A stretch of 64,000 nt of DNA from Omnitrophica WOR_2 bacterium GWF2_43_52 (GTDB lineage: Bacteria; Omnitrophota; Gorgyraeia; Gygaellales; UBA12090): positions 4,912 to 68,911 of the forward strand of contig MHGF01000038.1 in assembly GCA_001805445.1 (NCBI GenBank), read 5' to 3'. Under the pieces are notes generated by a model, which was not told the DNA's origin, ran no database searches, and was given only the letters and a program-made list of their open reading frames with translations. How positions within the stretch are numbered: the first letter of the stretch is position 1; each line of letters opens with the position of its first letter. This document shows positions 1 through 64,000 of this stretch, one piece after another. A program made the translations under genes and the position numbers.

Positions 1-558
1 CAAAGAGGTAATGCCCATGCCTTTTACTGTCAAAAGACTTAAGAAACCCATCGTAAGAAAGATGGCCATTGGGTCATTGCTGCCGGATTCAAATTCCAGC
101 AATGGCTTCAAAGGCTTTTTAAGGCTTATCCTTTTCGATCTGAGAATAGCGAATACAGTGGCAGCATCAGTTGAAGAAACGATAGAACCAAGAAGCATTC
201 CTTCCAAAATTGAAAATTTCAGGATATAGACAGCGAAAAACCCAATAATAATGGCTGTAAGCAAAACTCCCAATGTCGAAAGTATCAATCCCGGTAAAAC
301 AACTGATTTTGTATCTTTCCAATTAGTATCAAAACCTCCGGAGAAGATAATAAAAATGAGTGCAACAACGCCGGTGGATTTCGCCAACTGGGCATCATCA
401 AAATAAATTTTCCCGATTCCTTCCGAACCAGCAAGCATCCCGATCGTCAAAAATAGCAATAAAACAGGAACGGCAAATTTATCCGAGAGTTTGCTGGAAA
501 CAACGCTCACAAATAGTAAAACCGCAATCCATAATATAATAGTTTCAAATGCCATAAT
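1..558 (-). CDS. Cation:proton antiporter (CPA1/NhaP-like), N-terminal part; the gene runs leftward beyond the window start
   Basis: The minus-strand reading from ATG at 556-558 gives MIMAFETIILWIAVLLFVSVVSSKLSDKFAVPVLLLFLTIGMLAGSEGIG..., typical of the NhaP/CvrA TM1-TM4 region. The ORF stays open to position 1. The plus-strand ORF 11-229 is its antisense. Confidence 0.55.
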   Translation of the reverse strand, partial: MMAFETIILWIAVLLFVSVVSSKLSDKFAVPVLLLFLTIGMLAGSEGIGKIYFDDAQLAKSTGVVALIFIIFSGGFDTNWKDTKSVVLPGLILSTLGVLLTAIIIGFFAVYILKFSILEGMLLGSIVSSTDAATVFAILRSKRISLKKPLKPLLEFESGSNDPMAIFLTMGFLSLLTVKGMGITSL

Positions 559-892
559 CATGCCTAATTATACTTCTTTTTCAATCTTACCTATAAATTT
601 TATATTGCCACTATTTTAATGTTACGTGGCAGTGCGTCCATCGGTTGGCTTCAAAACAGCGCTACGTGACCCGTCATTCTCGAAAAGCGCTTTAAGGAAG
701 CTCAACGTAGTCCTGTAGGACCGCACCCATCGGTTTGTCATAAATTTCTACAAAAACCCTCATGCTATAACTCTTGGTGAAACCAATTTCAAAATCGGCG
801 TTTCGAGAAATTCTCTAAGCGCAATTCCCCCGTTTCCCTCTATCAGCGTCTTTGCACGCGGGTACCGTTTTTTGAATGCACACAACCCCTTC

Positions 893-986
893 GAGGCGGA
901 ATCCCGACCGAACCGTTCCGACCAAAGCGTCGGAACTCCATCCGCGGCCTGAAGACCGCGGTTTTGAAGCGTCAGGATAAGAATAC
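893..986 (+). ncRNA. Repeat / candidate small structured RNA (copy 1), carrying an extra internal hairpin
   Basis: ggaatcccgaccga...ctccatccgcggcctgaagaccgcggttttgaagcgtcaggataa. Same terminator-like hairpin as 31236-31310. Confidence 0.4.
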
Positions 987-1038
987 GAAAAGCCTTTAGC
1001 GGGGTAAAATCGACCTGGGCAGGAAACCGTCAGTTTCG

Positions 1039-2073
1039 TTATTTCACAATCAGCTTCCCCTTCATCTTGCCATGGCCCATGCCGCAAAAAACACTGCAAT
1101 TGGTTCTAAATTCGCCTGTCTTATCCGCGATAAATTCAACCACCGCTTCTTTATCTGTCGGCATTACCAAATTTACCTTAAATTCAGGAATAGCAATACC
1201 ATGAGTTACATCTGTGCTTTTGGCGACGAAACGAATTTTTTCACCCTTTTTTACAACTATAGGGTCTGGCTCGAATTTAAACTTGGAAGCCTTTAACTCA
1301 ATAACCCTCACACCATTCTCCAATCTTCCGGAAAGACTCGATTCAACAGTTCCTGCCTTTTGCTCCTGAGGCGCGCTTGACGATTCTTTTACCTTTGCCT
1401 CTACTTTAACTGAAACCTCCGGGTATAAAGGGTCATTGCTGGCAATCATCACCTCACGAATCAAATCCCCCGCCTTTACACTTTTATGCGCCAGGTCTAA
1501 GATTACTTCTAAATCAGCGGTTTCATTCGGCTTTACTTCCATCTGCCATTCAGAAGGCGCGCCTTTAGTGTCAAAATACGGGCTTTTGCTGTTTCCCACT
1601 GCCAAAGAGGCAGTGGTACAGGTACACGATGCCTTTATATTTTTAATTAATAAACTAGCCGTACCTTTGTTGTAGAGCTTAAATACCTTGGTTACCTTGC
1701 CCTGGGCTTTATCAACCTGCCCAAAGTTAAACGCGGCCGGCTCTAAGATTATCTGCGGGCGGGTTTCACCTACTTCCGCAGTCAGCTTTTTTTCCAAAGT
1801 CTCCTTAAGTTGAGGGTCTAAAATGCTTCTTAGAGAAAACTTCTTGGCAACCTTATAGTAAATAGCTTCTTTAGGTACCTCTGTCTCTAACAACGCATCA
1901 ATGTATGCTTTCATCTCTTTGGCGTCCGGGCACTGGCATTCACTTAAAGCCATATTACAGCGGCGGTCGCGCAATTTAGAATAAATCTCCGCTTTTATAG
2001 CATCGTTGTTTTGAGCCCATGCAGATTGTGCTGTCAACATAACGGCTAAAAAGAACAAACTGACTTTCTTCAT
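1039..2073 (-). CDS. Secreted DUF1573 protein with a C-terminal CuA-type cupredoxin domain
   Basis: Signal peptide MKKVSLFFLAVMLTAQSAWA. ASCTCT motif typical of DUF1573. C-terminus THGIAIPEF...CSVFCGMGHGKM gives the H-C-x3-C-x3-H-x2-M ligand set of binuclear CuA centres (COX2 / N2OR-like). Confidence 0.65.
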   Translation of the reverse strand: MKKVSLFFLAVMLTAQSAWAQNNDAIKAEIYSKLRDRRCNMALSECQCPDAKEMKAYIDALLETEVPKEAIYYKVAKKFSLRSILDPQLKETLEKKLTAEVGETRPQIILEPAAFNFGQVDKAQGKVTKVFKLYNKGTASLLIKNIKASCTCTTASLAVGNSKSPYFDTKGAPSEWQMEVKPNETADLEVILDLAHKSVKAGDLIREVMIASNDPLYPEVSVKVEAKVKESSSAPQEQKAGTVESSLSGRLENGVRVIELKASKFKFEPDPIVVKKGEKIRFVAKSTDVTHGIAIPEFKVNLVMPTDKEAVVEFIADKTGEFRTNCSVFCGMGHGKMKGKLIVK

Positions 2074-2151
2074 CACACTACCTCCCATGTTAGAAATAAT
2101 ACGCGCGTCGTATAATCCATAGACTATAGACTATGGGCTATCGACTCTTAT

Positions 2152-2514
2152 TTATTTCTCCTTTTGCTTTTCCTCTTCTATTTTCTTGATATATTTTTGA
2201 GGGTCTTTCTTGAATTCATCAATGCACATCGCGCAGCAGAAATTATAGATGTTACCCTCGTATTCATACGTTGCCTTATTTTTTTCCTCTATTTTTTCGC
2301 CGCCTACAGGGCAAATTTTGTTCCCTACATTCACTGCTTCTTTTACGGCTTCTACAACCTCTATCGCGGGGGTATGTTCATGCGCGCCTGTATCCGCCTG
2401 CGCTATTGCGCTATGGTTTTCTTCTGCCTCTACGTACATCATCGCCAAAGACAATCCATTACTACCAAAAGTAATAATTCCGATAAATAACAATGCTGTT
2501 GCTTTCTTAAACAT
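2152..2514 (-). CDS. YHS/TRASH-domain metal-binding protein with signal peptide
   Basis: MFKKATALLFIGIITFG signal peptide. C-terminal CPVGGEKI...YEYEGNIYNFCCAMCIDEFKKDPQKY matches the YHS domain (CopZ/Cu-ATPase accessory type). Confidence 0.65.
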   Translation of the reverse strand: MFKKATALLFIGIITFGSNGLSLAMMYVEAEENHSAIAQADTGAHEHTPAIEVVEAVKEAVNVGNKICPVGGEKIEEKNKATYEYEGNIYNFCCAMCIDEFKKDPQKYIKKIEEEKQKEK

Positions 2515-2623
2515 ATGTATATCCTCCTTACGTGAGTAGTGAGTAGATAGTAGTAAGTACACTCTGTACACAGGACAATTATCTACTTACTACTATCTAC
2601 TCTCTACTTTTTTGTTGGGTAGT

Positions 2624-2710
2624 TTAACGTCGTACCCAGGACAAAATACCGCAGCCTTCTTTGCAGTGTGCAACAGGCCTCATCATCCAGCGGATAGTAT
2701 TGCGTGCCAT
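2624..2710 (-). CDS. Candidate 28-aa small ORF (MARNTIRWMMRPVAHCKEGCGILSWVRR), translationally coupled to the upstream DUF1622 gene
   Basis: Strong SD GGAGGTGA lies 7 nt upstream of the ATG. It ends just before a long hairpin. No homology recognised. Confidence 0.2.
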   Translation of the reverse strand: MARNTIRWMMRPVAHCKEGCGILSWVRR

Positions 2711-2725
2711 AGGATAATCACCTCC

Positions 2726-3052
2726 TTACGTTTTTTTTAATTCCTTAGTTAAGAAATAACTCAATATTGTCCTAATCACCACTACCGCCCCTAAGATAGC
2801 CAAGCTCTCCCAGGTAGGCGTAATAATAGTCTTGATGATATCTCCGGCAATAAAGAATTCCAGCCCCAACACCAGGTAACTACCTAAGGTAATACGGATA
2901 GGCTCATTAAGCCCGAGGGCATCTTTTTTCCCGGAGAATTCTTTTTTCAAAAATTCTCCTAACGCGATCACTACACCCCGAAGAGTAATTAAAGCGCCGA
3001 TGATATTTAAGGTAAAACTGATACCGTTAATAAGGGTATGAAAAGCATCCAT
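2726..3052 (-). CDS. DUF1622-family small membrane protein
   Basis: 108 aa, three predicted TM helices (MDAFHTLINGISFTLNIIGALITLRGVVIALGEFLKK...). Confidence 0.5.
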   Translation of the reverse strand: MDAFHTLINGISFTLNIIGALITLRGVVIALGEFLKKEFSGKKDALGLNEPIRITLGSYLVLGLEFFIAGDIIKTIITPTWESLAILGAVVVIRTILSYFLTKELKKT

Positions 3053-3094
3053 TTCCCCCTCCTCCCATGTTTATGCCTGGCATTATCTTATCTC

Positions 3095-4432
3095 CTATCT
3101 GCCCCACACAACCCACACCAAAAGATAGGCTGCAACTACCGCCACAAGCGTAAAAGGCAGGCCTATCTTCATAAAATGAGTAAACTTGACCGGATAGCCT
3201 TCTTTTTTCAGCAGGCCGCAGGCAACAATATTAGCCGACGCCCCAATTGGAGTAATATTGCCTCCTAAGCTCGCCCCGATAAGCAGGCCGAAAAGAAATA
3301 ACGAAGGATTGACCGCTAATTTACCGGACATAGTGATTGCTACAGGAAGCATTGCCGCTAAAAAAGGGACGTTATCCACAAACGCGGATAAAAAGACGGC
3401 GATAAAAACAAGCAAGGTATAGCCTAAGAATATATTTTCCCCCACAAGCCCTGAGAGGAAATGCGCGGTTGTCTCAATCCATCCGGTTGAGCTAATGCTG
3501 CCTACCAAAATGAAAATTCCTACCAAAAACAAGGTGGTCTCCCAGTCCAAAGATTTTATTCCCTCAATAATAGAGCCCTTATTGACAAGTTTTTCCCACA
3601 GGATTGCTATTATGCCAAACACTATACAAATGATACCCGCGGCATAGGAAAATCCCGTATCAAAAAAAGAGGACAACGCCAGCAAGACAATAAGGCTTAC
3701 TAAGAGTATTGTAGGGACCCATGAACGCACCTTTTCAACCGGAATAAGCGTAGTTTTTTCCCTAAGATTTCTAAAAATAAAATATAACACAAAAAAAGAG
3801 GCGATTGCCCCTAACTCAACCGCGAAGAAGATACTGGGGCGTCCCTTATAAAAAAAGAAGTCCCAAAAGGTCATCTTGGCAAAACCGCCTAAAAGCATAC
3901 TGGGAGGATCCCCAATCAGCGTTGCAACCCCTTGCAAATTGCTAGAGATGGCAATGGCAATCATCATATTCGTCGGGTTTATTTTTAGTTTTTTGGCTAA
4001 AGATAAGGCAATGGGCGCGACAATCAAAACCGTTGCCACATTCTCCACAAATGCTGAGATAAAACCGGCAAGCGCGCAGATTAAAAGTATTGACCAAGCG
4101 GTATTCTTGGCTTTATCAACGATTATCTCAGCGATATACGCGGGGACCCGGCTCTCCATAAAGATATCCGCTACCACTAATGTCCCGACGAATATCCCCA
4201 TCACATTCCAGTTAATGGCGAAGAATGCCTGTTGAGGGCTTATCACCCCTAATAAAACCAAAAGCAGCGCGGCCGTAACCGCAATATGCGTCCTTTTCTT
4301 GGGCAAGAAAACAAAAAGAATATACGCGCTGATAAAGATCAAAAGCGCCGTTGCCTTGGTTTCCATAAAACTCATCATAATCGTAACCAATATATTTAAT
4401 TCCAATGCGGGTTTGGAATTCCAAACCCGCAT
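3095..4432 (-). CDS. ArsB/NhaD (SLC13/DASS-like) anion permease
   Basis: 445-aa polytopic membrane protein with the duplicated repeat architecture typical of the ArsB/NhaD/citrate transporter superfamily. Start codon uncertain (an internal MMSFMETK is also possible). Confidence 0.6.
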   Translation of the reverse strand: MRVWNSKPALELNILVTIMMSFMETKATALLIFISAYILFVFLPKKRTHIAVTAALLLVLLGVISPQQAFFAINWNVMGIFVGTLVVADIFMESRVPAYIAEIIVDKAKNTAWSILLICALAGFISAFVENVATVLIVAPIALSLAKKLKINPTNMMIAIAISSNLQGVATLIGDPPSMLLGGFAKMTFWDFFFYKGRPSIFFAVELGAIASFFVLYFIFRNLREKTTLIPVEKVRSWVPTILLVSLIVLLALSSFFDTGFSYAAGIICIVFGIIAILWEKLVNKGSIIEGIKSLDWETTLFLVGIFILVGSISSTGWIETTAHFLSGLVGENIFLGYTLLVFIAVFLSAFVDNVPFLAAMLPVAITMSGKLAVNPSLFLFGLLIGASLGGNITPIGASANIVACGLLKKEGYPVKFTHFMKIGLPFTLVAVVAAYLLVWVVWGR

Positions 4433-4455
4433 TGGAATTACTTTGGTTTTATTTA

Positions 4456-7200
4456 CTAAAGCCCCTTTAAGAAATTCCGTTTTCTATTAATAAGCTTTAC
4501 GATCTCCATCGCCCAGAGAGGAAACGATGAAATGCCCACCACCAAAACCCAATCAAATATCCCTAAGGCCTCGGTTTTAAATATCTTTTGCAAAAACGGT
4601 ATATAGACAACCGCCATCTGCAGGAAAAACGATACGCCTGTAGCTAGAATAAGCTTCTTATTGGTGAATATCCCTATTTTAAACAATGATTCCGTCATAC
4701 TCCGGCAGTTATAGGAATGAAATAACTGGCTGCATGATAACACGATAAATGCCGCGGTACGCGCCCGTTCAATACCTTCTTTTTCAATAAACAGCACAAA
4801 GGTAAACGCCAGCAAACTGCAAAAGGCAATAAACGCCCCTTGCGCGAGCATCAAAAATGCCCTCTGCTTAGTAACCACCTTTTCATTGATTTTTCGGGGA
4901 GGCCTCCGCATAATGTGCGGGTCAACAGAATCAACCCCCAAGGCCAAGGCAGGAAAACCGTCGGTAACCAGATTAATCCAAAGGATATGGATAGGCAAAA
5001 GCGGTACCGGCAGCCCCACCAGGGAGGAAACAAACATCACCAGTATTTCTCCGGCATTGCAGGACAACAGGTAGTGCACAAATTTCTTGATGTTATCGTA
5101 GATGCCCCTGCCTTCTTCTACCGCCGCCACAATAGAGGCAAAATTATCATCGGTAATAACCATATCCGATACTTCCTTGGTCACATCGGTCCCGGTAATA
5201 CCCATAGCCACGCCGATATCCGCCTCCTTAACCGCCGGGGCATCGTTAACGCCGTCACCGGTCATCGCAGCGATTTCTCCTTTTGAGCGCCAGGCCCTGA
5301 CAATACGCAGCTTATGTTCTGGAGAAACCCTGGCGTAGACCGGTATCCTCTCTACCTCTTTAGCAAACTGTTCATCACTAAGCCGGTCCAATTCCTCTCC
5401 GGTGAGCGCCAAAGAACCCTCTTTAAAAAATCCCAATTCCTTAGCAATGGCTACCGCGGTATTCTTGTGGTCACCGGTAATCATCACGCTTTTTATCCCT
5501 GCCCGCGCGCATTCGGCAATCGCCTTTTTCACTTCTTCTCTGGGAGGATCAATCATGGCAATTAACCCCGCGAAGGTAAGCTCACGCTCAATAAGTGTTG
5601 CTTCATAAGCCCGCGGGGCCGTATCCAGCCTACTGTAGGCCACTGCCAAGACCCTCAGCGCGGAGTTAGCCAAATCGCTGTTTACCGTAAGTATTTTTTT
5701 TCTATCATCATCAGTAAGCGCGCGCGCGCTGCCTTTTTCTTCAATTGCCGTACAATCACCAAGCAAAATATCCGGCGCTCCTTTAACAAACGCGACTAAC
5801 CCTTCTTTATCTTTTCGCACGATGGTCATTTTTTTGCGCTCTGAATCAAACGGAATTTCTTCCGTAAAAAGAAATTGTTCTTCCAGCTTTTCTTTCCATA
5901 AACCGGCTTTCGCGGCCGCGCTTAAAAGCGCTCCTTCGGTAGGGTCACCGACAATTTTATAACCTCCGTTATTTTTTTGTAATTCCGCGCCGTTACAGAG
6001 TACCGCGCAGCGTAACGCCGTATGTAATCCGGGATAATCAACCGGATTCACCGCTTTTTCATTAAACAAAAAATCTCCCTTTGGCTCATAACCGACGCCA
6101 GTTACTTTTAATAAAGCGTTGTCAGCAGAAACTACCTGCACGGTCATTTCATTCTTGGTAAGGGTGCCTGTCTTATCCGAACAAATCACTGTGGCACAGC
6201 CTAAGGTTTCAACTGAAGGCAATTTTCGGATAAGGGCATGGCGCTTGACCATCCGCTGAACTCCAAGAGCTAAGGCAATGGTTACTACTGCCGGCAGGCC
6301 TTCAGGGATAGCGGCTACCGCGAGGCTTACCGCGATAAGAAATACATCAATAAGTTTTCCGCCGCGCAGCCACTCTAAAAGAAAAACCAAACCCACAAGG
6401 ATAAAACACAAATATACTATCCATTTCCCGAATTCCTCTAACTTCTTCTGTAACGGCGTGGCCTCTTCTTTTACCTCCTGAATCATCCCGGCGATTTTGC
6501 CTAATTCTGTCTGCATGCCGGTTTCACAGACCAGCGCCCTTGCCTTACCCGCGGCAACTGAAGTCCCCATATAGGCCATATTGGCACGCTCAGCTAAAGG
6601 TATTTCCTGCCTATCGGCCCCGCCAGCGACGGGGCTGACAGGCAGGCTTTTTCCTAAAGGTAAGATGGCCTTCAATACCGGAGTAGATTCTCCGGTAAGG
6701 CTAGCCTCCTGGGTCGATAAATTAGCCGTAAGCCATACAATGCGGCTGTCTGCCGGGATATTATCACCAGCCTCCAATGCAATCAGGTCTCCCGGAACCA
6801 ATTCGTGTGAAGCGATAACACCATGCTGGCCGTCACGGATAACCTTGGAAGTAGGCGAAGATAATTTTTTTAAGGCGGCCATAGATTTTTCCGCCCGGTA
6901 CTCCTGAACAAAACCCAAAATGGCATTAAGGATGACAATGACAATAATGGCAGACGCGTCAACCCACTCTTTAAGGAATCCGGAAACCAGGGCCGCGGCA
7001 ATTAAAATCCAGACAATAAAATTCTGAAATTGGCTTAAGAAAATACTAAAAGGGCTTACCGGCTTTTTCTCTTTCAGCTGGTTCGGCCCGTATTTCTGAA
7101 GCCTTGCACGCGCCTCATCGGATGCCAACCCAAGAGACGAATTCGCTTCTAATGTTTGCACTACTTCATCAATAGTAAGATGCCACCATTGTTTAGCCAT
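4456..7200 (-). CDS. Cation-transporting P-type ATPase, type II (Ca2+/Mg2+ type), not a Cu-ATPase
   Basis: DKTGTLT phosphorylation motif and [10 protein letters not shown] hinge. [11 protein letters not shown] in TM4 is the PEGLP signature of type IIA/IIB pumps. There is no CPC motif or HMA domain. Start taken at MAKQWW. Confidence 0.85.
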
Positions 7201-10200
7201 CCGTGTCCCTCTTTGCAAAATCAACCTTCCAAATCACATAAAAAACCGGTATCACAATTAAAGACAGAATCAGGGCTGTAAACAGCCCGAAGATAATCGG
7301 CGCGGTATAGCGCTTTAAAAACTCCCCGCCAATGCCGCTGGCCCACATTGCCGGCATAAGCCCCAGGATATCCGCGGAGCAGGTCATCATTGCCGGCCTA
7401 AGGGCACGAGAGGCACCTTCGCTAATAGCCGCGTAAATATCTTCTTTAGCCTTTATTTTCCCCTCATTTTTGCGTTTGTCATACGCAACGGTAATAAAGG
7501 TAATAACAAGAGCGCATAAGGCCGCCCCGATGCCAATAACCTCCATCATCCCGGCATAGACGGCGATGGATTTATTAAAACCCAAAAGCCTGATGCTCCA
7601 GGCCGCGCCGATTGCGGTAAAAGGCATTGCCAGCATAATAAAAACAGTAGAAACAACTGACTTGAAATTAAAATAATATAATAGGAAAATAATCAAAAGT
7701 GTGGCAGGGATAAAAATACCCAGCCTCTTTTTCACCCGCTCCATATATTCATACTGCCCGCTCCATGAAAGCGAATATCCCGCGGGCAATTGCACCTTTT
7801 CCCGCACCGCCTTTTTGGCATCCCGGACATAACTGCCAATGTCACGGCCGGCCATATCCACATAGACATAGCCGGAAAGCATCCCGTTCTCATTCCTAAT
7901 CATTGCCGGGCCTAAGCTTACCTTAATATCCGCTAATTGCTCTAATGGCACCTGAGCCCCACTCTTGGTGGGAACTAAAACCCGCCTTAACTTATCCAAA
8001 TCATCGCGCAATTCCCGGGCATAACGCAGATTCACCGGATAACGCTCCCTGCCTTCAATGATAGTAGTGATATTTTCTCCCCCTACCGCCGACATTATCA
8101 CCATTTCGGCTTCCTCTATACTCAAGCCGTAACGAGCCAGCTGCTGGCGCTTTAAATCAAAGTCTACAAAGTACCCTCCCGCGGTGCGCTCGGCATAGAT
8201 ACTACGCGTACCCGGAACATCTTTTAACACCATCTCAAGATGCTCACCTACTTTCTCAATCTCTTTTAAATCCGAACCGAAGATTTTTATCCCCACCGGT
8301 GTGCGCACACCGGTAGTCAACATATCAATCCGGGCCTTAATCGGCATAGTCCAGGCATTGGTAGTGCCGGGAAACTGCATGTGATCATCCATCTCAGCAG
8401 TCAACTCTTCAAAGCTCATCGGCCGCTTGAAAGCAGGAAATGATTTTCCGAATAGAGGAACCTTTCTCCACTCTTCTCTGGGCTTCAAAATCACGGTAGT
8501 TTCCATCATTGAAAAAGGGGCAGGGTCAGTAGAGGTTTCGGCACGTCCGGCCTTGCCAAAAACCCTTTCTACCTCAGGGAAACTCTTTAAGATTTTATCC
8601 TGGGCCTGAAGCAGTTTAGAGGCCTCGGTAACTGATAAACCCGGTAAGGTAGTCGGCATATATAGTATGCTTCCTTCATATAAAGGCGGCATAAACTCTG
8701 AGCCTAATTTTAAAAAAACCGGAACAGTCACAGCCAAAACCGCGATTAATATCAAGACCACAACCTTACGACTCCTGAATGCCCAGGCGAGAACTTTTTT
8801 ATGGCATTTAGCCAGGAAGCGTGAGGCAAAATGTTCATCCAATGCCCGGGGTTTAGTCTTACGCAGAAATATCATAATTAAAGCCGGGACTAAAGTAATA
8901 GAAAGCACTGCCCCGAAGAAAACTGAAAATATCTGGGTAGCAGCCATAGGCCGAAAGAGCCTGCCTTCCTGTCCGACTAAGCTAAAAAGCGGCAAGAACC
9001 CGATAACCGTAACCATAAGCGATGAAAATATCGGTGCTCCGACCTCTTTCATCGCCTCAATCATTACCTGAGCGCGCTCACCATTGATCTTTCCTTCTCG
9101 CAGGTCGCATAACTTTGAATGGACATTTTCAACCAAAACTACCCCCACATCCACCATATCTCCTATAGCCAACACTATGCCCATAATTGACATTATATTT
9201 ACGGTAAGGCGCATCCCCAGCATCGGAATAAAGGCAATCAATGCCGCGGCCGGAAGAAGTAGTATCGGCATCATTGCCGAAGGAATATGCAAGAGGAAAA
9301 AAATAATCATTACCGCCACAATCAGGAAGTCTTCAATGAGGACCTCGCTAATAGTGTCAATTGATTTCTTGATTAAGTCAGTGCGGTCATAGGCGGTAAC
9401 TATCTTTACCCCCTTAGGAAGTGACGGCTCTATTTCTTTTAGTTTTTCCTTAACCCTTTTAATCACCTCTAACGCGCTTTCACCGTGGCGCATCACCACA
9501 ATCCCGCCTACGCAGTCTCCTTTGCCGTCTAATTCTGCCACGCCCCGGCGGATATCCGGGCCTAAGGAAACATTCGCGATATGCTTTATCAAAATAGGTG
9601 TTCCGCTTTTGGCATCCACTCCTACCACAATCTCTTCTAAATCCTTAACGGATTTAGCATACCCCCGGCCCCTGACCATATACTCAGTCCCGGAAAATTC
9701 CAATAGCCGGCCGCCCACATCATTATTGCCCTTACGGATGGCCTCTGCCACTTCAGTAATAGGGATGTTGTAAATCAGGAGTTTGTTAGGGTCAATGTTG
9801 ACTTGATACTGCCTGACAAAGCCGCCGACAGTAGCTACCTCAGCCACACCGGGAACACTCTGCAGGTAATAACGCAAATACCAATCCTGAAAGGTGCGCA
9901 GGTCAGCTAAAGAGTTCTGGCCGGTTTCATCCACCAAAGCGTATTGAAAAACCCATCCCACACCGGTAGCATCCGGCCCCAATTCCGTGCGCACACCATC
10001 GGGAAGACGAGAGGTGATTTTAGAAAGATACTCTAAGACCCTGCTCCTTGCCCAATAGATGTCAGTCCCGTCCTGGAAAATGACATACACATAAGAATAG
10101 CCGAAATCCGAGAATCCCCGAATGGCCTTAACCTTAGGCGCGCCCAATAAGGCAGTTACTATAGGATAGGTTACCTGGTCCTCCAGGATATCCGGAGAGC

Positions 10201-10372
10201 GGTCCCAGCGGGAATAAATGATGACCTGCGTATCCGAAAGGTCAGGGAGGGCATCCAAAGGCAAACTCTTTAAAGCCAAAGCCCCAGCCAGGACTGCCGC
10301 TATAACCAGGATAAAAACAATAAACTTATTCCTGGCGCAAAATTCTATAATCTTTTCAATAAAGGTTCTCAT
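7193..10372 (-). CDS. cusA: Heavy-metal efflux RND transporter, CusA/CzcA family
   Basis: 1059 aa. N-terminus MRTFIEKIIEFCARNKFIVFILV...DALPDLSDTQVIIYSRWDRSPDILEDQVTYPIVTAL is near-canonical HME-RND. Confidence 0.9.
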   Translation of the reverse strand: MRTFIEKIIEFCARNKFIVFILVIAAVLAGALALKSLPLDALPDLSDTQVIIYSRWDRSPDILEDQVTYPIVTALLGAPKVKAIRGFSDFGYSYVYVIFQDGTDIYWARSRVLEYLSKITSRLPDGVRTELGPDATGVGWVFQYALVDETGQNSLADLRTFQDWYLRYYLQSVPGVAEVATVGGFVRQYQVNIDPNKLLIYNIPITEVAEAIRKGNNDVGGRLLEFSGTEYMVRGRGYAKSVKDLEEIVVGVDAKSGTPILIKHIANVSLGPDIRRGVAELDGKGDCVGGIVVMRHGESALEVIKRVKEKLKEIEPSLPKGVKIVTAYDRTDLIKKSIDTISEVLIEDFLIVAVMIIFFLLHIPSAMMPILLLPAAALIAFIPMLGMRLTVNIMSIMGIVLAIGDMVDVGVVLVENVHSKLCDLREGKINGERAQVMIEAMKEVGAPIFSSLMVTVIGFLPLFSLVGQEGRLFRPMAATQIFSVFFGAVLSITLVPALIMIFLRKTKPRALDEHFASRFLAKCHKKVLAWAFRSRKVVVLILIAVLAVTVPVFLKLGSEFMPPLYEGSILYMPTTLPGLSVTEASKLLQAQDKILKSFPEVERVFGKAGRAETSTDPAPFSMMETTVILKPREEWRKVPLFGKSFPAFKRPMSFEELTAEMDDHMQFPGTTNAWTMPIKARIDMLTTGVRTPVGIKIFGSDLKEIEKVGEHLEMVLKDVPGTRSIYAERTAGGYFVDFDLKRQQLARYGLSIEEAEMVIMSAVGGENITTIIEGRERYPVNLRYARELRDDLDKLRRVLVPTKSGAQVPLEQLADIKVSLGPAMIRNENGMLSGYVYVDMAGRDIGSYVRDAKKAVREKVQLPAGYSLSWSGQYEYMERVKKRLGIFIPATLLIIFLLYYFNFKSVVSTVFIMLAMPFTAIGAAWSIRLLGFNKSIAVYAGMMEVIGIGAALCALVITFITVAYDKRKNEGKIKAKEDIYAAISEGASRALRPAMMTCSADILGLMPAMWASGIGGEFLKRYTAPIIFGLFTALILSLIVIPVFYVIWKVDFAKRDTDG

Positions 10373-10574
10373 GATTTATTTATAACATAGCGTGGATGCC
10401 AAGGTTGTGTTTGAGCAGGGCGTACGGAAATTTTTGCAGCTTGGCCGCCGAGCGGTAAGCGAGGCGTGCAAAAATTTACGCCGAGTGAGGCTTGCCGCAG
10501 GAGCAAGCCGAACGTCCCTGCGAAAATACAACCTTGGCATCCATGCCTTATCTGAAGAAATTTTCCATAATAAA

Positions 10575-11885
10575 TTAATGTTTATGGTCCACATCTTCTA
10601 ATGCCGACTTTAACTTACTTTCCGAATCAATCAAGAAGTTACCGCTGGTTACCACCACATCCCCTTCTTCTAACCCATCGACAACCTCGTAATAATCCTC
10701 TACCTTCTGTCCCAGGCGCACTTCTCTAGCCTCCAAAGTATCATCCTCTAAAGACAGATACACAATTTTCCTTAAACCGGTATCCAAGACAGAGGAATCC
10801 CTAACCGCTATTTTACTACCTAAGTCCACCTTTATACTGGCATTAACAAACATCTCCGGCTTAAGTTTCCCCGCCGATTCTTTAATCTCCACCCTTACCT
10901 GATTGGTGCGGCTTGCGGCATCCAAAACCGGGCTTATCGCGGACACCTCTGCCTTAAATACCTCACCAGGATAAGCAATAGCCTCAATCTCAACCAACAG
11001 GCCTGTCTTAATCAGCCCAATCTCATATTCATAAATAGACACATATGCCCAGACGCTTTCTCCCGCCTCCGGCAAGGTTAGGCTGGTTTGAGCGCTCTTC
11101 TTCTCTTTAAGCATAGCTATCTGCGCCTCACTCATCCCTAAAAGTTTAAGCTTACGCCGCGATGCTTCAGTAAGGCTCTTGGCCCTTTCTATGAGTGATG
11201 AATCTTTCAGGTTATCCTCATTTTTAATCGCCTGGATAAATTCTTCCTGAGCTATTGCCAATTCCGGGTCATAGGCTATCTTGCCTGCTGCCCGGATAGT
11301 TTTAGACAAAGGCATTCTTTTGACTTCTTCGGTCTTGACCCCGATTAATTGCTGTTTTTTAGCAGTTATCATTACCTGCCGGGCTGTTTTTAAGGGAGCT
11401 TTTCCTATTTCTACCACCTTGCCGCTTGCAGTAGAAATTACTTCACCGCAAACCGGGCACATCAGCCTTTCCCCCGGTTTTATATTTACCCGCACATGCA
11501 TCGGACAGCCTTCCATGGTACAGCTGTGCTCAACACAAACTTCCTGTAAATTTTTCTCTTTCGCCGGGGTTATTTCACGTTTGGTTATCAAAGGAGAATC
11601 CGTCTTTAAATCTTCCTTAGCTTCCTCTTTAAGAACAAGTTTCATATTACAAATAGGGCAATCCCCGGGCCTATCTGAAGTATAAGAAGGATGCATGGGG
11701 CAGTAATAAAGAGGCTTCGCGGAGGTTTTTTTTGCTGGCGGCGCTTGAGATTTTTCTTGCATCTGATGGCCTTCATGTTGGGCAAATACAGCCTGCAGCG
11801 TATAAGGTATAACGGATAGAAAAAAGAGAAAAAACATACTTGCTATAGTGAATAATTGCTTACTTTTTGAAACCATTATCTTCAT
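10575..11885 (-). CDS. cusB: RND efflux membrane-fusion (periplasmic adaptor) protein, CusB-like, with N-terminal metal-binding motifs
   Basis: Two CPMHP...CPxCxM / CPMH...CPVCG motifs sit in the N-terminal region, followed by the beta-barrel/lipoyl MFP core. Confidence 0.8.
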   Translation of the reverse strand: MKIMVSKSKQLFTIASMFFLFFLSVIPYTLQAVFAQHEGHQMQEKSQAPPAKKTSAKPLYYCPMHPSYTSDRPGDCPICNMKLVLKEEAKEDLKTDSPLITKREITPAKEKNLQEVCVEHSCTMEGCPMHVRVNIKPGERLMCPVCGEVISTASGKVVEIGKAPLKTARQVMITAKKQQLIGVKTEEVKRMPLSKTIRAAGKIAYDPELAIAQEEFIQAIKNEDNLKDSSLIERAKSLTEASRRKLKLLGMSEAQIAMLKEKKSAQTSLTLPEAGESVWAYVSIYEYEIGLIKTGLLVEIEAIAYPGEVFKAEVSAISPVLDAASRTNQVRVEIKESAGKLKPEMFVNASIKVDLGSKIAVRDSSVLDTGLRKIVYLSLEDDTLEAREVRLGQKVEDYYEVVDGLEEGDVVVTSGNFLIDSESKLKSALEDVDHKH

Positions 11886-11921
11886 CTCCTATGTTAATGC
11901 CAGGCATAGACAACTCGCATA

Positions 11922-13232
11922 CTATTTGTTTATGGCTGGCATTATCCCCTCTCCTTTATGCCTCAAAGATAACCCGACTTCTTTTTCTAATTCAGACAAA
12001 TTCAGGTTGTATTCCACAAGCTCCCGGTAATAATCCAGCTTAGCATCTATATACATCCTTTCGCTATCTATCAGCATCATAAAATCGTATTTTCCGGCCC
12101 CTAAAGCCGCCAAAGAAGAAGAAATTGAGCTCTCTAATATAGGAAGAAGATTTGCCTTATATAAATGTATTTTGTTTTTTGCAATCTCTACCTTACTGGC
12201 TAAATCCCTCACTTCGGAATACATCTTATTACGCATTGCTTCATAAACCGCCTGCGCCTCTTCTACATTAGCCACTGCCTCTTTTATTTCATAGCGCTGC
12301 TTAGTCCAAAACCAAAAAGGCACACTCACTGCCATAGCCAAATCCCACGGCCCTATCCCCCCGGAGGTTATCCCTCTTAAACCTATCTCAGCCATTACAT
12401 CCGGGAAAACGCTCCTCTTAGCCAAAGATTTAGCATAGGTATTTTTTTCTATCGCATAGGAAAAGGCCTGTAATTCCGGCTGGTTAGTAAGGGCTGATTG
12501 ATAAAGGGCTTCAATATCCGTAGTAAATGAAGTGTCTTCTTCCACAATAGCTATCCCCAAAGGCACATGAGGAAGCCTATTTAACAGGGTATTTAACTTC
12601 GTTTCTTGCGCCTTTCTTTCTTCTTTAAGATTGGCTATCTCATTATTCAAACGGGCTATTTCTAAATGCAGCTTTAGGACATCTCCCTGCTCAAGCTTAC
12701 CCAGGCCATACTTAGCTTCCGCGACCTTAGCAGAATTCTCAAGCAATTTTACACTTTCTTCCTTTAACTCTCTCTCCTTATAATTCAGAAACAGGTTATA
12801 ATAAGCCTTCTTCACCTCGTTAAGAACCTCAAGCTCCATATCCTTATATTCAGCGGCGGTTATTTGAGATTCAACCACCGCAATTTTTCCTTTCAGGGAA
12901 AGCCTCCCGGACAAAGGAAACGCCTGCGATACCGAAAGCATCCTGTCTTCAGCCATTGTCTTGCCTAAGGCAAGGGTTCCCTTGGGTATCTTCTCTAAGG
13001 TAATGCCTACTTTAGGGTCCTCCCATGCCTTTGCCTGGGGAACGCGCGCCTTACTTGATTCCCATCGCTTCTTGGCCGCCAGTATTTCGGGATTATTGTT
13101 TTGCGCTTCTTTTATTAATCCCTCAAGCGATAAAAAGTCCTGCTCGGCCCAAACGCCACTATTAGGCAGGGATACCATCACTACCATCAACACAAAAATA
13201 ATCTTTTTAAACCTTATTTTCCAATTTCTCAT
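11922..13232 (-). CDS. TolC-family outer membrane efflux protein (CusC-like)
   Basis: Signal peptide plus duplicated coiled-coil/beta-barrel repeat architecture; 436 aa; first gene of the cusCBA-like operon. Confidence 0.8.
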   Translation of the reverse strand: MRNWKIRFKKIIFVLMVVMVSLPNSGVWAEQDFLSLEGLIKEAQNNNPEILAAKKRWESSKARVPQAKAWEDPKVGITLEKIPKGTLALGKTMAEDRMLSVSQAFPLSGRLSLKGKIAVVESQITAAEYKDMELEVLNEVKKAYYNLFLNYKERELKEESVKLLENSAKVAEAKYGLGKLEQGDVLKLHLEIARLNNEIANLKEERKAQETKLNTLLNRLPHVPLGIAIVEEDTSFTTDIEALYQSALTNQPELQAFSYAIEKNTYAKSLAKRSVFPDVMAEIGLRGITSGGIGPWDLAMAVSVPFWFWTKQRYEIKEAVANVEEAQAVYEAMRNKMYSEVRDLASKVEIAKNKIHLYKANLLPILESSISSSLAALGAGKYDFMMLIDSERMYIDAKLDYYRELVEYNLNLSELEKEVGLSLRHKGEGIMPAINK

Positions 13233-13254
13233 TTCTCACTTCTCATTTCTTGCC

Positions 13255-13539
13255 TCAAGCCGTTTTTCTAAACCGCGCGATAAGCTCCATAATCTCATCA
13301 ATTTTTTCCTGTTTTTCCTTATCGGACCTTCCCTTCAGGGCATTCGCCACGCAGGTATCCAAATGCTTCTTAAATATCTGGTCCTCAACCCGGTACAGCG
13401 CCCCGATTGCCGAATGCACCTGAGTAATGATATCCACGCAGTAGCGGCCATCTTCAATCATCTTCTGCACTCCGCGCACCTGCCCTTCAATCTTTTTCAA
13501 GAAAGCGATTTGTTCTATATGCGTGGTTTTTTTAGCCAT
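13255..13539 (-). CDS. csoR: CsoR/RcnR-family (DUF156) metal-sensing transcriptional repressor
   Basis: 94 aa with GRYCVDIITQVHSAIGAL, which carries the C-H-C Cu(I) ligand positions. Confidence 0.8.
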   Translation of the reverse strand: MAKKTTHIEQIAFLKKIEGQVRGVQKMIEDGRYCVDIITQVHSAIGALYRVEDQIFKKHLDTCVANALKGRSDKEKQEKIDEIMELIARFRKTA

Positions 13540-13596
13540 AGCCTTACTTTTTTAATTTCTCATTTATAACTTCCAACTTCTCATTTCTATAAGAGA

Positions 13597-13625
13597 GTAT
13601 ACAATACCCCCCTACCCTATGTCAA
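13597..13625 (-). promoter_or_regulatory. Predicted sigma70-type promoter of csoR; the spacer holds a C-tract element (ATACCCCCCTACCCTAT) as candidate operator
   Basis: The minus strand reads TTGACA-N18-TATACT about 55 nt upstream of the csoR ATG. The spacer GC tract recalls CsoR operators but is not palindromic. Confidence 0.4.
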
Positions 13626-13750
13626 GAGAAAAAAAACATCTTCCTCTCTTTAAAGATTTACCGTAGTTTGCGGTTACTAGAGATAAGGGCACTGTAGGAT
13701 AAAACCTTCCTTGGTTTCTTTAAAAGCGGCCGCCTGTAGCAGGGGCTGCC

Positions 13751-14389
13751 TTACTTTTGCTCTAAATCTCTGAGCATTTGTTTGCAGGCCTCGCGGATAT
13801 CGGTCGCGGCTTTTTGAGAAAGCACAAGATAAAAACCGCCTTTCATTTTTTCGTCGGTTTCCTCAAACATCGCCTCAACAAGCAGAGCGCTATCACCAGA
13901 AGCTGAAGAAGAAAGGATTATATTGATAATTTCATCAAGGGTCCCTGAAATAAGCGTGGGAGGAAGCGATAATACCACTCTCTTAACAATCATTCCGATG
14001 GCATTGAGGTATGAACTGATAACAATATTACCTATCTCTTTAATAGTCGATAACCCCAGTTCGGTCATCACCGATGACCTCTTGTCTTCTTCGGCAATCC
14101 TGGCCGATACGTTAATCAGCTTAAAGGCATTCTTTTCATCTAAGATAAATACCGCCTGGCCCTGTATCCCTGTAGTTATCCTGCATATAACCGCGATGCC
14201 CATCCGATCTAAATCTATTTTGTTAGAAACCCCCTCGCAGGAAACCATATCAACCGAGGGAATGGTAAGATAAATTTTCTTACCCAAAATCTCAGAAAGC
14301 GCGATACTACCGTGCGAAGCCGCGATGCTTCCTACTTCCCTAATAATATCTAATTCATCATGCATGCGAATCTCCTCCTTTAAAGACAC
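13751..14389 (-). CDS. CheC/CheX-family (CheY-P phosphatase-like) protein, paralogue 1
   Basis: LDIIREVGSIAASHGSIALSEIL and TIKEIGNIVISSYLNAIG...P match the duplicated E-x2-N-x22-P CheC repeats (compare B. subtilis CheC DALREVGNIGAGNAATALSQL). Confidence 0.65.
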   Translation of the reverse strand: MSLKEEIRMHDELDIIREVGSIAASHGSIALSEILGKKIYLTIPSVDMVSCEGVSNKIDLDRMGIAVICRITTGIQGQAVFILDEKNAFKLINVSARIAEEDKRSSVMTELGLSTIKEIGNIVISSYLNAIGMIVKRVVLSLPPTLISGTLDEIINIILSSSASGDSALLVEAMFEETDEKMKGGFYLVLSQKAATDIREACKQMLRDLEQK

Positions 14390-14416
14390 TCATTACCCTA
14401 GACAAATGCGGGCACA

Positions 14417-15031
14417 TTATTGCTTCTTGAGGTCTTCAAGCATCTGTTCACAGGCCGCCCTAATATCCGCGGCCGCCTTCTGGGATAACAACAGATAAAA
14501 ACTGCCTTTTATTTTTTGCTCCGGCTCTTCAAATACCGCTTCAATAAGCAAGGCATAATCATCAACCCCGGAAGAAGCAATAATAATGTTAATGATCTCA
14601 CTAATCGTTCCGGAAATAAGTGTTGGGGGAAGCGACAGGATTACCCTTTTCAAGATTACGCTTATAGCGCTTAGATACGCGTTAATGACGATACTGCCGA
14701 TTTCCTTGATCGTAGACATCCCCATCTCAGTAATTAATTCTGACTTTTTATCAACGTCGCTTACTGACGGCGATAACCCCAGCAACTTAAAGGCATTCCG
14801 TTCATCCAAGATAAAGGCAGACTCGCCTTTTAATCCCGTAAAAATTCTACAAACAACCGTAATCCCCGTCTCTTTCGCCCCTAGTTTCTTGGAAATATTG
14901 TTACAAGAGACCATATCAATAGACGGCATAAGAAGCGTTATTTTCTTTCCCAGAATCTCCGAGAGAGCCATCCCCCCATGTGCCGCGGCAATGCTTCCTA
15001 CCTCTCGCAAAATATCCATTTCATCCTTCAT
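14417..15031 (-). CDS. CheC/CheX-family protein, paralogue 2 (tandem duplicate)
   Basis: Colinear with the upstream paralogue over its full length (ILREVGSIAAAHGGMALSEILGKK ... IKEIGSIVINAYLSAIS). Confidence 0.65.
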   Translation of the reverse strand: MKDEMDILREVGSIAAAHGGMALSEILGKKITLLMPSIDMVSCNNISKKLGAKETGITVVCRIFTGLKGESAFILDERNAFKLLGLSPSVSDVDKKSELITEMGMSTIKEIGSIVINAYLSAISVILKRVILSLPPTLISGTISEIINIIIASSGVDDYALLIEAVFEEPEQKIKGSFYLLLSQKAAADIRAACEQMLEDLKKQ

Positions 15032-15059
15032 GGCTCCTCCTTGTGCTGGCCTTACTTTT

Positions 15060-15734
15060 TTACTTGGGTATACAGTGATTCAGTATATCAAAAATCGGCG
15101 CTAAACCCAACACATTTATTTTATTCGCGGCCCGCGGCGTTTTCATCAATAACAGTAAATCGTCACGCGTATCCACATCAAATGAAGCCCTTAAAAACCT
15201 ACAGCTTATTTTTGACTTTTTTAATCTGTCTATAGTTTGACGCAAAACATTTTTTGTTCCCCAGCGTATTCCTTTAAATATCTTCCCGGAAAAAGAAGAT
15301 AGCCCGATAAGATAATAGCCGCCGTCAAAGGCAGGGCCGAGGACGCACGTAGCCCTTTTTAATTTTACGAACGCATCGCGTACTGTTCGTTTATCGAGCA
15401 AAGGGCTATCTGAGCCAATCGCAATCACATGCCCTGCCCCATGCTTAAAAGCAAATTCAAATGCATGGGCTAACCTTTCTCCCAGATTATTTCCTTTTTG
15501 CAACTGGAGAGTAAGGCCGCTGCCCAGCCAACGCGTGATTTCTTTTTTCTTGTCAGCTGGCGTATAGAAGATTATCCTCTGGTAATTTGTATCATCTGTC
15601 CTTAAAAGCAGCGCCTCAACAAACAAACGGTAGAGACGCGCGGCCTTATCCGCGCCGATATGCTTTGCCAATCTTGTCTTAACCAAGCCTGCCTGAGGAT
15701 AGCGGATAAAGATGATGAGAATATCAGATTGCAT
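15060..15734 (-). CDS. DUF2064 / TIGR04282-family glycosyltransferase-like (nucleotidyltransferase-fold) protein
   Basis: ILIIFIRYPQAGLVKTRLA...GSDSP...GPAFDGGYYLIG matches the DUF2064 family. Confidence 0.55.
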   Translation of the reverse strand: MQSDILIIFIRYPQAGLVKTRLAKHIGADKAARLYRLFVEALLLRTDDTNYQRIIFYTPADKKKEITRWLGSGLTLQLQKGNNLGERLAHAFEFAFKHGAGHVIAIGSDSPLLDKRTVRDAFVKLKRATCVLGPAFDGGYYLIGLSSFSGKIFKGIRWGTKNVLRQTIDRLKKSKISCRFLRASFDVDTRDDLLLLMKTPRAANKINVLGLAPIFDILNHCIPK

Positions 15735-15779
15735 AGTTTAACAGCCAGCTCCTCTAGTGCTCCGTTACCTTAATTCTTA

Positions 15780-15910
15780 AAGGATACGGGATACCGAAAT
15801 TCCACATCGGCGTGCTGATGAAATACCTATCCGCGGAAAGGAAACGCTCGATATGGCGCTCTATGGGGTTCCAGGCCTCTTTAAGTTGTTCGGTAAGCTC
15901 TTTTCCGCTC
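15780..15910 (-). pseudogene. About 130-bp fragment of an FMN-dependent NADH-azoreductase gene (around 90% identical to 18259-18389), not translatable as a gene
   Basis: Direct nucleotide comparison. The block ggataccgaaattccacatcggcgtgctgat...ccgcggaaaggaa(a/c)cgctcgatatggcgctctatgg is shared with the intact azoR-like gene at 17948-18578. Confidence 0.6.
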
Positions 15911-16002
15911 TAAAAAATCACTGTGTATAACGGTTTACGAATAAAAGAAGTTGCCGAAGGCGAAGCAAATCTGCAGAGTTCCGAACCCTGGACGGATTTT
16001 TC

Positions 16003-17583
16003 TCATTTTCCCTCCACGAATACAGGAATTTTCTTTAATACTACTATAACTTTTCCATTAGCTATTGCTTTTGATTCTATTTTAAAGAAACTTGGATAAT
16101 CATTCTCATCCAAATCTGCTCCAGATTCTGTATTTGGAATTGCTTCGGTTATCTTAACTGATTTAAAGTCGCCTATATCTAAAATAATAGTTTTCGAATC
16201 CTGCTCTTCCTTCCAATAATCCCACCATGCTACATAGGTTGGGTTGCCATTCTTAATGAATTTATATAAATAAACATTATCAACTTCTGTTTTAATCGCT
16301 CTAATATTACTCCAATCGCTTCCTTTCAAAATTTCAATGAGTTTTTTGAATGCGTAATAGGAAAGCTTTTTTATGCCCTTCCCCGGATCTGGGCAGGGCA
16401 ACCATCCTTCGCTGCATTTCTGCTTTCTTGATTTCCCGTCAGGAATACCATTATAAATAAGCCCTATATAATTAAAATGTACATTGAACTCGCCTTGGTA
16501 TTTCCTATGTTCATAAACAGTTGACCAAGGGATTTTTTGGGTGTTGTTGGCAAGATTATAAATAAATCTTTTAGCCAAAAATTCTGCTTGCTGCTGTTCG
16601 CTTTGGTAATTATCCATCAAATGTTTTCTTTCTTGGATGTCTTTTCCTGAATAAGTTGCGCCTGCTCTTATCAGGAATTCTTTATCGCCATAGCCGTTAT
16701 TTTTCAAAAAATTAATAAAGTCTTTTGCTTCATAACCAGCCTCATTTTTCGCGTAATTATTAAATTCCCCGAACCAGTGCGATTCCCAGTAATCAAACGG
16801 CTCGTAGGCAAGCTTAGATTGTTTAAGCTTTGAAAATACAAGCCGGTAAAATTCGCCATGCTTGCCTTCAAGGTCAGTAAAGGAGCCGGCTCCAGCCAGA
16901 ACTATCTTTGACTGCGAAGATAGGTTTCTCAATATTTCTGCCGAATCAATTACGAAATTAACATACGCTGTGGCTGCCTTGTCACTATCTTTATCAAAGG
17001 TATCCTTGTATTCAGCATTAACTTCATTATAAAGGTTCCAGCGGACTACATACCAATCAGGATTGACCGACACTTTCCTCCCGTATGAATTCACAAAATT
17101 AACTAAAGCTGTTAGGTAATCCTTATATGCTTGCCGGGAAACTGAACCGTCCGGCAGATAGGTCTTTTTATCTTTCCTTTCTTTTCCGTCGATAAATTTA
17201 TAGTTTGAAGGAGGCCCAATGACAATCCATACGTGTGTCTTTCCTTGCCCCACCACTAAATCAATTAATTCTTTTGCCTGTGAAAAATCATACTGCTGGC
17301 AAGTAAATTTACCGCATTTCACTTCGGCTTGTTTCCTGCCTATTATATCAACGACGAATCCGGCTCCGTTGGCGTCTTTACTCAAACCAAGATCTTTTAA
17401 AATTGCAGGCAACGCGTTTCCTGCTTCCGTATCTTTTTGATCATAAGGATTACTTAAACCAAAAGGAATCTCTTCGGCTGAAAAGTTTGGTTCAGGGAAA
17501 GCAGGCTTTTGAAAAACCGAAAATGAACCACTACCCACAGCAATGATTATAACTGCAATGATCAAAATGATTAGTTTATTCAT
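16003..17583 (-). CDS. Secreted hypothetical protein, possibly a clan GH-A-like glycoside hydrolase
   Basis: N-terminal signal/TM MNKLIILIIAVIIIAVGSG. Internal NEVNAEY resembles the NEP catalytic-acid motif of TIM-barrel glycosidases. Weak. Confidence 0.4.
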   Translation of the reverse strand: MNKLIILIIAVIIIAVGSGSFSVFQKPAFPEPNFSAEEIPFGLSNPYDQKDTEAGNALPAILKDLGLSKDANGAGFVVDIIGRKQAEVKCGKFTCQQYDFSQAKELIDLVVGQGKTHVWIVIGPPSNYKFIDGKERKDKKTYLPDGSVSRQAYKDYLTALVNFVNSYGRKVSVNPDWYVVRWNLYNEVNAEYKDTFDKDSDKAATAYVNFVIDSAEILRNLSSQSKIVLAGAGSFTDLEGKHGEFYRLVFSKLKQSKLAYEPFDYWESHWFGEFNNYAKNEAGYEAKDFINFLKNNGYGDKEFLIRAGATYSGKDIQERKHLMDNYQSEQQQAEFLAKRFIYNLANNTQKIPWSTVYEHRKYQGEFNVHFNYIGLIYNGIPDGKSRKQKCSEGWLPCPDPGKGIKKLSYYAFKKLIEILKGSDWSNIRAIKTEVDNVYLYKFIKNGNPTYVAWWDYWKEEQDSKTIILDIGDFKSVKITEAIPNTESGADLDENDYPSFFKIESKAIANGKVIVVLKKIPVFVEGK

Positions 17584-17710
17584 ATTTTTTGTTGCACATT
17601 AACCCCGATTTGCCTGACTTTACCCTCATTCCAGAATATAACGCCTGAGTTTTGCAAACTTGAAAAAAGAAAGGCTTCGCGCTCCATAATCTTCAGACTG
17701 CCCGCCAAAC

Positions 17711-17742
17711 TAAAAAGCCGGAGATTTAATTCCCCGGCTTTA
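17711..17742 (-). terminator. Rho-independent terminator downstream of the azoreductase gene
   Basis: The minus strand reads AGCCGGGG-aattaaat-CTCCGGCT followed by TTTTAG. Confidence 0.5.
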
Positions 17743-17947
17743 CATATTAAAACATATCCAATGCTTCTCATTGCCTTATCCGCTTTCTGCTTTATCTTCG
17801 CCTCCTTCGCCTCATCCATAGCAGCTATTATATCATCTCTAAGATACGCTTCAACGCTATTCTAACTTAAAAACCCTCTTTCCTGCCTTCACATCTCCCT
17901 GCTCTTTTCTGGCTCTTAATACCTAAAGGATAAGTACATAGTGTTCT

Positions 17948-18578
17948 TCATAAAGTATCTGCGGTTTTTCTTGCCAGCCCCTTCGCTTCTTCAATCTTCT
18001 CATTTTGTATCTCCGGCCCCATCGCGTCCATCGGTTGGGCATTAATAAAGGTGATATCGGTTATTCCCACAAATCCAAAAATAGCGCGCAGGTACGGCTC
18101 CTCGAAATCATAAGCGCGGAATGGGCTTTCCGGGCTGTAATCGCCGCCGCGGCTGGTAATCACTGTCATCTTTCGGTTCTTCACCAAGCCCTCAACCCCT
18201 TTCTCGGTGTAACGGAAAAGGTATTTTGGCTGAATAATCAAGTCAATGTACTGTTTCAAAGGATATGGGATACCGAAATTCCACATCGGCGTGCTGATTA
18301 AATACCCATCCGCGGAAAGGAACCGCTCGATATGGCGCTCTATGGGATTCCAAGCCTCTTTCTGCTTCTCGTTAAGCTCTTTTCCTCCCAATAAGACATA
18401 CTTGCCATCAATCATCTTTAAGGTAAGACTGGGAAGAGTATCAGTCGCAACGTTTAATTCGTCAATCTTACAATCGGGATTTTTTTTGCTCAAAGCTTCT
18501 AAAAATGCCTGGCTGACCTTAAGCGTCCGCGAATCATCCCCTCTCGGCGTGGCAATGATGTGTAATAGCTTTTTCATA
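17948..18578 (-). CDS. azoR: FMN-dependent NADH-azoreductase / NAD(P)H:quinone oxidoreductase (AcpD/AzoR family)
   Basis: MKKLLHIIATPRGDDSRTLKVSQAFLEAL...ISTPMWNFGIPYPLKQYIDLI is typical of AzoR. Start taken at MKKLLHI. Confidence 0.8.
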
Positions 18579-18763
18579 TTTTCACCCTCCTCAATGAGCA
18601 CTTGACTTATGGAGTCCGCAGGACGAACATAAGTCAATGTGCGAATTGATCCCGAAGCGTGCGAAGTAAATTTCGCAGAAATTTACGAGCGCTTACGCAA
18701 GGGATATTTAATGTATGCGAGTTGTCTATGCCTGGCATTGCTCATCCTTGACTACGGCGTATT

Positions 18764-19903
18764 TTACACCGCCATCGCGCTTTGGGCTTTTGCTTTTTCT
18801 TCTATGGAAGCAAGTAAAGAATCAAAAGATTTTTCAAAGGCGATAACCCCGTCATTAAGCAGCTTCGCGCATACCTCATTGATATCAATTGTGAGCGCCT
18901 TTAATTCCCTGATAACCTCCGCGGCAGGCGTTATATTCTTAGTCAATGCCTCTTTCACTATTCCATGATCCAGAAATGCCTCAAGGGTAGTATCGGGAAC
19001 AGTATTCACCGTATTTTGGGAAATCAATTCACTCACGTATTTTATATCGCTATAGCGCGGATTCTTGCTTGAGGTTGAGGCCCAGACGATACGCTGTAGC
19101 GATGCGCCCTTATCCTCAAGCTGCTTCCATTCAGGCGATTGATAAATCTCTAAAAACTTACCATAAATAAGCCCGCAGTTACTCACTGCCGCCTTGCCTC
19201 TTAACGATTGTAAACGTACAGCTTCCTCCTGATTTGGCGCATTCTTTATAAGTTGCTCTATGCTAGCATCAATTGCGGTATCTGTCCTGCTCACAAAGAC
19301 ACTGGCTACCGAATGTGTATCACTTAATCTTGCGCCTTTATCAGCCAGGCGCCGCATGCCTTTTAAGAATGCCTGCGCGGTCTTGATATACTGCTCTAAG
19401 GAAAATATGAGCGTGGCATTGACGTTCATGCCTTGCGCTAACAATGCTTCAATCGCGCCAAAGCCTTCCTCTGTAGCCGGGACCTTAAGCATCAGATTAG
19501 GACGGTTTACCTTTTTCCACAGTCTTTTTCCTTCCTCCACAGTATCTTGAGTCTGCCGGGCTAATTTAGGATTTATCTCTAAGCTTACATACCCGTCTAA
19601 TTTGTTGGTTTTCTCATAAAGCGGCCGGAATATATCAGTTGCCGCTTGCACATCGCTTATAGTAAGGTCATCATACACCTCAAAAACCGATTTCCCTTTC
19701 CTATGCAGTTGGGCAATCGTTTCGTCATAATCCTTACTTTGGCTGATTGCCTTATCAAATATGGTAGGATTAGAAGTAACTCCGCTCAATCCCTGCGCGA
19801 GCAGCGCTTTGAGTTTTCCGCTTGCAATCAAAGAACAGCTTATATTATCCAGCCAAATACTCTGTCCAAAATCCCTAAGATTTTCAATTGTCGTTTGAGC
19901 CAT
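18764..19903 (-). CDS. tal: Transaldolase (long form)
   Basis: NLRDFGQSIWLDNIS...GVTSNPTIFDKAI...MLKVPATEEG are conserved transaldolase motifs, including the Schiff-base lysine context. Confidence 0.85.
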   Translation of the reverse strand: MAQTTIENLRDFGQSIWLDNISCSLIASGKLKALLAQGLSGVTSNPTIFDKAISQSKDYDETIAQLHRKGKSVFEVYDDLTISDVQAATDIFRPLYEKTNKLDGYVSLEINPKLARQTQDTVEEGKRLWKKVNRPNLMLKVPATEEGFGAIEALLAQGMNVNATLIFSLEQYIKTAQAFLKGMRRLADKGARLSDTHSVASVFVSRTDTAIDASIEQLIKNAPNQEEAVRLQSLRGKAAVSNCGLIYGKFLEIYQSPEWKQLEDKGASLQRIVWASTSSKNPRYSDIKYVSELISQNTVNTVPDTTLEAFLDHGIVKEALTKNITPAAEVIRELKALTIDINEVCAKLLNDGVIAFEKSFDSLLASIEEKAKAQSAMAV

Positions 19904-20237
19904 CCTTATGTCCTCCTCTGTTTTCCTTTACTACGCATCTATACCAAAAATTTACCTAAAATATCTACTATAGTGTAACCGGTCGGTGAACGGGGGAAAT
20001 ATTTTCCCGCTCTTCCCTCTCCCCTCGTGGGAGAGGTTAGGCGAGGGGGAAAAATTGCGAGTTTCCACTATTTACTGACCCATTGCCTATTTAACCGCAT
20101 TCGTACTTTATTCAATCCTTACCTCATCGCCGCCTTCCGTCATAAAGTCTAGAAAATCGGGATCATCCATCTTTATGTAGGAGCGGACTATGTGTTCGCC
20201 CTGATTATCGTTCGGGCAGACACGCAGGTCTGCCCCT

Positions 20238-20275
20238 ACTCATATACCATCTGGTCAATTTGGCGTTCGTATTCC
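20238..20275. repeat. 36-bp direct repeat, left copy (actcatatac(c)atctggtcaatttggcgttcgtattcc), flanking the ORF6N gene
   Basis: Identical apart from a 1-nt indel to 21262-21298. Confidence 0.8.
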
Positions 20276-20307
20276 GATCTCTACTCGATTTTATTATTGC
20301 CAACTTT

Positions 20308-21237
20308 CTAAATATCCCTGCTTTTCTCCCACCATTCAGCAAATGGCGGAAAATTTGCCGTTCTTTTTACTTCACTATATTGCCCTCGCGCGACAGTATC
20401 AGTTGAGGGCATGTTATAGCAAAGATTTTCTGAAATAATCCATCTATCATGAATATCAGCCCTCAATTTATTATCTATTATAACCCGCAATTCACACTTT
20501 ATGCCATCGCTTTTGAGTTCTTCCTTTAAATCTTTATATAAGGATACGAATTTCTCATCCGCCTTTTCTGACGACATCAGGATTTTTATGCCTTTTACTT
20601 TACTGGCACTGAGCGACTCTGATAACCAATCTAACCCCGCTCTTGAGAAATATTTATCTACCCAGTAAATATACTTTTCGCAAGAACTAATAATATCCCT
20701 GATTGCTTTCTTGTTTGAAAACGGTTTACCCGGAGACAGCAATTTGGCATCTAATGGTTTATGGATAACCTCAAAAATAGTTCTTATTTTCTTATCGTGC
20801 GATTGAACCGTATCTTCCAATTGATTCAATTTGTTAAGTATTCCTTTATTTGTAGAAATTAATTTTCTTATATTAACAAATACCCGCATTATGCCGATAT
20901 TTACTTGTATCGCCCTTTTATTATTAAGAACACTGGAGAGCATGGCAACTCCTTGCTCTGTGAAGACATAAGGTAAATAACGGCGACCACCCCAACTTGA
21001 GGCCACAATTTGTGACCTCAAACTTGAGGTGACAATTTGGCACCTCAAGAATTCTTCTCTGGTTAATTGAAACATAAAATCTTCAGGAAACCTTTCGATA
21101 TTTCTGCGGACCTGACGAGTTAAATATTTTGTTTCTACCCCATAAAGTTCAGCGAGGCCTTTATCTAACATTACATTCAAACCTCTAATCAAAAATATCT
21201 TTTTTTCGATAATGCCTTGTTTAATAATATCGGTCAT
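20308..21237 (-). CDS. ORF6N (KilA-N-like) domain protein with an uncharacterised C-terminal domain
   Basis: N-terminal IFLIRGLNVMLDKGLAELYGVETKYLTRQVRRNIERFPEDFMFQLTREEF...YLPYVFTEQGVAMLSSVL matches the ORF6N DNA-binding domain. Confidence 0.7.
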   Translation of the reverse strand: MTDIIKQGIIEKKIFLIRGLNVMLDKGLAELYGVETKYLTRQVRRNIERFPEDFMFQLTREEFLRCQIVTSSLRSQIVASSWGGRRYLPYVFTEQGVAMLSSVLNNKRAIQVNIGIMRVFVNIRKLISTNKGILNKLNQLEDTVQSHDKKIRTIFEVIHKPLDAKLLSPGKPFSNKKAIRDIISSCEKYIYWVDKYFSRAGLDWLSESLSASKVKGIKILMSSEKADEKFVSLYKDLKEELKSDGIKCELRVIIDNKLRADIHDRWIISENLCYNMPSTDTVARGQYSEVKRTANFPPFAEWWEKSRDI

Positions 21238-21261
21238 ATTTTTCTTAGGCTAAACCGTATA

Positions 21262-21298
21262 ACTCATATACATCTGGTCAATTTGGCGTTCGTATTCC
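21262..21298. repeat. 36-bp direct repeat, right copy
   Basis: See 20238-20275. This copy sits inside a 47-codon minus-strand ORF with a strong SD. Confidence 0.8.
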
Positions 21299-21498
21299 CT
21301 GCCTACCGGCAGGCAGGTTTGACTGCCTGGCAGTGAATTAAGTATTGTGTCCCCCCGAATATGAATAACGGTTTTAGGCATCCTCATATCCTCCCATGTT
21401 TTCCTTTATGACGTATCCATATTTATCATTTTGCCAAATCTTCTTACATTTCTCCCCTTTAACACTTTCACACATCCACCGATTATTTTCGCCTTTAT

Positions 21499-22398
21499 TT
21501 AACTAAATTTCTTCTCAATAAGAACTGCTATTATCTTCCATTCTTCATCTGTAACCGGAAAGTTTGTACCTCGAGAGAAATTGAATATCGATAAACGAGA
21601 TAGTTCTGGGATCTTTTTCAGTTCCTGTTTATAAATAGGTCCTTCAGGAAATTTAATTTTATACTTATAATTAACCCGCAATTTTCGCTGTTGCTTATCT
21701 TCATCGCTTATCCAGTATTTAGACGAATCGAGAGAATCTATGAGAAATTCTGGATCAGAGGTAATGTCTATTACGGCATAGATACCTGCTTCTTCACCTG
21801 ACATCCATATAAGGCCAATATCGCCTTTCTTGATTTCATTCTTATGTTGATTAACAAGCCAGACATCTTTATTTAGCTTTTCATCAGCAAGTGCATTAAG
21901 AATGTCAAATCGCTGCGGATTAGCCTGAAATATCCATATATGACAACGGCGAGACAATATATCAAATTCTTTTATAACTTTCCTTGTTACCAATTTTTGT
22001 TCAGGAGTAGCTTCGTCTTCAAACTTATAATGGTATTTCTCCGCAATTTTATTGATTTGAGATATGGATATTTCTAAAGACTGAACTCCCATCTTTTCTT
22101 CCATAAATATAGCAAGTTCTTTTGGAATTATGTTAGCAACGAGCATTAAGCGAATCTCTTCTGAGGGGCTATCCTGCCTGAGCAAGCCATAATATGCGCC
22201 TATCTGACCTATGGCTTCTCGCATGAGAAGTCCCCGCTTAATCTCCATTATTAATTTTGCTCTAGGTCCATCTTGAAACACAAGATCAGCGCGATATCCC
22301 CCAAGTTGCATTTGTCTACCAACCAAAATGAGATTTTTGTGAGGCAGAAATTCTTCAGGATGCTTTTCCAATAAATTTTCTATATCTCTTTCTAGCAT
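21499..22398 (-). CDS. PD-(D/E)XK nuclease fused to a C-terminal EVE (PUA-like) domain; candidate modified-DNA-dependent restriction endonuclease
   Basis: N-terminus YRADLVFQD...LIMEIKRG gives the D...ExK nuclease signature. C-terminus IWIFQANPQRFDI...KKGDIGLIWMSGEEAGIYAVIDI matches the EVE domain fold signature. Confidence 0.55.
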   Translation of the reverse strand: MLERDIENLLEKHPEEFLPHKNLILVGRQMQLGGYRADLVFQDGPRAKLIMEIKRGLLMREAIGQIGAYYGLLRQDSPSEEIRLMLVANIIPKELAIFMEEKMGVQSLEISISQINKIAEKYHYKFEDEATPEQKLVTRKVIKEFDILSRRCHIWIFQANPQRFDILNALADEKLNKDVWLVNQHKNEIKKGDIGLIWMSGEEAGIYAVIDITSDPEFLIDSLDSSKYWISDEDKQQRKLRVNYKYKIKFPEGPIYKQELKKIPELSRLSIFNFSRGTNFPVTDEEWKIIAVLIEKKFS

Positions 22399-22508
22399 TT
22401 TTTACCTTGAAGATTCCATAAACCTCGTACGCGAGAAAAAATAAATGGCCGGACACTGACAGTAGGCATTACCTCATCTATCTCTCGCTGCAAACTTCTT
22501 TTCTTTTA

Positions 22509-22650
22509 GGGGCCAGGTCTATTTTTAAAACATTCTCTCCGTTGCCCTTACGATTCTGCCATCTTAAATATACTCTGACCCAATTTTCTTTCGCTGAAAA
22601 TGGATGATGTGTCAACAAAATTCTGTGCTTAAGACTTGCCTCTTTTTACC
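22509..22650. repeat. About 140-bp direct repeat, copy A, downstream of the HEPN/MNT pair
   Basis: Shares around 75-80% identity with 23888-24025 (...cgattctgc(c/a)atc...actctg(a/g)cc...tttcgc(t/c)gaaaatggatga...caacaaaattctgt(g/a)cttaa(g/a)acttg(c/g)cc). Confidence 0.7.
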
Positions 22651-22773
22651 GGAAAGCGTGTTTTAAAATACTATCCTTGAGTATGCGTTTTATCATATGT
22701 GGCGTATTCCAGCTATCATAATAGCAATTTTATGCCTGTACCTAAAGAGGCTGGGTAAATATTTGCGGGCGTA

Positions 22774-23214
22774 TTATTTTCTACCCTTTTTCAGAAGTAT
22801 CTGTTTCGCGGCCTTGAGGAATCTCTTCGCGCTTTCAATAACCGCCTGAGCTCCTTCCTGAGAAAACTGTCTCCGATAATCGGCATCTTCCCGAAGAATC
22901 ATAGAATTATTAAAATCTTCGGCTAACTTAGGATCTAATTTCTTCTCTTGGACAAAAAATTCCTTTAGCGTGAGGTAAAGACAATAATGACCTTTTTCAC
23001 GATATCCACGAGAATAAAGTAACGCCCGCGCGGAATGAAACATAGAATAATAACCTTTGATAGTGGCCCATTTAAAACCGGATTCCGAGAATTCTTCCTG
23101 GGCGGAGCATAAATCGCTCTCCGCGTCTTTGATTTCAAAATCGACCAATTGTTTTGCTGGTTCAAAACGGAAAATCCTCTTCTTCTCTAAACAATCTTTA
23201 AAGGATATACTCAT
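22774..23214 (-). CDS. HEPN-domain protein (toxin of a HEPN/MNT pair)
   Basis: RGYREKGHY is an R-x4-6-H HEPN motif. It overlaps the upstream MNT gene by about 17 nt. Start taken at MSISFKD. Confidence 0.65.
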   Translation of the reverse strand: MSISFKDCLEKKRIFRFEPAKQLVDFEIKDAESDLCSAQEEFSESGFKWATIKGYYSMFHSARALLYSRGYREKGHYCLYLTLKEFFVQEKKLDPKLAEDFNNSMILREDADYRRQFSQEGAQAVIESAKRFLKAAKQILLKKGRK

Positions 23215-23764
23215 TAGTCTCCCTCTCCCAAAGGATTTTCCCCTTTTCCACTTGCTCAAGGAACACTCTTTCTTCTTTACCTTTTTTAAAAAGCTCTTCC
23301 GGAGCCTTAATAATCGGCTGCACTTTGCGATTATAGAGTTCTGCAGAGTAAGAAAATTTATTGATTACAGACAGTGTCTTTTCTTTTTCAGAACTAACGA
23401 TAAACAGGTCAATATCACTATCCTCATTATCATTCCCTTGAGCCCAACTGCCAAAGAGGACTATTTTATGGCTTAATCCTTTCAGCTTTTCTATCAGAGG
23501 CTCAATTAAAAGTAGATTAACAAGAACCTTAAACTCTTTAAGATAAGGATTAGTCTTATCAATAGAGTAGAAATACATCCGGCCATTTTGTTTTCGGTTA
23601 ATCACGCCCGCCCGATAGAGGCGCACCAAAACATGGTGGGTTGAACTTGGGCTTAAGCCTGCCTTCCGCGCAATCTCTCTCTCATAAAAAGACGCGCCCG
23701 GATGCAGGACAAAGAAGCTTAAGACTTTCTGATGATTAGTAGAAATAAGATATGAATTAACCAT
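23198..23764 (-). CDS. wHTH + minimal nucleotidyltransferase (MNT) protein, the antitoxin partner of HEPN
   Basis: LFGSWAQGNDNEDSDIDLFIV is the GS-x9-DxD polymerase-beta-type NTase motif. The N-terminal winged helix is YEREIARKAGLSPSSTHHVLVRL. Confidence 0.7.
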   Translation of the reverse strand: MVNSYLISTNHQKVLSFFVLHPGASFYEREIARKAGLSPSSTHHVLVRLYRAGVINRKQNGRMYFYSIDKTNPYLKEFKVLVNLLLIEPLIEKLKGLSHKIVLFGSWAQGNDNEDSDIDLFIVSSEKEKTLSVINKFSYSAELYNRKVQPIIKAPEELFKKGKEERVFLEQVEKGKILWERETNEYIL

Positions 23765-23887
23765 TGCTCAATAAATTAAACTCATGCTCCTTTCATGGAG
23801 CATGATAGCAAGTTTGGAAGTGGCTGTCAATACAATTTTCTCGCAATAATTCAGCTCTTGGAAGTACTCCGGCGAAACATAAAACTT

Positions 23888-24025
23888 TAGGAGTCAGGCC
23901 ATCTCTATTCCCCTCGCGATTCTGCAATCCTGAATTCACTCTGGCCTCATTTTTCCTGGTTTTCTTTCGCCGAAAATGGATGACTTATCAACAGAATTCT
24001 GTACTTAAACTTGGCCATCTTTTGC
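23888..24025. repeat. About 140-bp direct repeat, copy B, upstream of the HEPN/MNT pair (a partial third copy lies near 24058-24085)
   Basis: See copy A. Confidence 0.7.
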
Positions 24026-24114
24026 TCAATAAAAATTCCCTTTCCCGCATCATAAACTCACTCTGGCCCCATTTTCCTTATCAATGTCTAATGTCTGGGT
24101 CTGACCCCTTTATT

Positions 24115-26358
24115 CTATTTTTCCAATTCTGCCTTTAGTTTTTCTAGGTCGGTAACGGGCAATTTGCAGGTATACTTTTCACAGACGTATGCCGTTGCCT
24201 TGTGTTCTAAAGGGATTTGGTTTTCTAAAAATGGTATAAGCTTAATAATTTTGGTTGCTTCTCTTTTATCCGCGGGGTGAAATACAAGTATTTTATTCGG
24301 CATAAAGCGCTGATACACGGCCTTTATCATCTGCTGCGTGCCTTCAGATTCACCATCTCCGGCAATAACAATCTCTTTTGAGGGGCCAAAGGCGAAATCC
24401 AAAGCGCTTAGGGTTTGCGCGCAGGCTGTAGGAGAGCGGGAAATTTCGGCTGAAAACGCCTTAAAAAAGGCTTCCGCTTTTTTGTCTAATTCTTTATCCA
24501 TAAAAAAACGCGCTAACCGCAACAAATCCAAACCCGCAATGGAATTACCTGACGGCATTGCCCCGTCATAGGCTGTCTTATGCCGGATGAAAAGCCTTTC
24601 TGCATCAGAGGCTGTTGAAAAAAACCCTCCGTCTTGCGTATCCCAGAAAAGCTCAAGCATCTCCTGGGTAAACCGTTTGGCGTGCGCAAGGTATTCCGGC
24701 TTAAAACCTGCCTCATATAAATCAAGCAGCCCTTGGATAAAAAAGGCATAATCATCAAGCATTCCTTTAATCGCGGCTTCCCCGTCGCGATAGCGGTGCA
24801 AAAGCCTGCCGTTTTTATCCTGCAAATTCTTTAAAATGAATTGGGCGGCTTTCTCTGCCTGCACAAGATACGCCGGCTCATTTAACACGCGCGCGCCGAT
24901 GGAAAAAGCTGAAATCATCAGGCCGTTCCAATCTGTCAGGATTTTATCATCGCGATGAGGGCGCGGCCTTTTGTTACGGAGAGCAAAAAGCTTATTTTTT
25001 GCTTCATTTATTGTTTTCTTTATTTCTTGAGGGGATTTTCCAAATTGAGCAGCAGTTTCTTCTATCGTATGCGCGATATAAAAGACATTTTTATTTTTAA
25101 ATTCTCCCTGCGGATCAGACAACGCGTTACCGCTATCCTCAATGCCAAAATAAAAGCATATTACATCTAAGAACGGCTTGTCCAAAATGCGAGTAAGCTC
25201 ATCTTTTGTCCAGAGATAGAATGCGCCTTCGGTTTTTCTCTTACTCTCTGCTTCGATCGAGTCGGCGTCTTCCGCGGAATAAAAACCTCCTTCCAAAGAA
25301 AACACATCACGCAGGACATATTCAAAAATGCCTTTGGCCGTCTGGGCATGCTCTTGTTTTCCCGTTACCTGATACGCCTCTATATATGCCTTGGCAAGTA
25401 TCGCCTGGTCATAGAGCATCTTCTCAAAATGAGGAATACGCCACTGCCTGTCCGTCGAATAGCGGTGAAACCCTCCGCCAAGCTGGTCATACATCCCGCC
25501 TTGCGCCATCGCGCTCAATGTTTTCTCAACCATCTCAAGCGCCTTTGGCTCTTTGGAGCGCTTCCAATAACGTAAAAGAAAAGAGAGCGAATGCCCGGAA
25601 GGAAACTTTGGGGCATCGCTAAAGCCGCCGTAGCGCTCATCAAAGTTCGCGCTAAAATCTTCATAGGCGCTTTTGAATATCTCTTCGGTAAGAGAAAACC
25701 CTTCTTTAGTTTCTTTTTGCTTAGTAAGAGCCTGGGTGAGCTCCTGCGCGGTATCAACGAGCTTATCCCTGCGGCTCTTCCAATTCTTGATAATTGATAA
25801 AAGCAATGTTTTAAAACCGGGCCTGCCCCAGCTGTCCTCTACAGGAAAGTAGGTGCCGCCGTAAAAAGGCTTTTTCTCAGGTGTTAGAAAAACGTTTAAC
25901 GGCCAACCGCCGGAGCCGGTCAAAGCCATTACCGCCTGCATATAGATTTCGTCTAAATCCGGCCTTTCTTCACGGTCAACCTTGATAGGGACAAAATAGG
26001 CATTGAGTAGGCCAGCGATTTCCTCACTGGAAAATGCCTCTTCCTCCATCACATGGCACCAATGGCAGGTGGAATAGCCTATAGAAACAAACAGCGGCTT
26101 ATCTTCTTTTTGCGCCTTTTGGAATGCTTCATCACCCCAAGGATACCAGTCAACCGGATTATGGGCATGCTGCAAAAGATACGGGCTCTTTTCCTTGATA
26201 AGGCGATTAGTAACGATGTTTTTCGGCTCTGTTTTATTTTCTTTTGTATTCACGTTGCAGGCTCCCAGAAAAAATAAGAATGGAATACTTAAAAATATAC
26301 TACTTCGTAATAAATCCTTCGCCTCATTCATCAAAGGATATAGTTGTTTCCACCTCAT
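24115..26358 (-). CDS. Thioredoxin-domain protein, DUF255/YyaL family (thioredoxin fold + six-hairpin glycosidase-like domain)
   Basis: [50 protein letters not shown] is the family hallmark. Lipoprotein-like N-terminus (FLGAC). Confidence 0.85.
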
Positions 26359-26376
26359 ACCATTGCCAAAGGTACG

Positions 26377-27384
26377 TTATATCGCGGTCATTTGCCAGCA
26401 TCGATGAATACCTCTATTACGATAGTCTTCGGGGATAGTTTTTGGCGTCAGCTCTACAACATTACAAACAGAAAGGCCTTCAAGATGCGGTTTAAAACGC
26501 TGATGATTTGTCGAAAAAAATACTAAAGAACCCGGAACCATGACTTTTAAGGCCTTTTGTATGAGCCCATGATGATCGCGGTTAATGTCAAAAGAAATCC
26601 CTTTATCGCGGTCTTGAAAGAATGATGGAGGGTCAACGAATGCCAGCGTAAAACGCCTGCCTTCACGATACGCCTCTTCCAGATAGGCGTCGACATCAGA
26701 TTGTATAAGGGAATGCTGCCGCCCCCACAGTTTATTTAACTCCAAATTATCCTGTATCCACCCAAGATAGGTGGCTGAACGGTCTACGCTGACTGTCGTT
26801 TTAGCGCCTGCGGCTGCCGCGGCAACGGTGAACGCGCCCGTATACGCGTACAGATTGAGGAAATCCTTACCCGCGGCGCATTGGGCAATGATACGCCTGG
26901 TATCGCGATGGTCAGAATACAAACCTGTATCCAGAAAATCATCAAGGTTAACCCAGAAACGTAAATTCCGTTCTCGCACTTCAAAACGCTCTCCCAGGGA
27001 AGCCATCTTACGGTAACGAGCTCCCTCTTCGGGCTTGGTGCGGCGGCGCTTCAGGTGCACCCGATCCAAAGGAACACTCAAAGCTTCTGCTACAGCCGCT
27101 GCCATTTTGGGAAGCCATTCCTGTCCGGTCTGCAAACGCTCGTATTCTGCTATCACGATATGGCCGGCATACCAGTCAACCACGGCGCGAACCTCAGGAA
27201 TATCCCAATCATAGAGGCGGAAACAATCAATATCCTGACGCCGGAAACGCCGCGATAAATGGCGGAAACGAGCGCGAATACGGTTTGACAAAATCTGCGC
27301 GTGGTGTTGAGCCTTTTCAGAAGTCACCCAATGCTTAGGTTTCAATCTTTCCGGTGTCACCTTCATAGCAATCCTTAAAATCAA
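26377..27384 (-). CDS. Class I SAM-dependent (rRNA) methyltransferase, RlmK/RlmI-like
   Basis: FLNLYAYTGAFTVAAAAAGAKTTVSVDRSATYL...FTLAFVDPPSF are Rossmann MTase motifs I and IV (DPPxF type). Confidence 0.7.
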   Translation of the reverse strand: MILRIAMKVTPERLKPKHWVTSEKAQHHAQILSNRIRARFRHLSRRFRRQDIDCFRLYDWDIPEVRAVVDWYAGHIVIAEYERLQTGQEWLPKMAAAVAEALSVPLDRVHLKRRRTKPEEGARYRKMASLGERFEVRERNLRFWVNLDDFLDTGLYSDHRDTRRIIAQCAAGKDFLNLYAYTGAFTVAAAAAGAKTTVSVDRSATYLGWIQDNLELNKLWGRQHSLIQSDVDAYLEEAYREGRRFTLAFVDPPSFFQDRDKGISFDINRDHHGLIQKALKVMVPGSLVFFSTNHQRFKPHLEGLSVCNVVELTPKTIPEDYRNRGIHRCWQMTAI

Positions 27385-28613
27385 GCCTTAACAGGTAACG
27401 CCTTAACAAGGCGCAGAAGATACACAAAACCCAGCACCAAAAATATACTCAGGCTAAAAAGGCTTATGCGGTAACTCAAAACTCCGAAGCGGGAAAAACA
27501 AAACAACATAGCCCCCCAAAAGAGCGCGCCCATTACGGCAGAAAGATATCCTGCCAGGTTAAAAAGGCCGAAAACATTACCCATCTTTTCTTCCGGCGTA
27601 AGCTCAACTGCCAAGGCGCGCGCGACTGTCCAGGTTGCGCCTAAACTTATACCGGCTAGCGCGCCGATACCTAAATACATCGAGGGCTTTTTTACAAGCG
27701 CCCCCAACAGAATAAAAACCTCCCATAAGAAAAATATCGCCATAAGCATGCGCACTGAGCCTACTCTGTCGCAGATATATCCGGAGATAAGACTGCCGGC
27801 AATTGCAAAGAACGTAGAAAAACCGACCACATTGATTATCTGCGTTTCGTTAAGCTTAAAAACATTCGTGGCATAGGCAGACATGAAAATAATAATAACA
27901 TTGGCAACGCATAAGCCGTAAAAAGAGGCTTTAAGAAAATCGCTAAAGCCCGGGAGCTTATACGTGGCACGTAGGCCTGTTTTTAAATCTTTCACGATGC
28001 CTGCGGCTCTATCTTTTTTTAACAAAGAAAATAACCCTCTGTTTTCTTTTTTTGCCTTATCCTTAAGAAAAAGCATACTTGGCAAAGCAAAGATTAAAAA
28101 CCACATGCCTGTAGGAAAAAAAGTTGCCTGATAGCCGCTCTTTAAGACTATAGGCTTGACCAGATAAAGAGCCACGAGTGCTCCGGAATAAGCCAGCATT
28201 CTGCCAAAACCAGAAACAAGCCCAATTTTCTCTTTGGGTGCAACATCAACAAGCAAGGCATTATAAAAAACTACTGCCGCCTGACAGCCACAATTGGCAA
28301 TGGCGAAAAAAACAAGTTCTATAACGATGTTTCCCGTAGTTCCTAACATCATGGTAAAGATAACGGACAGCAGGGTAAAGAAAATTAAGAAGGGCATCCT
28401 TTTATTGAGAATATCCGAGACACTTCCCAAAACAGGCGTGATGATTGCCACCACAAGGGTAGAGATGCTAAAGGCGATACTGTAGAATATTTCCGGGACC
28501 TGCTTCTCTATCGTCAACCAGCGGACAAAATACAGGGAAACTATATTCAAAGCAAAGAACTGATTTGCTAAATCATACAGTCCCCACGACACAATCAAGA
28601 AAAATTGTCTCAT
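27381..28613 (-). CDS. MFS transporter
   Basis: 410 aa, 12 predicted TM helices, MFS-like loop motifs. Confidence 0.7.
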   Translation of the reverse strand: MRQFFLIVSWGLYDLANQFFALNIVSLYFVRWLTIEKQVPEIFYSIAFSISTLVVAIITPVLGSVSDILNKRMPFLIFFTLLSVIFTMMLGTTGNIVIELVFFAIANCGCQAAVVFYNALLVDVAPKEKIGLVSGFGRMLAYSGALVALYLVKPIVLKSGYQATFFPTGMWFLIFALPSMLFLKDKAKKENRGLFSLLKKDRAAGIVKDLKTGLRATYKLPGFSDFLKASFYGLCVANVIIIFMSAYATNVFKLNETQIINVVGFSTFFAIAGSLISGYICDRVGSVRMLMAIFFLWEVFILLGALVKKPSMYLGIGALAGISLGATWTVARALAVELTPEEKMGNVFGLFNLAGYLSAVMGALFWGAMLFCFSRFGVLSYRISLFSLSIFLVLGFVYLLRLVKALPVKA

Positions 28614-28641
28614 TTTTTCTTTGGCGCACTACATTGATTCC

Positions 28642-29055
28642 CTACGCATACCAGAATATCCAGCCAAAGAGGCGCACCGCCAGGTAATACAAGAAAGCAA
28701 ACCTAAAATCATCCCGCTTTAAAATCGTGTAGAATTCCCTGTCCACGTCTTTACGCCGGATGAAAGACTTTAACTCTTGGCTAAATTGGTACAATACATC
28801 ATGGACTAACGAGGCATAATAGGTTTTGCTATAGCCGGTATCAAAATTAAGCACCCCCTCCATTATCCCGAGGTACAAGTCCTTTATTTTTACCTTTGGG
28901 CTGCATCCATCCCAGGCATAGCCTTTATAATGAGTACCTTTTATCGTTATCAAACCGTTCTTTGCCAATGAAAACCACTCATTCTCAAATTCGCTCCCCT
29001 TGATAGCGGATTGATAACGGCAATCTTCTTTTATACAATAGACGTATACACCCAT
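28642..29055 (-). CDS. DUF1353-like hypothetical protein
   Basis: YAWDGCSP motif. Weak family assignment. Confidence 0.35.
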   Translation of the reverse strand: MGVYVYCIKEDCRYQSAIKGSEFENEWFSLAKNGLITIKGTHYKGYAWDGCSPKVKIKDLYLGIMEGVLNFDTGYSKTYYASLVHDVLYQFSQELKSFIRRKDVDREFYTILKRDDFRFAFLYYLAVRLFGWIFWYA

Positions 29056-29121
29056 CTGCTCTTAAACAAGCGCTCTTTAGATTAGCGGCAAAAACTCCTC
29101 ACAACGCCTTACCTTCCGTAG

Positions 29122-29538
29122 TTATTCTACTCCTCTTACAGGCGCGCGGAATGATTTTTTCTCGCCCTGCCTGCGCTTGGCTTCCAGCATCTTCAGCTTT
29201 GCTTTTCTGGAGCGCCGGCGTTTCTGGCGGCGGATTTTTTCTATGCGCTGCCGTTCTTTGGATAATTTCCCCAAAATAAGGGTCTCTATTTTGTTTACTA
29301 AAAGTTCTCGGGCAATATAGCGGTTGAGGGCCTGAGAACGCTCTTTCTGGCATTTTACTTCAATACCGCTCGGTATATGCTTAAGGTATACGCAGGTTGA
29401 AGTTTTATTCACATTTTGCCCGCCGGGGCCTTTGGAGCGGATAAATTGTTCAACGATATCATTATCCCGTATTCCTAAGCGCTCCATCTTCTGGCGCAAA
29501 GCTTTTTCCTTATCTCTATTCACACCGAAATCTGACAT
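29122..29538 (-). CDS. arfB: Peptidyl-tRNA hydrolase ArfB (alternative ribosome-rescue factor, class I release-factor-like)
   Basis: GPGGQNVNKTSTCVYLKH contains the GGQ motif. A basic C-terminal tail is present. Start taken at MSDFGVN. Confidence 0.75.
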   Translation of the reverse strand: MSDFGVNRDKEKALRQKMERLGIRDNDIVEQFIRSKGPGGQNVNKTSTCVYLKHIPSGIEVKCQKERSQALNRYIARELLVNKIETLILGKLSKERQRIEKIRRQKRRRSRKAKLKMLEAKRRQGEKKSFRAPVRGVE

Positions 29539-29543
29539 AGTAT

Positions 29544-30065
29544 TTATTGTTGTGTTGGGGTATCCTCCACATCCTCTTCTTGCGCCAACCCCACTGCCAT
29601 AAGATAGCCGCGGGCCCTCTCGGTTAAGGCATAACGGCCGACGATATCCCAAAACGCCTTACGGTGGTTAGGCTCTACCAAATGCGCCATTTCGTGCATA
29701 ACCACATAATCCCGTACCCATACCGGCATCGTGCTGAGCCTATGCGAAATACGAATACATCCTGTCCGATAGTTACAACAGCCAAACCTTGTGTTTTGAT
29801 TGGCAACATATTCTATCGCGGTAAGTTTAAGCTTCTTCTCAAAATATTTTTCATTGAGCCTGTGAAAGACCGATAGCAAATCTTCGTTTCTGTTTAATTC
29901 CTCTTTCAGTTTCTTACGCTGGAATCGCTCTTTGAATTGCGAGACTATTTTCTCAAGCTGAAACTCATGGATATGATAAGGGGCATTAATCAGAATGGTA
30001 TCCTTCACTAACCGTCCACTCACAGTTTTTTTACGCCTTAGGCTACGGATAATTTTAACTTCCAT
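29544..30065 (-). CDS. DUF45/YgjP-family (M48-like) zinc metallopeptidase
   Basis: CCNYRTGCIRISHRL...YVVMHEMAHLVEPNH gives the HExxH signature in the DUF45 context. Confidence 0.7.
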   Translation of the reverse strand: MEVKIIRSLRRKKTVSGRLVKDTILINAPYHIHEFQLEKIVSQFKERFQRKKLKEELNRNEDLLSVFHRLNEKYFEKKLKLTAIEYVANQNTRFGCCNYRTGCIRISHRLSTMPVWVRDYVVMHEMAHLVEPNHRKAFWDIVGRYALTERARGYLMAVGLAQEEDVEDTPTQQ

Positions 30066-31187
30066 CTATTGTTTGGGAAAGCTTACATTCTTCATTATCC
30101 AGCCTAGTTTTTCCTGAAGGCTGATAAAAGATGGGTTCTGTCCTAGTTTTTGAAGAGCGTAGGGGTAAGACTTATAGATTAAGAAGGAGCTGCTTGCGAG
30201 AAAAAGCGCGATAATCACCACTCTTGGTATGCTAATAATTTGCCGCAGGCTGAATCGCTGGGCTTCATCAAAAGCATTCGTTATTTCTCGACGGGTAAAA
30301 TAGAGAATCCCGAAGAGGCAAAAAGCAAGCGCGTACCAACGCCAGTGAGACGAAGCGTCAAATATTTTCTGCATGCTTTTACTTCCGGGAATTTCTTGAG
30401 GGAATTTTATCTTCCGGCTTTGGTATTCAGGAGGCGCCTCTTGCGAATATTTCTGGGAGGCGATACTCTGGATTTTTCTTCGTAAGGCTATTTCTGCCGC
30501 GGTTTCAAAGAGGCCGAAAGCAAGCAAAATAATCAAAAGTAACCGTGCCCAACGCCGCATATAGAAAACCCCCGCGAGCACTAATAAAAATAAAAACGAT
30601 AGGCTAAACATGGCCAGAGGATTCACTCTAAGGAAAGCACTCCAAGAACCTCCGTATGCTACGATACCACCTAAAGAAGCGGTCATTACCGTGGCATAAC
30701 TAAGCCATAAACACATAAGCTTAATGCCAAATGGCCTACCAAAGCCCGCCCTATTGATTTTACTTACGATAAAATACGGCAGCGATAAAATGATAAACAG
30801 CACTATGGAAAAAACACTCAAGGCAATGCCTAATCTTTTTGCCCCAATTTCCAGTGCCTGCGGGCTGGGGACAGGTTCTTCTGTTTGCGGGAAAGAAGCA
30901 GGCTGCTTCCTGCTGCCGGATTTTATTGGTTTTTTTCGCGGCGTAGCAGGAATTGCAACGGATGACTGCTCAATAAATTTCAATTGTGATTTTGATATCT
31001 TCGTCTTGCTTGTTCCACTTTCCCAATATACCTCAAACCAGACAGACTCAGGGTCTTCTTTGATAACCTTTCCTTCCATGATATTACCGTTTTTAAGATA
31101 AACCTTGTCCGCATGGACAGAAGGACATGCCAGGAATAAAAAAACCATACCCCAAACTATCCTTATGATTCTTGGCATAGTGAACAT
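30066..31187 (-). CDS. Hypothetical membrane protein
   Basis: N-terminal signal/TM followed by several TM helices. No recognised motif. Confidence 0.45.
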   Translation of the reverse strand: MFTMPRIIRIVWGMVFLFLACPSVHADKVYLKNGNIMEGKVIKEDPESVWFEVYWESGTSKTKISKSQLKFIEQSSVAIPATPRKKPIKSGSRKQPASFPQTEEPVPSPQALEIGAKRLGIALSVFSIVLFIILSLPYFIVSKINRAGFGRPFGIKLMCLWLSYATVMTASLGGIVAYGGSWSAFLRVNPLAMFSLSFLFLLVLAGVFYMRRWARLLLIILLAFGLFETAAEIALRRKIQSIASQKYSQEAPPEYQSRKIKFPQEIPGSKSMQKIFDASSHWRWYALAFCLFGILYFTRREITNAFDEAQRFSLRQIISIPRVVIIALFLASSSFLIYKSYPYALQKLGQNPSFISLQEKLGWIMKNVSFPKQ

Positions 31188-31235
31188 GAATGGAGCCCAC
31201 CCGGGCTAAAGCCCGGGGTTCCTTTTTTTCTTGCC

Positions 31236-31310
31236 CCTTCGGGGCAGAATCCCGACCGACTCCATCCGCGGCCTGAAGGCCGCGGTTTTGAAGCGTCGGG
31301 ATAAATCCTG
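31236..31310 (+). ncRNA. Repeat / candidate small structured RNA ending in an intrinsic terminator (copy 2 of a 2-copy family)
   Basis: gccccttcggggc hairpin followed by agaatcccgaccgactccat + ccgcggcc-tgaa-ggccgcgg + ttttgaag. Paralogous to 893-986. Confidence 0.4.
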
Positions 31311-31412
31311 CTGGCCAGTGATGTAACCGCGAATAAAAATAACCCCCTACTTCGAAAAAAGACTCATTATTTCAAAGTACGGGGTTATTAAAAACTACAC
31401 AAATAATTACTG

Positions 31413-31634
31413 CTACGCTGCCTCGACTCGTTTTACCTCCGGAACTTCCTGCTTAATGATACGCTCAACGCCCATTTTAAGGGTCATCGCGCTCATAGGA
31501 CATCCGCCACAAGCACCGGTAAGGCGGATTTTGACTACTCCGTCATCTGTTATATCCACAAGCTCTGCTGAGCCGCCGTCAGCAGCCAGCATTGACCTGA
31601 CTTTTTCAAGTGCCTTGAGAACTTTATCTCTCAT
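31413..31634 (-). CDS. NifU-like (Nfu-type) Fe-S cluster scaffold/carrier protein
   Basis: GGSAELVDITDDGVVKIRLTGACGGCPMSAMTLKMGVE gives the CxxC NifU C-terminal domain. Confidence 0.75.
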   Translation of the reverse strand: MRDKVLKALEKVRSMLAADGGSAELVDITDDGVVKIRLTGACGGCPMSAMTLKMGVERIIKQEVPEVKRVEAA

Positions 31635-31911
31635 GGTAAACCTCCTCAATGCCCGACATAACCTACGCCTGCCTACTGCTTGAGGCAGTAAGCTTTTATT
31701 TTCATAAGAGTGGCATACGTTCCGCCGGAGCTGATCCCGCCGAATGCATTAAAATTATACCGCGTGATATCCCTTCCTATCCTAAAAGGAAGAGGTTTAT
31801 CCCAAGAGAATTTTAGTGCGGCTTAGGTGACGGGATATTCATTGTATCTACTCTTAAAATTTATGCTCTTACTAATATCATACCCCACAATTACTTTTTC
31901 GGCAAGGATTT

Positions 31912-32637
31912 CTATTTTCTCTGCCGGCATACTTCATAGCAAACAATTCCTGAGGCGATAGCAGCATTAAATGATAACGCTGCCCCCTTGGCAGGGATGG
32001 TAAAGGTAACATCAAGTTGCTTTAATAAGCCGTGGCGGATGCCTTTTGCTTCTGAACCAATAACTAAGCCCAAAGGGAAGGTAAAATGTACTTTCGGTAA
32101 AGCCTGGCCGCCACCAACCATTGCGCCCGCGATAGAGTATCCACACTGCTTTGCCTCATTTATTGCCGATGACAAATTCGTTACCTGCGTAATAGAAACA
32201 TAGTTTTCACCACCTGAGGCAACACGCAATACCGCCTCAGTAATCTCTACAGAATCATGCTTCGGTAATACTATGGCAAAACCACCGAAGCAGGCCGCGC
32301 TGCGGAGGATACTTCCGAAATTCTGCGGGTCATTGAGGCTATCCAGGAAAATAAGTGTAGGGAGTTTTTCTTGCGGCAGAGAAAGGATAGCATCGAGTGT
32401 CGTATAGTAAAACTTCTCCACATCAGCGATAATCCCTTGGGCGCGGATATTTCTTGAAATCTTCTCAAAGTCCCTTTCCGAAAGATAACGAATAGGAATA
32501 CGCTTTAACTTACAAAGCTGCTCTAGCCCTTTTACATCCTGGCTCTTATCAATAAGAACATGATGTATCGTCTCTGGATTTACCTTGAGGCGTTCAGAAA
32601 CGGAATTCCTGCCATATAATCGAAAAAACTGTCCCAT
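31912..32637 (-). CDS. SpoU/TrmH-family RNA 2'-O-methyltransferase (RlmB-like)
   Basis: LDSLNDPQNFGSILRSAACFG...GSEAKGIR...ALSFNAAIASGIVCYE are SPOUT motifs. Confidence 0.8.
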   Translation of the reverse strand: MGQFFRLYGRNSVSERLKVNPETIHHVLIDKSQDVKGLEQLCKLKRIPIRYLSERDFEKISRNIRAQGIIADVEKFYYTTLDAILSLPQEKLPTLIFLDSLNDPQNFGSILRSAACFGGFAIVLPKHDSVEITEAVLRVASGGENYVSITQVTNLSSAINEAKQCGYSIAGAMVGGGQALPKVHFTFPLGLVIGSEAKGIRHGLLKQLDVTFTIPAKGAALSFNAAIASGIVCYEVCRQRK

Positions 32638-32855
32638 AGTGCTCCGTCAAATTAATTCTTATGGATAGGCGGAATTTGACTCCGCACTTCCGCTATGGGG
32701 GCAAGCCCCCCTTCGGCGCTCTCCGCCTACGGCGGATCGCTGAGCACCCCCCAATCGCGGGGAAAATATTTCCCCGCGCCCCTTTTCGTACACCGTCACA
32801 CTAATAAAAACTAATTTGATGGTGTACGAGTGCTCCGTTAACTTAATTTTTATGG
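32638..32855. repeat. GC-rich multi-hairpin element bounded by 27-bp direct repeats (agtgctccgtcaaattaattcttatgg / agtgctccgttaacttaatttttatgg). A third copy of the 27-mer lies at 15757-15783
   Basis: The hairpins are gggggcaagccccc, ccgcctacggcgg, cgcggggaaaatatttccccgcg and cgtacacc...ggtgtacg. The motif abuts the rlmB start codon and, at 15757, the azoR pseudogene fragment. Confidence 0.55.
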
Positions 32856-32897
32856 GTAAAGCGAAAGTGCCTCAACTATAACCGTAGAAGTGTATGC

Positions 32898-33137
32898 TTA
32901 CTCTAAAATATCTCCAACGATAGAGTCTATAATGACTCCTGCTTTTTTTAAAAACTCAATCCCCTTATCTAAATCCTGTTCTTTGCCCTCCAACTCCAAT
33001 ACTAATTCTCCAACAGTTTCAGTAACCTTTGCCCGGCGGATATTAGGCAAAATGTTATACTTTTTTGCCATCTGAAAGGTAAGCGGCTCTTTGACCAAAT
33101 CTTGCGGAAAGGTAAGTTTTATCACTCGTTTTGCCAT
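32898..33137 (-). CDS. NIL-domain protein (stand-alone)
   Basis: 79 aa. It resembles the C-terminal NIL domain of MetN and NIL-ferredoxin proteins linked to sulfur amino-acid metabolism. Confidence 0.5.
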   Translation of the reverse strand: MAKRVIKLTFPQDLVKEPLTFQMAKKYNILPNIRRAKVTETVGELVLELEGKEQDLDKGIEFLKKAGVIIDSIVGDILE

Positions 33138-33254
33138 TTATTTTTCTCCTTTACACAAGCACAGATGCGCGCGGATGAAAAGATACAGATAATCACAGAT
33201 ATATGCTATCTGCGATCATCCACGGTTTTAAATCTGCAAGTATCTGCGCATTTT

Positions 33255-34079
33255 TTATTTTACGGAACAATCACGATTTGCCTTTATACTACAGAATTCC
33301 TGATAATCAATCAACTTGGTAATTTTGGGATGTGTAGAGCACACCAGGCAATCCTTATCTTTAGGGACCTTTACGGCCCTAAAAGTTGAATCTAAGGCGT
33401 TGAATATGAGAAGCCTTCCTGCCAAAAGATTTCCTGCCTGCAGGATAAATTTCAATACCTCATTTGCCTGTAAAACCCCTAATACCCCTGCGACCGCTCC
33501 TAAAATTCCGCCCTCCTGACAACTGGGCACTGCCCCCGGAGGTGGAGGCTCAGGGAATAAACACCTATAGCACGGGCCTACTCCCGGGACAATAGTCATA
33601 ATCTGCCCGTCAAAACGGAATATCCCGGCGTGCACCAAAGGTTTTTTGGCAATCACGCAGGCGTCATTTACCAGGTAGCGGGTAGGAAAATTATCCGAGC
33701 CATCCACCACAATATCATAATCCTTGATAATATCCAAAATATTGCTTGAATCTAACCGCACATGGTGGGTTATCACGTGTACATCCGGATTCAGCGCTTT
33801 AAGCCGCGCTTTCCCGGATTCAACTTTTGGGGTTCCTACACTCTCGGTAGTATGCAGGATTTGCCTTTGCAGGTTATTTAATTCTACATTATCAGAATCA
33901 ACGATACCAATCGTCCCCACCCCCGCGGCCGCCAGATAAAAATCACAGGGCGCGCCAAGCCCCCCGGTACCAATTACCAAAACCTTTGCTTTTAAAATCT
34001 TATCCTGCCCCTTGCCTCCGACATTCGGCAGTATTATCTGCCGGGAATATCTTTCTATTTGCTCATTAGTTAAAGCCAT
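33255..34079 (-). CDS. ThiF/MoeB/MoeZ-family E1-like adenylyltransferase for a sulfur-carrier protein (no rhodanese domain)
   Basis: [63 protein letters not shown] is the E1 nucleotide-binding motif. CYRC...CLVC form the zinc knuckle. Its start overlaps the end of the carrier gene. Confidence 0.85.
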
Positions 34080-34450
34080 ATCTGGAACTCCTTTGACTCG
34101 TTCGTCACTACGTTTCTCACTCGCTCAGGATGGTTCAACTCAACAATGGTGAGCGAGCGCAAGCGAGTCGAACTACCCCCTGCAATCGCGGGAATTATTG
34201 ATACTTCATTTCCCTCAGAAAGTGCCGTCTCGTCCTGTTTCAGGAAACGAATATCCTCATCGTTCACATAGAAATTAATAAATCTTCTGATTTTTCCGCT
34301 TTCATCCAAAAGCCTTTCCTTAATTCCCGGAAATTGCTTTTCCAAATCCACAATTAATTCCCTGATATTTCCTGCCTCTGCCGTTACCTCTTGCTTATTC
34401 TGAGCAATCTTCTGCAGTGGAGCCGGAATCCTCACCTTTACTTTAGCCAT
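34070..34450 (-). CDS. CysO/MoaD-like ubiquitin-like sulfur-carrier protein with a 34-aa C-terminal extension after the GG
   Basis: [14 protein letters not shown]...[11 protein letters not shown] closely parallels M. tuberculosis CysO (RFVNIYVNDEDVRF...SVTILPAVAGG). The ORF then continues [34 protein letters not shown] before the stop. Confidence 0.75.
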
Positions 34451-34594
34451 TTCACCCTCCTGTTAACTATCAATAAGTGTGGGTCAATAGTCTATAGCCG
34501 ATAGTCTATCCTTTAGTTTTTCTATTGACCATCGACTATCGACCTTCAAATATCATCTACAACGTATAATTTATAACTCATAACTTCTCGCTTC

Positions 34595-35869
34595 TTATAT
34601 ATAATACTCAATCACCTTGTTCTGCGCTATTTTCTGCTTCTCGCCATTTTTGAAATGCTCCTCAAAGCCGGCTAAATTCGGTTTAATCTTAATCAACTTA
34701 GGCAATGACTTTGTAACCACCTCCTGAGTTTTTAAGCCATTTCCGGTAATGCAGATTACAATTGATTCATCAGAGGGTATCACCTTACTTTCAATAAGCT
34801 TTTTGGTTACCGCCAAGGTCACCCCTCCCGCAGTTTCCGTAAATATCCCTTCGGCCTTTGCCAATAATTTTATCGCCTCAATGATTTCCTCATCTGACGC
34901 CTCTTCTGCCCAACCTTTGGATTTACGCACCGTATCCACCGCGTAATAGCCATCCGCGGGATTACCGATAGCCAAGGATTTGGCTATGGTTTTTGGTTTC
35001 ACCGGACGGATAACATCGGATTTCTCTTTTATGGCAGTTACAATTGGCGCGCAGCCTTGGCCTTGGGCGCAATATACCTTGGTAGCAACCTTGTCCACAA
35101 ACCCTAACTTCTCCAATTCCTTAAAGCTTTTCCATATCTTGGTAATCAATGAACCGCCTGCTGACGGCACCACAATATGTTTGGGCAATTTCCAGTCAAG
35201 CTGTTCGGCAATTTCATACCCCATTGATTTTGAACCTTCCGCGTAATAAGGGCGGATATTAATATTCACAAATGCCCAGCGGTATTTAGAAGCGATTTCT
35301 GAACAAAGCCGATTTACCTCATCATAATTTCCTTCAATGCCGATAAGATAAGGATTATAAATAAGCGAGGCCACTACCTTTCCCGCTTCAAGGTCAGCAG
35401 GGATAAAGATAAATGCCCGCAGGCCACACAATGCCGCCTGGGCAGAAACCGAATTTGCCAGATTTCCCGTTGACGCGCAAGCCACCGTATCAAAACCGAA
35501 TTCTTTGGCCTTGGAAACAGCAACCGAAACTACTCTATCCTTAAATGACAGCGTAGGATGATTCACCGAATCGTCTTTAAGATAAAGTTCTTTTACACCC
35601 AAAACCTTCGCTAAATTATTCGCTTTTATTAACGGGGTAAATCCTGATGCTATACCGACGGCAGGTTCTTTATCTATCGGTAAAAGCTCTTTATAACGCC
35701 ACATCGTCTTAGGACGGTCTTTTAATGCCTCTTTGGTGAAGCTCTTTTTAATCTTTGAATAATCATAATCGACCTCCAAAGAGCCAAAACAATATTCGCA
35801 GACGAATAAGACATCTTTAGGATACTCACGTCCGCATTCCCGACATCTTAAGCCTAATACATAGCTCAT
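34595..35869 (-). CDS. Threonine-synthase-family PLP enzyme with N-terminal zinc ribbon (ThrC, or a MetM-like O-phosphohomoserine-dependent homocysteine synthase)
   Basis: CRECGREY...CEYC zinc ribbon and SFKDRV PLP-lysine motif. It lies adjacent to the CysO-like carrier and E1, as in carrier-protein-dependent Met biosynthesis. Confidence 0.75.
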   Translation of the reverse strand: MSYVLGLRCRECGREYPKDVLFVCEYCFGSLEVDYDYSKIKKSFTKEALKDRPKTMWRYKELLPIDKEPAVGIASGFTPLIKANNLAKVLGVKELYLKDDSVNHPTLSFKDRVVSVAVSKAKEFGFDTVACASTGNLANSVSAQAALCGLRAFIFIPADLEAGKVVASLIYNPYLIGIEGNYDEVNRLCSEIASKYRWAFVNINIRPYYAEGSKSMGYEIAEQLDWKLPKHIVVPSAGGSLITKIWKSFKELEKLGFVDKVATKVYCAQGQGCAPIVTAIKEKSDVIRPVKPKTIAKSLAIGNPADGYYAVDTVRKSKGWAEEASDEEIIEAIKLLAKAEGIFTETAGGVTLAVTKKLIESKVIPSDESIVICITGNGLKTQEVVTKSLPKLIKIKPNLAGFEEHFKNGEKQKIAQNKVIEYYI

Positions 35870-35966
35870 CAGGTCTCCCTATGTTAAAAATAATGTTTCG
35901 TGTACCGTTTACCATATCGGTACACGGTAAGCGGTACACGGTACACGCAACAATTATTCTTACGTA

Positions 35967-38390
35967 TTAACTATCAACCCATTTCTTCACTAATACCTTA
36001 TAATACCCATCAACTTTTTTTATCTCTAAAATCTCCTGGCCGTCGTTTTTTAAACTCACAGGGACATTTTGAATCGGCTCTCCTTCATCCAGGCATATCT
36101 CGATGACGTGGCCGATTTTCACATTCTCTAAATATACCTTCGCCTGGACATAATTCATCGGGCAACGTACGCCTCTTAAATTTAACGTTACCGCGGACGC
36201 GCTTTCCTCAGCCTTTACCTGGGGTGCGGGAATTTTCGGGGTAAATTTAAAGGCGCTATCCATATTCTTATAGGCATCCTTGAGCTCACCGAGCAACACG
36301 TGCGCATAGTCGTATAATTCTTTCAAGCGCCCTTTACCGAGGCTACCAGCATTCAGTTCCCAGGCTTTTTCGGTGATATCGTTAAATACCTCCGACACAA
36401 TACCACCTGAGACAAGCCTTTCCTTAAAATAGCGTAATGCCTCTAAATCATTTTTCGGCTCTAAACCAAAGGCAACCAGCAGGCTCCGGCTTGAAAAGCT
36501 TAAAACCCTATACAATTCCTTGGTTATCAGGCCTAAAGACTCCGAGTCAAAATACTCCTTGGCTGCTTTGAGAGAATACCCCGCATCTGCTAAATCCGCT
36601 TCCATCATATCTAAGACGCCAGCCCCGCACTCACCGGGGCCAATACCTGCCAAAGAAAACTCTTCTTCTTTACCCCAGTCAAAATAATACTCTTTATTTT
36701 CCGCGTATGAGGGGCACTTCTCATACTTTTTAGCTAAATCTGCCGCCTCCTGGTAGCCGCGACGCTCTAAATAAGCGTAAAAATCTTCATTGCTATTCTT
36801 ATCGGAAATATACCCTTTCAGAAAGTCTCGCACTATATTCGGAATATCCTTTGCCGGAATAAAAGCGCATTCTTTGGCTAGCGCGGCATCATCTATCCCT
36901 ACCTTACCCCCTAAAAGCATACGGTAAAATGGTACGGAACGGTTATCAAAACGCCTGCTTGCCCCGTAAAAGCTAATCTTTCCTATCGGATGCTGGCCGC
37001 AGGAATTAGGGCAGCCGCTGATTTTAATGTTAAGTTCGGATAATTCCTTTATCCGGTTAAATCCCTCTTTATGTATCATCGCTTCAAGGGCCGCGGCAAG
37101 CCCGCGGGAATTGCAAATTCCCAAATTACAGGTTGCGGCCCCCGTGCAGGAAACAATATCTTCTATTGACTCGGCTTTGCCGGAGACTAACCCTAACTCC
37201 TTTAAACCATAATACACTTCCCCTAATTCCTCTTGGCGGATATAGGGGATAATGATATTCTGATAACTCGTGGTGCGAATCTGCCCCTTATTTAATTTTT
37301 TAAGCAAGCCGCACAATTTTTCTAAAGTATCAGAGCTTATATCTCCCAGCTCCAGGCGGATATGCGCGTAATAATACTCCGGCTGCCTGTGGCTTTGGCT
37401 ATGGCTTTGGCTATCGGAAGCCAAACCACTGCCCTCTGGCCTGTGGCTAAAAACATTTTCCGCGCGCCACTCTTTAAAGCCTTCATCATTGAACACATCT
37501 TTTTGCCCCGCGGTGCTTTTCTTTTGCAGCTCATCCGTATCAGACACAAATTCCAAAGGCTTAATGTTTTCTTGGCGCACTTGCGTTAATTCTTCTTTGT
37601 ATCTTTGCATAAACTCTTCTTTCCCAATCCGCTCAACCAAGAAGCGTAAGCGCGCCTTATGCCTGTTCTTTCTCTCTCCGTATTTATCAAACACTCTAAT
37701 GACCGCTTCGCTGACATACACACAATCGCCTACGGGGATAAACTCCTCAATGCAGAAACCGATCATGGAAGAAAAGCCCATGCCGCCTCCGGAGAAAACC
37801 TTAAAGCCGCGAGCGCCGTTCTTTTTTACCGCCACAAACCCCAAGTCGTTGATTTTTGACAAAGCGCAACATTCCGGGCAGCCGTCAAAAATAATTTTAA
37901 ACTTACGCGGCAGGTTATAATTACGCGGATTTTTCAACAAATAGCCGCTTAAGGCCGCGGAATAACTACTAGTATCAAAAACTTCCTTGGGACAAATTCC
38001 GGAAAGAGGACAATTCATTATGTTGCGTACGGTATTTCCCCCACCGCCGCGAGGGCTAAGCTCAACCTCTGCTAGTTCCCGAATCGCCTTAATCGTATCT
38101 TCTATCTTAACATTATGAATCTGTATGTCCTGGCGCGTAGTAACATGCAAATTGCCTGTGCCATATTTTCTCGCGCAATGGGCTAATTTCTCTAATTGAT
38201 GCACATATGCCTTGCCCGCGATAATGCGCACCCGTACCATAAAAAGCTTTTCTTTACGCTGCCCGTACATGCCGCGGGGGACTCTCATGGGGCGGAATTT
38301 TGCCGCGCTGATTTCGCCGGCTAAGTATCCCTGCAGGTTATTGGCGTAATGTTCCATATCGTCTATAATTTCTTGGGGTAACTTAAACAT
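35967..38390 (-). CDS. Siroheme/[4Fe-4S] nitrite-sulfite reductase-family protein fused to a C-terminal TusA-like sulfurtransferase domain
   Basis: CTGAATCNLGIC...SGCPNSCGQHPIG is the siroheme-4Fe4S cysteine cluster. C-terminal LNLRGVRCPMNYVQAKVYL gives the TusA CPxP motif. An internal low-complexity insert SDSQSHSQSH is present. Confidence 0.8.
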   Translation of the reverse strand: MFKLPQEIIDDMEHYANNLQGYLAGEISAAKFRPMRVPRGMYGQRKEKLFMVRVRIIAGKAYVHQLEKLAHCARKYGTGNLHVTTRQDIQIHNVKIEDTIKAIRELAEVELSPRGGGGNTVRNIMNCPLSGICPKEVFDTSSYSAALSGYLLKNPRNYNLPRKFKIIFDGCPECCALSKINDLGFVAVKKNGARGFKVFSGGGMGFSSMIGFCIEEFIPVGDCVYVSEAVIRVFDKYGERKNRHKARLRFLVERIGKEEFMQRYKEELTQVRQENIKPLEFVSDTDELQKKSTAGQKDVFNDEGFKEWRAENVFSHRPEGSGLASDSQSHSQSHRQPEYYYAHIRLELGDISSDTLEKLCGLLKKLNKGQIRTTSYQNIIIPYIRQEELGEVYYGLKELGLVSGKAESIEDIVSCTGAATCNLGICNSRGLAAALEAMIHKEGFNRIKELSELNIKISGCPNSCGQHPIGKISFYGASRRFDNRSVPFYRMLLGGKVGIDDAALAKECAFIPAKDIPNIVRDFLKGYISDKNSNEDFYAYLERRGYQEAADLAKKYEKCPSYAENKEYYFDWGKEEEFSLAGIGPGECGAGVLDMMEADLADAGYSLKAAKEYFDSESLGLITKELYRVLSFSSRSLLVAFGLEPKNDLEALRYFKERLVSGGIVSEVFNDITEKAWELNAGSLGKGRLKELYDYAHVLLGELKDAYKNMDSAFKFTPKIPAPQVKAEESASAVTLNLRGVRCPMNYVQAKVYLENVKIGHVIEICLDEGEPIQNVPVSLKNDGQEILEIKKVDGYYKVLVKKWVDS

Positions 38391-38515
38391 CTATCTCCTC
38401 TTAAAAGTAAATAATCGCAAGTCTCTAGTCTATAGACGATAGCCATGGTTTCTTTCTTTTATTGACTATCGGCCATCGACTATTGACCCTTCATTATTTT
38501 CTCCTTAACGCGGTT

Positions 38516-39646
38516 TTACAGCTCAAAATACTGCTGCATGCTGGCATAGCGCTCTCCGGTATCTGGTAACACAGTCACTACCGTTTTCCCTTTGCCTAAT
38601 GCTTTAGCAACTTGTAAAGCGACAAATGCCGCGGCACCGCTTGAGATACCTACAAATAATCCCTCTTCCCTCGCAAGCCTGCGGGAGGCCCTATACGCGT
38701 CATTATCAGACACCTTCACTATTTCATCGATTATTTTTAGGTTTAATATATCCGGCACAAACCCCGCTCCAATGCCTTGTATCTTATGCGGCCCAGGTTT
38801 GCCTCCGGAAAGCACAGGAGACGCCTCCGGCTCAACAGCGATAACCCTTACCTTTGGATTAATCTCCTTTAAAACCTCACCTACCCCTGTTATGGTCCCT
38901 CCGGTACCTACGCCTGCCACAAATCCATCGATTTTTTCTCCTACGGCATCAAGAATTTCCTTTGCGGTAGTCTCCCGATGAATTTTTGGATTCGCGGGAT
39001 TTTTGAACTGCTGAGGCATAAAACTGTGTGGGGTATTTTTAAGAATCTCTTCAGCCTTTTTTATTGCTCCGCTCATCCCCTCAATGCCCGGGGTAAGCAC
39101 CACCTCAGCGCCTAATGCCTTTAAAATGTAAATCCTTTCGACTGACATAGTCTCCGGCATAGTAAGCACTACATGGTAGCCTTTGACCGCGCCCACCATA
39201 GCCAAACCTATCCCGGTATTGCCTGAAGTCGGCTCAACAATCGTTGAACCCTCCTTAAGGAGCCCTTGCCTTTCCGCTTCCATAACCATTGACAGGCAAA
39301 TCCTGTCCTTAACTGAGCCGCCCGGATTAAATTGTTCTAACTTCGCATAAATAGCCGCAGAATCTTTTTCAACTATACGGTTAAACTTCACCATCGGGGT
39401 ATTACAAATAAGCTCTAAGACATTATTGGCTAATTTCGGGGACGAACCACCGCCCATAAAGAAAACCAATTCTATCCTATCGTTATCTTTTATGACACTT
39501 TTTAGAAATTCCTCACGGGCGAGTATTGTATCATTATGCTCTACCGTCACCACTTCCGGCCGGATATTTTTTTTCTTGAGTAACTCCGCGACAGAAATTC
39601 CTTCAACTAACTCTTCTTTTTTGCCATTAAGCGTTATCGTCATCAT
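38516..39646 (-). CDS. ThiS-like ubiquitin-like domain (ending GGG) fused in-frame to cysteine synthase (CysK/CysM, PLP)
   Basis: N-terminal 67 aa [23 protein letters not shown]...[14 protein letters not shown] are ThiS-like (compare B. subtilis ThiS ...IEIVHFVGGG). They run straight into NTPMVKF...[10 protein letters not shown], the cysteine synthase PLP-lysine motif. Confidence 0.8.
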
Positions 39647-39663
39647 CGCCGCTCCTTTTTTCC

Positions 39664-40935
39664 TTAATGTAATGCCTTGAGCGCATCATCTATTGTGTTA
39701 ACCGTATATCCCAAGTCTTTATCTGTGTGTACCGCTGAAATAAAACATACCTCATCCGGCGCAGGCGAAAGATACACGCCTTTTGATAATACTGAATGAA
39801 AAAATGAGGCAAATTTACTTTTATCCTGAAACCCAAAATGAAACATCGGGCCAAAATGGTTTAAGCGCGCCGAAACGCCGCTCTTTCGTAGTATCTTTTC
39901 TAACTCCTTATAAAATGCCTCACTTTTCTGGTTAAGCTTTTTATAGAAGTCTTTTGCCCTAAGCATTGTAAACGTAGCAAGCCCCGCGCTTACCGCCACC
40001 GGATTTCCCGATAACGTCCCTGCCTGATACACGCTGCCTAAGGGCGCGACCATCTCCATTATTTCCTTCTTTCCGCCAAATGCGGCCAGAGGAAACCCTC
40101 CGCCGGCAATCTTGCCCAAGCAGGTCAGGTCAGGTTTAATCTTAAAAGCCTTCTGTATACCTCCAAAGCAAAAACGAAAACCGGTAATTACTTCATCAAA
40201 TATAAGCAAGGCCCCGCATTGCTTAGTTATTTTGCGCAGGCCTGCCAGAAAGCCTTTTTCTGGCAGGATCAAGCCGGTATTGGCGGCAATCGGCTCGACA
40301 ATCACACAGGCAATATCGTTATCCCGGGAAAAGGCGTCCTGAACCTGTTCTAAATTGTTATAATCAAGCTCTATTACATTTTCCTCAAGATTCTTCGGAA
40401 TGCCCGCGCTTCGTCCGCTTAAGAAAAAATCGCTATGTCCGTGATAACATTCCTTGAATTTGACGATTTTATTTTTCTTGGTATATGCCCTTGCCAAACG
40501 GATAACTGACATTGCCGCTTCTGTGCCGGAACTTACTACACGCGCCAATTCTATGGATGGAATTGCCTGAATAATACGTTTGGCAAATTCTATCTCAAGT
40601 TTCGTCGCCGCGCCATAGCTGGTGCCTTTTTCTACCGCTTTCTTAACGCAGGCAACAACTCGAGAGTTACTATGGCCCAAAAGTAACGCCCCCCAGGACA
40701 TACAATAATCTATGTAGGTTTTACCGTCTTCACCGATGAATTTTGAGCCTGAAGCTCTCTTCACAAATACAGGAGAACCACCCACCGATTTAAAAGAACG
40801 CACAGGGCTGTTGACCCCGCCGGGGATGTATTTTTGAGCCTCTGCAAACAATCGATCATTGGTGTGCCGGTATGCCGGTGTGCCGGTATGCCGGCTAAAC
40901 TGGCTGACTCGTAAACCCGCTAACTGGTTAACCAT
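39664..40935 (-). CDS. hemL: Glutamate-1-semialdehyde 2,1-aminomutase
   Basis: [13 protein letters not shown]...[15 protein letters not shown]...[16 protein letters not shown]. Start taken at MVNQ. The N-terminus carries a 16-nt x2 tandem repeat. Confidence 0.85.
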
Positions 40936-41942
40936 TTTGCCACATCCTTCGCCCAATACGTAATAATAATGTCCGCACCAGCGCGCTTAATGGAAGTCAA
41001 AATCTCTAATGCCAAATCTCTTTCAATATCTTGTGACTTGTGACTTGTGACTTGTGACTGCGAATAGCTTTTCACCATCGCATACTCACCGCTGACATTA
41101 AACGCAGCTAATGGAACGGAAAACTTCTCTTTGGCCTTAGCGATTATATCCAGATAAGAAAGCGCCGGCTTGACCATCACTATATCCGCGCCTTCCTGAA
41201 TATCCGCTTCTATTTCCCTTAAGGCCTCGTCAGAATTTCGATAGTCCATTTGATAGGACTTCCTGTCCCCAAATTTCATCATACTTCCAGCGGCTTCCCT
41301 AAAAGGCCCGTAAAATCCCGAGGCGAATTTAGCGGAATACCCCATAATCGCTGTCTCCATAAAGCCCTTTTCATCCAGAGCTTTACGGATAGCTCCCACC
41401 TGCCCATCCATCATACTGCTGGGAGCCACAATATCCGCCCCCGCCCGGGCGTGGGAAAGCGCGATTTTGACTAAAACCTTTAGGGTCGCATCATTATCCG
41501 GTATTGCATTTAGCGATGGACGATGGACGATGGACGATGGACGACAATTTTTAAGAATTCCGCAATGCCCATGGCTGGTATATTCACACAAACATACATC
41601 AGTAATTACAACAAGCTCATCCCCGAAATTTTTCTTTAATAGCGCTACTGCCTTCTGAATGACACCATCTTCCTGATAGGCGCTTACCGCCTTTTCATCT
41701 TTATTTTTGGGAATACCAAAGAGGATAATTGAATTTATGCCTACTCGCTTTGCTTCCTCCACATCCTTAAGCAATCTATCGCCAGAAAACCTGAATATCC
41801 CCGGCATAGACTGAATTGGCTGCTTTAACTGCTTACCTTCGCGGACAAAATAAGGCATCACCAAATGTGATACCTTTAGGTTGGCTTGGGCAACCAAATC
41901 CCGTAAAGCAGCATTTTTTCTTAATCTTTTTAACCTACGCAT
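40920..41942 (-). CDS. hemB: Porphobilinogen synthase (delta-aminolevulinate dehydratase)
   Basis: CLCEYTSHGHCG, GADIVAPSSMMDGQVGAIR, GDRKSYQMD, VKPALSYLD, SGEYAMVK. It contains two in-frame heptanucleotide x4 repeat insertions. Confidence 0.9.
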   Translation of the reverse strand: MRRLKRLRKNAALRDLVAQANLKVSHLVMPYFVREGKQLKQPIQSMPGIFRFSGDRLLKDVEEAKRVGINSIILFGIPKNKDEKAVSAYQEDGVIQKAVALLKKNFGDELVVITDVCLCEYTSHGHCGILKNCRPSSIVHRPSLNAIPDNDATLKVLVKIALSHARAGADIVAPSSMMDGQVGAIRKALDEKGFMETAIMGYSAKFASGFYGPFREAAGSMMKFGDRKSYQMDYRNSDEALREIEADIQEGADIVMVKPALSYLDIIAKAKEKFSVPLAAFNVSGEYAMVKSYSQSQVTSHKSQDIERDLALEILTSIKRAGADIIITYWAKDVAKWLTS

Positions 41943-42354
41943 TTTCTATAACCAATTCCTCTTCAATAATCTTGCCTTCCACAATCTTAAACGAACGCAC
42001 CTGCGGCTGTCCGGGATCAGACAAAGATACAATTATATAAGAACTCTCCGGGTAAAACGCCAGTTCAATATCTCTTTGTGACGGATAGGCTTGGCTGTCA
42101 ACGTGAGAATGATATATGGCAACCATTTCTATCGCCTGCTTACGCAGTTCTTTAAACACCGCCAACTGTTCCTTAGGGTCAATATGATAACAGAGCTTGG
42201 GGCTGTCGGAAATATTAGTTAAAGGAAATATTTTTTCAATACGCGCGGCTTTACCGGCAAGGATCCCACAGGTTTCTTTCTGCGGCTCCTTAAGGCAATA
42301 AGCAAGAAGCTCGTTATACATAGCCTTTTTTATGAAAATCTTTGACTTGCGCAT
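41935..42354 (-). CDS. JAMM/MPN+ zinc metalloprotease (Mec+/CysLP/QbsD-like isopeptidase for ubiquitin-like sulfur carriers)
   Basis: ETCGIL...YHSHVDSQAYPSQRD gives the E...HxH-x7-S-x2-D JAMM motif. Confidence 0.75.
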   Translation of the reverse strand: MRKSKIFIKKAMYNELLAYCLKEPQKETCGILAGKAARIEKIFPLTNISDSPKLCYHIDPKEQLAVFKELRKQAIEMVAIYHSHVDSQAYPSQRDIELAFYPESSYIIVSLSDPGQPQVRSFKIVEGKIIEEELVIENA

Positions 42355-42368
42355 TTTTGATTTTGAGC

Positions 42369-43124
42369 TTATTTAGTTATTCCCCATCGTTTGCGCACTG
42401 AATTTTCTATTTTTTTAAAAATAATATTATCCACAACAATAGAAATTGAGGCAATTAAAAGCATGGTTGCCAGAACATAACTCATATCCTTCTGGCCTTT
42501 TGCCCGCATAAGAATATGCCCGACACCCAAACCTGAAACTAGAATTTCAGCAGTCACCAGCCCCCGCCAAGAAAATGCCCAGGCTAAGCGTATGCCCGTA
42601 ATAATCGAAGGCACTGCCGCCGGCAATACTACCTCCCTAAATAAGGTAAGCCCTTTTATCCCGCTTATTCGCGCCTGGTTAATCAACTGCGGCGATACAA
42701 ATTTTATCCCGCTTTCGGTATTTAAGGTAATCACGATCATCGCGCTTATCTGGACGATAAAAATAACCGCCCATTCGTTCTCGCCGAAAAATAATACCGC
42801 AAACGGCGTCCATGCCGCGTGGCCCATTGACTGCAGTCCTAACAGTATACCGCTTACTCCTTCATCAAGCCACTTCAAAAGCCCCATGGCTATTCCCAAT
42901 AAAATCCCTAACGCGACAGCAAGGCTGTAGCCGACGCTGATCCTCAAAAGGCTGGTCTTTAAAGAAACGGCATATTCTCCGGACACACATCCGTGCCAGA
43001 AACTCTCGGCAATCATAAGCAAGGAGGGAAAATTCTTTTCCGAAAAAAATCCCAGCCTAAATGTTGCTTCCCAGATTGCGATCAAAAGGAACCAAAACCC
43101 CGCTCTTCGTAAGAACGTATTCAA
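42369..43124 (-). CDS. ABC transporter permease (nitrate/sulfonate/taurine NitT/TauT family)
   Basis: 251 aa, six TM helices, EAA-like loop. It overlaps the end of the upstream ATPase gene by about 68 nt. Confidence 0.7.
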   Translation of the reverse strand: MNTFLRRAGFWFLLIAIWEATFRLGFFSEKNFPSLLMIAESFWHGCVSGEYAVSLKTSLLRISVGYSLAVALGILLGIAMGLLKWLDEGVSGILLGLQSMGHAAWTPFAVLFFGENEWAVIFIVQISAMIVITLNTESGIKFVSPQLINQARISGIKGLTLFREVVLPAAVPSIITGIRLAWAFSWRGLVTAEILVSGLGVGHILMRAKGQKDMSYVLATMLLIASISIVVDNIIFKKIENSVRKRWGITK

Positions 43125-43899
43125 TATCCATCTCCTCTTTGGCTACCTTCTCAAATTCTTTCTCCAATACTATACTGATATTATCCTGCAGGAATCCAAG
43201 CTGCGGATCGGTCTCCCGCCGAGGATGAGGAAAATTTGCTCTATACTCGGCTAATACTCTCCCCGGGCGCGCTGAAAACACAAAAAGTTTATCCGCGAGG
43301 CACACTGCTTCTTCTATAGAACTGGTAACAAACAATACGGTCTTGCGCGTTTCTTTAAGTATCTGCTGTATTTCATAATGCAGCATAAAGCGGGTTTGGT
43401 CATCAACGCGGCTAAACGGCTCATCCATCAAAAGTATTTTAGGGTCCATTGCCAATGCCCGGGCAATGGCCACCCGCTGCTTCATTCCTGCCGATAACTC
43501 ATGAGGAAAGGCATTGATGAATTTTCCCAAGTGCACTTTTTTTAAGAAACTTATAGCAATGTCTTGCTTTTCCTTTTTTTTTATGGATTTAGCTTTAAGC
43601 GAAAAAATGGCATTTTCTAATACCGTCATCCATGGGAAAAGCGTCGGTTCCTGAAAAATAATCACCCTGTCCGATGAAGGCTCATACACGCATGAATCGT
43701 TGACGCACACAGTCCCCTTGTCAGGCTTGATCAGGCCCGCGATGATATTGAGGATTGTGGATTTCCCGCAGCCGGACGGCCCCACCACGCAGGCAAATTC
43801 CCCTTCTTTAACCTCAAAACTGACATCCTCTATGACGGGGATTTTACCGACGTCTTTTCGCCAGAATGAAATGCTTAAGTTTTCTACTTTTAGGCCCAT
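43057..43899 (-). CDS. ABC transporter ATP-binding protein (SsuB/TauB/CysA-like)
   Basis: GPSGCGKST Walker A, LSAGMKQRVAIARAL signature, LLMDEPFS Walker B. Confidence 0.85.
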   Translation of the reverse strand: MGLKVENLSISFWRKDVGKIPVIEDVSFEVKEGEFACVVGPSGCGKSTILNIIAGLIKPDKGTVCVNDSCVYEPSSDRVIIFQEPTLFPWMTVLENAIFSLKAKSIKKKEKQDIAISFLKKVHLGKFINAFPHELSAGMKQRVAIARALAMDPKILLMDEPFSRVDDQTRFMLHYEIQQILKETRKTVLFVTSSIEEAVCLADKLFVFSARPGRVLAEYRANFPHPRRETDPQLGFLQDNISIVLEKEFEKVAKEEMDIEYVLTKSGVLVPFDRNLGSNI

Positions 43900-43920
43900 T
43901 GTAAAAGAACACAAATTTAC

Positions 43921-43996
43921 ACGAATGACACACGAATCATCACGAATAATTTTATTGTTTTATTCGTGATGATTCGTGTGTCATTCGTGTCCATTC
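43921..43996. promoter_or_regulatory. Perfect 29-bp inverted repeat built from three direct plus four inverted CACGAAT heptamers at about 10-11-bp phasing, in the promoter region of the ABC transporter operon
   Basis: The sequence is acgaatgacacacgaatcatcacgaataa-ttttattgtt-ttattcgtgatgattcgtgtgtcattcgt gtccattcgtgtgt. Confidence 0.5.
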
Positions 43997-44025
43997 GTGT
44001 GTAAAATTGGCATCTTCCAAGTTAC

Positions 44026-44760
44026 CTACGTAAGCTGAAGCGCGTCATCCGAACGCACTTTCTTAAGCGGCCGGGTATGAATACCGCACTCACCGCCGCA
44101 CTTGCTGGTGCCAATCCAGCGGCCAGCGCGCTCGTTATCTTCGCTGGTAATCTTGGTGCAGGGCGCGCAGCCTAAAGAACGGTACCCTTCGGCATATAAA
44201 GAATTAACCTTAACTTGATATATCGCTAAATACTGCCAGACCTCTCTTTCTTTCCAGATAAGGATAGGATTAAGTTTCACCAATCCCTTGTCCCGCTCCT
44301 CAACCTCTTTATAATCAGTGCGAGTCCTGCCTTCGGTGCAGCGCAGCCCGGTAACCCAGCATTTGACTTTCATCTCTTCAATTGCCCGGCTGACCGGCTC
44401 AACTTTTAAAAGGTCGCAGCATTTATCAGGGTCAGTTTCATAAAGCTTATCCGCTATCTTCACATCGTTTTTAAAGATTTTAAGCTCAGGATATTTTGCT
44501 ACTTCCTCATTCATAAACTGAATAGTCTCTGCCGGTTTAAAGCGGGTAGTAACAATAAACCCGCGGATTTTCGGGCTTACCTTTTTTGCCAAATCCCAGA
44601 CCACGACTGAATCTTTACCCAAACTGTTTGCCACCACCAACCCGTCGCCGTATTTCTGATACGCCTCTTTTATCAGCTGAAGCGACCTGTCCACCTTTTC
44701 CTTAAAATTCAGCTTTTCCACCAATTCTTTCAAATCGTCTTTATTGTTCAACAGAGTCAT
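44026..44760 (-). CDS. cysH: Phosphoadenylyl-sulfate / adenylyl-sulfate reductase (CysH family, Fe-S type)
   Basis: PAPS-reductase fold with a C-terminal GGECGIHT (ECGLH-type) motif. The cysteine pairs CCDLL and GCAPC are typical of APS reductases. Confidence 0.8.
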   Translation of the reverse strand: MTLLNNKDDLKELVEKLNFKEKVDRSLQLIKEAYQKYGDGLVVANSLGKDSVVVWDLAKKVSPKIRGFIVTTRFKPAETIQFMNEEVAKYPELKIFKNDVKIADKLYETDPDKCCDLLKVEPVSRAIEEMKVKCWVTGLRCTEGRTRTDYKEVEERDKGLVKLNPILIWKEREVWQYLAIYQVKVNSLYAEGYRSLGCAPCTKITSEDNERAGRWIGTSKCGGECGIHTRPLKKVRSDDALQLT

Positions 44761-44908
44761 TTCTCCTTCTCCTTAAAGAGCACGTAACTTATGGAACGAA
44801 GTGAACATAAGTTACTGTGCGAATTAATCCCGCCGAGTGGAGCAAAATTATCAAAGAGAATTCTGCTCCATCCTACCTGCCTACCAGCAAGCAGGCGAGA
44901 CGTGAAGC

Positions 44909-45349
44909 TCAAATAGAATATACTGCTTCCTTTTTCCCCGCCTTAGCCTGAACGGCTAAGTCCTCAAATGTCACCTTATCCACTATATTGGAAGTGGCCA
45001 TAGCCACCTCTTTACAGACATTCCTTAAAACGCAAAGCCCCATGCTTTTACAGCCGGAATACCTCTCCTCAACACAGGCAATCGGCTCAATCGGCCCGTC
45101 AATGAACCTGACGACCTCTCCCATCTTTATATTTTTAGGATGCCGGGATAAAAGATACCCACCGTTTATACCACGCTTACTCTCAACAAACCTTCCTTTC
45201 TTCAAATCCAGAAGCACCTGCTCTAAAAACTTCACCGGCGCATCCGCCCTTTCGGCAAGCTCGTGAATAGTCACCACTCCCTGGTTATAATGTAAGGCTA
45301 GGTCCAAGACCGCCCTTAAAGCGTAATCCCCTCTATAAGTTATTCTCAT
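44909..45349 (-). CDS. Rrf2-family transcriptional regulator (IscR/CymR-like, three conserved Cys)
   Basis: MRITYRGDYALRAVLDLA...HELAERADAPVKFLEQVLLDLKKGRFVESKRGINGGYLL, then C-x6-C-x5-C. Confidence 0.8.
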   Translation of the reverse strand: MRITYRGDYALRAVLDLALHYNQGVVTIHELAERADAPVKFLEQVLLDLKKGRFVESKRGINGGYLLSRHPKNIKMGEVVRFIDGPIEPIACVEERYSGCKSMGLCVLRNVCKEVAMATSNIVDKVTFEDLAVQAKAGKKEAVYSI

Positions 45350-45454
45350 ATACTATAATCCCCATTGATATAGTAGAGTATACGAAAAATTCTTATTTTG
45401 TCAATATGTTTTTTAATACTAAATCATAACTGATTTATTATTAGTATGTTACGA

Positions 45455-47095
45455 TTAATTTCTTTTTCTGTTTTTCTCCGAAACCCAGAATACCATATAT
45501 TTTCCTAACATAAGGCGTGTTTGGGCATCTAAGGCAGGAATAGCGCTTAAGAAAACGCTGATTAAAGGAATGAGTACCCATTCCGCGGCGAGTTTGAGTT
45601 TTTTTAGTGAAAAAAAACGCATCTTTTGTTTAGGCAGCAGCAAGACACTCAAAAATACACAATTCAACAGCACAATAGAAGCTAGACTGAAAATAGTGCC
45701 CCTGATACGCGCGGTACTAAAATAAACAATGGAGTTGACAAACTCCCGCTCCGCAAACAGCGCGGGCATCCACCCAATAATGCTAAGGATAAACGGCCAG
45801 GTTGCCCATGAGATATGGCCTTCTAACAACTTAAACGCGTGCTTTAGCCTCTTATATAAAGAAATATTTTCCGCCTTCAGAAACGCCCGCATGACAATAG
45901 GAAAATTTTCTACCCCCCATGCCCAGCGCCGCTTCTGCTTGTACACATTCCGGAATGTTTCCCATCGCGTCCTTCCCACCGTGATATCCATAGAGACGGT
46001 TGTATAAATGGGGACAACACGGTAGTCTCCGTCAAAATGGATAAGCGCTTTCCAGAAAACAGCCGAATCATCAGAGATAATATCCACAGGCCAATACCCT
46101 ATGTCGACTAAAGCCTTAAAACTCATACTATGGCTTGAAAAGGTAACTAATTTCTCAGGATTAGTTGCCTCGATTAACTGAAAAAAAGACGAGCCTATAT
46201 CAAGCATTCTCGCGAAACTCGGGGCTTCCCAGATATTATTATGATATACCGGTATAGGCTGAAAGCTTGCCCGTGTCCTCTGCGGCGTAACCAGATAGTA
46301 ATACGTCAGGCAGTTAAAATACTCCGTATTAACCACAGTATCAGCGTCGAAACAGGAAACAATTACATTTTCATAAGGAATATGTTTGTCGTTAAGGTAT
46401 TCGGCTGCCTTTTGAGCCGCGTAGGTTACGTTAGCGCCTTTTACCCGCGCCTCAGCCGGTAAATCCGCAGGGTGTGCCACAACTAATAAGTCATAAAAAT
46501 CGCTTTTGTATTTTTTATGCATATCCCGGATATCCGCCTTAATATGTTCCTGCGCCCTTTCTTCTAACGCGAAAACCACCAGTATACGCTTACTGGGAAA
46601 ACTTCCTGATATGAGGCTTCTAAGGCCTGGCTCTACAACCTCCCTGCTTTCTTTTATAACAGGAATAATCACTAAATGGTATATATTCTCCCACGGAGGA
46701 ACCGCGTTATCATTTTTTAGGGCAGCAACTTCTTTTTGATGGATAAAAAGGGAAATTCTTTCCTGCAGGCTTAATGCCGCATCGTTCCCCCTATATCTTC
46801 CTTTGTAATCTTTACTATTACCCAGGGCCTCAATACGCTCTATCCAATGTGTCTTTTCTTCGATTGCAAGCCTCATATACGAAAGAATGAGGAAAATATT
46901 CAAATAGAAAAGGCGTAAGATCCAATATAAGTCGAAAGCGATAATCACGATAGCGGTAATAAGGGGCTTAAAAAATGAAAGCATACACAAAGCAAGCAAA
47001 ATTACCCAGCTTAACGCCCCCGGGATAATTTCAAATAAACGCTGTAAAAGCTTTTCTTTTCCTTTTAGGCCTCGACTCGTGTATTGGAATTTCAT
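45455..47095 (-). CDS. Processive family-2 glycosyltransferase (cellulose/hyaluronan/PNAG-synthase-like) with flanking TM segments
   Basis: DAD and QKRRWAWG (Q-x2-RW) motifs, with N- and C-terminal TM clusters. Confidence 0.75.
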   Translation of the reverse strand: MKFQYTSRGLKGKEKLLQRLFEIIPGALSWVILLALCMLSFFKPLITAIVIIAFDLYWILRLFYLNIFLILSYMRLAIEEKTHWIERIEALGNSKDYKGRYRGNDAALSLQERISLFIHQKEVAALKNDNAVPPWENIYHLVIIPVIKESREVVEPGLRSLISGSFPSKRILVVFALEERAQEHIKADIRDMHKKYKSDFYDLLVVAHPADLPAEARVKGANVTYAAQKAAEYLNDKHIPYENVIVSCFDADTVVNTEYFNCLTYYYLVTPQRTRASFQPIPVYHNNIWEAPSFARMLDIGSSFFQLIEATNPEKLVTFSSHSMSFKALVDIGYWPVDIISDDSAVFWKALIHFDGDYRVVPIYTTVSMDITVGRTRWETFRNVYKQKRRWAWGVENFPIVMRAFLKAENISLYKRLKHAFKLLEGHISWATWPFILSIIGWMPALFAEREFVNSIVYFSTARIRGTIFSLASIVLLNCVFLSVLLLPKQKMRFFSLKKLKLAAEWVLIPLISVFLSAIPALDAQTRLMLGKYMVFWVSEKNRKRN

Positions 47096-47097
47096 AG

Positions 47098-48555
47098 TTA
47101 TTCTTTTGATTCGGTATCTTGCGTTACTCTTTGGGGCAAAAGCAGAAGGCTGAGATGGCTTTTGGGAATAATTTCAAGGCTCATAAGCCTTCCCGCGCGA
47201 GGTTCCAAATAATAAAGCATTCCCGCGTCTTCCGCGTACCAAATTGAAGCGTCCTTCTTTGCTTGAGTAATAAGGGTGCATAAGACTTCTCCATCCCCTT
47301 GTGCTTCAAGTAAATAGACGCCTGCCTTATCCTGGAATATAAGGTAGGAACCTCTGAGGGCCCAAAAGCAGGCAGAAATATCTTCTGCGTTTGCATATAT
47401 CCAGCGCATCTGAGGTTTTTTTTCTAAGAGGCCGCTTTCTTGCCCCACGCCTGAAAAATCCAAAACCCCAATCTTATCTTTTTTCCAAAACAACAGTTTC
47501 TTAGACCCCTTATCAAACTCAACGCCTAAAATCCCTTTATCAGCAAAAACATACGAAAGATAGCTGATAAAAAACTCGCCCCTCTGAGAACGAAACACAA
47601 AAATATTCTTTTCAAAGGCTTTGATCTTAAGAAAATTCCGTGTGGCAAAAAGAGGGTTTTTGGATAACGCCTCATCTATCGCTATTTCTTCGCCATTGGT
47701 TTTATCATAGTTTAATCTTTGCAAGGTATTATCATTGGTGAGAATATACAAATGCTTACTGCTTATACCAAATCCGCGCAGGCCTTCAAGGTACTTAGGA
47801 AACACTGCCTCGGCTATAGCATCCATACGGGTAAGATAACCTTTTTCGAAGGAAAAGAGAAAACGCATGTCATTTGGGGGCGCGTCTACATACAGCGGCT
47901 CTTCAAGAAAAAGAGAGCTCATATCTTTTAGTTTTGGCATTCTTTCTTTAAGTTCAATCCAGGCATATCTTTTCTTACCTTCTCCTTCAAGGCAGAAAAG
48001 AAGGCCGGGGGCGCCTCGTATGGTAAAACGCTCTAACACCTTCGCGTTACCCCAAGAACCATCCTCAGCCATAAGCGGCCATAATCTTTCTTCTTTACGG
48101 TCATACACATAATAATCTTTCAACTTATGGCTCATTGCTAAAAGCACATACGATGTCTCTGGCAGGGGAATCATTTCTTTAAAGCTCCGCGCGGAAATTT
48201 CCCTTGTTTTCCAATGCCAAGGGATAAGTATACTATTTTCAAAGAGCAGGGTTTTTCCTGCTGCGATAGATACCTCTTTACTCCAAGGCTGGTACTCTTT
48301 ATGCAGCAGTTTGATAGAATACTTTCCCGGGATAAGCCCGCTAATAACGGCAGGAGTTTTATCCTTATAGCGGCTCTTTCCTATATATATTGTCGCGTGC
48401 GGGGGTATCGTCGCGAGAGAAAGAAGCCCCGTTTGAATAATTTTCAGGTTTTTGGGATTAAAGATATAGCCAAAGGCATATAACACAAGGAATGGGCATA
48501 CGGTAAGGTAAATAATGAGGAAACAATAAAAAAAAACTTTGCGTAGTATTTGCAT
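47098..48555 (-). CDS. Membrane-anchored hypothetical protein co-transcribed with the GT2 synthase (possible PEGA-like domain)
   Basis: N-terminal TM. Gene arrangement with a 3-nt intergenic gap to the GT2 gene. No firm motif. Confidence 0.4.
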   Translation of the reverse strand: MQILRKVFFYCFLIIYLTVCPFLVLYAFGYIFNPKNLKIIQTGLLSLATIPPHATIYIGKSRYKDKTPAVISGLIPGKYSIKLLHKEYQPWSKEVSIAAGKTLLFENSILIPWHWKTREISARSFKEMIPLPETSYVLLAMSHKLKDYYVYDRKEERLWPLMAEDGSWGNAKVLERFTIRGAPGLLFCLEGEGKKRYAWIELKERMPKLKDMSSLFLEEPLYVDAPPNDMRFLFSFEKGYLTRMDAIAEAVFPKYLEGLRGFGISSKHLYILTNDNTLQRLNYDKTNGEEIAIDEALSKNPLFATRNFLKIKAFEKNIFVFRSQRGEFFISYLSYVFADKGILGVEFDKGSKKLLFWKKDKIGVLDFSGVGQESGLLEKKPQMRWIYANAEDISACFWALRGSYLIFQDKAGVYLLEAQGDGEVLCTLITQAKKDASIWYAEDAGMLYYLEPRAGRLMSLEIIPKSHLSLLLLPQRVTQDTESKE

Positions 48556-48685
48556 ACATTGATGGCTAACTTAAAGAAAATGGTTCCTTTAACAAAAGGC
48601 TATTTTTGTTCTTTATTATAATACATTGTTCATACTTCTTCAAGAGAAGAGAAGCGAACTATTTTCCATGCTGTCAAAGCGTAAA

Positions 48686-48731
48686 GGAAAAAGGCATTCT
48701 TCATTTGAAAAAGAATGCCTTTTTCTTTCTT
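48686..48731 (-). terminator. Bidirectional intrinsic terminator downstream of the superoxide reductase gene
   Basis: aaaaAGGCATTCTTcatttgaaaAAGAATGCCTttttctttc, a 10-bp stem with U-runs on both strands. Confidence 0.65.
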
Positions 48732-48748
48732 GAGCCAATGCGGATAAC

Positions 48749-49144
48749 CTACGCTATTTCAATATCCTTAGAGCTCTGCCACAACCCGTGGATGTTACAA
48801 TAGGAAGACGCAAAAAGGGTGCCTGCTTTATCAGACTTAAACTTCAGCACAACCTCAGGATGGGTAAAAATGGTGCTGGAATCTGCCCCTTGCGCTGATT
48901 CGCCATGAGCAACGAACTCTGAGCGCCCTAATTGATACGGGAATTTCTCGCCTTTGCCAAGAAAATATACCTCTATCCAGCGGATGTGGTGGGCAGTGGT
49001 ATTAGGATGCGCTATTTCTTTACCCACGCTTATCGTAACCGAAACCCACTCGCCTTTCGTTGCCTTGGCCGCCGCGTCAATAACTGGAACGTGCTTTTCC
49101 TTCTTCCAATCCGCGCTCTGGTATAACTCTTTTAATTCTGCCAT
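48749..49144 (-). CDS. sor: Superoxide reductase (neelaredoxin/desulfoferrodoxin centre-II type)
   Basis: EKHVPVI motif. HP..TTAHHIRWIE and C-x2-H ligands. Confidence 0.75.
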   Translation of the reverse strand: MAELKELYQSADWKKEKHVPVIDAAAKATKGEWVSVTISVGKEIAHPNTTAHHIRWIEVYFLGKGEKFPYQLGRSEFVAHGESAQGADSSTIFTHPEVVLKFKSDKAGTLFASSYCNIHGLWQSSKDIEIA

Positions 49145-49189
49145 ATAATCCTCCCCTTGTATAATAGGCATGAGTAGCTACGTTAAATA

Positions 49190-49370
49190 CGGGAATCAGG
49201 TGATCAGGAGATCAAGATTTGGGAATCAGGATATCGGAATATCAGAAACAAAAAATCGGTTTTTCCTTGATCTCCTGATTTCTTGATATCCTCCCGCCCA
49301 AGGCGGGATCCCGCCTCATCAAAGACTATAGCGGGAAAATCCCAATCCCCTAATATCCTGATATCCGTTT
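49190..49370. repeat. Inverted-repeat-rich intergenic element in the sor promoter region
   Basis: gatcaggagatcaag / cttgatctcctgat and caggatatcggaatatcag / ctgatatcc inverted pairs. gggaatcagg occurs twice. Terminal hairpin cccgcc-caag-gcggg. Confidence 0.45.
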
Positions 49371-49389
49371 TTAACACGTCACTATCTTC

Positions 49390-50007
49390 CTATTTTAATT
49401 TATCTCCCACCTTACCCACTAAATCCTTTCCTGGGGTAAGAGTTTTCTTACCCGGTTCCCATTTTGCCGGACACACATGTACCGGATTTTCCCGGACATG
49501 TTTAAAAGCCTTGAGCTTCCGCAAGAGTTCATCCGAATTCCTCCCCACGGGGAAAAAATTCACCTCTGATGCCATAAGCTTTCCGTCAGGATCAATAATA
49601 AACGTCCCCCTCAAATCCAAACCGCTTGTTTCATCATACACCCCAAAAGCCCTCGAGACATTGTGCGTAGGGTCTGCTGCCATGGGATATTTAATATCCG
49701 AAAGCAGTTTTTCCGCAGCATGCCAGGCATAATGCACATAATGGGTATCAGTACTCACTGACACGAGTTCAGCCCCTTCTTTCTTTAAGAGTTCATATTT
49801 TTCGCCCATATCCGCCAACTCCGTAGGGCAGACAAAGGTATAATCTGCCGGATAGAAAAACAGAATCAGCCAATTGCCTTTCTTGGCAATATCTGAAAAT
49901 TTCACCTTGCCAAAATCTTTTTTATCAGGTAAATATACATCCATCTCAAAATCCGGAATCTTATGTCCTATGCTTAATACTTTTAATTGCTGTTCTTCCA
50001 TCATCAT
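49390..50007 (-). CDS. Peroxiredoxin (typical 2-Cys AhpC/Prx1 type)
   Basis: FYPADYTFVCPTEL peroxidatic Cys motif and C-terminal VCPAKW resolving Cys. Confidence 0.85.
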   Translation of the reverse strand: MMMEEQQLKVLSIGHKIPDFEMDVYLPDKKDFGKVKFSDIAKKGNWLILFFYPADYTFVCPTELADMGEKYELLKKEGAELVSVSTDTHYVHYAWHAAEKLLSDIKYPMAADPTHNVSRAFGVYDETSGLDLRGTFIIDPDGKLMASEVNFFPVGRNSDELLRKLKAFKHVRENPVHVCPAKWEPGKKTLTPGKDLVGKVGDKLK

Positions 50008-50024
50008 CCTCCCTAGTATAAAAA

Positions 50025-50531
50025 TCAGGTTAATTGCTTTATCATCTCTCTGCAAAATGCCGGAAGATCATACGGGGTGCGCGAGGTAATTAAATTACCA
50101 TCCACTACCACCTCTTTATCCAGAAACTGCGCTCCCGCGTTTACCACGTCATCCTTGATTGCCGAAAAACTGGTCGCCTTCTTGCCTTTGAGTATTCCCG
50201 AGGATACTAAGACCCATCCTCCATGACAAATAGAGGCAACTACTTTGCCTTGAGCATATAAATCCTTGACGAAATTATTCACCTCCTTATACCTGCGTAA
50301 AATATCCGGAGCATATCCTCCAGGGATAACCACGCCGTCAAAATTTTGCGCCCGGGCGTCTTTTATAGAAAGCTCCTCAGGCGCGGGGTATCCTTCCTTG
50401 CTTTTGTATTCTTTCTTTTGCCCTGTTCCAACGAATACAGCCGTAATGCCTTCTTCTATCAGGCGAAAGTAGGGGTACCAAACTTCTAATACTTGGTACT
50501 GATCCTCAACCAGTATGGCTATTTTTTTCAT
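50025..50531 (-). CDS. DJ-1/PfpI-family protein
   Basis: VVASICHGGWVL nucleophile-elbow cysteine motif. Confidence 0.8.
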   Translation of the reverse strand: MKKIAILVEDQYQVLEVWYPYFRLIEEGITAVFVGTGQKKEYKSKEGYPAPEELSIKDARAQNFDGVVIPGGYAPDILRRYKEVNNFVKDLYAQGKVVASICHGGWVLVSSGILKGKKATSFSAIKDDVVNAGAQFLDKEVVVDGNLITSRTPYDLPAFCREMIKQLT

Positions 50532-50532
50532 C

Positions 50533-51384
50533 TTATACCCCTAACTCATCAATGATGCGCGCCATAATAAAATCATTTTCGGTAAGGCCGCCGGCGCTAT
50601 GCGTCGTAAGAGTAACTTTTAATTTATTGTAATTTATAGTCATTACAGGATGATGCCCCTGCTCTTCAGCAATGATAGAAATCAAGTCCAGAAAATATTT
50701 TGCCTCCACAAAATCCTTATACTTAAATTCTTTAGTGATTTTTTTATCTTCTACCAATTGCCAGCCCCGATAACGCGCAAGCAACCTTTCAATTTCCTCC
50801 TTAGGAAGCGCCGGAACTGCTCCTTCGCAGGCCTTACAATGCGCGGGAAGCTCTTCTTTTTTGCCATACTCTGGATTCTTGATTACCCCTTCTAAGCTCC
50901 TGAGGACGGCCTCATAATCCGGGGAAGCAGTTACTTCTTCCACTATCTGAATATAGCGTATCACATCGTTTTTATCTATGACAATCACAGCGCGGGCTAA
51001 AAGATTAAGCTCTTTTATCAACACCCCGTAATTTATGCCAAAAGACGAAGCCTTATAATCAGAGAACAGGGTAATATTTTTTATATCGTAACTCGCGCAA
51101 AACCTCTTTTGGGCAAACGGCAAATCCTTGCTTATGCCTACAATAACACTATCAGGGCTAAGCCCTGAAGCTCTTCTATTAAACTCCTTTACCTGCATAT
51201 CACACACAGGAGTATCTATTGAGGGGAAAGAAGTGATTACCTTTACTTTCCCCTTCAGATCAAAAAGGCTTATTTCTTTTAAGTCGCCGTTTACTACTTT
51301 AAAATTGGCAGCGGCATTGCCAACCGAAATCGCCCTTCCCACAAGGGTTAAGGGATTTCCTTTAAAGGTTACTTTTCTCATCAC
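50533..51384 (-). CDS. Fusion of thiol peroxidase (Tpx) and pterin-4a-carbinolamine dehydratase (PCD/DCoH)
   Basis: N-terminal SFPSIDTPVCDMQ is the Tpx peroxidatic Cys. C-terminal AEEQGHHPVMTINYNKLKVTLTTH is the PCD [EQ]-x3-HHP motif. Confidence 0.75.
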   Translation of the reverse strand: MMRKVTFKGNPLTLVGRAISVGNAAANFKVVNGDLKEISLFDLKGKVKVITSFPSIDTPVCDMQVKEFNRRASGLSPDSVIVGISKDLPFAQKRFCASYDIKNITLFSDYKASSFGINYGVLIKELNLLARAVIVIDKNDVIRYIQIVEEVTASPDYEAVLRSLEGVIKNPEYGKKEELPAHCKACEGAVPALPKEEIERLLARYRGWQLVEDKKITKEFKYKDFVEAKYFLDLISIIAEEQGHHPVMTINYNKLKVTLTTHSAGGLTENDFIMARIIDELGV

Positions 51385-51398
51385 CGCGGCTCCCTTCC

Positions 51399-52181
51399 TT
51401 ATAATTTATGGAAATACCCTGCCACCAATTTTCCTAAAAAGAATCCGGTTCCGCATGATAGCGCGCCTATACCCAATGTTTCTAAACCGCTAAGAAACCA
51501 ATTAATTTTTGTCACCTTAGACTTAGAAACCCCTAAGATAAAAAGAAACAACAAAACAAAAGTAGCGGAAAAAAATAACGCGTTAGATACATTGTCTATT
51601 ATAAAAAACGGAACGAGCGCCGGAAGCGCGCCTATGACAAATGAAGCGCAGGAAATAACACCTATCTCAAACGGGTTATCAATCAACTCTGAAGTTATGC
51701 CTATTTCTTCCTGCACCATAAACTTAAGCCAGCGCTCTTTATCCGCGGTAATACGCGTTACCCCTATCTCTTGTTCCTCTTTGGTAAAACCCATATCTTC
51801 AAAAATCTCGCGTACCTCTTGAATTTCCCGCTGGGGCATTTCTTCTATTTCCCGCCTTTCCCGTTCAATCTGATTCTCAAAAAAATGCTTCTGGGCTTTG
51901 GTTGAGATATACGCGCCAAAAAATATTGCAAGGGACCCCGAAACAATCTGGATGACGCTTGCTAAAATTATTCTCTCTTTGGTCACCAGGGCAACCGACA
52001 CACCGGCGATAAAAGAGACGGTGGTAACTAATCCGGTATCAACAGCATAGACGATATCCCTGATTATCCTGCCTTTTTTACTATGCCAGCTTTCACCATG
52101 CCAGCTTTTGAGCCTTTCGGCAACAGAGCTTTCTAATTGCCGCATCGGGTTATTTGTTTCTGCCTCGCGTAGGCTCTTCAT
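51399..52181 (-). CDS. VIT1/CCC1-family (DUF125) iron/manganese transporter
   Basis: TM helices flank a glutamate-rich cytosolic metal-binding loop (ERERREIEEMPQREIQEVREIFE). Confidence 0.65.
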   Translation of the reverse strand: MKSLREAETNNPMRQLESSVAERLKSWHGESWHSKKGRIIRDIVYAVDTGLVTTVSFIAGVSVALVTKERIILASVIQIVSGSLAIFFGAYISTKAQKHFFENQIERERREIEEMPQREIQEVREIFEDMGFTKEEQEIGVTRITADKERWLKFMVQEEIGITSELIDNPFEIGVISCASFVIGALPALVPFFIIDNVSNALFFSATFVLLFLFILGVSKSKVTKINWFLSGLETLGIGALSCGTGFFLGKLVAGYFHKL

Positions 52182-52368
52182 AGGTAAGTGCCCTAATAAT
52201 GCCTATAGTTGCGCCCGTATCATCGGTTGTCGCGCAATCGCTCACCGAAAACACCTTCTTAATGGCATTTTCCTTAATAAAACCATTCACCTGCTGGTCT
52301 AAGCTAATCAATTCCTTATGAGTCTGGAATATTTTCAACTCATTGGTAAACGTCTTTACTTTTATCAT
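52150..52368 (-). CDS. Small hypothetical protein (72 aa)
   Basis: ORF only; no motif recognised. Confidence 0.3.
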   Translation of the reverse strand: MIKVKTFTNELKIFQTHKELISLDQQVNGFIKENAIKKVFSVSDCATTDDTGATIGIIRALTYEEPTRGRNK

Positions 52369-52440
52369 CGCTAGCTACCCTCCTTTTTTATCATGTCACG
52401 CTCATACCTCAAGCCTTTTGGTTATCCTCATCTTTCCCTA

Positions 52441-52815
52441 TTATTGTGTATGGCAAAATGCGGCTTTAATTCCCCTACCCTCTAATTCCCGTAATTTCGC
52501 CTGGGAACAGCGCCGGCATAAAAAAACAGCCTTGGCGTCTGAACGGTCGTAATTTTCCGTCTTAACCAAGCGCCATAACGCTCCTGGGTTTCCGCAAGAT
52601 TGGCAGGGGCTTTCTTCTTTTACCTGCCAAAGTTCTGTGATTTTATTTTTCTTGGCATTAAAAATAAACCTATCTACCCAAAAGAATATCGCTGAACCGA
52701 TAAGGTTGGCAATAATCGTAGAGCTTATCCCCATGCCCAGATTCCGCACGACCAGCCATAAAATTGGCGTGCTTAACTGCCATCGAAAAGCATAGATGAT
52801 AAATTTTTTAAACAT
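52441..52815 (-). CDS. Hypothetical membrane protein with a C-terminal CxxC...CxxC zinc ribbon (GtrA-like N-terminus)
   Basis: Three TM helices, then CQSCG...CRRCS. Confidence 0.35.
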   Translation of the reverse strand: MFKKFIIYAFRWQLSTPILWLVVRNLGMGISSTIIANLIGSAIFFWVDRFIFNAKKNKITELWQVKEESPCQSCGNPGALWRLVKTENYDRSDAKAVFLCRRCSQAKLRELEGRGIKAAFCHTQ

Positions 52816-53011
52816 TGTTAGCCTCTCCCAACTTTTTCTTCAATTCTTCAATTTCTGCCTCTAACTCCTCAATCTCAATCCACATCGCGGCCGGATCATT
52901 GTGTTCAAACTTCCCGCACTTCCTATCTCTATAGGAAGGAAGCCTCTTTTTCATATCATCCAGTTCTTTTACCTTAGCCTCTACTATTTTTGCAAGTTCT
53001 GCAGTATCCAT
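52808..53011 (-). CDS. Small hypothetical coiled-coil protein (67 aa)
   Basis: ORF in operon position upstream of the GtrA-like gene, with only a 4-nt overlap to it. No motif. Confidence 0.3.
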   Translation of the reverse strand: MDTAELAKIVEAKVKELDDMKKRLPSYRDRKCGKFEHNDPAAMWIEIEELEAEIEELKKKLGEANNV

Positions 53012-53381
53012 AGAAATGTATCCTGTGATATTCTACTACCATCCCCGAACGCCTGCTTATTGCTTTATCTAAATCAGCCAAGAGAGGCTCATCTAAATCA
53101 AAAATCTGTTTGCAGTCAGTGCAGAAAAAATGGTAGTGGTTACGTATATCCGCGTCATAATGGCTGCTGTATTTGCCGCAGGTTAATTCTAAGACCTTAC
53201 CTTCCTCTTTAAGAAGGTTCAAATTCCTATATACCGTCCCCATACTAATCGCGGGAAGGCGCCTTCTTACCATATGAAAAAGCGTATCCGCCCTTGGATG
53301 CGTTTTTACCTTGGTAAGCTCTTCTAGAATAATCCGCCTTTGCTTGGTATTCCTTTTTTTATTGTTAGCTTCTTTTTTCAT
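52974..53381 (-). CDS. Fur-family transcriptional regulator (PerR/Fur-like, structural Zn CxxC x2)
   Basis: KQRRIILEEL...HPRADTLFHMVRRRLPAISMGTVYRNLNLL, then CTDCKQ...CRTCKN. Confidence 0.8.
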   Translation of the reverse strand: MKKEANNKKRNTKQRRIILEELTKVKTHPRADTLFHMVRRRLPAISMGTVYRNLNLLKEEGKVLELTCGKYSSHYDADIRNHYHFFCTDCKQIFDLDEPLLADLDKAISRRSGMVVEYHRIHFYGYCRTCKNSRG

Positions 53382-53382
53382 C

Positions 53383-53412
53383 TTATTAGTAATAGTAACT
53401 ATTATTACTAAT
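53383..53412 (-). promoter_or_regulatory. Candidate Fur/PerR box: 28-bp AT-rich palindrome overlapping the Fur-family gene promoter
   Basis: The minus strand reads TTGACA-N17-TATTCT, followed by ATTAGTAATAATAGTTACTATTACTAAT immediately upstream of the ATG. Confidence 0.5.
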
Positions 53413-53582
53413 AGAATAACAAAAAGATAAACTTTGTCAAGAAAAATTTTGGGAGTTTCCTACTAGACTGTTACATTAGTTTGCAGTAGTCATTTATTTA
53501 CACCTGCGACGAGGTATCACCTCGTCGCGAGGCGATACCTCGTAGATGAACGCAAGGTTATCTTTTTAGATTTTTGAAACCA

Positions 53583-53717
53583 TTAGGAACTCAAAGGCTG
53601 ATTTAGGGGGGATTGGAGAGTTATAGGCAGGGCAGTGAAGTCAATGCCGCCTAATTCTTTTTGCTCTTCTAAAGCCGAAGCGGCAGTTTCTCCTGGTTTC
53701 TGGTTTCTTTTGGACAT
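53583..53717 (-). pseudogene. Orphan 44-codon ORF/fragment homologous at nucleotide and peptide level to the C-terminal region of the giant protein (GGIDFTALPITLQSPLNQP versus GGIDLTALPIVTQSALNQP)
   Basis: Direct comparison of 53594-53660 with 55120-55175: ggctgatttaggg...ggcagggcagtga(a/g)gtcaat(g/c)cc(g/a)cc. Confidence 0.4.
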
Positions 53718-53887
53718 ACGTATTATGCGCCACTATTCCCTGGGGCACAAAGTTGTGGGTGCCCTCAACTTCAATATCGTAAACCTAGAGCCTACCCAGA
53801 GGCTCAATTTTAACGATTGGCTCGAAGATAACTTTACCTTGACTTAAATTGCCTGATATGTTATTCTTTTTCTTAAGGAGTAAAAAA

Positions 53888-54301
53888 ATGAAAGCAAAAT
53901 CATTATCCAAGGTATCTATCGGAAAAAATCTTGTGAAGTTAGAGAAGCTGACAAAATTTTCAACTGTTTCTGCCAAAGAGCTTAAAAATGCCGGATTAGC
54001 CTCTCCTAAAGATTTCAAAGCTGGAGTAATAACAGATAAGGGCGGCTCTCCTAAGTATTTTATATTTGACACATATTCGCTCTGGGATATGCTTTGTGCC
54101 TTTGATGCGAAATTTGAGGAAAATGCTCCGGCCAAAGAATATGTATACCGCAATCCTGTCGGCTGGCTTATTGACGCCATTGAGACCCATCTGCCGGTCA
54201 ACCCTAAATTAGCGCTAAAACTAAAAAAGGGCATTGATGAAGCCCGGAAGTTAGGGCTGGTTCCTTTTGAAAAAATCAAGCATGAGTTAGGATTATCCTG
54301 A
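53888..54301 (+). CDS. Putative antitoxin of the RelE/ParE pair (138 aa, Phd/YefM-position protein)
   Basis: SD AAGGAG 8 nt upstream of the ATG; 8-nt gap to the RelE gene. These are the only plus-strand genes in the window. Confidence 0.5.
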   Translation: MKAKSLSKVSIGKNLVKLEKLTKFSTVSAKELKNAGLASPKDFKAGVITDKGGSPKYFIFDTYSLWDMLCAFDAKFEENAPAKEYVYRNPVGWLIDAIETHLPVNPKLALKLKKGIDEARKLGLVPFEKIKHELGLS

Positions 54302-54309
54302 CCAGCAAG

Positions 54310-54573
54310 ATGATTGAAAGTTTTGAATTTACCCCTGTCGGCGAACGAGACTTCAAGGGTCTCTCCCGCCAACTGCAGAACAGAATTATTGAAAAAATAG
54401 GACTCTATATTTCCTCTCGCAATCCCCTGCATTTTGCCAAACCCCTGGTAAATCTTCCACCAGCTACCCATAGATTTAGAGTTGGAAAATATCGCGTTTG
54501 TTTCTACATTAAAGGCCTTAATATCATTATTGACGGAGTTGACACCCGCGAAGACGCCTATCGCAGAAGATAA
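54310..54573 (+). CDS. RelE/ParE-family type II toxin
   Basis: FEFTPVGERDFKGL...RFRVGKYRVCFYIKGLNIIIDGVDTREDAYR matches the RelE/ParE fold signature. Confidence 0.75.
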   Translation: MIESFEFTPVGERDFKGLSRQLQNRIIEKIGLYISSRNPLHFAKPLVNLPPATHRFRVGKYRVCFYIKGLNIIIDGVDTREDAYRRR

Positions 54574-54750
54574 ATCTCCTTCTACCGCCTGCCTGCCTAT
54601 CCGGCAGGCAATCTCCTCCCCCTCTTTTATCTGGCCCAGCTTCGGAGCCTGCGGCAAGAGATTTGCCGTCAGGTGAATAGGGTAGGATTATAGCTGCTAC
54701 TTATGGCAGGAACGCCCCTTCAAATCTATATCTATTCGTGGTTTTAAATT

Positions 54751-57700
54751 CTATTGCGCGCTATAATTCGCCGGCTCCTTGGGCATAACGGTAATTTTGC
54801 TTAAGGCAAACTGCACATCCCGCGCGGGCTTATCCGACTCAAGCAAAATGAGCATCTCCTTTAAGGCTAAAGCAGTAGACACTCCCCTGTCCTCTTCTAA
54901 CCTCAATATCTCCGCAATACAGCCAAGTATTCTACCTATCTCCTGAGCATAGCCTTCTTCTTTTTGCAAAGATGAAGATGCTAAAGCATACTCCCTTATC
55001 CTTTCGCTTGAAGGCATAATCCCGGCATTGACCATAGCCTGAATCTGTTTTAGCTCGTTTTCCAAGTTGATATTGAGGTTTAAGGCCGAGCTGGCTATAG
55101 GCATATTGGTTATCAAGGGCTGATTTAGGGCAGACTGGGTTACGATGGGCAGGGCAGTGAGGTCAATCCCACCAGGTTTATTCTGTAGTGCAGAGGAAGA
55201 GGCAGGTTCAAGCGACTTTAGCTCAAGGGGCGAGGCGGCGGCTGCTTGTAATTCCAGAGGCCTTCCTTTTATCTCTAAAAGCTTGGCTTTTAATATCCCT
55301 TTTTCTGCTTCGGAAATTCCGCGCTTAGGCGGAAAACGGGTGGTAAGAAAAGATATAAGTTTTTCTATCTCCTTCTCTTCCCAATCAAATATTATTTCCT
55401 CTATATTCTTTAATACCGGACCCATCGCTATGTCTCCTAAACCATCCGCGGAAAATAATTCTTTACTTATTTTCTTACGGTCTTCTTCGGATAAACGTTT
55501 TTCTCTCTGTTGGTTTAGGCTTTCCTTAATTTCTTCAGCAGAAGGTTTAAAGTCTTTGAGATTCTCTTTAGTAAGAGTATATGGCATACTGAATTCTGTC
55601 TTAACATCAGAGTTTGATGAAGAAAAATCAAAATAAAGGTCTGTATCCAACGTATTCTTTTTCACTGCGGTTATTCCTTCTTGTCCCCCGTATTTCAAAG
55701 CTTCTTTTCCTGCGGATGATGCATCCGAGAATGAAACCGCGGGCACCATATCTTTTAACAAAAGCTCTGCCAGCCCCTCAAAAACCACCTTGTTTAGGTC
55801 CAGGTTGCTGGCGTTCCAAAGCGGCTGGACTACCACCCCTTGAGGGGTCAATACCAAAACAGCATTAGCTATCATTTTGTCATTGCCATTATATATCCTT
55901 AAGAATAAAGCATTAGTTTCAAGGGCATGAATCATGGGCATCTGATTGTTGCTCTTATGGGGAGCGAAACAGCCCGGAATGCCCACCGCGTAAGTATCTT
56001 TTAAGAAATCCTGGACTATTTCTACGGTTACCTTTTCTGAAGAAATACCTTTGCTTTTATACACCTCTTCAAATCTCTTTGTTTCTCCAAGGATACGTTT
56101 TACTGAATCTTTTACATCTTGCGATAATTTCTCGTTATTAAGAAAATATTCTTTGGCAAAAGCTTCTGCTTCCTGGTGGGAAGTTAGGCCTTTCTCTCTA
56201 TACGAAGCACCTATCTCAATATTATGCATATCGGCAAGCTCAATTAACTGCTCGTTCTGTTGTTTCATCTTATCCGTAATGTCTTCCCCGATGCCTTCCA
56301 TGGGAAGGGTCTTTCTTATGCCTTTATCCCAAAGAAGCGAGCTGTAGCCGCTCTTAAGAAGTTCCGCGTAAACTTCTTTGTTCCACTCTGCTTCTTTAAA
56401 AAGCCACTGGTTGAATCCTTTGGTGTCGCGAAATTCAAGCAGTTTATTAATTGAGAGGGCCGCTTTTTCACATATCCCCGGATACTCACCTTGTAAGCGA
56501 AAATAGAGGCCCACAAAATTACCTATATACGTAGCCATGTAATGAGTATCTAAAAATTCCTTTTCTTCTTCTGTTAAATCTCTATTGATTATCTTCTTAA
56601 ACGCATCGGACTTTACTTGCCGATTAATGATACTCAATTCGCTTAAGAGCTTCTTATCGCCTATACCATCGTTCTTGCTATAGCGGGCTAAAATATCATC
56701 TATCTTCTGGCTGGCATTGTATTCTAACGAAGCACCTTTAAGAATAATCCCTGTTTCTATCAAATAACCCATGGCTCCCCTTAATACTTCGTATTTTTTC
56801 TCAAGGTTCAGAAGGAGCTTTACCTGAGGAGCCATGGCCGGGATGCTGGATAATATATCATCATCCATGGCGGATTTAATAATATCTAAGAAAGAGGTAT
56901 CTCTTTTTCTTAAAAAATCCTCGAAAAAAGAAAGAGCAGGAACCATCTCCGCCTTGCCAAGATAATTAATTATTTCTATAATTTCGCTACGCTCTTTATT
57001 GATAAATTCCACTACCTTATCCCTTAATTTCTGTTCAGATAGGCCAAAAAGGTCTATTATAGATTCGGCTATCAGCTGACTTTCAGGTTTAACAATATTT
57101 ATTAAGGCATTAAGAATATTAACCTTTAGCTCCGGCGCGATTCCTTGATGCTTAAAGACGCTTTTCACGAATGTAGGTATATCCGCTCCAGACTCTTTGA
57201 TAACCTCATTCAAAGAGCCGTCAAGAATTGGCCTGATAAGGAAATCCGGCTGAGCCAGGGAAGAGAATATAAGCCTTACCTTAGCGGCAGAGGGTGAAAG
57301 TTTGGGGTAAAAAACTTCAAGAATTACTTCCAGATTATCAGCAAAAATATTTCTTTCTCCTAACGCATTCATGATAGCTGTTTTATAGTCCTCAGAAGCT
57401 GAGAGAAAATCTTTTCCTAACTCGGGGAGGAGTCTTACTACGGCTCTTCGCGCTTCTTCTCTTGCTGAATCAACAATGCCCTGATTGAATTGTCTTACCA
57501 ACATGTTCATAAAAATGGTTTTTAGGGCATCCGAGGCTGAGGGGAAGTCTTTTTCTAACTGGGGAATAAGTCTGGCGAACGCTTTTTGTGCCAGCTCATA
57601 ACGGCTACTATGGCTTATTAAATCTATAGCCTCAAGGATGGTGATTTTGTAAGTGTCGTATGAAACTGAGGGAAAATCTTCTTCTGTCCGGGGAATTAGG

Positions 57701-60700
57701 CTCCTTAAAGCTGTTTCATTCTTCAACTTTATTAAGTCTTTAACAATGTCAGCCCTGCGAATTTCAGAGAATAGCCTAAAAATACGCGCTAAAGCCTCTT
57801 CTACTACTTTTTCATCAATATAGTCATAGCCCCCATAGCCCCCCGCGCTTAGTGCATATACTAAATCATTAAAGATGGCGGTTTGCCTGACTTCTGAAAC
57901 TAAGGGGAAGTCTTTTTCCATCGGGGGAATGAACTTTAAAAAGACTTCCCTGCAGAGATACATCTCATTACGGTGAAGATTATCTTTTAAAAACTTAATG
58001 ATTATATCTTTAAAGCCTTCTGATAATATAGAGTAGTCTTCTACTAATTGCAGGAGGAATATTTCTAAGCTTTTGTTTTGACCACTACTCCCGTCTGTTA
58101 ACTTATTAAAAATGACGATTTTCTGGGCCTCAGAAGATGAGGGGGTAATACGCACTAAAGATGGATGCTCATACTTTAACTCATCAAGGATAACTTTTTG
58201 ATAGGCTTCTGAGGCTAGAGGAAAGTCTTTTTCCATCTGGAGGTGGATATTTTCTAAGCTTACGCTTGTTACTCTTGGTATTTGTTTTAATTTACCAACG
58301 TCGGATTTAATAACAAAATTTTTAACAATATCAAGGATGGCTTTCTTCTGGACTTCGGAGGACAGGCTAAAAATACTCGTTATTAGAACACCAGTATCGG
58401 AAAGATGATGGTCTCTAGTAGTCGTTTCCATTAATAAGGTTTTAATTGTGGTAGTTCTAATATGCTCACTAGCTACACTTAAAATGCTCCCTAAGAACTC
58501 TGCTGTTTTTCTATTTTCATAGAAATCTCTTATTAACTTATCAACAATGTCGTTTTGTTGAACCACAGAGGCAAGAGGGAAAATACGCGCTAAGGATGCG
58601 TACTGATACCTTAACGCATCAAGGATGAATGTTTTATAGGCGTCTAAGGCTGAAGGAAAGTCTTTTTCCATCTGGGGAATAAGTCTGGTTAAGACTTCTC
58701 CTGTTGCGGAGTTAAAAGAACTCACACTATAAACTCTTCTTAAAGTATTATGGATGGCCATTTTGTAAACCTCATTAGAGGTTGAGAGAAAGTCTTTTTT
58801 TAATTGGGGACTGAGTCTCTCTAAGGCTTTAATTGCTGTTTTTTGTCGTTCCGAACCATAAGTAATAGCCATATCTCTAAGAATATCAAGAAAGGCGGTT
58901 TTCTGATACTCAGAGGTTGAGGGAAGAATACGCTCTAAGGCGTCAGCTACTGGTTGAAAAACATCATATTGAACCAACTTTACAAAAAGATTAAAGCTGG
59001 CGGTTTTATAATCATCATTAGACATTAAGGGAAAATCTTTTTCTAATTGGGGGATAAAACTCTCTAAGGCTTTTATTGCTTTAGAACTGTTAGTTCCTAT
59101 AAGAGCATTAATGATGGTGGCTTTCTGGGCCTCAGAGGCTGAAGGGAAAATACGCGCTAAGGATTCGTGCTCATGCCTTAACTCATCAAGGACGACTGTT
59201 TTATAGGCTTCAGAGGCCAAAGGAAAATCTTTTTCTAATTGAGGAATGAGTCTTGCTAAGGGTTCTTTTGCTGTGTGAGAATACACCCGCCTATTAACTT
59301 CTCTTAAAGCATTCAAGATGGCTATTTTGTGGGCATCAGAGGATGAGGGAAAAATACGCTCTAAATCCCTGACTGGCGCTTTAAAACCAGTAAAAGCAAC
59401 TCTTTTTAAGAAACGAATGCGGAAGGTTTGATAGGCTTCAAAGGTTGAGCGAAAAATACCCTTGGGTTTTATAGAAACGATTGCATCTGGCCGAAGAGGT
59501 ACTGTATCCAACGGAGAGATAGTGTCTGCTTTTTCCTGAACCGCCGACGAAACCATCTTTAGATCTACCTCCGCAGGCAAACCTGTAACCTTAAATGGCC
59601 CTATCGTATTGCTTCCCATGGGCAATTCTCTTTCTGCCTTTATCACAACTACAGGACTGCCGGCTACAGGTACATCTCCTGGGACCTGTGTTGTAAGAGG
59701 GATCCCTACCATTAAATTTAACCCCCCGCTCATATAACTTCTGATAGTCTGTCCGTAGGCTGTAGGTATGGTAGCTTTGTGGTTATACTCGCCTTGCTTA
59801 AATGACTTCCGGTATTGTTGAAAGTAGGTCTGCTTGTCATAAGGCTCTTGTGAGGTAAGGTTAGTTAAGTCTCCTGAGTCTATATCAGGGACGGTTCTCC
59901 CAAGTAAACTACTACTTTCTGAGAACCGTCCCTTATACTTCTGCTTAAACCATTGTGCCAGGATTAATGAGTAATAGACTTGCCTAAGATTAGCGTATCT
60001 TTTGGAAGTGTTTATCTCTTTAGTAAGCTTGGGGATGATCAGCTCTCTGATAAGCTGAGATGAGTATTCATTAAGCTGTTTTTGGAGTTCGTCTTTAAAG
60101 TTGTATTGCGGTGAATCTTTGAGATAATCTTGCTCCAACATTACCTTTAAGGTTGCTTTGTAGATATAGGCACTTGTGGTGAGCGCAATCGAACCATTGT
60201 CTTGGGATTCGCGGATGATAACTTCATCCGGCACGATCCATGGCCGGGTTAAGGTGGGGATAGTAATGTTGCTGCTTGTGCCATAGAGCTCTTCGGCTTT
60301 TTGATATAGCTTATCCCAGTACTCTTTGCCTTCTCTGGTTTCTGGTGAGGTGAATTGCGCGGTGTCTTTCTTCAGCTGGAGGTCTGCTTCAAGAAGTATC
60401 TTACCTACATCAGTCTGGGCTAAGTCATCATCAATGATATTATCAGGGGCATCGGGCCTTAAATTTACCCAGAAACTTGAGTTTGGCAGGGTTAAGCCGA
60501 TGAAGAAGTATTTAAGCAGTTCATTAGTAACTTGTTCCAATGCGAGTTTGGAATCAGGTGGCGCGCTTCCTTTGTCTAAAAGTACGCTGAAGCTATTATT
60601 GAGATTATCATAGCCTATAGAGCGTAGATGTAAGGGACGGAATTTATCCTGATTAAAACTATTGGCATGTGCTTGCTTAAAATATCCAGAGATATCTATT

Positions 60701-60789
60701 GTTTGAGCTACCTGGGCAAAGCTCGATTGCTCAAAGATAAATAAAATGGATAAAATGAGAGATAGTATTTTTTTAGGCTTCTCTGGCAT
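54751..60789 (-). CDS. Giant (2012 aa) secreted protein with an internal array of at least 15 roughly 36-40-aa alpha-helical (HEAT/PBS-like) tandem repeats
   Basis: Signal peptide MPEKPKKILSLILSILFIFEQSSFA. Repeat consensus about LxRLIPQLEKDFPxASEAYKTxILxxL. The N- and C-terminal regions (roughly 450 and 600 aa) are non-repetitive with no recognised domain. Confidence 0.7.
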   Translation of the reverse strand: MPEKPKKILSLILSILFIFEQSSFAQVAQTIDISGYFKQAHANSFNQDKFRPLHLRSIGYDNLNNSFSVLLDKGSAPPDSKLALEQVTNELLKYFFIGLTLPNSSFWVNLRPDAPDNIIDDDLAQTDVGKILLEADLQLKKDTAQFTSPETREGKEYWDKLYQKAEELYGTSSNITIPTLTRPWIVPDEVIIRESQDNGSIALTTSAYIYKATLKVMLEQDYLKDSPQYNFKDELQKQLNEYSSQLIRELIIPKLTKEINTSKRYANLRQVYYSLILAQWFKQKYKGRFSESSSLLGRTVPDIDSGDLTNLTSQEPYDKQTYFQQYRKSFKQGEYNHKATIPTAYGQTIRSYMSGGLNLMVGIPLTTQVPGDVPVAGSPVVVIKAERELPMGSNTIGPFKVTGLPAEVDLKMVSSAVQEKADTISPLDTVPLRPDAIVSIKPKGIFRSTFEAYQTFRIRFLKRVAFTGFKAPVRDLERIFPSSSDAHKIAILNALREVNRRVYSHTAKEPLARLIPQLEKDFPLASEAYKTVVLDELRHEHESLARIFPSASEAQKATIINALIGTNSSKAIKALESFIPQLEKDFPLMSNDDYKTASFNLFVKLVQYDVFQPVADALERILPSTSEYQKTAFLDILRDMAITYGSERQKTAIKALERLSPQLKKDFLSTSNEVYKMAIHNTLRRVYSVSSFNSATGEVLTRLIPQMEKDFPSALDAYKTFILDALRYQYASLARIFPLASVVQQNDIVDKLIRDFYENRKTAEFLGSILSVASEHIRTTTIKTLLMETTTRDHHLSDTGVLITSIFSLSSEVQKKAILDIVKNFVIKSDVGKLKQIPRVTSVSLENIHLQMEKDFPLASEAYQKVILDELKYEHPSLVRITPSSSEAQKIVIFNKLTDGSSGQNKSLEIFLLQLVEDYSILSEGFKDIIIKFLKDNLHRNEMYLCREVFLKFIPPMEKDFPLVSEVRQTAIFNDLVYALSAGGYGGYDYIDEKVVEEALARIFRLFSEIRRADIVKDLIKLKNETALRSLIPRTEEDFPSVSYDTYKITILEAIDLISHSSRYELAQKAFARLIPQLEKDFPSASDALKTIFMNMLVRQFNQGIVDSAREEARRAVVRLLPELGKDFLSASEDYKTAIMNALGERNIFADNLEVILEVFYPKLSPSAAKVRLIFSSLAQPDFLIRPILDGSLNEVIKESGADIPTFVKSVFKHQGIAPELKVNILNALINIVKPESQLIAESIIDLFGLSEQKLRDKVVEFINKERSEIIEIINYLGKAEMVPALSFFEDFLRKRDTSFLDIIKSAMDDDILSSIPAMAPQVKLLLNLEKKYEVLRGAMGYLIETGIILKGASLEYNASQKIDDILARYSKNDGIGDKKLLSELSIINRQVKSDAFKKIINRDLTEEEKEFLDTHYMATYIGNFVGLYFRLQGEYPGICEKAALSINKLLEFRDTKGFNQWLFKEAEWNKEVYAELLKSGYSSLLWDKGIRKTLPMEGIGEDITDKMKQQNEQLIELADMHNIEIGASYREKGLTSHQEAEAFAKEYFLNNEKLSQDVKDSVKRILGETKRFEEVYKSKGISSEKVTVEIVQDFLKDTYAVGIPGCFAPHKSNNQMPMIHALETNALFLRIYNGNDKMIANAVLVLTPQGVVVQPLWNASNLDLNKVVFEGLAELLLKDMVPAVSFSDASSAGKEALKYGGQEGITAVKKNTLDTDLYFDFSSSNSDVKTEFSMPYTLTKENLKDFKPSAEEIKESLNQQREKRLSEEDRKKISKELFSADGLGDIAMGPVLKNIEEIIFDWEEKEIEKLISFLTTRFPPKRGISEAEKGILKAKLLEIKGRPLELQAAAASPLELKSLEPASSSALQNKPGGIDLTALPIVTQSALNQPLITNMPIASSALNLNINLENELKQIQAMVNAGIMPSSERIREYALASSSLQKEEGYAQEIGRILGCIAEILRLEEDRGVSTALALKEMLILLESDKPARDVQFALSKITVMPKEPANYSAQ

Positions 60790-61170
60790 AGTTTCTGGTA
60801 ATTGAGGGAAAGTGTGTGGGTATATCAGCTATAGTAATTAAAATATACCCTATAGAAGAGGTACTTTCAAGGCTAAAATAGGGGTTTTGGGAAAGCGCTT
60901 TCAGAACCGCAGATTGCACAGATAGGAGGAAAAACGATTGCTTAGCAGACTACGAGGATAAAGTGGAATTTCAGGAAGAGATTTTTAGGGCCTTTAGATG
61001 CGTGGTTTTAACCCGGATTTTACATTAGGTTTTGAGGAAAATGGCCTAAATCTTTGTCAGAACAAGGCTTGCGAGCAAAACGCAGTTATGGCAAAGAGTT
61101 ATAGACATTTTACCAAAATCCTAATGCAAATTCAGGGTTTAAGGCTGTTTTATTTTGGGCAGGGAAAAAT

Positions 61171-62598
61171 CTAAACTTCGAAGTTTTCTTCTTTTATTTT
61201 TTTAAACTCAGACTGATGTTCTAAAAAGAAATTAAGGATGCGGGGGTCAAATTTAGCACTATCTTTTTTTATTATCTCAACCGCTGCTTCGTGGGTAAGG
61301 GCTTTTCGATACGCGCGCTCAGAAACCAGGGCATCGTAATTATCTGCCAGAGCAACAATTCGCGCGGAAAGAGGGATTTCTTCCCCCTTTAAACCGTCAG
61401 GATATCCCTTGCCATCCCAGCGTTCATGATGGGACAACACCACGCTTTCTACCAATCGTAAGTATTGATTACTCCCCTTATCTTTTAAGAGAGGCATCAG
61501 CATCTCAATTCCCCAACGGGGATGCTGCCTCATTATCTGCCACTCGGCCTCGGTCAATTCCCCAGGTTTTAATAAGATCTCGTTTGGCGTCCTCCACTTC
61601 CCTACATCATGAAGCATACTGGCATAACTGACATCAGTAATATATTTTTCATCAATGTAATCCTTGAAAGGCTCTATTTTGCTTAGGCCTTCGCTGATAA
61701 TGCGGGTATACGCGGCGATACGGTGGATATGGCAGGCTGTTTCTACATTCCCTACCTCCTCCGCCCGGAGCGCGAACACCTCCATGATACCCTGATAGAG
61801 CGATTCTCTTTTCTTTTCCGCGTCGCGAATCCTGGTAATATCGATAAACGAGCCCATGATCTGCGGGGTATTCATGTTTTTATATTCGATAAATGAAAGG
61901 AGCACTTGTAAATACACGCCGGTTTTGTCTTTTCGTAATCCCATCAATTCGCCAAACCAGCTCTTTTTTGTTTTTAAAATAGCTAATAATTCATCGAACT
62001 TTTCGGGGGTTGACAGCAAGTCTTTTATGTTCTTCCCCGCTGTTTCTACTTCAGCGTCATAGCCTAAGATATTAAGAAAAGATGGATTCATATACGATAT
62101 TGAGCCATTTAACTCTATGACGCAGACGCCGTTTAAAGCGTTCTTAATCGCCATATCCCGTAAAATTGATTCCTTTTCCAGCGGCAGGGCCTTGCCTATT
62201 CTTTCGTAGTACTCCATTGCGTCGAGTATCGACTTTTCTAAGATCTCAACGCTAATATTACCTTTTACCAAGTAATCGCTGGCCCCTGCCTTCATCATAG
62301 CGACAGCAACATCTTCATTGCCGCTTCCAGTCACAATGATCACCGGGACATTAATGCCTTTTGCCCTTATATGCTGGAGGATTTCCAGGCCCGTGATTTT
62401 GCTATGGACACGGTAATCCAAAATAATAAGCTCTATATTTTGATTCTGGCTTAGGATATAGAGCGATTCTTCAAGGGTTACCACGTGATGCACATCCAAT
62501 TGGATAGACGGCATCTCTTCTCCGAGATGTTTCAGGACCGCGACTGAAAATGGATCATCATCAATCACCAAGGTCTTAATGGTTTTTTTCTCTGCCAT
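61171..62598 (-). CDS. Response regulator with REC, PAS and HD-GYP (c-di-GMP phosphodiesterase) domains
   Basis: REC domain LVIDDD...ILDYRV (phospho-Asp pocket)...TGSGNEDVAVAMMKAGASDYLVK. HD-GYP domain HDVGK...HHERWDGKGYPDGL. Confidence 0.8.
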   Translation of the reverse strand: MAEKKTIKTLVIDDDPFSVAVLKHLGEEMPSIQLDVHHVVTLEESLYILSQNQNIELIILDYRVHSKITGLEILQHIRAKGINVPVIIVTGSGNEDVAVAMMKAGASDYLVKGNISVEILEKSILDAMEYYERIGKALPLEKESILRDMAIKNALNGVCVIELNGSISYMNPSFLNILGYDAEVETAGKNIKDLLSTPEKFDELLAILKTKKSWFGELMGLRKDKTGVYLQVLLSFIEYKNMNTPQIMGSFIDITRIRDAEKKRESLYQGIMEVFALRAEEVGNVETACHIHRIAAYTRIISEGLSKIEPFKDYIDEKYITDVSYASMLHDVGKWRTPNEILLKPGELTEAEWQIMRQHPRWGIEMLMPLLKDKGSNQYLRLVESVVLSHHERWDGKGYPDGLKGEEIPLSARIVALADNYDALVSERAYRKALTHEAAVEIIKKDSAKFDPRILNFFLEHQSEFKKIKEENFEV

Positions 62599-62674
62599 AT
62601 TTTTCCTTTCTTAAAAAGGCAGTATACTATAATAAAAGCCGCTTTTCAAATAAAATTATCATTTTTACGGTTTT

Positions 62675-62712
62675 CTAAAAACAAAATCGCCATCCCAAGA
62701 AGGATGGCGACT
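62675..62712 (-). terminator. Intrinsic terminator downstream of the second nfu gene
   Basis: The minus strand reads TCGCCATCC-ttcttg-GGATGGCGA followed by TTTTGTTTTT. Confidence 0.55.
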
Positions 62713-62743
62713 TACACATCAGAAACGTATACGTATGAGTGTG

Positions 62744-62965
62744 TTATACAGCTATCACCTTCTTAACTTCCGGAACCGCGTTTTTAATTGCCCGCTCTAC
62801 CCCTTGGGTCATCGTCATTTGAGACATAGGGCAGCCTCCGCAGGCGCCCAGAAGGCGCACTTTGACCGTACCATCTGGTTCAACACTTACCAATTGGATA
62901 TCCCCTCCGTCAGCCTGCAGTGCCGGACGGACATTTTCCAACGCCTTTTCTATTTTGTCTTTCAT
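62744..62965 (-). CDS. NifU-like (Nfu-type) Fe-S protein, second copy
   Basis: GGDIQLVSVEPDGTVKVRLLGACGGCPMSQMTM. Paralogue of 31413-31634. Confidence 0.75.
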   Translation of the reverse strand: MKDKIEKALENVRPALQADGGDIQLVSVEPDGTVKVRLLGACGGCPMSQMTMTQGVERAIKNAVPEVKKVIAV

Positions 62966-63621
62966 TTGATTACCTCCTCTTTAAATTTCTCTAACCCCAT
63001 CTTTTCGATAAATATACCTAATCTCTCCGGAGTCTTGCCTTTTTTCTCATAGAAAGCCACTATTTTCTCAACAAGAGTAATTACCTCATCTTCTTTTAGA
63101 TTATCTTTAAACCTTTGGGCAATTCTTGGCTTTGCTCCCGCTGCTCCTCCTACAAACACAGAATACCCCTCCTGCGAAGCCACTATTCCTATATCTTTTA
63201 CCAAAGGCTCAGAGCAGCTCCGGGAACAGCCGGAAACCGAAATAATCATCTTGAAAGGAAGTTTCTTCCCGGAAAACTTTTTATCAAGCGTAAGCCCCAG
63301 GGAAAATGAATCCTGCGCGTTATTATCGCAGATATAGCCGCCGGAACACAGCTTTACCGGCCGCATGGAAAACCCTGCCACGCTATAGGTAGGAAGCCCA
63401 AGTATCTGGCGGCACTCTTTGTTTCTGGCTTCATCTTTCACATTCCCCATGATTATTTCACCCGTTAACTTGAGTTTGCTTTCAGGAAATTTTTCGCAGG
63501 CATCCGCGATCTTACGCAAGTCATCGGGAGTCACCACGCCCCCGGGAAAATGCGGGGCGATATATTTCTTATCTTCCTTATCTATCTTTTGTTCCATTAC
63601 CTTCTTCATGATAAAATTCAT
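62962..63621 (-). CDS. Small nitrite/sulfite-reductase-like siroheme-[4Fe-4S] protein (alSiR-like, about 24 kDa)
   Basis: SGCSRSCSEP and CSGGYICDN cysteine clusters correspond to the siroheme-4Fe4S half-domain of the large reductase at 35967-38390. Its start overlaps the nfu stop. Confidence 0.55.
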   Translation of the reverse strand: MNFIMKKVMEQKIDKEDKKYIAPHFPGGVVTPDDLRKIADACEKFPESKLKLTGEIIMGNVKDEARNKECRQILGLPTYSVAGFSMRPVKLCSGGYICDNNAQDSFSLGLTLDKKFSGKKLPFKMIISVSGCSRSCSEPLVKDIGIVASQEGYSVFVGGAAGAKPRIAQRFKDNLKEDEVITLVEKIVAFYEKKGKTPERLGIFIEKMGLEKFKEEVIK

Positions 63622-63650
63622 TGGAACACTCCTATGTTAATTATCAATTC

Positions 63651-63887
63651 CTATCCTTTCTTCTTTATCTGCACAATCCAGTCCTTAGGGCCTTGCTGCT
63701 CATAATTCCATTCATATTTTCCCTTATACTCTACTTCAAACTGATACCACAAAGGCTTCGGGTCATGGTCATTGATGATCTTTAAGGCCTCACCCGGCTT
63801 TAAGGTATCCCATGTCTGAAATATCTTCTCATGCCTTTGAAACGGCGGCATCGGCCGCAAATCCAACACCTCAACCTTTTCTGCCAT
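63651..63887 (-). CDS. DUF2249-domain protein. The reading frame stays open upstream to the window edge, so the gene may be longer
   Basis: LRPMPPFQRHEKIFQTWDTLKPGEALKIINDHDPKPLWYQF matches DUF2249. There is no in-frame stop between 63888 and 64000. Confidence 0.5.
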   Translation of the reverse strand: MAEKVEVLDLRPMPPFQRHEKIFQTWDTLKPGEALKIINDHDPKPLWYQFEVEYKGKYEWNYEQQGPKDWIVQIKKKG

Positions 63888-64000
63888 AACGCTTCCCTCC
63901 TCTTTATCGAAGTTTATGAACTCTACCTTTTTATCAAGAATACAGCCTTTTATTCCGGGCCGGCAATCCCGCTTCAGCTTTTTGCATAAACCTTTAACCT

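Follow-up and report, generated by a model that had tools for sequence, protein, structure and literature searches.

A Small, Gene-Less Mobile Element With Near-Terminal Hairpins in Candidatus Omnitrophota, Possibly a PATE-Like IS200/IS605 Derivative

The repeat described here is mobile DNA. Two copies lie in the window, the 64,000-nucleotide stretch of contig MHGF01000038.1 of Omnitrophica WOR_2 bacterium GWF2_43_52 analysed throughout; the mobility of the element follows from polymorphism of its insertion site, from a clean pair of filled and empty alleles, and from in-frame insertions into genes. The first-pass annotation of the window had offered two readings of the pair. One of them, a mobile repeat, is upheld by a site that is filled, empty or replaced in near-identical strains, by a clean 111-nt insertion and by in-frame interruptions of genes; the other, an independent small transcript with its own terminator, is not supported: Rfam gives no match, the stem in question is not called by the terminator scan, no promoter-like site adjoins either copy, wobble pairs tend to favor folding of the minus strand, on which the genes lie, and the site is polymorphic. 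As to its kind, the balance tips slightly toward a PATE, a gene-less derivative of IS200/IS605 elements that would be moved as a single strand by a transposase acting in trans.

Anatomy of the repeat pair

The window contains a 32-nt core, CCGCGGCCTGAAGRCCGCGGTTTTGAAGCGTC, at exactly two places, 942-973 and 31266-31297, in each case on the plus strand; its chance expectation is zero (matches in 0/100 dinucleotide-preserving shuffles), and an independent repeat search of the window found the same repeat pairs again (D10, D16). The two-copy repeat perceived at first pass is thus borne out, and so is its orientation, with the core on the plus strand and every neighboring gene on the minus strand. 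Copy 1 lies in a 484-nt spacer between a DUF1573/cupredoxin gene (1039-2088, minus strand) and a Na+/H+ exchanger gene (minus strand), which starts near 555-561 and continues off the window; copy 2 is flanked by an Nfu-type gene (31413-31649) and by the gene of a 373-residue membrane protein (30066-31187), both on the minus strand. Neither nhmmer nor cmsearch found a third copy in the window.

The extents originally assigned to the copies (893-986 and 31236-31310) did not survive comparison with the family, which makes the unit longer: copy 2, the intact element, occupies 31191..31301 of the minus strand (111 nt), and as redrawn includes a third hairpin at 31200-31217. Its boundaries come from the empty site L038, from the filled and empty pair L039/L045 and from the family alignments, and carry a 1-nt ambiguity caused by a shared A. 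The sense strand, which is the minus strand, reads 5'-TCCCGACGCTTCAAAA...GGGTGGGCTCCA-3'; written with the flank and with a bar at each end of the element, the termini are TTTA|TCCCGACG... and ...GGGCTCCA|. The 5' flank TTTA (31302..31305, minus strand) lies outside the element and is kept in the empty allele L045; it is a candidate target or left cleavage motif. At the other end, the 3' flank TT (31189..31190, minus strand) points to an apparent target preference TTTA|TT and is followed by the ATG (31187-31185, minus strand) of the downstream 373-residue open reading frame.

Read along the minus strand, folding sets the left near-terminal palindrome, H3 (CCGCGGCC-TTCA-GGCCGCGG; 31266..31285), 16 nt in from the 5' end; it was this stem that had been read as a terminator. 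H3 is enclosed by an outer helix (31249..31302; ATCCCGAC/GTCGGGAT) in which 31295-31302 pairs with 31249-31256; the pairing is conserved, and some of the variant pairs are wobbles possible on the minus strand only. There follow H2 (GCCCC-GAA-GGGGC; 31233..31245), a purine-rich linker (AAGAAAAAAAGGAAC; 31218..31232) that on the plus strand forms the T-rich tract behind H1, and H1 itself (CCCGGGC-TTTA-GCCCGGG; 31200..31217), the right near-terminal palindrome, 9 nt from the 3' end. The 3' terminal nonamer TGGGCTCCA (31191..31199) contains a TCC that pairs with the GGA 5' of H1, and is a candidate right cleavage motif (TCCA or TTCA). The family consensus in sense orientation accordingly runs from the flank TTTA through TCCCGACGCTTCAAAA, H3, ATGGAGTCGGTCGGGAT and TCC in its left part, and through H2, AAGAAGAAAAGGAAC, H1 and TGGGCTCCA to the flank TT in its right part; the segment ATGGAGTCGGTCGGGAT after H3 closes the outer helix with the first bases of the element. 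Terminal inverted repeats are absent, as the 5' end TCCCGACGCTTC and the 3' end GGGTGGGCTCCA are not reverse complements of each other in any of the 15 copies compared.

Copy 1 (843..977, minus strand) is older and decayed; degeneration affects H1 and the 3' end, and the 5' two-thirds are preserved. The 3' boundary is uncertain, falling at 843 by nhmmer and at 874 by cmsearch. Its 5' flank is CTTA (978..981, minus strand). In its H3 (942..961, minus strand) a U.G wobble on the minus strand corresponds to a C.A mismatch on the plus strand, so that the perfect 8-bp stem described at first pass exists in copy 2 only. A small 5' hairpin had been attributed to copy 2 alone and called GNRA-like; the hairpin is real (GCCCC-TTC-GGGGC on the plus strand), its loop is not GNRA, and it is present in both copies, being the counterpart of H2. 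In copy 1 it is imperfect (886..896, minus strand), with full pairing on the minus strand only, by way of wobble pairs. The extra internal hairpin seen in copy 1, of 24 nt, is confirmed at 916..935 (minus strand; TTCCGACGCTTTGGTCGGAA); it follows GGATGGAG as an insert that repeats the outer helix in miniature, and recurs in the family members L006, L016 and L044. The sequence of copy 1 is unchanged in 14 other assemblies of this species; 10 assemblies of related strains, all identical at copy 1, offered no empty site there.

A family of insertions at polymorphic sites

A scan of metagenomes with the pattern CCGCGG-N8-CCGCGGTTTTGAAG returned 20 loci, 11 of them true copies, whose similarity to the window copies extends over about 110-140 nt and then ends; their flanks are unrelated. 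The six-frame translation of the element, used as a query, matched 4 proteins only, all in sense frame 1, and led to 4 more loci, for a total of 15 independent insertion loci with each site counted once. Further copies, the lack of which was named at first pass as part of a refutation that would leave a chance duplication, thus exist. The loci come from groundwater and sediment metagenomes, the family being seen in metagenome contigs only, and every contig open to assignment is from Candidatus Omnitrophota. Database entries for proteins of the window likewise derive from Candidatus Omnitrophota/Omnitrophica metagenome-assembled genomes of groundwater and related samples. Among 185,579 species-representative genomes, two exact-pattern scans yielded no family member, the pattern matches L025 and L026 being chance matches; the family is therefore rare, lineage-restricted or poorly assembled. 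Two pattern scans of viral contigs gave 0 matches, and nhmmer and cmsearch found no solitary left or right end beside a gene in about 330 kb of DNA.

The 15 copies are uniform at their edges: the 5' flank is TTTA in 13 and CTTA in two, and the 3' flank starts with TT in all but L024, where it reads CT. Lengths as listed for the 15 loci are 111 nt (seven copies), 108 nt (three), 114, 117 and 141 nt (with two copies given at 141), 112 nt (one) and 136 nt (one); in 13/15 the length (108, 111, 114, 117 or 141 nt) is divisible by three. The secondary structure is conserved along with the edges. In the covariance-model alignment, which is shaped by the model itself and contains a small number of reverse-strand self-matches of palindromes, 94.5% of the helix cells are paired, vs. 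26-53% when the partners are slid against each other, and 8 base pairs have changed on both sides. The covariation is clearest in H3, where most copies carry CCGCGGCC/GGCCGCGG and two, L040 and L041, carry the complementary stem CCGCCCCGC/GCGGGGCGG; H1 has compensatory variants as well, the CCCGGGC stem alternating with CTTCGGGC/GCCCGAGG and CCTCAGGC/GCCTGAGG, and the GGA 5' of H1 covaries with the terminal TCC, the pair being GAA/UUC in L007, L021 and L022. The fold of the element is stable (z = -4 to -5.7). Start or stop codons adjoin several of the copies. On one contig, two direct copies bracket a single small ORF; in another case, L005 and L018 have the 5' flank and the element in common and differ in the 3' flank, a synteny break.

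The spacer between the Nfu-type gene and the membrane protein gene, where copy 2 resides, is found in three states among near-identical strains: filled, empty and replaced. The empty allele, L038, reads ...CAGGATTT-G-TTCATG..., with the target TTTG|TT; in L037, an unrelated 105-nt element sits at the exact insertion point of copy 2. The cleanest comparison is provided by L045 and L039: the empty allele L045 reads GAACAAATTTA|TTGAATGCC, and L039 carries a 111-nt element at the bar without duplication, an insertion into AAATTTA|TTGAATG in which the only ambiguity is the shared A; a 1-bp duplication of this A may have taken place. The three empty alleles examined are not deletions with different end points. 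Insertions into genes add protein-level evidence. In L024, the element lies in frame within a PF09924 gene as a 37-residue insert that is missing from all seven aligned homologs, and the protein has 329 residues, vs. mostly 290-310 in the roughly 120 homologs listed; in L039, the PF04074 protein P0134 contains a 37-residue insert that is missing from its 87%-identical relative P0138.

Orientation and compatibility with coding sequence

The sense strand of the element is co-oriented with the neighboring or host gene at 14/15 loci; in the sole exception, L012, a convergent truA gene ends and the element begins right behind its stop codon. In 16/17 loci the G-rich strand is again the sense strand, in coincidence with gene orientation. 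Since genes, G-richness and element orientation coincide, the orientation bias possibly reflects selection alone; the opposite orientation would place a terminator-like hairpin and its T tract inside operons. Structural asymmetry between the strands is suggestive only, in favor of the sense strand: wobble pairs number 31 cells on the sense strand vs. 6 on the opposite strand, or 12 vs. 4 pair positions (p about 0.08), and RNA folding is more stable for the sense strand in 12/16 copies, whereas as DNA both strands are equal.

Sense frames 1 and 3 are open, and every antisense frame is closed. The 4 database proteins that contain the element all use frame 1, entered as TTT-A|TC..., which gives F-IPTLQNRG...VGS-I; the conserved peptide IPTLQNRGLQAADGVGRDSAPKGQEEKEPRALARVGS has been gained by L024, by L039 and probably by L040, and the insert peptide of the PF09924 and PF04074 proteins includes IPTLQNRGLQAADGVGR.... 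In-frame gene insertion is definite for L024 (PF09924) and L039 (PF04074) and probable for L040 (MFS). For the proteins of L041 and L044, a true internal insertion is improbable: in L041 the element is closely followed by an ATG and may sit in the 5' UTR, and in L044 it lies two codons ahead of the stop. Lengths stay at multiples of three although hairpin changes come in pairs. This tolerance of translation is unusual, and may be due to chance or to adaptation to gene-dense genomes.

A comparable behavior has been described for the Rickettsia palindromic elements (RPEs), which likewise enter unrelated genes in frame and supply them with a conserved peptide (PMC10969869); the likeness is one of behavior only, the hosts being of different phyla and the sequences apparently different, and the copies studied here are mostly intergenic and have a defined target motif. 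It is conceivable, if improbable, that the family is adapted to life in coding sequence, its single orientation, two open frames, lengths in multiples of three and hydrophilic 37-residue peptide making it an analog of the RPEs with TTTA-targeted single-strand insertion. The mechanism of the RPEs is unknown, and the same is true of the small mobile repeats of Haloquadratum. MIRUs, short intergenic repeats oriented with the genes of their operons, have open frames that abut stop and start codons; in a similar manner, the open frames of the element abut the neighboring codons in window copy 2, L023, L041 and L044. MIRUs form tandem arrays with units of 40-100 bp, and are not known to insert singly and precisely at TTTA.

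Candidate mechanism and competing explanations

[quoted passage not shown] The family agrees with this description on each count: inverted repeats are lacking in 15 copies, the palindromes are set back by 16 nt at the 5' end and by 9 nt at the 3' end, the L039/L045 pair and the 37-residue inserts of L024 and P0134 show no target duplication, and 108-141 nt leave no room for a transposase. Insertion 3' of a conserved tetranucleotide that is kept in the empty sites (TTTA|TT in L045, TTTG|TT in L038) is a trait of IS200/IS605 elements. The element thus probably falls within the descriptive definition of a PATE; that it is actually moved by an IS200/IS605 TnpA, judging by these features, stands a little below an even chance.

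On such a mechanism, a Y1 HUH transposase acting in trans would move the element as single-stranded DNA by "peel and paste"; TTTA would serve as left cleavage and target motif and TCCA/TTCA as right cleavage motif. The observed insertions are directly 3' of TTTA, usually at TTTA|TT. The plus-strand terminator of the first-pass annotation is no more than the antisense face of the element's hairpins. The best-studied point of comparison is IS608, whose TnpA makes its cuts on the 3' side of two tetranucleotides, one flanking the element, 19 nt 5' of the left hairpin, and one internal, 10 nt 3' of the right hairpin; four bases located 5' of each hairpin recognize the cleavage sites by base pairing, and the process acts on one strand, is strand-specific and targets the lagging-strand template (PMC3201880). 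Empty sites of the present family are similarly precise, and its one-sided orientation is compatible, as it is with selection, with the lagging-strand-template rule of the IS200/IS605 group, in which one strand is active (PMC3201880). The bases 5' of the hairpins are AAAA before H3 (vs. TTTA) and (A)GGA(A) before H1 (vs. TCC); the covariation of GGA/TCC to GAA/TTC fits a pairing of guide and cleavage site, and fits plain helix extension equally well. In contrast to IS608, the hairpins are nearer the termini (16 and 9 nt from the ends vs. 19 and 10 nt), and a long outer helix starts from the very first base. Unlike IS200/IS605 elements, the element has neither tnpA nor tnpB, and its two near-terminal hairpins are alike in style, not in sequence.

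The documented PATEs, HqIRS of Haloquadratum walsbyi and the ISGst derivatives of Geobacillus stearothermophilus, have the same kind of ends, no duplication and strain-specific insertions in syntenic DNA (PMC3119063, PMC10055086). For ISGst2, PATE-like derivatives and a transposon-adjacent motif TTTAT that resembles the TTTA(T) flank of the element are on record (PMC10055086). Unlike these PATEs, the element is very small and uniform at 111 nt, has an outer helix from base 1, resides in Omnitrophota, and combines open reading frames, lengths mostly in multiples of three and in-frame gene insertions. As a caveat to the likeness, an autonomous partner, that is, a tnpA or tnpB gene or an IS605-type transposon with the same ends, was found at none of the 15 loci, all of which hold short, gene-less copies, and the precomputed Pfam annotations of the genes called near the copies include no transposase. 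PATEs can carry guide RNAs; on this ground it is conceivable, though improbable, that the 3' end of the element acts in addition as a mini omega-RNA that guides a TnpB-type nuclease to empty TTTA sites.

Absence of a transposase partner is what would be expected of a small mobile repeat without terminal inverted repeats that moves by a mechanism unrelated to IS200/IS605 and owes its orientation to selection, the orientation that survives in a gene-dense genome being the one that keeps the terminator-like face antisense and two frames open. This reading is the less likely one. The antisense face does carry a called terminator, the antisense frames are closed and sense frames 1 and 3 open, the lone opposite copy L012 sits directly after the truA stop, where termination is harmless, and lengths mostly in multiples of three together with in-frame gene insertions are reminiscent of RPEs (PMC10969869). 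It is opposed by a set of features specific to IS200/IS605 elements and PATEs: the fixed 4-nt 5' flank, the lack of duplication and of terminal inverted repeats, the asymmetric near-terminal palindromes and the T-N-N-A 3' terminus. To our knowledge, no other known mechanism explains this combination. A classical MITE, by contrast, would be moved by a cut-and-paste DDE transposase with TT target duplication, and L038 would be an excision footprint (TT-G-TT); its GGAT-TT-G-TT-CATG can indeed be read as two TT copies with a residual base, and TT flanks most copies on both sides. Yet the empty allele L045, AAATTTATTGAATG, fits a 111-nt insertion without duplication; a 112-nt element with TT duplication predicts AAATTTGAATG, coding for K-F-E-C, and K-F-I-E-C is observed; in L024 the element adds 37 residues instead of 38 and has CT as its 3' flank; and inverted repeats are lacking at the ends. 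The model of TT duplication and excision footprint is ruled out by L045 and P0138, and the probability left to a classical MITE is negligible. Classical MITEs (Correia, ERIC, RUP) and REP/BIME repeats resemble the element in being small, non-coding, multi-copy, hairpin-forming and mostly intergenic; MITEs have the terminal inverted repeats and target duplications that it lacks, and both MITEs and REPs can affect transcription and cause recombination breakpoints.

REP/BIME-type repeats handled by a RAYT (TnpA-REP) share with the family GC-rich palindromes, multiple copies and a mostly intergenic location, and RAYTs are relatives of the IS200/IS605 TnpA (PMC8266576). It is nevertheless highly improbable that the element belongs here: REPs are solitary palindromes of 20-40 nt that bear a GTAG or CGTC tag at one end (PMC3733652), whereas the element is a 111-nt composite of three different hairpins and their linkers, inserted whole next to a TTTA flank and with no GTAG or CGTC tag before its stems. 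A structured RNA with a cellular function, either a plus-strand sRNA with a terminator or a cis element of the minus-strand mRNAs, could account for the stable folds, the compensatory helix changes, the surplus of minus-strand wobble pairs and the copies that adjoin start or stop codons. It would have to be reconciled with a site that is filled, empty or differently occupied in near-identical strains, with copies within coding sequence, with flanking genes that are unrelated between loci, and with a copy 1 that is decayed yet fixed in 14 assemblies, and is accordingly very doubtful. The Rfam search proposed at first pass produced 0 matches at gathering scores in the window; a permissive search of the intact copy against Rfam 15 (E up to 10) gave nothing credible, the best match being unrelated at 24.5 bits vs. 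a threshold of 75, and listed no transposon-associated RNA. No promoter-like site was found beside copy 2, and the five of copy 1 lie at 506-640, >200 nt away. The reading of H3 as a terminator stem followed by UUUU stands as far as the four T are concerned, but the terminator scan called H3 (followed by TTTTGAAG, 4 T) in neither copy; what it called is H1 with its T tract (31200-31217), on the plus strand and in copy 2 only.

Several narrower identities were tried and rejected. A small plus-strand ORF (MEPTRAKARG...) is shifted in frame by indels between subfamilies, and it is the hairpins that covary instead; for a pseudoknot AUGGAG/CUCCAU, the 3' CUCC pairs at least equally well with the adjacent, covarying GGA, and L024 breaks the pseudoknot. 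An HDV-like ribozyme has, by inspection, a different helix order, and integron attC sites (R''/R') are at odds with element ends that are not complementary. A tRNA-like ...CUCCA 3' end was also considered; the tRNA/tmRNA scan of the window was empty.

The analysis removes a false sRNA/terminator candidate and fixes to the base the limits of a small mobile family in Omnitrophota, whose members are known almost exclusively through metagenome-assembled genomes. The kind of element is known, the family is new, and the phylum has been little studied. Elements of this sort interrupt assemblies, and one of them coincides with the synteny break between L005 and L018; they also yield spurious or extended ORF calls, as in the four database "proteins" that contain the element peptide, and the filled, empty and replaced alleles are ready strain markers. 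The element puts 37 residues into real enzymes; and if the link to IS200/IS605 is true, its TTTA flank would predict which target motif the cognate TnpA, and any TnpB, recognizes in these organisms.

Internal variation of the element and the spacer beside copy 1

Some copies of the 111-nt mobile hairpin element carry an extra hairpin of 24-30 nt after GGATGGAG, namely the decayed copy 1 of the window (extra hairpin at 916-935) and the copies in the metagenome loci L006, L016 and L044; in L016 and L044, exactly 30 nt are added. This hairpin repeats the arms of the element's own outer helix (TCCCGACGCTT...GTCGGGA), the pairing that encloses hairpin H3 near the 5' end, and it looks as if it had arisen by template switching within the palindrome. 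Downstream of copy 1, the remainder of its 484-nt spacer (window 540-860, minus strand) contains a direct repeat, AACCGATGG, and a motif, GCGCTGTTTTGAAGCC, that is similar to CGCGGTTTTGAAGCG of the 111-nt element in opposite orientation; the motif may be the remnant of an older element copy.

Other repeats in the window

A 24-nt direct repeat, TAAGAATTAAnnTnACGGAGCACT as read on the minus strand, occurs at 32638-32661, 32829-32852 and 15756-15779; two of these copies are found upstream of rlmB, whose ATG directly adjoins one of them, and this pair flanks a GC-rich, hairpin-dense stretch of 167 nt, possibly a duplicated leader or a further small element that has inserted there. The 25-nt palindromic motif AATTCCAAACCCGCATTGGAATTAC is found as an inverted pair (4398-4441) and again at 24524-24548. 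Between 57354 and 59364, several families of diverged direct repeats (65-170 nt long, spaced 129-1116 nt and mostly ~200-570 nt apart) look like repeat modules within a long coding region.

Paired copies and a synteny break

On a contig of 142 kb, two direct copies of the 111-nt family, one spanning the joined loci L014 (6823-6890) and L006 (1-79) and the other at L006:623-769, stand ~550 nt apart, share 25 nt of 5' flank and enclose an ORF of 124 residues, PilZ-like; the pair may have arisen by duplication, or the two copies may be carrying a small segment between them. The loci L005 (376-497) and L018 (202-323) have the same upstream gene and element but unrelated DNA downstream, and synteny breaks exactly at the 3' end of the element, as expected if element copies serve as recombination points.

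A second small element at the site of copy 2

At the TTTA site of copy 2, the window has the 111-nt element and the near-identical strain represented by L038 is empty; in L037, from another strain of the same species, exactly this site is occupied by a 105-nt element (5047-5151) of unrelated sequence. The latter has terminal inverted repeats of 9 bp (ACCCCGTTA...TAACGGGGT), and a TTTA duplication could be read at its insertion. Since this element sits at the very TTTA site of the 111-nt element, one tetranucleotide is the target of two different small elements.

Follow-up and report, generated by a model that had tools for sequence, protein, structure and literature searches.

Known elements with IS630-type ends

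Insertion sequences of the IS630 and ISY100 type encode a DDE_3 transposase with an N-terminal HTH, end in terminal inverted repeats (TIRs) and duplicate a TA target. Insertion at TA, with duplication of the TA, is the hallmark of the IS630/Tc1-mariner group (Feng & Colloms 2007, PMC2170065), and IS630 itself is given as preferring CTAG (Tenzen & Ohtsubo 1991, as cited in PMC2170065). Such ends are also found on MITEs. RUP, the Repeat Unit of Pneumococcus, is a 107-bp MITE whose TIRs are like those of IS630-Spn1 (Croucher et al. 2011, PMC3049150), and it is the closest documented analogue of the element that is described here. The latter was found in a stretch of 64,000 nucleotides (hereafter the window) of a contig from Omnitrophica WOR_2 bacterium GWF2_43_52. 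It is highly probable, in our judgement, that three sites in the window are an IS630-type MITE and its debris, and that an azoR-type gene fragment beside one of them is the in-place remnant of a gene, azoR2, left after an insertion.

The present element resembles RUP in being small, non-coding and multi-copy, with IS630-like TIRs and a target-site duplication. Both are presumed to be mobilized in trans, both tend to insert in or near other copies or IS, and both are predicted to fold stably when transcribed. The present element is, however, about twice as long, its GC-rich core bears no relation to the interior of the IS, and the element is found conserved in many species of one phylum. It also has a strong bias towards gene orientation right at stop and start codons and a GGAG in its right end, whereas in RUP, which is AT-rich, copies between convergent genes are over-represented. 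The likeness to IS630/ISY100 lies in the DDE_3 domain with its N-terminal HTH, the TIRs and the TA duplication, and fits both the full-length copies at two loci (L020/L021) and the right ends at five others (L010/L032/L045/L062/L064). In contrast to an IS, the window holds a non-autonomous derivative and two truncated ends and, unlike in IS630/ISY100, the transposase ORF of the present lineage runs to the tip of the element (...KINVTEH*-TAG).

The Correia elements of Neisseria (NEMIS/CREE) are MITEs of ~100-150 bp with TIRs and TA duplication. They are often co-transcribed, form hairpins and can give expression signals to adjacent genes, which is a further likeness to the present element. They differ from it in sequence and host, occur in both orientations, and are known for promoters and RNase III sites and not for a ribosome-binding site (RBS) at a start codon. 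We know of no autonomous partner of the Correia elements.

The core of the present element has a likeness of another kind, to the Clostridiales-2 RNA (RF02937, which Rfam files as 'Gene; sRNA'). The likeness covers the full 82-nt model, both hairpins and the conserved GGGUGCUCAG and CGAAGGG strings included, and the model matches the core with E-values of 2e-9 to 0.016 in five of six independent copies. The scores (37.3 bits in the window; 51.5, 46.0, 39.4 and 27.9 bits elsewhere) are all below the gathering score of 58.6 bits, and for this reason the core is not filed here as a member of RF02937. The host phylum also differs, and the present core is embedded between transposon-type inverted repeats. 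A literature search on the Rfam motif names 'Clostridiales-2' and 'Omnitrophica-1' found nothing. No described repeat or MITE families were found in the literature for Omnitrophota, and a recent preprint on complete Omnitrophota genomes (bioRxiv 10.64898/2026.06.07.730766) mentions neither MITEs nor IS630; the element family appears to be undescribed.

The motif and the element family

The first-pass annotation of the window had drawn attention to a 27-mer beside the azoR fragment and had stated that the same 27-mer recurs at 32638 and 32829. The string that it quoted, AGTGCTCCGTTACCTTAATTCTTAAAGG, is located at 15756-15783. On the gene strand the motif reads TAAGAATTAAnnTnACGGAGCACT, and a start codon follows within a few bases; sequences at both loci are read here on this (minus) strand, which holds nearly all of the genes in the window. 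An exact recurrence could not be upheld, since the 28-nt motif has no second match in the window, even with three mismatches. The sites at 32638 and 32829 are diverged homologues, identical to the quoted motif at 22 of 25 and 22 of 24 positions, respectively. A profile HMM of the right TIR (TIR-R), trained only on copies from outside the window, finds just these three sites in the 64 kb, with E-values of 1.8e-10, 1.3e-9 and 2.3e-7, and its next-best match in the window has E = 2. With a covariance model of the element, a single complete copy is detected in the window, at 32638-32829 with 188 bits, the other matches there being 3'-end fragments only (32841-32868 and 15758-15806). The motif is the right TIR of a MITE or IS of the IS630/Tc1-mariner type.

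A pattern with 20 specified bases, written so that it fits all three window sites, was used to scan one genome per species and a set of metagenomes. The solo TIR-R at 15.76 kb fits this pattern, which is common to the Omnitrophota elements. It matched 10 loci in the species-representative genomes and 34 in the metagenomes. Seven of the 10 are titled Omnitrophota or Omnitrophica, two more have the element on contigs that bear the labels Vicingus and Planctomycetales, and the remaining locus is the end of a Methanosaeta IS. The Omnitrophota loci come from marine, aquifer, forest-groundwater and deep-mine samples. The window itself matches contigs of a groundwater MAG of Omnitrophota type. A plasmid collection gave no match.

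In most of these loci, a conserved element of ~190 nt is present and the motif makes up its last 24-30 nt; neither the end nor the orientation of the motif within the element varies. The element is non-coding and strongly structured; the 21 full copies range from 106 to 225 nt, with a typical length of ~190 nt. From 5' to 3' it consists of an AT-rich hairpin, a G-rich hairpin, GGGGGGTGCTCAGC, a variable hairpin and GCGCCGAAGGGGGG-CTTG-CCCCCC-TAGCGG, followed by the 3' module that contains the motif. There are ~25 distinct loci with different neighbour genes, and some genomes have several copies, with at least two in one MAG (MHGN01; L013 and L016) and at least three on a single 177-kb contig (L054, L060). 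Two loci (L056/L058) were considered as one locus with an internal deletion, and this was dropped because they share only 237 nt. No usable orthologues of the genes that flank the element elsewhere were found in the window.

Transposon hallmarks

The element terminates at either side in an imperfect inverted repeat, 26-30 bp long, with 24 of 30 positions matching in L008 and 21 of 26 in L015. When the inverted ends were compared with shuffled sequences, 0-1 of 500 shuffles were as good in four of six elements, the other two being not significant. An HMM of the left TIR (TIR-L) also cross-matches the TIR-R sites, in inverse orientation. Nineteen of 21 elements have TA at both flanks, although the duplication of the TA is in this way read from the flanks of filled sites and not from empty/filled pairs. 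The 5' TA is preceded by C in 15 of 19 cases and the 3' TA is mostly followed by G, which gives the target as C-TA-G.

The same motif closes transposase genes. In L010 and nine metagenome loci it ends ORFs that read ...FHYTPKKGSWLNMAEIE...NLKINVTEH* (or have a variant tail), and this ORF matches DDE_3 (PF13358) with 32.2 bits against a cutoff of 28.6. The stop codon and last codons of the transposase (...KINVTEH*) lie inside the right repeat, and these copies of the motif have at least five different flanks. The transposase has 2464 homologues; among the 120 that were listed, the annotation is PF13358 in nearly all, and most homologues are short DDE_3 ORFs typical of IS630-family elements. Among them is a sub-lineage with a common ...VTEH tail. 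Complete IS of ~1.2 kb are present at L020/L021, where an ORF with HTH_23/28/29/32 lies upstream of the DDE_3 ORF and the ends read TA-GTGC...GCAC-TA; the transposase frame is broken up into three ORFs there. The right ends of the IS match the element at all 20 specified bases, as the search pattern required of them, and the left end of the element is identical to that of the IS at 18 of 23 positions in L055 (by hand count). No transposase gene was found in the 64-kb window. None of the full-length IS copies found is assignable to Omnitrophota, and the assignable ones are all on Methanosaeta contigs.

The autonomous relatives thus have the DDE_3 domain, N-terminal HTH and TA insertion of the IS630/Tc1-mariner group, and the element itself is small (MITEs being under ~600 bp) and non-coding, with TIRs, TA flanks, many loci and IS-like ends. 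Because it combines inverted ends and TA flanks with an end that is shared with transposase genes, it is taken to be a MITE with IS630-type ends, which would be transposed in trans. Presence/absence comparison gives a pre-insertion allele for the 15.76-kb site, and yielded none for the complete copy at 32.6 kb.

Position among genes and conserved structure

The element lies at gene junctions. A same-strand ORF starts between -1 and +25 nt after ...GGAGCACT in 19 of 27 element loci, and between -1 and +8 in 15 of the 27. The stop codon of the upstream gene is within -3 to +13 nt in eight of 13 cases and coincides with the first three bases of the element in four. At the 3' end of the element, GGAG stands 4-12 nt before the downstream start codon; half of the genes in the window are preceded by GGAG-type motifs. 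The downstream genes (hisA, rplP, rpmA, uvrA, argB, coaBC, lptB, an mtnA-like gene, rlmB and others) are unrelated.

There is also evidence for a conserved fold, which may matter as RNA, in translation control or stability, or as DNA. The complete copy in the window folds with z = -5.4. In an alignment of the 21 copies, 93.5% of cells are paired, compared with 39-48% in slid controls, and 18 pairs have compensatory changes; none of 500 shuffles reaches the observed values, although the pairing statistics lean towards structure, the copies being related and their alignment having been fitted to the model. The 3' helix is formed by part of the right repeat and a segment in the interior of the element, with the GGAG enclosed. 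Simple scans of the gene strand for sigma-70 promoters and terminators found nothing in either the scar at 15.76 kb or the complete element, and neither a tRNA or tmRNA nor an Rfam family at the gathering threshold was detected.

It could be argued from these observations that the ~190-nt element is mainly a cis-regulatory leader RNA, that is, a 5' UTR or RBS module of a riboswitch-like or protein-binding kind, and is not mobile. It precedes start codons in gene orientation in at least 19 of 27 loci, the covariation is strong and extends to a helix in which part of the 3' module takes part, each of the two predicted folds has the GGAG either paired or enclosed, and the core resembles an Rfam RNA family. 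We nevertheless regard this as improbable. The downstream genes have no function in common, the ends are inverted repeats with duplicated TA flanks, and the same end closes DDE_3 transposase genes. Copies are also found in tandem, end to end, and as truncated relics, and at 15.76 kb the gene next to the motif keeps its own RBS while relatives lack the motif altogether. The two readings are not exclusive, since a MITE may serve as a leader as well. The first-pass annotation had proposed that its mobile-element reading would fall if the motif proved to be a promoter or RBS module upstream of many genes and had no association with junctions. The motif does precede many unrelated genes, with GGAG at RBS distance, because the transposon end lands at gene junctions, and the mobile-element reading stands.

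For a MITE, the simplest reading of the junction placement combines the choice of TA(G) as target, survivorship and the design of the element. Elements are found at gene junctions because the target is part of the stop codons TAG and TAA and because the genomes are compact. Only those insertions that leave both genes working would be expected to persist, and the element may favour this outcome by recreating a stop codon at its 5' side and bringing its own GGAG at its 3' side; this GGAG may be used in translation.

The complete element upstream of an rlmB-like gene

The strings at 32638 and 32829 do, as had been noted in the first-pass annotation, lie on either side of a GC-rich hairpin block, and the ATG of an rlmB-like gene directly adjoins the string at 32638. 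The features of this locus are as follows.

31912-32637, minus strand: SpoU/rlmB-like methyltransferase gene (Pfam SpoU_methylase and SpoU_sub_bind)
32639-32827, minus strand: complete 189-nt MITE (covariance model, 188 bits; inverted-repeat ends)
32639-32670, minus strand: right terminal inverted repeat of the complete element (TIR-R HMM, E = 1.8e-10)
32706-32791, minus strand: GC-rich structured core (RF02937-like, 37.3 bits, E = 4e-7, sub-threshold)
32801-32827, minus strand: left terminal inverted repeat of the complete element (TIR-L HMM, E = 2.6e-4)
32830-32868, minus strand: right end of an older element, 5'-truncated, of the AAGTTAAC subfamily (TIR-R HMM, E = 1.3e-9)
32898-33137, minus strand: upstream gene for a 79-aa NIL-domain protein (PF09383)

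The complete MITE is flanked by TC (32828-32829), a degenerate TA, on one side and by TA (32637-32638) on the other. The second base of the 3' TA is at the same time the first base of the rlmB-like ATG, and the GGAG of the right TIR is 4 nt before this start codon. The left TIR doubles as the 5' arm of the AT-rich hairpin; seven of the 11 pairs of helix 1 have compensatory changes.

The truncated copy consists of the last ~40 nt of an element of another subfamily, which has AAGTTAAC in place of AATTTGAC. It begins 29 nt after the stop codon of the NIL gene. The complete element lies directly downstream of it, at its terminal TA, and the junction of the two copies (GGAGCAC-TC-GTACACC) can be read as TIR-R, TA and TIR-L in succession, with one base of the TA changed. 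Tandem junctions of the same TIR-R, TA and TIR-L arrangement are present at L040/L054, L047 and L055; they are to be expected because each element end regenerates the C-TA-G target. No empty site was found at the rlmB locus, where the contigs that encode an identical NIL protein represent one strain and all carry the element.

The azoR scar

The second locus has no complete element. What is found there is a right TIR alone, between a gene and a fragment of a gene.

15060-15734, minus strand: DUF2064 gene, downstream of the scar (Pfam PF09837, 116.9 bits)
15754-15756, minus strand: TAG, read as the former azoR2 stop codon (TTT TAG AGGAGC in relatives)
15757-15784, minus strand: solo TIR-R, the 27-mer of the first-pass annotation (TIR-R HMM, E = 2.3e-7)
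15779-15906, minus strand: putative relic of azoR2, an azoR-type, Flavodoxin_2 paralogue (matches the intact gene at 18258-18385)
16003-17583, minus strand: 526-aa ORF (no Pfam match)
17948-18577, minus strand: azoR1, intact azoR-type gene that adjoins a transaldolase gene (Pfam Flavodoxin_2, 152.6 bits)

The fragment had been described as ~130 bp long, ~90% identical to an intact gene 2.4 kb away and placed between the DUF2064 gene and the next gene, and all of this is borne out. Positions 15779-15906 match 18258-18385 in the same orientation at 116 of 128 bases (90.6%), ~2.48 kb apart, and they sit in a 268-nt spacer with the DUF2064 gene on one side and the 526-aa ORF on the other. The fragment is an internal piece of an azoR-type gene, corresponding to nt 193-320 (~aa 65-107) of the 630-nt azoR1 when counted from the real ATG at 18577. 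Its reading frame is still open, reads ...PMWNFGIPYPLRIKVTEH* and ends at the ancestral TAG, and one public assembly annotates a 36-aa 'Flavodoxin_2 (weak)' ORF here. The 12 differences from azoR1 in the alignment involve all base types. A template/variable repeat pair of a DGR was considered and rejected, given that the mismatches are not adenine-specific and there is no RT among the neighbour genes. The DUF2064 gene retains its own GAGGAG ribosome-binding site within the 20 nt inspected upstream of it. No strain variants of the scar were seen in six public contigs with an identical DUF2064 protein, the spacer being identical in all of them. The inner bases of the solo TIR-R (TATCC/CCTTT) overlap the end of the azoR homology, and to judge from the sequence this overlap is possibly a microhomology junction.

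The history of the fragment is best seen in relatives, in which an intact azoR-type gene abuts the DUF2064 gene. This is the case in L024/L025, with 97.7% nucleotide identity to the window over the flanks, and in L023, with 91.3%. In the relatives the azoR-type gene ends ...TTT TAG AGGAGC, 19 nt before the ATG of DUF2064, and the motif is missing from the region upstream of DUF2064. Homology between the window and the relatives resumes exactly at the TAG (window 15756), for L023 as for L024/L025, and the window bases just before this TAG are the transposon end ...ACGGAGCAC. The C-TA-G at the scar is thus the signature of insertion into the TA of a stop codon, and the TA at 15755-15756 would be the insertion target.

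The relatives' gene has only 84% nucleotide identity to azoR1 of the window, against 97.7% for the flanks. Accordingly, it is a paralogue of azoR1, and is called azoR2 here. The fragment is 89.7% identical to the intact L023 gene over 107 bp, which is in line with the divergence of the flanks (91.3%). The L024/L025 contigs stop short of the segment that corresponds to the relic, so that orthology there is a matter of position and of the contig break: the L025 contig begins at the very base after the 3' breakpoint of the relic, where a fork in the assembly graph is to be expected if the intact and the deleted haplotype occur together. A full-length copy of the relatives' azoR-type gene was sought and not recovered. 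An azoR-type gene also adjoins a CheC/efflux cluster in L066, and in a more distant relative the gene order is transaldolase, azoR, three other genes and DUF2064. P0242 was useful for synteny only.

Comparison with these relatives argues that the fragment is the in-place remnant of azoR2, which is intact at the same position in close relatives. It had been interpreted as a duplicated piece of the intact gene, and this interpretation is now improbable: relatives keep an intact azoR-type gene at the exact position, and a sister haplotype with 97.7% identity does not show the loss of azoR2. For the same reason, that this haplotype is intact, the loss must be recent.

It might still be supposed that the fragment was copied from azoR1 and captured in or beside the element (transduplication), for example as filler DNA from template switching when a transposon excision break was repaired. 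Besides the 90.6% identity to azoR1, the short overlap at the junction would suit this, as would the length of the scar (~174 nt), which is MITE-like. In a three-way alignment of 107 nt, moreover, the fragment shares six variant sites with azoR1 and two with the L023 gene, as read by eye (a tally by script, nine against four, included a misaligned tail). The pattern would be compatible with gene conversion of the relic as well as with copying from azoR1. Capture is nonetheless doubtful, and we give it little weight. It does not account for the intact azoR-type gene in relatives, which has the same position and orientation and at whose stop codon homology resumes, or for the break in the sister-haplotype assembly exactly at the 3' breakpoint of the relic. 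The identity of the relic to the L023 gene is what the divergence of the flanks leads one to expect, and no left-end repeat is detectable across the other side of the fragment. A candidate left-end relic, TTATACACAGTGA at ~15929, which would have made the fragment the 'cargo' of a MITE, was rejected with a TIR-L HMM E-value above 100.

The first-pass annotation had offered either a recombination hotspot or the end of a mobile element; the TIRs, TA flanks and transposase genes speak for an element end, and a site-specific recombination hotspot such as a recombinase target, to which the location of the sites at three rearranged junctions in the window had lent some colour, can hardly be entertained when there is no recombinase or integrase nearby, the motif is fixed in end and orientation within the element, and the sites belong to a defined element that has inverted ends and TA flanks and is shared with DDE_3 genes.

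Proposed history

The reading of the three sites as an IS630-type MITE and its debris draws on direct observation of their homology, of the inverted ends and TA flanks, of the end in common with transposase genes, of the many unrelated loci and of the pre-insertion allele. From these, the following course of events can be proposed. A transposase acting in trans would cut out the MITE and paste it into a TA, preferably within C-TA-G, with duplication of the TA. The full-length form of the lineage is the IS of ~1.2 kb with its HTH ORF and DDE_3 ORF, and the form that is much commoner in Omnitrophota is the non-coding MITE of 106-225 nt. At 15.76 kb, an element would have inserted into the stop codon of azoR2, at the TA of its TAG. 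A later deletion, reaching from the interior of the element into the gene, would have removed nt 321-630 of azoR2 and left only ~25 nt of the element, with its junction within the TATCC/CCTTT overlap. Loss of the first 192 nt of azoR2 as well would then give the relic of 128 bp. At 32.6 kb, a newer element would have landed on the TA that flanked an older, truncated copy. The order and mechanism of the deletions that followed insertion are a reconstruction that we infer from the present sequences. This history of two deletions does not account for the 5' boundary of the relic.

Implications

Three odd junctions in the window share one ordinary cause, namely an IS630-type MITE and its debris. 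The azoR2 scar is an ordinary kind of genome scar, and what had been taken for a duplicated azoR fragment is re-dated as a recent gene loss in place. The family to which the element belongs is conserved across marine, aquifer and deep-subsurface Omnitrophota, and it occupies junctions in operons of essential genes, at which it recreates a stop codon and offers a ribosome-binding motif. This is of consequence for annotation, because the element can give rise to spurious small ORFs, to 'sRNA' calls and to contig breaks. The Clostridiales-2 'sRNA' may itself be the core of a transposon.

A more far-reaching proposal can be put forward as a speculation that we think unlikely to be correct. The element would be a phylum-wide, structured, intercistronic RNA module, with a core homologous to Clostridiales-2 carried on IS630-type ends. 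It would replace the native RBS of housekeeping genes (rplP, rpmA, hisA, uvrA, coaBC, rlmB and others) and gate their translation by holding the GGAG in a covarying helix, and its closest autonomous copies would be those in Methanosaeta/Methanothrix. If this were true, the transposase copies in Methanosaeta/Methanothrix would point to cross-domain transposon traffic. The genus includes the documented prey of an Omnitrophota predator (PMC13153191), and the element is a possible marker for the exchange of mobile elements between Omnitrophota and the methanogens on which some of them prey.

Forms of the element and its solo right end

The small element, a non-coding MITE with IS630-type inverted ends, differs in length between two loci (L056 and L058): the short form has 106 nt, the long form 225 nt. 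The last 37 nt of the element are identical in the two loci, as is the coaC-like gene downstream (237 nt, 100%), whereas the sequence upstream differs. The pair is either an internal-deletion or otherwise rearranged derivative, or an assembly chimera formed at the repeat.

The right terminal inverted repeat can also stand without the rest of the element:

Contig MHFG01000040.1 (L009/L036), 7915-7938: solo right end, 24 nt, its final base immediately 5' of the ATG of a nadD-like gene

This is a second case in which a solo right end has been kept. It begins 1 nt past the TAG of the upstream gene, and is probably the only ribosome-binding site of the nadD-like gene.

A further repeat-like string lies in an intergenic part of the window:

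53455-53550, +: string resembling the left repeat, ACTAGACTGTTACATTAGTTT, a weak match (HMM E = 0.13), followed by GC-rich hairpins (GCGACGAGGTATCACCTCGTCGC...)

It may be a small repeat element that is degenerate or of a different type.

IS copies on contigs attributed to an archaeon, and assembly breaks

Where full-length IS copies with the exact right end could be traced to an organism, their contigs are attributed to an archaeon, Methanosaeta sp. (PtaB.Bin039 / PtaU1.Bin028; L010, L062 and L064, and also L032, L045 and L059). The GC content of these contigs is 47-53%, and that of the Omnitrophota contigs carrying the small element is 43-46%. Both sharing across domains and mis-binning are possible. 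Predation on Methanothrix by a member of the Omnitrophota has been described (PMC13153191).

Exactly 132 nt of the IS are present in each of five metagenome loci, and in three of these (L032, L045 and L062) the stretch stops at the contig end; L059 is a full-length contig too, and L064 is bounded by the limit of the locus. The stop is an assembly break caused by the repeat, and it implies multiple copies of the IS in that population. Similarly, one contig (L031) terminates inside the window-type element, and two from relatives with an azoR-type gene (L024 and L025) begin at the breakpoint of the azoR2 relic.

Neighbourhood of the azoR-type gene

The stretch from the azoR-type gene to the DUF2064 gene (window 15735-18640) varies between relatives (including L024 and L066). 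In the window the two genes are separated by ORFs of 79 and 526 aa, of unknown function; in one relative they are separated by Pyr_redox_2, VTT-domain and radical-SAM/methyltransferase genes, an arsenosugar-type neighbourhood, and in others they adjoin directly. Downstream of DUF2064, in every relative seen, a tandem pair of paralogues (204-212 aa; ~65% mutual nucleotide identity across relatives), one of which has a CheC-like Pfam match, is kept:

13751-14389, -: first paralogue
14417-15031, -: second paralogue

The element before ribosomal-protein genes

Copies of the element also precede ribosomal-protein genes (L016/L053, MHGN01000025.1, and L052), with rplP (L16) 3 nt and rpmA (L27) 25 nt downstream. 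Because the available sequence ends on the upstream side of the element, it is from the usual gene order that we infer the copy before rplP to lie within the S10 operon. In a preprint on complete Omnitrophota genomes, S10/spc operon content falls within 'hypervariable' windows in 67% of genomes (bioRxiv 10.64898/2026.06.07.730766), and these windows may be connected with the element found before ribosomal-protein genes.

Follow-up and report, generated by a model that had tools for sequence, protein, structure and literature searches.

Defence islands and variable hotspots with conserved core genes on both sides are a general concept, and some integrative elements, such as the dusA-specific islands, target the 5' end of a gene and rebuild it on insertion. 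Fusions of an EVE domain with a PD-(D/E)XK nuclease have been described (Bell et al. 2020, PMC7641849; also PMC6765204), and the EVE-HNH protein VcaM4I is a modification-dependent restriction enzyme (PMC7897488). Representatives of PDC-S05 and PDC-M05 give phage protection according to a preprint.

The DNA analysed here, a 64-kb stretch of a contig from an uncultivated bacterium of Candidatus Omnitrophota (the window), holds a patch of ~4.2 kb (positions 19904-24114) in which three horizontally acquired anti-phage modules stand where a housekeeping gene was, beside the transaldolase gene tal. We regard the patch as a defence islet of an ordinary kind, the scars of which are of modest interest.

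Setting and gene content of the patch

The patch lies between tal (18764-19903, minus strand; Pfam TAL_FSA 7e-78) and the gene of a DUF255 thioredoxin-domain protein (24115-26358, minus strand; Pfam Thioredox_DsbH 8e-78), which are indeed the conserved flanks named in a preliminary description of the sequence. In the relatives L041/L042 and L007, the Tal proteins of which are 85% and 73% identical to that of the window, the gene order is DUF255-GT2-tal-flavodoxin (the DUF255 gene being syntenic in L007 and L041), i.e. a glycosyltransferase gene (GT2) stands between the two flanks and the patch is missing. It is also absent from L043 (88%), which carries other cargo 5' of tal, namely an IS fragment and two small secreted proteins. 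In the window GT2 is replaced by the patch, with a GC content of 36-40% compared to 44-46% in the flanks. The three relatives without the patch, its deviant GC content and the PADLOC assignments given below support the earlier view of an accessory defence patch between conserved genes. The patch is ~100% identical in all six contigs from the window's own population, and the identical Tal protein is found in 24 public contigs.

No integrase, recombinase or transposase domain was found in the window's ORFs of at least 150 aa (64 kb searched), in line with the preliminary description, which had seen no integrase; the corresponding region in the relatives has no integrase either. The genes are co-oriented as described, which is not distinctive, since the minus strand carries all non-shadow ORFs of 150 aa or more in the 64 kb. 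The non-coding gaps, earlier given as 250-400 bp, measure 404, 261, 375 and 350 nt, and the proposed gene content (ORF6N, EVE-nuclease and HEPN/MNT) agrees with the Pfam matches.

The ORF6N gene (20308-21237, minus strand; Pfam ORF6N 1e-33) encodes an ORF6N domain, a coiled coil and a PLD-like C-terminal domain, and its product is the single-gene candidate defence system PDC-S05 (PADLOC, 3e-65). Residues ~172-309 are predicted to adopt a PLD-like fold (pLDDT 80-93) with H-x-R in place of the catalytic HxK, and among the nearest structural matches are the non-catalytic MITD1 and TrmBL2. Within the coding sequence, two 27-nt palindromic units in tandem (20994-21047, minus strand) encode LRCQIVTS and LRSQIVAS; this intragenic palindrome is conserved and covarying in ORF6N genes. 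Copies occur in Desantisbacteria, Omnitrophota, Elusimicrobiota and others, many homologues being on contigs of 1-2 kb. Across phyla the proteins are 70-90% identical, while nucleotide identity (79-86%) is limited to the coding sequence and stops within ~5 nt of it. Elsewhere the gene is located inside the his operon, inside a hyp gene cluster or directly 5' of pyrH, in all contexts within operons and on the strand of its neighbours.

The second module is a NucS-like PD-(D/E)XK nuclease fused to an EVE domain (21499-22398, minus strand; Pfam EVE 4e-16). Its N-terminal NucS_C-like match (E 1.5e-4) is under the Pfam cut-off and its NCBIfam NucS match (8e-6) is likewise below cut-off, with the motif D38...E52-x-K54 visible. 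The full-length architecture is represented by about 6-7 clusters at 50% identity. From its domains, the protein is a putative modification-dependent (type IV-like) restriction enzyme.

The third module consists of overlapping MNT and HEPN genes on the minus strand. The MNT protein (23198-23764; Pfam Polbeta 5.5e-10, NTP_transf_2 6.5e-9) is assigned to PDC-M05A (PADLOC, 2e-29) and matches NCBIfam MntA below cut-off (5e-8); its N-terminal winged helix-turn-helix (wHTH) gives weak Pfam HTH matches. The HEPN protein (22774-23214, longest ORF to 23259; Pfam HEPN 4e-13) is assigned to PDC-M05B (PADLOC, 1e-5), and the gene is called as 146 aa in other assemblies. A promoter with a palindromic operator is predicted at 23782-23837 (minus strand): an 11/12 sigma-70 match, TTGACA-17-TATCAT, runs from 23830 to 23802 and is overlapped by a perfect palindrome with a 9-bp stem (23805 to 23782). 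The genes of the patch had been called promoter-poor, which does not hold for MNT with this near-consensus match of its own. The pair is 88% identical at the nucleotide level to L044-L046 only over 23837 to 22796, and 23837 is also the upstream limit of homology common to the MNT/HEPN modules of other genomes. As the homology of both ORF6N and MNT/HEPN is confined to their own segments, the alignments indicate that the modules travel separately.

Repeats around the modules

Three repeat pairs, unrelated to each other in sequence, are present in the patch, and two of them derive from ordinary genes, one from the 3' end of a methylase gene and the other from the 5' end of tal. It had been proposed that each module is bounded by its own repeats; ORF6N and HEPN/MNT are bracketed, and the EVE gene, located between C1 and B2, has no pair of its own.

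Repeat A, the 36-bp repeat described around ORF6N, was recovered at 20238-20275 and 21262-21298 (38 nt, 97% identity, one indel; alignment score 69 compared to a shuffle maximum of 30). Its translation identifies it as the end of the coding sequence, on the 3' side, of a DNA methylase gene of Eco57I type, EYERQIDQMVYELYGL. The downstream copy A1 (20238-20275, minus strand) is a partial relic that translates as EYERQIDQMVYE followed by a stop codon, and is cut off by a GC-rich hairpin, GGGCAGAC-n6-GTCTGCCC (20214-20235). It is 97% identical to the 3' ends of the L034/L035 methylase genes, an identity that is partly by construction, as these were found by exact-match search. The upstream copy A2 with its continuation (21238-21304, minus strand) is a frameshifted relic, EYERQIDQM/VYELYGLA and stop, that extends as far as the ORF6N ATG and, over 70 nt, shares 83% identity with the L034 gene at its 3' end. 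GC-rich hairpins (CTGCC-A-GGCAG and CCTGCC-n8-GGCAGG; 21299-21340) lie between relics B2 and A2. An exact 24-mer of repeat A occurs in two metagenome contigs only, where it encodes the C-terminal motif of an Eco57I/TaqI_C methylase or belongs to a relic of this motif. The same relic is found 5' of ORF6N in other phyla too, and stands directly 5' of the gene in L036 and L039. In L048 an intact Eco57I-type methylase gene is followed by an S-like gene and then ORF6N. Methylase-end repeats also surround other cargo genes (105 nt in L035, 40 nt in L036). The geometry of repeat A does not fit a simple target-site duplication: the methylase homology runs on past the upstream copy and not past the downstream one. 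With A2 at the 5' side and A1 at the far end, the ORF6N unit resembles 1.04 copies of a 1023-nt repeat.

Repeat B, which the preliminary description did not include, was found at 19893-19943 and 21371-21421 (51 nt, 80%, E 9e-7). Alignment with tal genes of relatives shows that it duplicates ~73 nt of tal, covering the leader and 11 codons from the start, and it brackets the 1.4-kb ORF6N insert. B1 (19893-19943, minus strand) is the functional tal leader with ribosome-binding site and first codons, and shares 89% identity with the L043 tal leader. B2 (21364-21421, minus strand) is a dead leader with the first ~11 codons (MPKTVIHIRGD), and matches the tal 5' region of L043 at 91% identity across 46 nt. 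The present Tal N-terminus in the window is MAQTTIENL, and the MPKTVI of B2 is that of the closest Tal relatives (P0123-P0125). B2 opens a spurious ORF of 43/45 aa, called as a gene in public annotations. A relic of tal codons is also present 5' of tal in L041.

The ~140-bp repeat described around HEPN/MNT is repeat C, aligned at 22536-22646 and 23902-24023 (123 columns, 73%; score 89 compared to a shuffle maximum of 31) and, with indels, reaching roughly 22509-22650 and 23888-24025. A 19-nt inverted repeat (22523-22541 and 22650-22668) frames C1 (22509-22668, units Y-X). C2 (23888-24075, units X'-Y-X) lies just 3' of the DUF255 stop codon and includes a third partial copy at 24024-24075. Repeat C appears to be local non-coding DNA. 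It is absent beside the MNT/HEPN homologues of other genomes, and has no match in Rfam, viral contigs or any retrieved locus.

Flanking duplications are found elsewhere as well. ORF6N is flanked by a perfect 30-nt duplication in L049 and by one of 61 nt (~89%) in L051, with scores of 60-68 compared to shuffle maxima of 28-31 and with sequences unrelated to each other or to those of the window. Counting the 73 nt of the window, three out of the eight independent contexts of ORF6N have significant flanking repeats, no two of them alike in sequence, and the other five have none. MNT/HEPN is surrounded by a ~54-nt duplication in L044, and one of its three contexts has no flanking repeat. The local duplications around ORF6N in two other genomes suggest that a mechanism making long target duplications recurs; the repeat-free contexts of both modules mean that the duplication is not obligatory, or that it decays.

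Origin of the patch

We consider it probable that the patch is a small mosaic islet, assembled by at least three separate acquisitions at a variable spot just 5' of tal in one Candidatus Omnitrophota population, with the repeats as scars. The limits of the modules and what the repeats consist of can be read directly. As no genome showing an empty site or an intermediate of any single step was found, we infer the order of events solely from the ranking of the repeat identities (73% < 80% < 97%) and from the geometry. From an ancestral order DUF255-GT2-tal, GT2 would have been lost and the NucS-like/EVE gene placed directly 5' of tal. A ~1.24-kb self-regulated wHTH-MNT/HEPN segment would have been inserted 5' of the EVE gene, so that a duplicated non-coding stretch of the site, ~123-140 nt long, came to flank it as repeat C. 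A ~1.42-kb ORF6N/PLD-like segment may then have entered at codon ~11 of tal and duplicated ~73 nt of the target (positions -40 to +33 of tal), the downstream copy (B1) staying the working tal start and the upstream copy (B2) decaying. This segment presumably brought along, at its 5' side, ~65 nt from the very end of a methylase gene of Eco57I type (A2) and a 38-nt second copy of the relic (A1) at its other end. Insertion-duplication is the likely mechanism, possibly by a single crossover of circularised DNA sharing short gene-end homology with the target, or by another illegitimate or staggered-break insertion, and would have used host functions or a trans-acting recombinase, not an integron integrase. 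Judging from the protein families, the EVE nuclease would cut DNA with modified bases, MNT/HEPN would be a type VII-like toxin-antitoxin/abortive-infection pair autoregulated via the wHTH and operator, and the ORF6N/PLD-like protein may be an effector that binds DNA, as a member of the candidate class PDC-S05.

It is conceivable, if unlikely, that ORF6N (perhaps also MNT/HEPN) is a discrete mobile cassette which inserts co-oriented just 5' of host genes with target duplications of 30-140 nt, the machinery possibly being the ORF6N/PLD-like protein itself. The differing repeats in three of eight contexts, the homology ending ~5 nt from the coding sequence, the constant strand within operons, the high identity across phyla, the many short contigs, the conserved palindrome and a predicted fold that could be a nuclease are all consistent with this. 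However, five contexts are repeat-free, element termini are not conserved, duplication length varies widely, the H-x-R motif and the non-catalytic fold matches do not favour a nuclease, and the sample is small, without empty sites. A decayed integrative element with a tyrosine or serine recombinase, which brought a replacement gene start to tal as dusA-targeting islands do and has since had its integrase deleted, appears quite improbable. It would account for the duplicated tal leader and 11 codons with a dead distal and a functional proximal copy, and the tal relic in L041, suggesting repeated use of the site, and the varying content 5' of tal in three close relatives agree with it. Against it are the lack of an integrase in the window and relatives, an insert of only 1.4 kb and one gene, and the ORF6N inserts at unrelated sites with their own local duplications, which make an att site specific to tal less likely.

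As the preliminary description held, the repeats flank DNA that was inserted, but its reading of them as an integron-type array of attC-like cassettes, which would need an integrase encoded outside the window, is very improbable. Co-oriented genes, long gaps, direct repeats around two modules and the 19-nt terminal inverted repeats of C1 point that way. The model fails by the test that the description itself proposed, in that homologues of the same modules in other genomes lack these repeats. In addition, there is no intI in the 64 kb, the three pairs share no sequence, A and B each come from a protein-coding gene, RYYYAAC/GTTRRRY core sites are missing, and MNT/HEPN has a strong promoter of its own; the co-orientation extends over the whole window. 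No attC-like fold was obtained: on neither strand does C2 fold better than its shuffles (z +1.1 and +0.4), and A is unstructured. That the repeats are chance similarity or an assembly artefact is scarcely credible; they are short and from metagenome assemblies, but their scores are far above those of shuffles, they hold recognisable coding relics, and six independent assemblies from different assemblers and samples are identical.

Comparison with known systems

Integron arrays share with the patch co-oriented short modules with repeats between them, and the integrons of chromosomes typically carry toxin-antitoxin cargo as well; the patch differs in having no intI or attI, repeats that lack attC structure, are unrelated to one another and derive from ordinary genes, and a module with its own promoter. 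The likeness to dusA-type elements is in the duplicated 5' end, with the functional copy at the gene and the dead one at the far end of the insert, whereas the integrase is missing, the insert is 1.4 kb and the same cargo gene occurs at unrelated sites. Campbell-type insertion-duplication gives exactly the geometry seen, a direct repeat of the homology flanking the insert, and needs no element-encoded recombinase; here it would have acted on unusually short homologies (30-140 nt).

Genes appended to restriction-modification loci, such as PrrC/RloC-type AAA_13 ATPases, offer a parallel for ORF6N following an Eco57I-type methylase or its relic, a pattern seen in L048, L036, L039 and the window; in L035 an AAA_13 ATPase takes the position of ORF6N. 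In the window the methylase is gone and ~65 nt of its 3' end are left. The EVE protein resembles EVE-fused modification-dependent enzymes in joining an EVE reader domain to a PD-(D/E)XK nuclease in a defence context, and differs in its N-terminal NucS-like nuclease half and its rare exact architecture. The MNT/HEPN pair has the overlapping genes of the HepT/MntA type VII toxin-antitoxin system and PDC-M05, its MNT matching PDC-M05A and, weakly, MntA, but it carries the N-terminal wHTH on MNT and reads R-E-D-A-D-Y at the usual Rx4-6H position of HEPN.

As in defence islands, conserved genes enclose a cluster of several unrelated modules (a type IV-like nuclease, a toxin-antitoxin/abortive-infection pair and a candidate single-gene system) that are missing in close relatives and of deviant GC content. 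The patch differs from such islands in being very small (4.2 kb), in having no mobile-element genes, and in its legible gene-end relics, which record single insertion events.

Gene content and setting of the patch

The patch is described in gene direction, i.e. from high to low coordinates. The gene content named in the preliminary description was borne out by Pfam: on the minus strand, DUF255 (24115-26358) is followed by an MNT nucleotidyltransferase with an N-terminal wHTH (23198-23764), HEPN (22774-23214/23259), a 299-aa protein with a sub-threshold NucS_C-like match and a C-terminal EVE domain (21499-22398), the ORF6N protein (20308-21237) and tal (18764-19903). The GC content of the patch is 36-40 % compared to 44-46 % in the flanks. 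The minus strand holds every non-shadow ORF of at least 150 aa in the window (1-64000), an unusually strong strand bias over 64 kb.

An identical tal protein is encoded by GCA_003499645.1 and by 24 public contigs, which stem from metagenomes of groundwater and anammox reactors. Six of these 24 contigs are 99.8-100 % identical to the window across 18701-26400. The nearest named relatives of the window are Candidatus Omnitrophota MAGs. In the comparison of synteny that had been proposed, tal and DUF255 proved to be separated by a glycosyltransferase gene (GT2) in the relatives L041/L042 (tal 85 % identical) and L007 (73 %), where the order is DUF255-GT2-tal-flavodoxin, the spacing is tight and the patch is absent. 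In L043 (tal 88 % identical) an ISAzo13-like transposase fragment and two small secreted proteins are found upstream of tal. Since L041/L042 and L007 carry GT2 and L043 carries other cargo, the patch takes the place of GT2 in the window population only. A tblastn search of the patch gaps with GT2 of L041 and L007 gave nothing above noise, and the patch as a whole had no blastn match in plasmid and phage collections.

Some further features of this region were observed. In L041, where the patch is absent, a 34-nt relic of tal codons ~11-21 (4792-4825) lies ~100 nt upstream of the intact tal, which suggests repeated rearrangement at the tal 5' end. A 526-aa ORF without Pfam match (16003-17583) lies in a second GC dip (36-40 %) and its position is conserved across the window population; in L041 and L007 the flavodoxin-like gene is followed by another gene, for alpha-amylase or pyridine-nucleotide oxidoreductase. 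Palindromic sequences of the GGGGGAAATATTTTCCC type, 16-20 nt long, lie between tal and ORF6N (19991-20010) and at 32758-32777; they may be a shared terminator or REP-like element.

Repeated gene ends and probable insertion with duplication

The geometry of the patch supports an insertion with duplication. The two repeat pairs reported in the preliminary description, A around ORF6N and C around the MNT/HEPN pair, are present and far above chance. Repeat A is 38 nt long and 97 % identical; repeat C has 123 aligned columns, is 73 % identical and has a third partial unit at 24024-24075. A further pair had been overlooked: repeat B (19893-19943 / 21371-21421, 80 % identical) spans the tal start codon and leader. 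The three pairs share no mutual similarity, and no further copies of A, B or C were found elsewhere within the 64-kb window.

Repeat A is a piece of a methylase gene travelling with ORF6N, and A1 is an additional, incomplete copy of it at the opposite end of the unit. Translated on the gene strand, A1 gives EYERQIDQMVYE-stop, and A2 gives EYERQIDQM and, after a 1-nt deletion, VYELYGLA-stop. Within the metagenome collection only L034 and L035 contain the exact 24-mer of A. In L034 it encodes the C-terminus of a 612-aa Eco57I/TaqI_C methylase (...KEYERQIDQMVYKLYDLTDEEIKIVEKEVES); the L035 copy is an orphan relic that follows an AAA_13 ATPase gene and adjoins a 1088-aa Eco57I-type gene. The A2 relic runs on to the ORF6N start codon and is 83 % identical to L034 over 70 nt. 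A methylase relic like A2 lies directly upstream of ORF6N homologues in L036 (Desantisbacteria) and L039 (Omnitrophota), and in L048 the order Eco57I-type methylase, S-like gene, ORF6N is intact. It is because of the L034 match, these relics and the intact order in L048 that repeat A is assigned to the methylase. Exact-pattern scans of viral contigs for the A and C cores gave no matches.

B2 opens with ATG CCT AAA ACC GTT ATT (MPKTVI), and the closest tal relatives (P0123-P0125) begin with MPKTVIENLRD. Over 46 nt it shares 91 % identity with the 5' region of tal in L043, and its homology to tal is lost after about codon 11. It is thus a dead tal copy covering roughly -40..+33. A 43/45-aa ORF at 21250-21387 (minus strand) is annotated as a gene in several public assemblies. 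It is a chimera of the dead tal 5' end (MPKTVIH..), GC-rich hairpins and the frameshifted methylase 3' relic (EYERQIDQM), and it is almost certainly not a gene.

Rfam gave no match, either for the whole window at gathering thresholds or for the patch at E<=1, and repeat C was on this ground rejected as a known RNA. No relatives of it were found in any fetched locus or in viral contigs. In a six-frame reading no frame was open in both copies, and the 'K[YH]RILL..HPFSAKEN' stretch common to both is too weak as evidence for a gene relic.

Two events would account for this arrangement. The B event would have given the order EVE side, B2, a 1.42-kb insert, B1 and the rest of tal, the insert comprising hairpins, A2, ORF6N, A1, a hairpin and ~290 nt more. 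The C event would have given DUF255 side, C2, a 1.24-kb insert with promoter, MNT and HEPN, C1 and EVE side. The EVE gene was probably present before both insertions, since it is part of the 'target' in each. The relative ages of the repeats may be read from their identities (C 73 %, B 80 %, A 97 %). The mechanism was probably insertion-duplication, e.g. by a single crossover of a circularised fragment with short gene-end homology, or some other staggered or illegitimate insertion.

Comparable flanking repeats, wholly different in sequence, were also found around inserts elsewhere. The ORF6N insert of L049 has a perfect 30-nt repeat (4937-4966 / 5931-5960) and that of L051 a 61-nt repeat of ~89 % identity (~2816-2877 / ~3950-4010), both unrelated in sequence to A; the downstream copy in L051 ends 6 nt short of the start codon of the next gene. 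MNT/HEPN in L044 has flanking repeats of ~54 nt. No flanking repeats were found for ORF6N in five of the eight contexts (L036, L039, L040, L048, L052), nor for MNT/HEPN in L047. In L035 the AAA_13 ATPase gene is appended to the Eco57I-type methylase between 105-nt methylase 3'-end repeats (5734-5838 / 8414-8515), and in L036 a UvrD-like helicase gene, likewise appended to an Eco57I-type methylase gene, lies between 40-nt methylase 3'-end repeats (88-127 / 2192-2231). These are unrelated metagenome contigs, and the bracketing of cargo by methylase ends has the same pattern as repeat A around ORF6N.

Candidate defence modules and a palindrome in the ORF6N coding sequence

The modules of the patch travel independently of one another. 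The EVE domain was recognised by Pfam with 4.1e-16 (residues 154-291). For the nuclease part the NucS_C match was 22.2 bits against the Pfam cut-off of 24, and the NCBIfam NucS match was far below cut-off; a D38...E52-I-K54 motif is visible in the sequence. The protein is a putative modification-dependent (type IV-like) enzyme. The EVE-PD(D/E)XK architecture has already been described (PMC7641849). Full-length proteins with this NucS-like + EVE arrangement are rare: they form about 6-7 of the clusters in a set of 1.84 billion representatives. No relatives of the EVE nuclease were found in viral contigs. Sequence searches of solved structures with the EVE nuclease and with the ORF6N protein gave nothing significant.

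The MNT and HEPN genes (Pfam Polbeta/NTP_transf_2 and HEPN) are adjacent, as in HEPN/MNT type VII toxin-antitoxin pairs, and overlap by 17 nt. At the site of the Rx4-6H motif HEPN reads ...ILREDADYRRQF..., with Y for the expected H, and R-E-K-G-H occurs elsewhere in the protein, as judged by eye. The pair has an 11/12 sigma-70 promoter and a palindromic operator (23805-23782), which are kept in homologous modules. Compared with L044-L046, its nucleotide identity is 88 % and limited to 23837->22796, a stretch that begins a little before the -35 box and ends close to the HEPN stop; repeat C is not part of this stretch and is missing from L044-L046. PADLOC assigned the pair to the candidate defence class PDC-M05A/B, and phage protection by one PDC-M05 representative has been reported in a preprint.

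The ORF6N protein has more than 100 homologues with 70-90 % amino-acid identity in several phyla. Many contigs with such homologues are only 1.0-1.3 kb long (e.g. P0002, P0016, P0017, P0036, P0043). Nucleotide identity is 79-86 % and confined to the CDS +/-5 nt. The gene is always co-oriented with its neighbours, between hisB and hisH (L040), before pyrH (L039), between hypF... and hypCD (L048) and elsewhere. The protein matched the PADLOC candidate defence profile PDLC04869 of PDC-S05 with 3.2e-65 (residues 4-269 vs profile positions 11-262 of 306). Phage protection has been reported in a preprint for one PDC-S05 representative, that one carrying a RhuM domain. The C-terminal domain (residues ~172-309, window 20308-20790) has no Pfam match; a high-confidence structure prediction (pLDDT 80-93) gives it a PLD-like fold, the nearest fold matches being MITD1, TrmBL2, PLD3/4, SauUSI, Zucchini and NucT. 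An invariant H263-x-R265...N275 is found where the HxK motif is expected.

The part of the gene coding for the ORF6N domain contains a palindrome, UUGAGGnnnC-AWWUU-GnnnCCUCA, with a 12-bp stem, which encodes LR-x-Q-x-x-T-S and occurs in one or two tandem copies. The window has two (20994-21047, minus strand), and the palindrome was also found in L036 (2480-2510), L039 (4193-4223), L040 (4193-4250), L048/L049 (5193-5223), L051 (3193-3223), L052 (3127-3184) and L053-L055. Over nine instances, drawn from seven loci, pairing holds in 93.5 % of cells, three pairs have double-sided changes, and none of 500 shuffles reached the covariation score. The compensatory base changes alter the encoded residues, and in 120 close homologues these residues covary as codon complementarity predicts (F..E, S..V/A, C..G/V). 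In ORF6N genes of gut phage contigs, only 54-60 % identical, the stem is kept at the same place with a different sequence. A symmetric DNA operator would yield the same pattern as an RNA or DNA hairpin, and the palindrome may be either. Judging by the titles and abstracts of 11 papers that mention ORF6N, this conserved, covarying palindrome appears not to have been described earlier.

Significance and comparison with known insertion systems

The patch is a small defence islet of ordinary type with legible recombination scars. It is a further case in which type IV-like, TA-like and candidate systems share one variable locus, here in a phylum of which little is known. The duplicated gene ends allow single acquisition events to be reconstructed without a mobile-element gene, which is of modest value, and similar repeats of gene ends flanking other cargo in unrelated genomes hint that small defence genes may enter operons by a general route that needs no integrase. 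Two side observations deserve a systematic survey. A much broader proposal is improbable: that in Omnitrophota and neighbouring uncultivated phyla small defence modules (ORF6N/PLD-like, MNT/HEPN, Eco57I-methylase-appended cargo) spread as integrase-free cassettes by a recurrent mechanism leaving 30-140-nt target duplications, that conserved gene ends (the stretch coding for the methylase C-terminal YERQIDQ(L/M)VYxLYxLTxEEI, the tal start) act as portable homology anchors, and that the covarying palindrome in every ORF6N domain-coding sequence is a cis-acting site in that process or in autoregulation.

The preliminary description was right in seeing a defence patch formed by insertion, but its reading as an integron or site-specific cassette array was wrong. 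It had noted that no integrase is visible in the window, and indeed no intI, Phage_integrase, recombinase or transposase domains were found in ORFs of at least 150 aa of the 64-kb window or in public gene calls within +/-10 kb. The attC sites of integrons are imperfect palindromes which fold as bulged hairpins and carry R''/L''...L'/R' core sites (RYYYAAC...GTTRRRY). When repeats A and C were checked on both strands for such hairpins they were not attC-like: A has no structure, C2 does not fold better than shuffled sequence on either strand (z-scores +1.1 and +0.4), and C1 has only terminal 19-nt inverted arms (TTTTAAAAC...GTTTTAAAA), at odds with the attC core consensus. Instead of one attC per cassette in one structural family, A, B and C are unrelated and the EVE gene, which had been thought to be bounded like the others by its own direct repeats, is without a pair. 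Integron cassettes are promoterless, and the genes had been called promoter-poor, but MNT/HEPN has a near-consensus promoter and palindromic operator. Co-orientation, taken as a cassette trait, is a property of the whole 64-kb window and not specific to the patch. Relatives of the same modules elsewhere also occur without these repeats. Taken together, these results leave the integron model unsupported.

Other types of target site were considered. A dif/Xer-like reading of the 30-38-nt repeats was rejected by eye, as palindromic arms are lacking, and a tRNA-type att site was rejected since a tRNA/tmRNA scan found none. The arrangement can also be compared with dusA-type elements, which target gene ends. 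It differs from these in that no tyrosine integrase lies next to the border in the window and ORF6N is the sole gene between B2 and B1, but it resembles them in having a direct repeat of the end of the target gene at both borders, here the tal leader and first ~11 codons in B1 and B2.

Follow-up and report, generated by a model that had tools for sequence, protein, structure and literature searches.

A sulfur-assimilation operon of an Omnitrophota bacterium with a ThiS–CysK fusion, two ubiquitin-like carriers, and a JAMM protease predicted to process them

Results

Gene content of the operon

The window analysed here is a 64-kb stretch of DNA from an uncultivated groundwater bacterium of the Omnitrophota. 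Thirteen co-oriented genes, from an Rrf2-family regulator through a NIL-domain protein, occupy positions 32898-45349 of the minus strand, to which all coordinates below refer. Every gene and domain of the sulfur cluster listed in a preliminary description of this DNA was recovered by Pfam and NCBIfam, including the ThiS, PALP, ThiF, JAB, TusA, and NIR_SIR domains whose boundaries that description had wanted checked by HMM search. Upstream of the Rrf2 gene is a sigma-70-like promoter (45377..45404; TTGACA-16-TATACT), recognized by consensus match only (11/12 positions), which is the likely start of the operon.

The regulator (44909..45349; Pfam Rrf2, 1.5e-34) also heads the block in relatives. 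It contains the cysteine cluster C-x8-C-x5-C-x5-C, scores below the cutoffs of the CymR and IscR models, and is a candidate Fe-S or sulfur-status sensor for the operon. The second gene encodes CysH, an assimilatory APS/PAPS reductase (44026..44760; PAPS_reduct, 5e-40; NF002537, 174 bits, cutoff 154), with the cysteines CC...CxxC...ECGIH typical of APS reductases. Two ABC transporter genes follow, which together span 42369-43914: a TauB/SaoA-like ATPase (43057..43899; ABC_tran, 7.8e-34; called as a gene in L005) and an SsuC/TauC/NtrB-like permease (42369..43016; BPD_transp_1, 7.5e-24), for which all NCBIfam matches fell below cutoff. The cluster lacks a gene for an ABC transporter binding protein, and in most relatives, among them L001 and L003, the slot of the ATPase holds a PHO4/PiT-type permease.

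The next gene encodes a JAMM/MPN+ metalloprotease (41935..42354; Prok-JAB, 3.5e-22), which among solved structures is closest to 2kks and PfJAMM1 (5lda). The preliminary description had named this protease and asked after its catalytic motif, which proved to be complete (E27...H82-x-H84-x7-S92-xx-D95, with H82-S-H84; codons 42070-42111) and is kept in 51/51 orthologues. Two haem genes come next: hemB, for porphobilinogen synthase (40920..41942; ALAD, 1.4e-137; NF006762, 462 bits), to which we assign siroheme precursor supply, and hemL, for glutamate-1-semialdehyde aminomutase (39664..40935; NF000818, 521 bits; a 423-aa gene call in L005).

Downstream of the ThiS–CysK fusion described below, a single 807-aa ORF combines a siroheme sulfite reductase with a TusA domain, as the preliminary description had stated. 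The reductase is of the NirA/Sir type with two repeats (residues 1-560; NIR_SIR, 1e-55, and NIR_SIR_ferr, 3.8e-33, in two stretches each) and is followed by a helical middle region (residues 561-730), both within 36201..38390. The C-terminal TusA (SirA) domain (residues 735-803; 35982..36188; TusA, 2e-17) carries the G-x-x-C-P cysteine, and the G..CP motif is present in 56/59 orthologous TusA domains or proteins. In relatives with a small sulfite reductase, TusA is encoded by a free-standing gene. The full 1-803 architecture recurs in >100 representatives at 50% identity, and, by this count of homologous sequences, Sir–TusA fusions form a large family already known.

The block ends with an E1 and the NIL protein. 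The E1 is a ThiF/MoeB-type adenylyltransferase of 274 aa (33255..34079), in which ThiF (1.9e-83) covers residues 11-245. It contains two CxxC zinc motifs and a cysteine loop with a ten-residue motif, and conservation of these motifs was examined among orthologues. The MoeB, UbaA, and MoeZ models of NCBIfam match only the E1 part, and no rhodanese domain was found in the protein, in agreement with the preliminary description. The stand-alone NIL-domain protein (79 aa; 32898..33137; NIL, 1.7e-16) is the conserved last gene of the block, present in 28/34 loci with enough downstream DNA. Its nearest structures are the C-terminal domains of MetN (E = 1e-3), and it is a candidate methionine/homocysteine sensor.

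The block is conserved as a unit. Genes for the ThrC-like enzyme, carrier, E1, TusA, and sulfite reductase occur together in 31 of 34 related loci with enough flanking DNA, and of 39 loci with sufficient upstream DNA, 37 have a JAB gene, including some whose carrier already ends at GG. Judged from these comparisons, the clustering far exceeds chance. Genes for ATP sulfurylase, serine acetyltransferase, and homoserine kinase were not found within the 64-kb window.

The ThiS–CysK fusion

One ORF (38516-39646) encodes a ThiS-type ubiquitin-like carrier domain joined in frame to a cysteine synthase by a non-conserved linker of 9 aa. The carrier domain comprises residues 1-67 (39446..39646) and ends in MGGG, with GGG at residues 65-67 (codons 39446-39454); TIGR01683 matches residues 4-67 with 61 bits (cutoff, 37). 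The cysteine synthase domain comprises residues 77-376 (38516..39418), of which TIGR01139 matches 77-371 with 453 bits, and its best PDB matches are CysK/OASS-A enzymes (2egu, 8.8e-121; M. tuberculosis CysK1, 2q3b, 7e-110). On these matches it is a CysK-type enzyme, not of the CysM type of M. tuberculosis. This closeness to the sulfide-using CysK, and not to the carrier-dependent CysM, is a counterpoint to the main reading given in the Discussion.

Fusion is the rule among relatives. More than 110 of the 120 best database matches have the ThiS plus PALP architecture, and an inspection of orthologous loci, which the preliminary description had proposed as a way to tell fusion from sequencing error, found that, of 80 species-representative genomes, 69 have an uninterrupted ThiS–CysK frame and the other 11 encode ThiS and CysK separately. 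The split ThiS genes end either in MGGG-stop (two genes) or in a short random tail, which implies that ThiS works as a free protein and that the GGG is its C-terminus.

This pattern bears on the alternative that ThiS is never cut off. It would then sit N-terminal to CysK in a non-catalytic role, for instance by regulating the E1, the JAMM protease, or Rrf2 or by serving as their docking site; CysK would draw on free sulfide made by the sulfite reductase, and the CysO-like protein would be the only sulfur carrier. The canonical OASS-A type of the CysK domain fits such an arrangement, and a non-carrier role has been proposed for N-terminal ubiquitin-like fusions to ThiF (PMC1779556). We nevertheless consider this alternative unlikely. 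All 69 fused and all 11 split relatives keep MGGG unchanged, while the linker that follows is free to vary in sequence and in length (0-19 aa in fused relatives); ThiS is a separate gene in 11 genomes, in two of which it ends exactly at GGG; and a GG terminus is useful only when free for adenylation. Moreover, the junction is predicted to be disordered: in an AlphaFold2 model of the fusion, only two segments have pLDDT below 50, residues 64-68 and the C-terminal residues 365-376, so that the former is the sole internal low-pLDDT segment, between two confident domains. The proposed cleavage site is after G67, and these patterns strongly imply that the carriers are cleaved by the JAMM protease.

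The ThiS domain and the E1 could instead be a ThiS/ThiF pair of thiamine thiazole synthesis, placed beside cysteine synthesis since cysteine feeds the ThiS sulfur, as suggested for Chlorobium-type clusters. The ThiS domain does pass the equivalog cutoff of TIGR01683 (thiS), and ThiS genes beside cysteine synthase genes have been noted earlier (PMC1779556). Against this, neither Pfam nor NCBIfam detected thiG, thiH, thiO, or thiE among the 13 genes of the block, and the block recurs in 80 loci without any of the four. In addition, a gene for a Thi4-type thiazole synthase, an enzyme that is not known to use ThiS, adjoins the block in relative L003. A thiamine role is thus very unlikely.

The CysO-like carrier and its tail

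The second carrier, a ThiS/MoaD-family protein of 126 aa, has its GG at residues 91-92, followed by 34 residues. Its core (residues 1-92; 34175..34450; Pfam ThiS, 1e-15) ends in IIPAIAGG, which is invariant across 120 carrier orthologues, and its best PDB match is M. tuberculosis CysO (3dwg_C, 1.5e-18). The extension of 34 codons and a stop (34070..34174), which overlaps the E1 start, was present as the preliminary description had reported, but it is lineage-specific. Other relatives have GG(K)-stop and then directly the ATG of the E1. Among the 120 orthologues, the post-GG tail is absent in 20, 1-4 residues long in 83, and longer in 17. In all, 100 of the 120 carriers have non-conserved residues past the GG, and tail lengths range from 0 to 34 aa across the family. 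Given the base composition, a stop-free run of 34 codons has p ~0.11, and tail length alone is unremarkable. The tail coincides with an inserted hairpin-forming intercistronic element (34077..34177; folding energy -29.3 kcal/mol, z = -1.69), which provides the E1 with a new ribosome-binding site (AAGGAG). A 35-nt core of this element shares 94% identity with an insert lying between ThiS and CysK in L080. From this comparison of loci, the tail is a lineage-specific read-through into the inserted hairpin. In other loci the carrier is itself fused in frame to the E1, with loss of the E1 initiator Met (6 loci), or is fused after its GG to NIL (4 loci).

A lost stop codon or frameshift could in principle have created both the fusion and the tail as sequencing or assembly artefacts. 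The GGGGG run at the GG codons of the carrier is indeed followed directly by a TAG in the +1 frame, and one more G would give AGG-stop. By contrast, the junction DNA of fusion and tail is identical in three independent assemblies from different samples, one of them from a strain with only 99.4% identity over 9.6 kb, and the fusion frame is kept across 69 species. An artefact has a negligible chance of accounting for both features and is ruled out for the fusion, which these comparisons confirm to be real.

The ThrC-like enzyme and its carrier

Immediately upstream of the CysO-like carrier lies the gene for a threonine-synthase-family PLP enzyme of 424 aa (34595..35869; PALP, 6.3e-66), whose N-terminus contains a CxxC...CxxC zinc ribbon. 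The protein exceeds the NCBIfam cutoffs for threonine synthase (TIGR00260, NF006050), which is a counterpoint to the main reading. The preliminary description had likened the position of this gene to that of MetM/MetO, and two comparisons fit this: the carrier gene directly follows the ThrC-like gene in 52/52 loci, and the two proteins are 52% (over the full length of the enzyme) and 48% identical to an adjacent enzyme–carrier pair of the actinomycete Nonomuraea gerenzanensis. MetM, as summarized in the GapMind preprint, is a ThrC homologue that uses the MetO thiocarboxylate and O-phosphohomoserine (10.1101/2024.10.14.618325, citing Hasebe 2024). We propose that the present enzyme is a MetM-like homocysteine synthase, and the pair would fit MetM/MetO.

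Were the gene that of an ordinary threonine synthase, as its passing of both cutoffs and all public annotations would have it, the CysO-like carrier would serve cysteine or molybdopterin synthesis and not homocysteine. This is quite unlikely in view of the invariable adjacency to the carrier within a sulfur-assimilation operon. Furthermore, in an actinomycete record with three ThrC-family matches, the best one adjoins a carrier, and MetM is frequently misannotated as threonine synthase (GapMind, 10.1101/2024.10.14.618325).

Discussion

The operon encodes two ubiquitin-like carriers that are unrelated to each other, one of ThiS type ending in MGGG and one of CysO/MoaD type ending in AGG. CysK and the ThrC-like protein, both fold-type-II PLP enzymes, are each fused to or next to one of these carriers, and the operon has a single rhodanese-less E1 and a single JAMM protease with an intact active site. 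We think it probable that the operon couples assimilatory sulfur reduction to protein-thiocarboxylate-dependent cysteine and homocysteine synthesis, with the JAMM protease processing both carriers after GG. Gene content, conserved gene order, and comparative patterns support the carrier-dependent pathway that the preliminary description had put forward.

Sulfate uptake and activation would be encoded elsewhere in the genome. CysH would form sulfite, which the sulfite reductase would then reduce. The E1 would adenylate the C-terminal glycine of both carriers, and the acyl-adenylates would be converted to thiocarboxylates with sulfur from free sulfide or from a persulfide on the TusA cysteine. 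CysK would condense the ThiS thiocarboxylate with serine-derived aminoacrylate, and the MetM-like enzyme would use the thiocarboxylate of the CysO-like carrier with O-phosphohomoserine. In both reactions an S-to-N acyl shift would yield a carrier-amino-acid amide. Hydrolysis by JAMM of the bond past the last glycine would free cysteine or homocysteine and regenerate the carrier. In pathways of this type the established role of JAMM is hydrolysis of the carrier-amino-acid adduct at each turnover, as Mec+ does with CysO-cysteine in M. tuberculosis (PMC3227635), and precursor trimming would share this specificity. If JAMM cuts off anything that follows the glycines, the same activity would mature the precursors, releasing ThiS from CysK after G67 and removing the 34-aa tail. 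Random carrier tails and fusions to CysK, E1, or NIL would then occur because JAMM tolerates whatever follows the glycines.

The preliminary description had left it in doubt whether TusA on the reductase together with a rhodanese-less E1 had been described. Operons with an E1 lacking rhodanese, SirA/TusA, sulfite reductase, PAPS reductase, and a transporter were already catalogued in 2006 as class 4e (Iyer, Burroughs and Aravind 2006, PMC1779556, Table 1 row 4e). Class 4e operons share with the present one a ubiquitin-like carrier, JAB, rhodanese-less E1, SirA/TusA, sulfite reductase, PAPS/APS reductase, and a sulfur transporter (PMC1779556). The biochemically studied example is the methionine pathway HcyS/HcyD/HcyF/Sir/MetY of Wolinella succinogenes, cited as thiocarboxylate-dependent methionine synthesis (PMC6225789, PMC8191291). 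The present operon differs from these systems in that its consumers are CysK and a ThrC-like enzyme instead of the O-acetylhomoserine sulfhydrylase MetY, that two carriers of different subfamilies share one E1 and one JAB, that one carrier is translated as a fusion with its own consumer enzyme, that TusA is fused to the reductase, and that a NIL protein is a conserved addition. In Wolinella, the carrier is synthesized with one residue beyond its GG, which the JAB protein removes.

The CysO-CysM-Mec+-MoeZ(R) pathway of M. tuberculosis also combines a JAMM protease with a cysteine synthase that is a fold-type-II PLP enzyme, and its CysO is the closest solved relative of the stand-alone carrier here. 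In the present operon, however, the E1 lacks a rhodanese domain, the cysteine synthase is CysK-type and paired with a ThiS-type carrier instead of CysM-type with a CysO-type carrier, and the CysO-like carrier adjoins the ThrC-like enzyme. Streptomyces MetM/MetO, which with Mec and MoeZ makes homocysteine from O-phosphohomoserine (Hasebe et al. 2024, as reported in the GapMind 2026 preprint, 10.1101/2024.10.14.618325), resembles the present pair by description, since a threonine-synthase homologue stands beside a small sulfur carrier and JAMM and E1 are needed. The E1 here lacks rhodanese and the pair sits in a sulfate-reduction operon, the S. albulus proteins being compared by description. Finally, JAMM proteases cut linear MoaD-MoaE fusions to expose the C-terminal Gly (Deinococcus DR0402 with DRJAMM; SAMP1-MoaE with HvJAMM1; PMC8832034, PMC4443979). 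As here, these fusions place a ubiquitin-like carrier N-terminal to its partner enzyme with glycines at the junction. Their partner is the large subunit of molybdopterin synthase, whereas here it is a PLP cysteine synthase, the JAMM gene lies in the same operon, and cleavage is predicted from sequence. A carrier fused to its own enzyme, presumably needing release, is a new twist on an already known type of pathway.

A conserved sulfur-assimilation operon

Thirteen genes, all on the minus strand, lie between positions 45349 and 32898 of the window. Profile searches with Pfam and NCBIfam recovered every domain named in the preliminary description of this locus. The first gene encodes an Rrf2 regulator and has a sigma-70-like promoter upstream, and the second encodes a CysH protein (PAPS_reduct) with the CC...CxxC...ECGIH cysteines that are the signature of Fe-S-containing APS reductases. 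These genes are followed by an ABC ATPase and permease, a Prok-JAB protease of the JAMM/MPN+ type (JAB), hemB and hemL, a single ORF that joins a ThiS domain (residues 4-67) to CysK (residues 77-371), an 807-aa sulfite reductase composed of two NIR_SIR repeats and a C-terminal TusA domain (residues 735-803), a ThrC-family PLP enzyme with an N-terminal CxxC...CxxC ribbon (ThrC-like), a 126-aa carrier of the ThiS/MoaD family with GG at residues 91-92, a 274-aa ThiF/MoeB-type E1, and a 79-aa NIL protein (Pfam NIL). As previously described, the E1 lacks a rhodanese domain; ThiF covers residues 11-245, and the MoeZ model NF005902 was matched only at positions 14-278 of 392. ATP sulfurylase (sat), APS kinase (cysC), cysE, thrB, metX, and thiG were not found in the 64-kb window, the remainder of which contains genes unrelated to the operon. 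At 54751-60789 on the minus strand, a 2012-aa ORF with several families (D1-D4) of diverged internal repeats of ~65-170 nt probably encodes a large repeat protein.

A groundwater metagenome contig (L005) is 100% identical to the window over 21 kb. The gene order in relatives is Rrf2, CysH, transporter, JAB, haem genes, ThiS and CysK, sulfite reductase, ThrC-like, carrier, E1, and NIL, where the transporter is PHO4 in most loci and ABC in some, and the sulfite reductase is either a small type accompanied by free TusA or a large type fused to TusA. In loci with sufficient flanking sequence, the ThrC-like enzyme, carrier, E1, TusA, and sulfite reductase were all present in 31 of 34, NIL in 28 of 34, and JAB in 37 of 39. 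The TusA cysteine, the E1 cysteine loop, both E1 CxxC motifs, and the JAB catalytic motif are conserved among relatives. The processing step proposed earlier depended on this last motif, which is complete in the window (E27...H82xH84x7S92xxD95) and, as the metal-site pattern E...HxHx7SxxD, in 51/51 orthologues.

The ABC pair and the Sir–TusA fusion of the large type set the window apart from an 81%-identical relative. This fusion is not unusual, since the architecture has >100 representatives at 50% identity. The segment containing the ThrC-like and Sir–TusA genes, where the closest relative has a small reductase and free TusA, is flanked by a 38-nt inverted repeat (34472-34509 and 38461-38498; 82% complementary) that may reflect past recombination or just two similar low-complexity hairpins. 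Relative to an 81%-related genome, hemB (40920-41942) contains two small in-frame insertions of 10 and 7 aa. The longest hemL ORF (39664-40956) starts at a TTG codon with a 28-aa N-terminal extension that is missing in relatives and is probably not translated.

ThiS and CysK are fused in most relatives

The fusion of a ThiS-type carrier to cysteine synthase (38516-39646) is not apparent in the deposited annotation. Because its start was called at Met64 (MGGGSSPK...), the NCBI protein (P0012) has 313 aa, and the ThiS domain is missing from it. Both ThiS and PALP domains are present in >110 of the 120 best database matches to the fusion (68-100% identity); the seven shorter entries, this NCBI protein being one of them, begin at an internal Met. 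We then searched 185,579 species-representative genomes with the first 107 residues of the fusion, a stretch that includes the junction. Matches were obtained in 112 genomes, and 80 loci were examined; the true range of the fusion may be wider, because the scan patterns are specific to this ThiS subfamily. Most matches carried Omnitrophota labels, and the other labels of these metagenome-assembled genomes, which may be imprecise, were WOR-1, Saganbacteria or Margulisiibacteriota, "uncultured Planctomycetia", Caldisericota, Zixiibacteriota, Dictyoglomaceae, Eisenbacteria, and Endomicrobia.

A joined frame could have arisen by sequencing error, for which related genomes had been proposed as the check. 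One uninterrupted ThiS–CysK frame was found in 69/80 loci, and adjacent separate ORFs were found in the other 11. The fusion is real, and a split form also exists. MGGG marks the junction in all 69 fused ORFs, and the 0-19 linker residues after it show no conserved sequence. The split ThiS proteins end in MGGG-stop (loci L019 and L029), in MGGGN-stop, or in a random tail of 3-19 aa. In an AlphaFold2 model of the fusion, two confident domains are separated by residues 64-68, the sole internal segment with pLDDT <50. The conserved MGGG, the split forms, and this predicted flexible junction together lead us to infer that the functional species is free ThiS ending in GGG and that the fusion is its precursor. 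Moreover, the split forms ending in GGG and the co-occurrence of JAB suggest that JAMM cleavage takes place after the junction glycines. We found no described ThiS–cysteine synthase fusion in the literature searched.

The carrier tail is variable, and other carrier fusions occur

The stand-alone carrier of the window continues for 34 aa beyond its GG, and the preliminary description took this long extension as a sign of precursor processing. The extension itself is real, but it is not conserved. The junction DNA is the same in three assemblies, including that of a strain 99.4% identical over 9.6 kb. A homopolymer error in a GGGGG run, with TAG in the +1 frame, could have produced such a tail; this explanation was rejected, because the DNA is identical in all three assemblies. 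In relatives, GG-stop or GGK-stop is followed by the E1 ATG within 1-3 nt, whereas the window has, in place of the stop codon, a hairpin-forming insert of ~95 nt with a new AAGGAG ribosome-binding site. By blastn, a single partial relative of the insert was found, between ThiS and CysK in another genome (L080). We considered that the insert might be a repeated mobile element, and rejected this, since only one copy occurs in the window at up to 3 mismatches. Rather, it appears to be one of this genome's numerous and varied intercistronic hairpins.

The sequence IIPAIAGG was found in 120/120 orthologous carriers. The length after GG is 0 in 20 of these carriers, 1-4 in 83, 5-23 in 16, and 34 only in the window; 100 of the 120 thus have residues beyond the GG. 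The tails show no sequence conservation, and an open run of 34 codons is expected with p ~0.11 from base composition. Given these variable, unconserved tails, this probability, and the inserted hairpin, we regard the 34-aa tail as an accident tolerated by the system; as judged from these comparisons, the informative feature is the tolerance itself.

Carriers were also fused to other partners. In six loci (L020, L023, L027, L057, L075, and L092), the carrier and the E1 form one reading frame, in which the E1 has lost its initiator Met and its sequence follows IIPAIAGG directly. These carrier–E1 fusions would also need cleavage after GG. In four other loci (L024, L048, L049, and L062), NIL is fused in frame after the carrier GG.

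All intercistronic gaps of the operon (43915-44025, 38391-38515, 35870-35966, 34451-34594, 33138-33254, and 34077-34177) contain a low-complexity, hairpin-forming insert, different in each. The inserts are ~40-100 nt long and built from short repeats, as in a palindrome with 41-nt arms of CACGAAT-like units, and the gaps at the same junctions in relatives are 1-15 nt. These stem-loops may stabilise mRNA or tune expression and may be typical of this species.

Two proposed carrier branches and a conserved NIL protein

The two carriers are unrelated in sequence (BLASTP E = 0.76). In the cysteine branch, the ThiS-type carrier is fused to an enzyme of the CysK type and not of the CysM type. The cysK model scored 453 bits, compared to 300 and 282 bits for the cysM models, both under their cutoffs, and CysK/OASS-A entries lead the best 60 PDB matches of the cysteine synthase domain. 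In the proposed homocysteine branch, the best solved relative of the second carrier is M. tuberculosis CysO (3dwg_C; 1.5e-18, full length). Its gene directly follows the ThrC-like gene in 52/52 loci when adjacency is scored by order; scoring by distance gave 26/52, as stop-to-stop ORF coordinates overlap. In the actinomycete Nonomuraea gerenzanensis, whose record gave three ThrC-family matches, two adjacent genes encode proteins 52% identical to the ThrC-like enzyme and 48% identical to the carrier, respectively. With this actinomycete pair as a proxy, the ThrC-like enzyme and carrier appear to match the MetM/MetO arrangement, as the preliminary description had proposed.

NIL (32898-33137) is the conserved last gene, and the solved structures closest to its product are the C-terminal domains of MetN that bind methionine. 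In one relative (L003), a gene for a Thi4-type thiazole synthase lies just upstream of the block (599-1450 of that locus), which hints that thiamine synthesis in these bacteria may not need ThiS.

Proposed mechanism and significance

In the pathway that we propose, the one E1 would adenylate both carriers, whose thiocarboxylates would be formed from sulfide or from TusA persulfide. CysK would then produce a carrier-Cys adduct and the ThrC-like enzyme a carrier-Hcy adduct. Hydrolysis by JAB after the last Gly would release the amino acid, as by Mec+ (PMC3227635), and cutting with this same specificity would also turn the fusion and the tailed carriers into mature forms, as JAMM proteases do with MoaD-MoaE fusions (PMC8832034).

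A broader reading is that ubiquitin-style precursor carriers are routine in Omnitrophota and several neighbouring candidate phyla, with one JAMM maturase/hydrolase, persulfide hand-over by Sir–TusA, and NIL as a new component. We offer this joint reading tentatively and think it rather unlikely to hold in full. In it, the fusion partners of the carriers may include CysK, E1, NIL, and random tails. The small NIL protein could be a part of the pathway that has so far escaped notice; elsewhere, NIL domains occur in methionine-sensing MetN and in the NIL-ferredoxin protein of the DUF39 homocysteine pathway (PMC5764234). A single operon-encoded JAMM would both mature the precursors and free the product by hydrolysis in every catalytic cycle, and this double role, if true, would parallel eukaryotic ubiquitin-fusion processing in bacterial metabolism. 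Likewise, the covalent Sir–TusA could pass reduced sulfur on to the carriers in the form of a protein persulfide, in which case sulfate would be converted to cysteine and homocysteine without free sulfide.

To our knowledge, characterised examples of protein-thiocarboxylate routes to cysteine and methionine come from only a few organisms. This operon unites cysteine and homocysteine branches under a single E1 and a single JAMM protease, in a block conserved in the 80 loci examined, mostly from uncultivated groundwater and sediment lineages. With their invariant MGGG, split forms, and fusions of the carrier to the E1 or to NIL, these loci are a natural system in which to study JAMM-dependent precursor processing in bacteria, and they bear on how ubiquitin-fusion processing could originate from a metabolic hydrolase. 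In public annotation, the carrier is a "hypothetical protein" and the ThrC-like (MetM-like) enzyme a "threonine synthase". Since annotation hides the fusion and mislabels these parts, cysteine and methionine prototrophy will be misjudged in metabolic reconstructions of these phyla.

Comparison with known systems

The observation reported in the preliminary description was borne out as a whole by domains, motifs, and conservation across relatives, and its interpretation was supported with corrections, among them those on the carrier tail and on the wiring. It had left in doubt whether an E1 without rhodanese had been described together with TusA; this type was already catalogued in 2006 among the class 4e sulfur-assimilation operons, as an E1 without rhodanese accompanied by SirA (PMC1779556). 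Like class 4e operons, the window has a ThiS/MoaD-like carrier, JAB, and E1-like genes in one operon, as a block that is kept in relatives, an E1 without C-terminal rhodanese, a TusA domain with the Cys-Pro motif, and linked NIR_SIR sulfite reductase, PAPS_reduct, and transporter (ABC pair) genes. Unlike them, it lacks MetY (no Cys_Met_Meta_PP-type enzyme), and its consumers are CysK and the ThrC-like enzyme.

Thiocarboxylate-dependent routes to cysteine, methionine, and homocysteine are known (PMC3227635; PMC6225789; PMC8191291; 10.1101/2024.10.14.618325). Within the literature searched, no description was found of a ThiS-type carrier paired with a CysK-type enzyme, of the two branches served by a single E1 and a single JAB, of carriers fused to the E1 or to NIL, or of NIL as a conserved member. 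The window resembles the M. tuberculosis CysO/CysM/Mec+/MoeZ pathway in its CysO-family carrier with GG, to which it adds the 34-aa tail, and in its JAMM protease with an intact metal-site motif. It differs from that pathway in its cysteine synthase, which is of the CysK type and scores below the cutoffs of the cysM models, and in its E1, which is not fused to rhodanese as in MoeZ/MoeZR. As in MetM/MetO, a ThrC-homologous PLP enzyme adjoins a ThiS/MoaD-type carrier, both in these loci and in Nonomuraea. Finally, the ThiS–CysK fusion resembles the linear MoaD-MoaE fusions in its N-terminal ubiquitin-like domain, conserved junction glycines, variable linker, and predicted-disordered junction.
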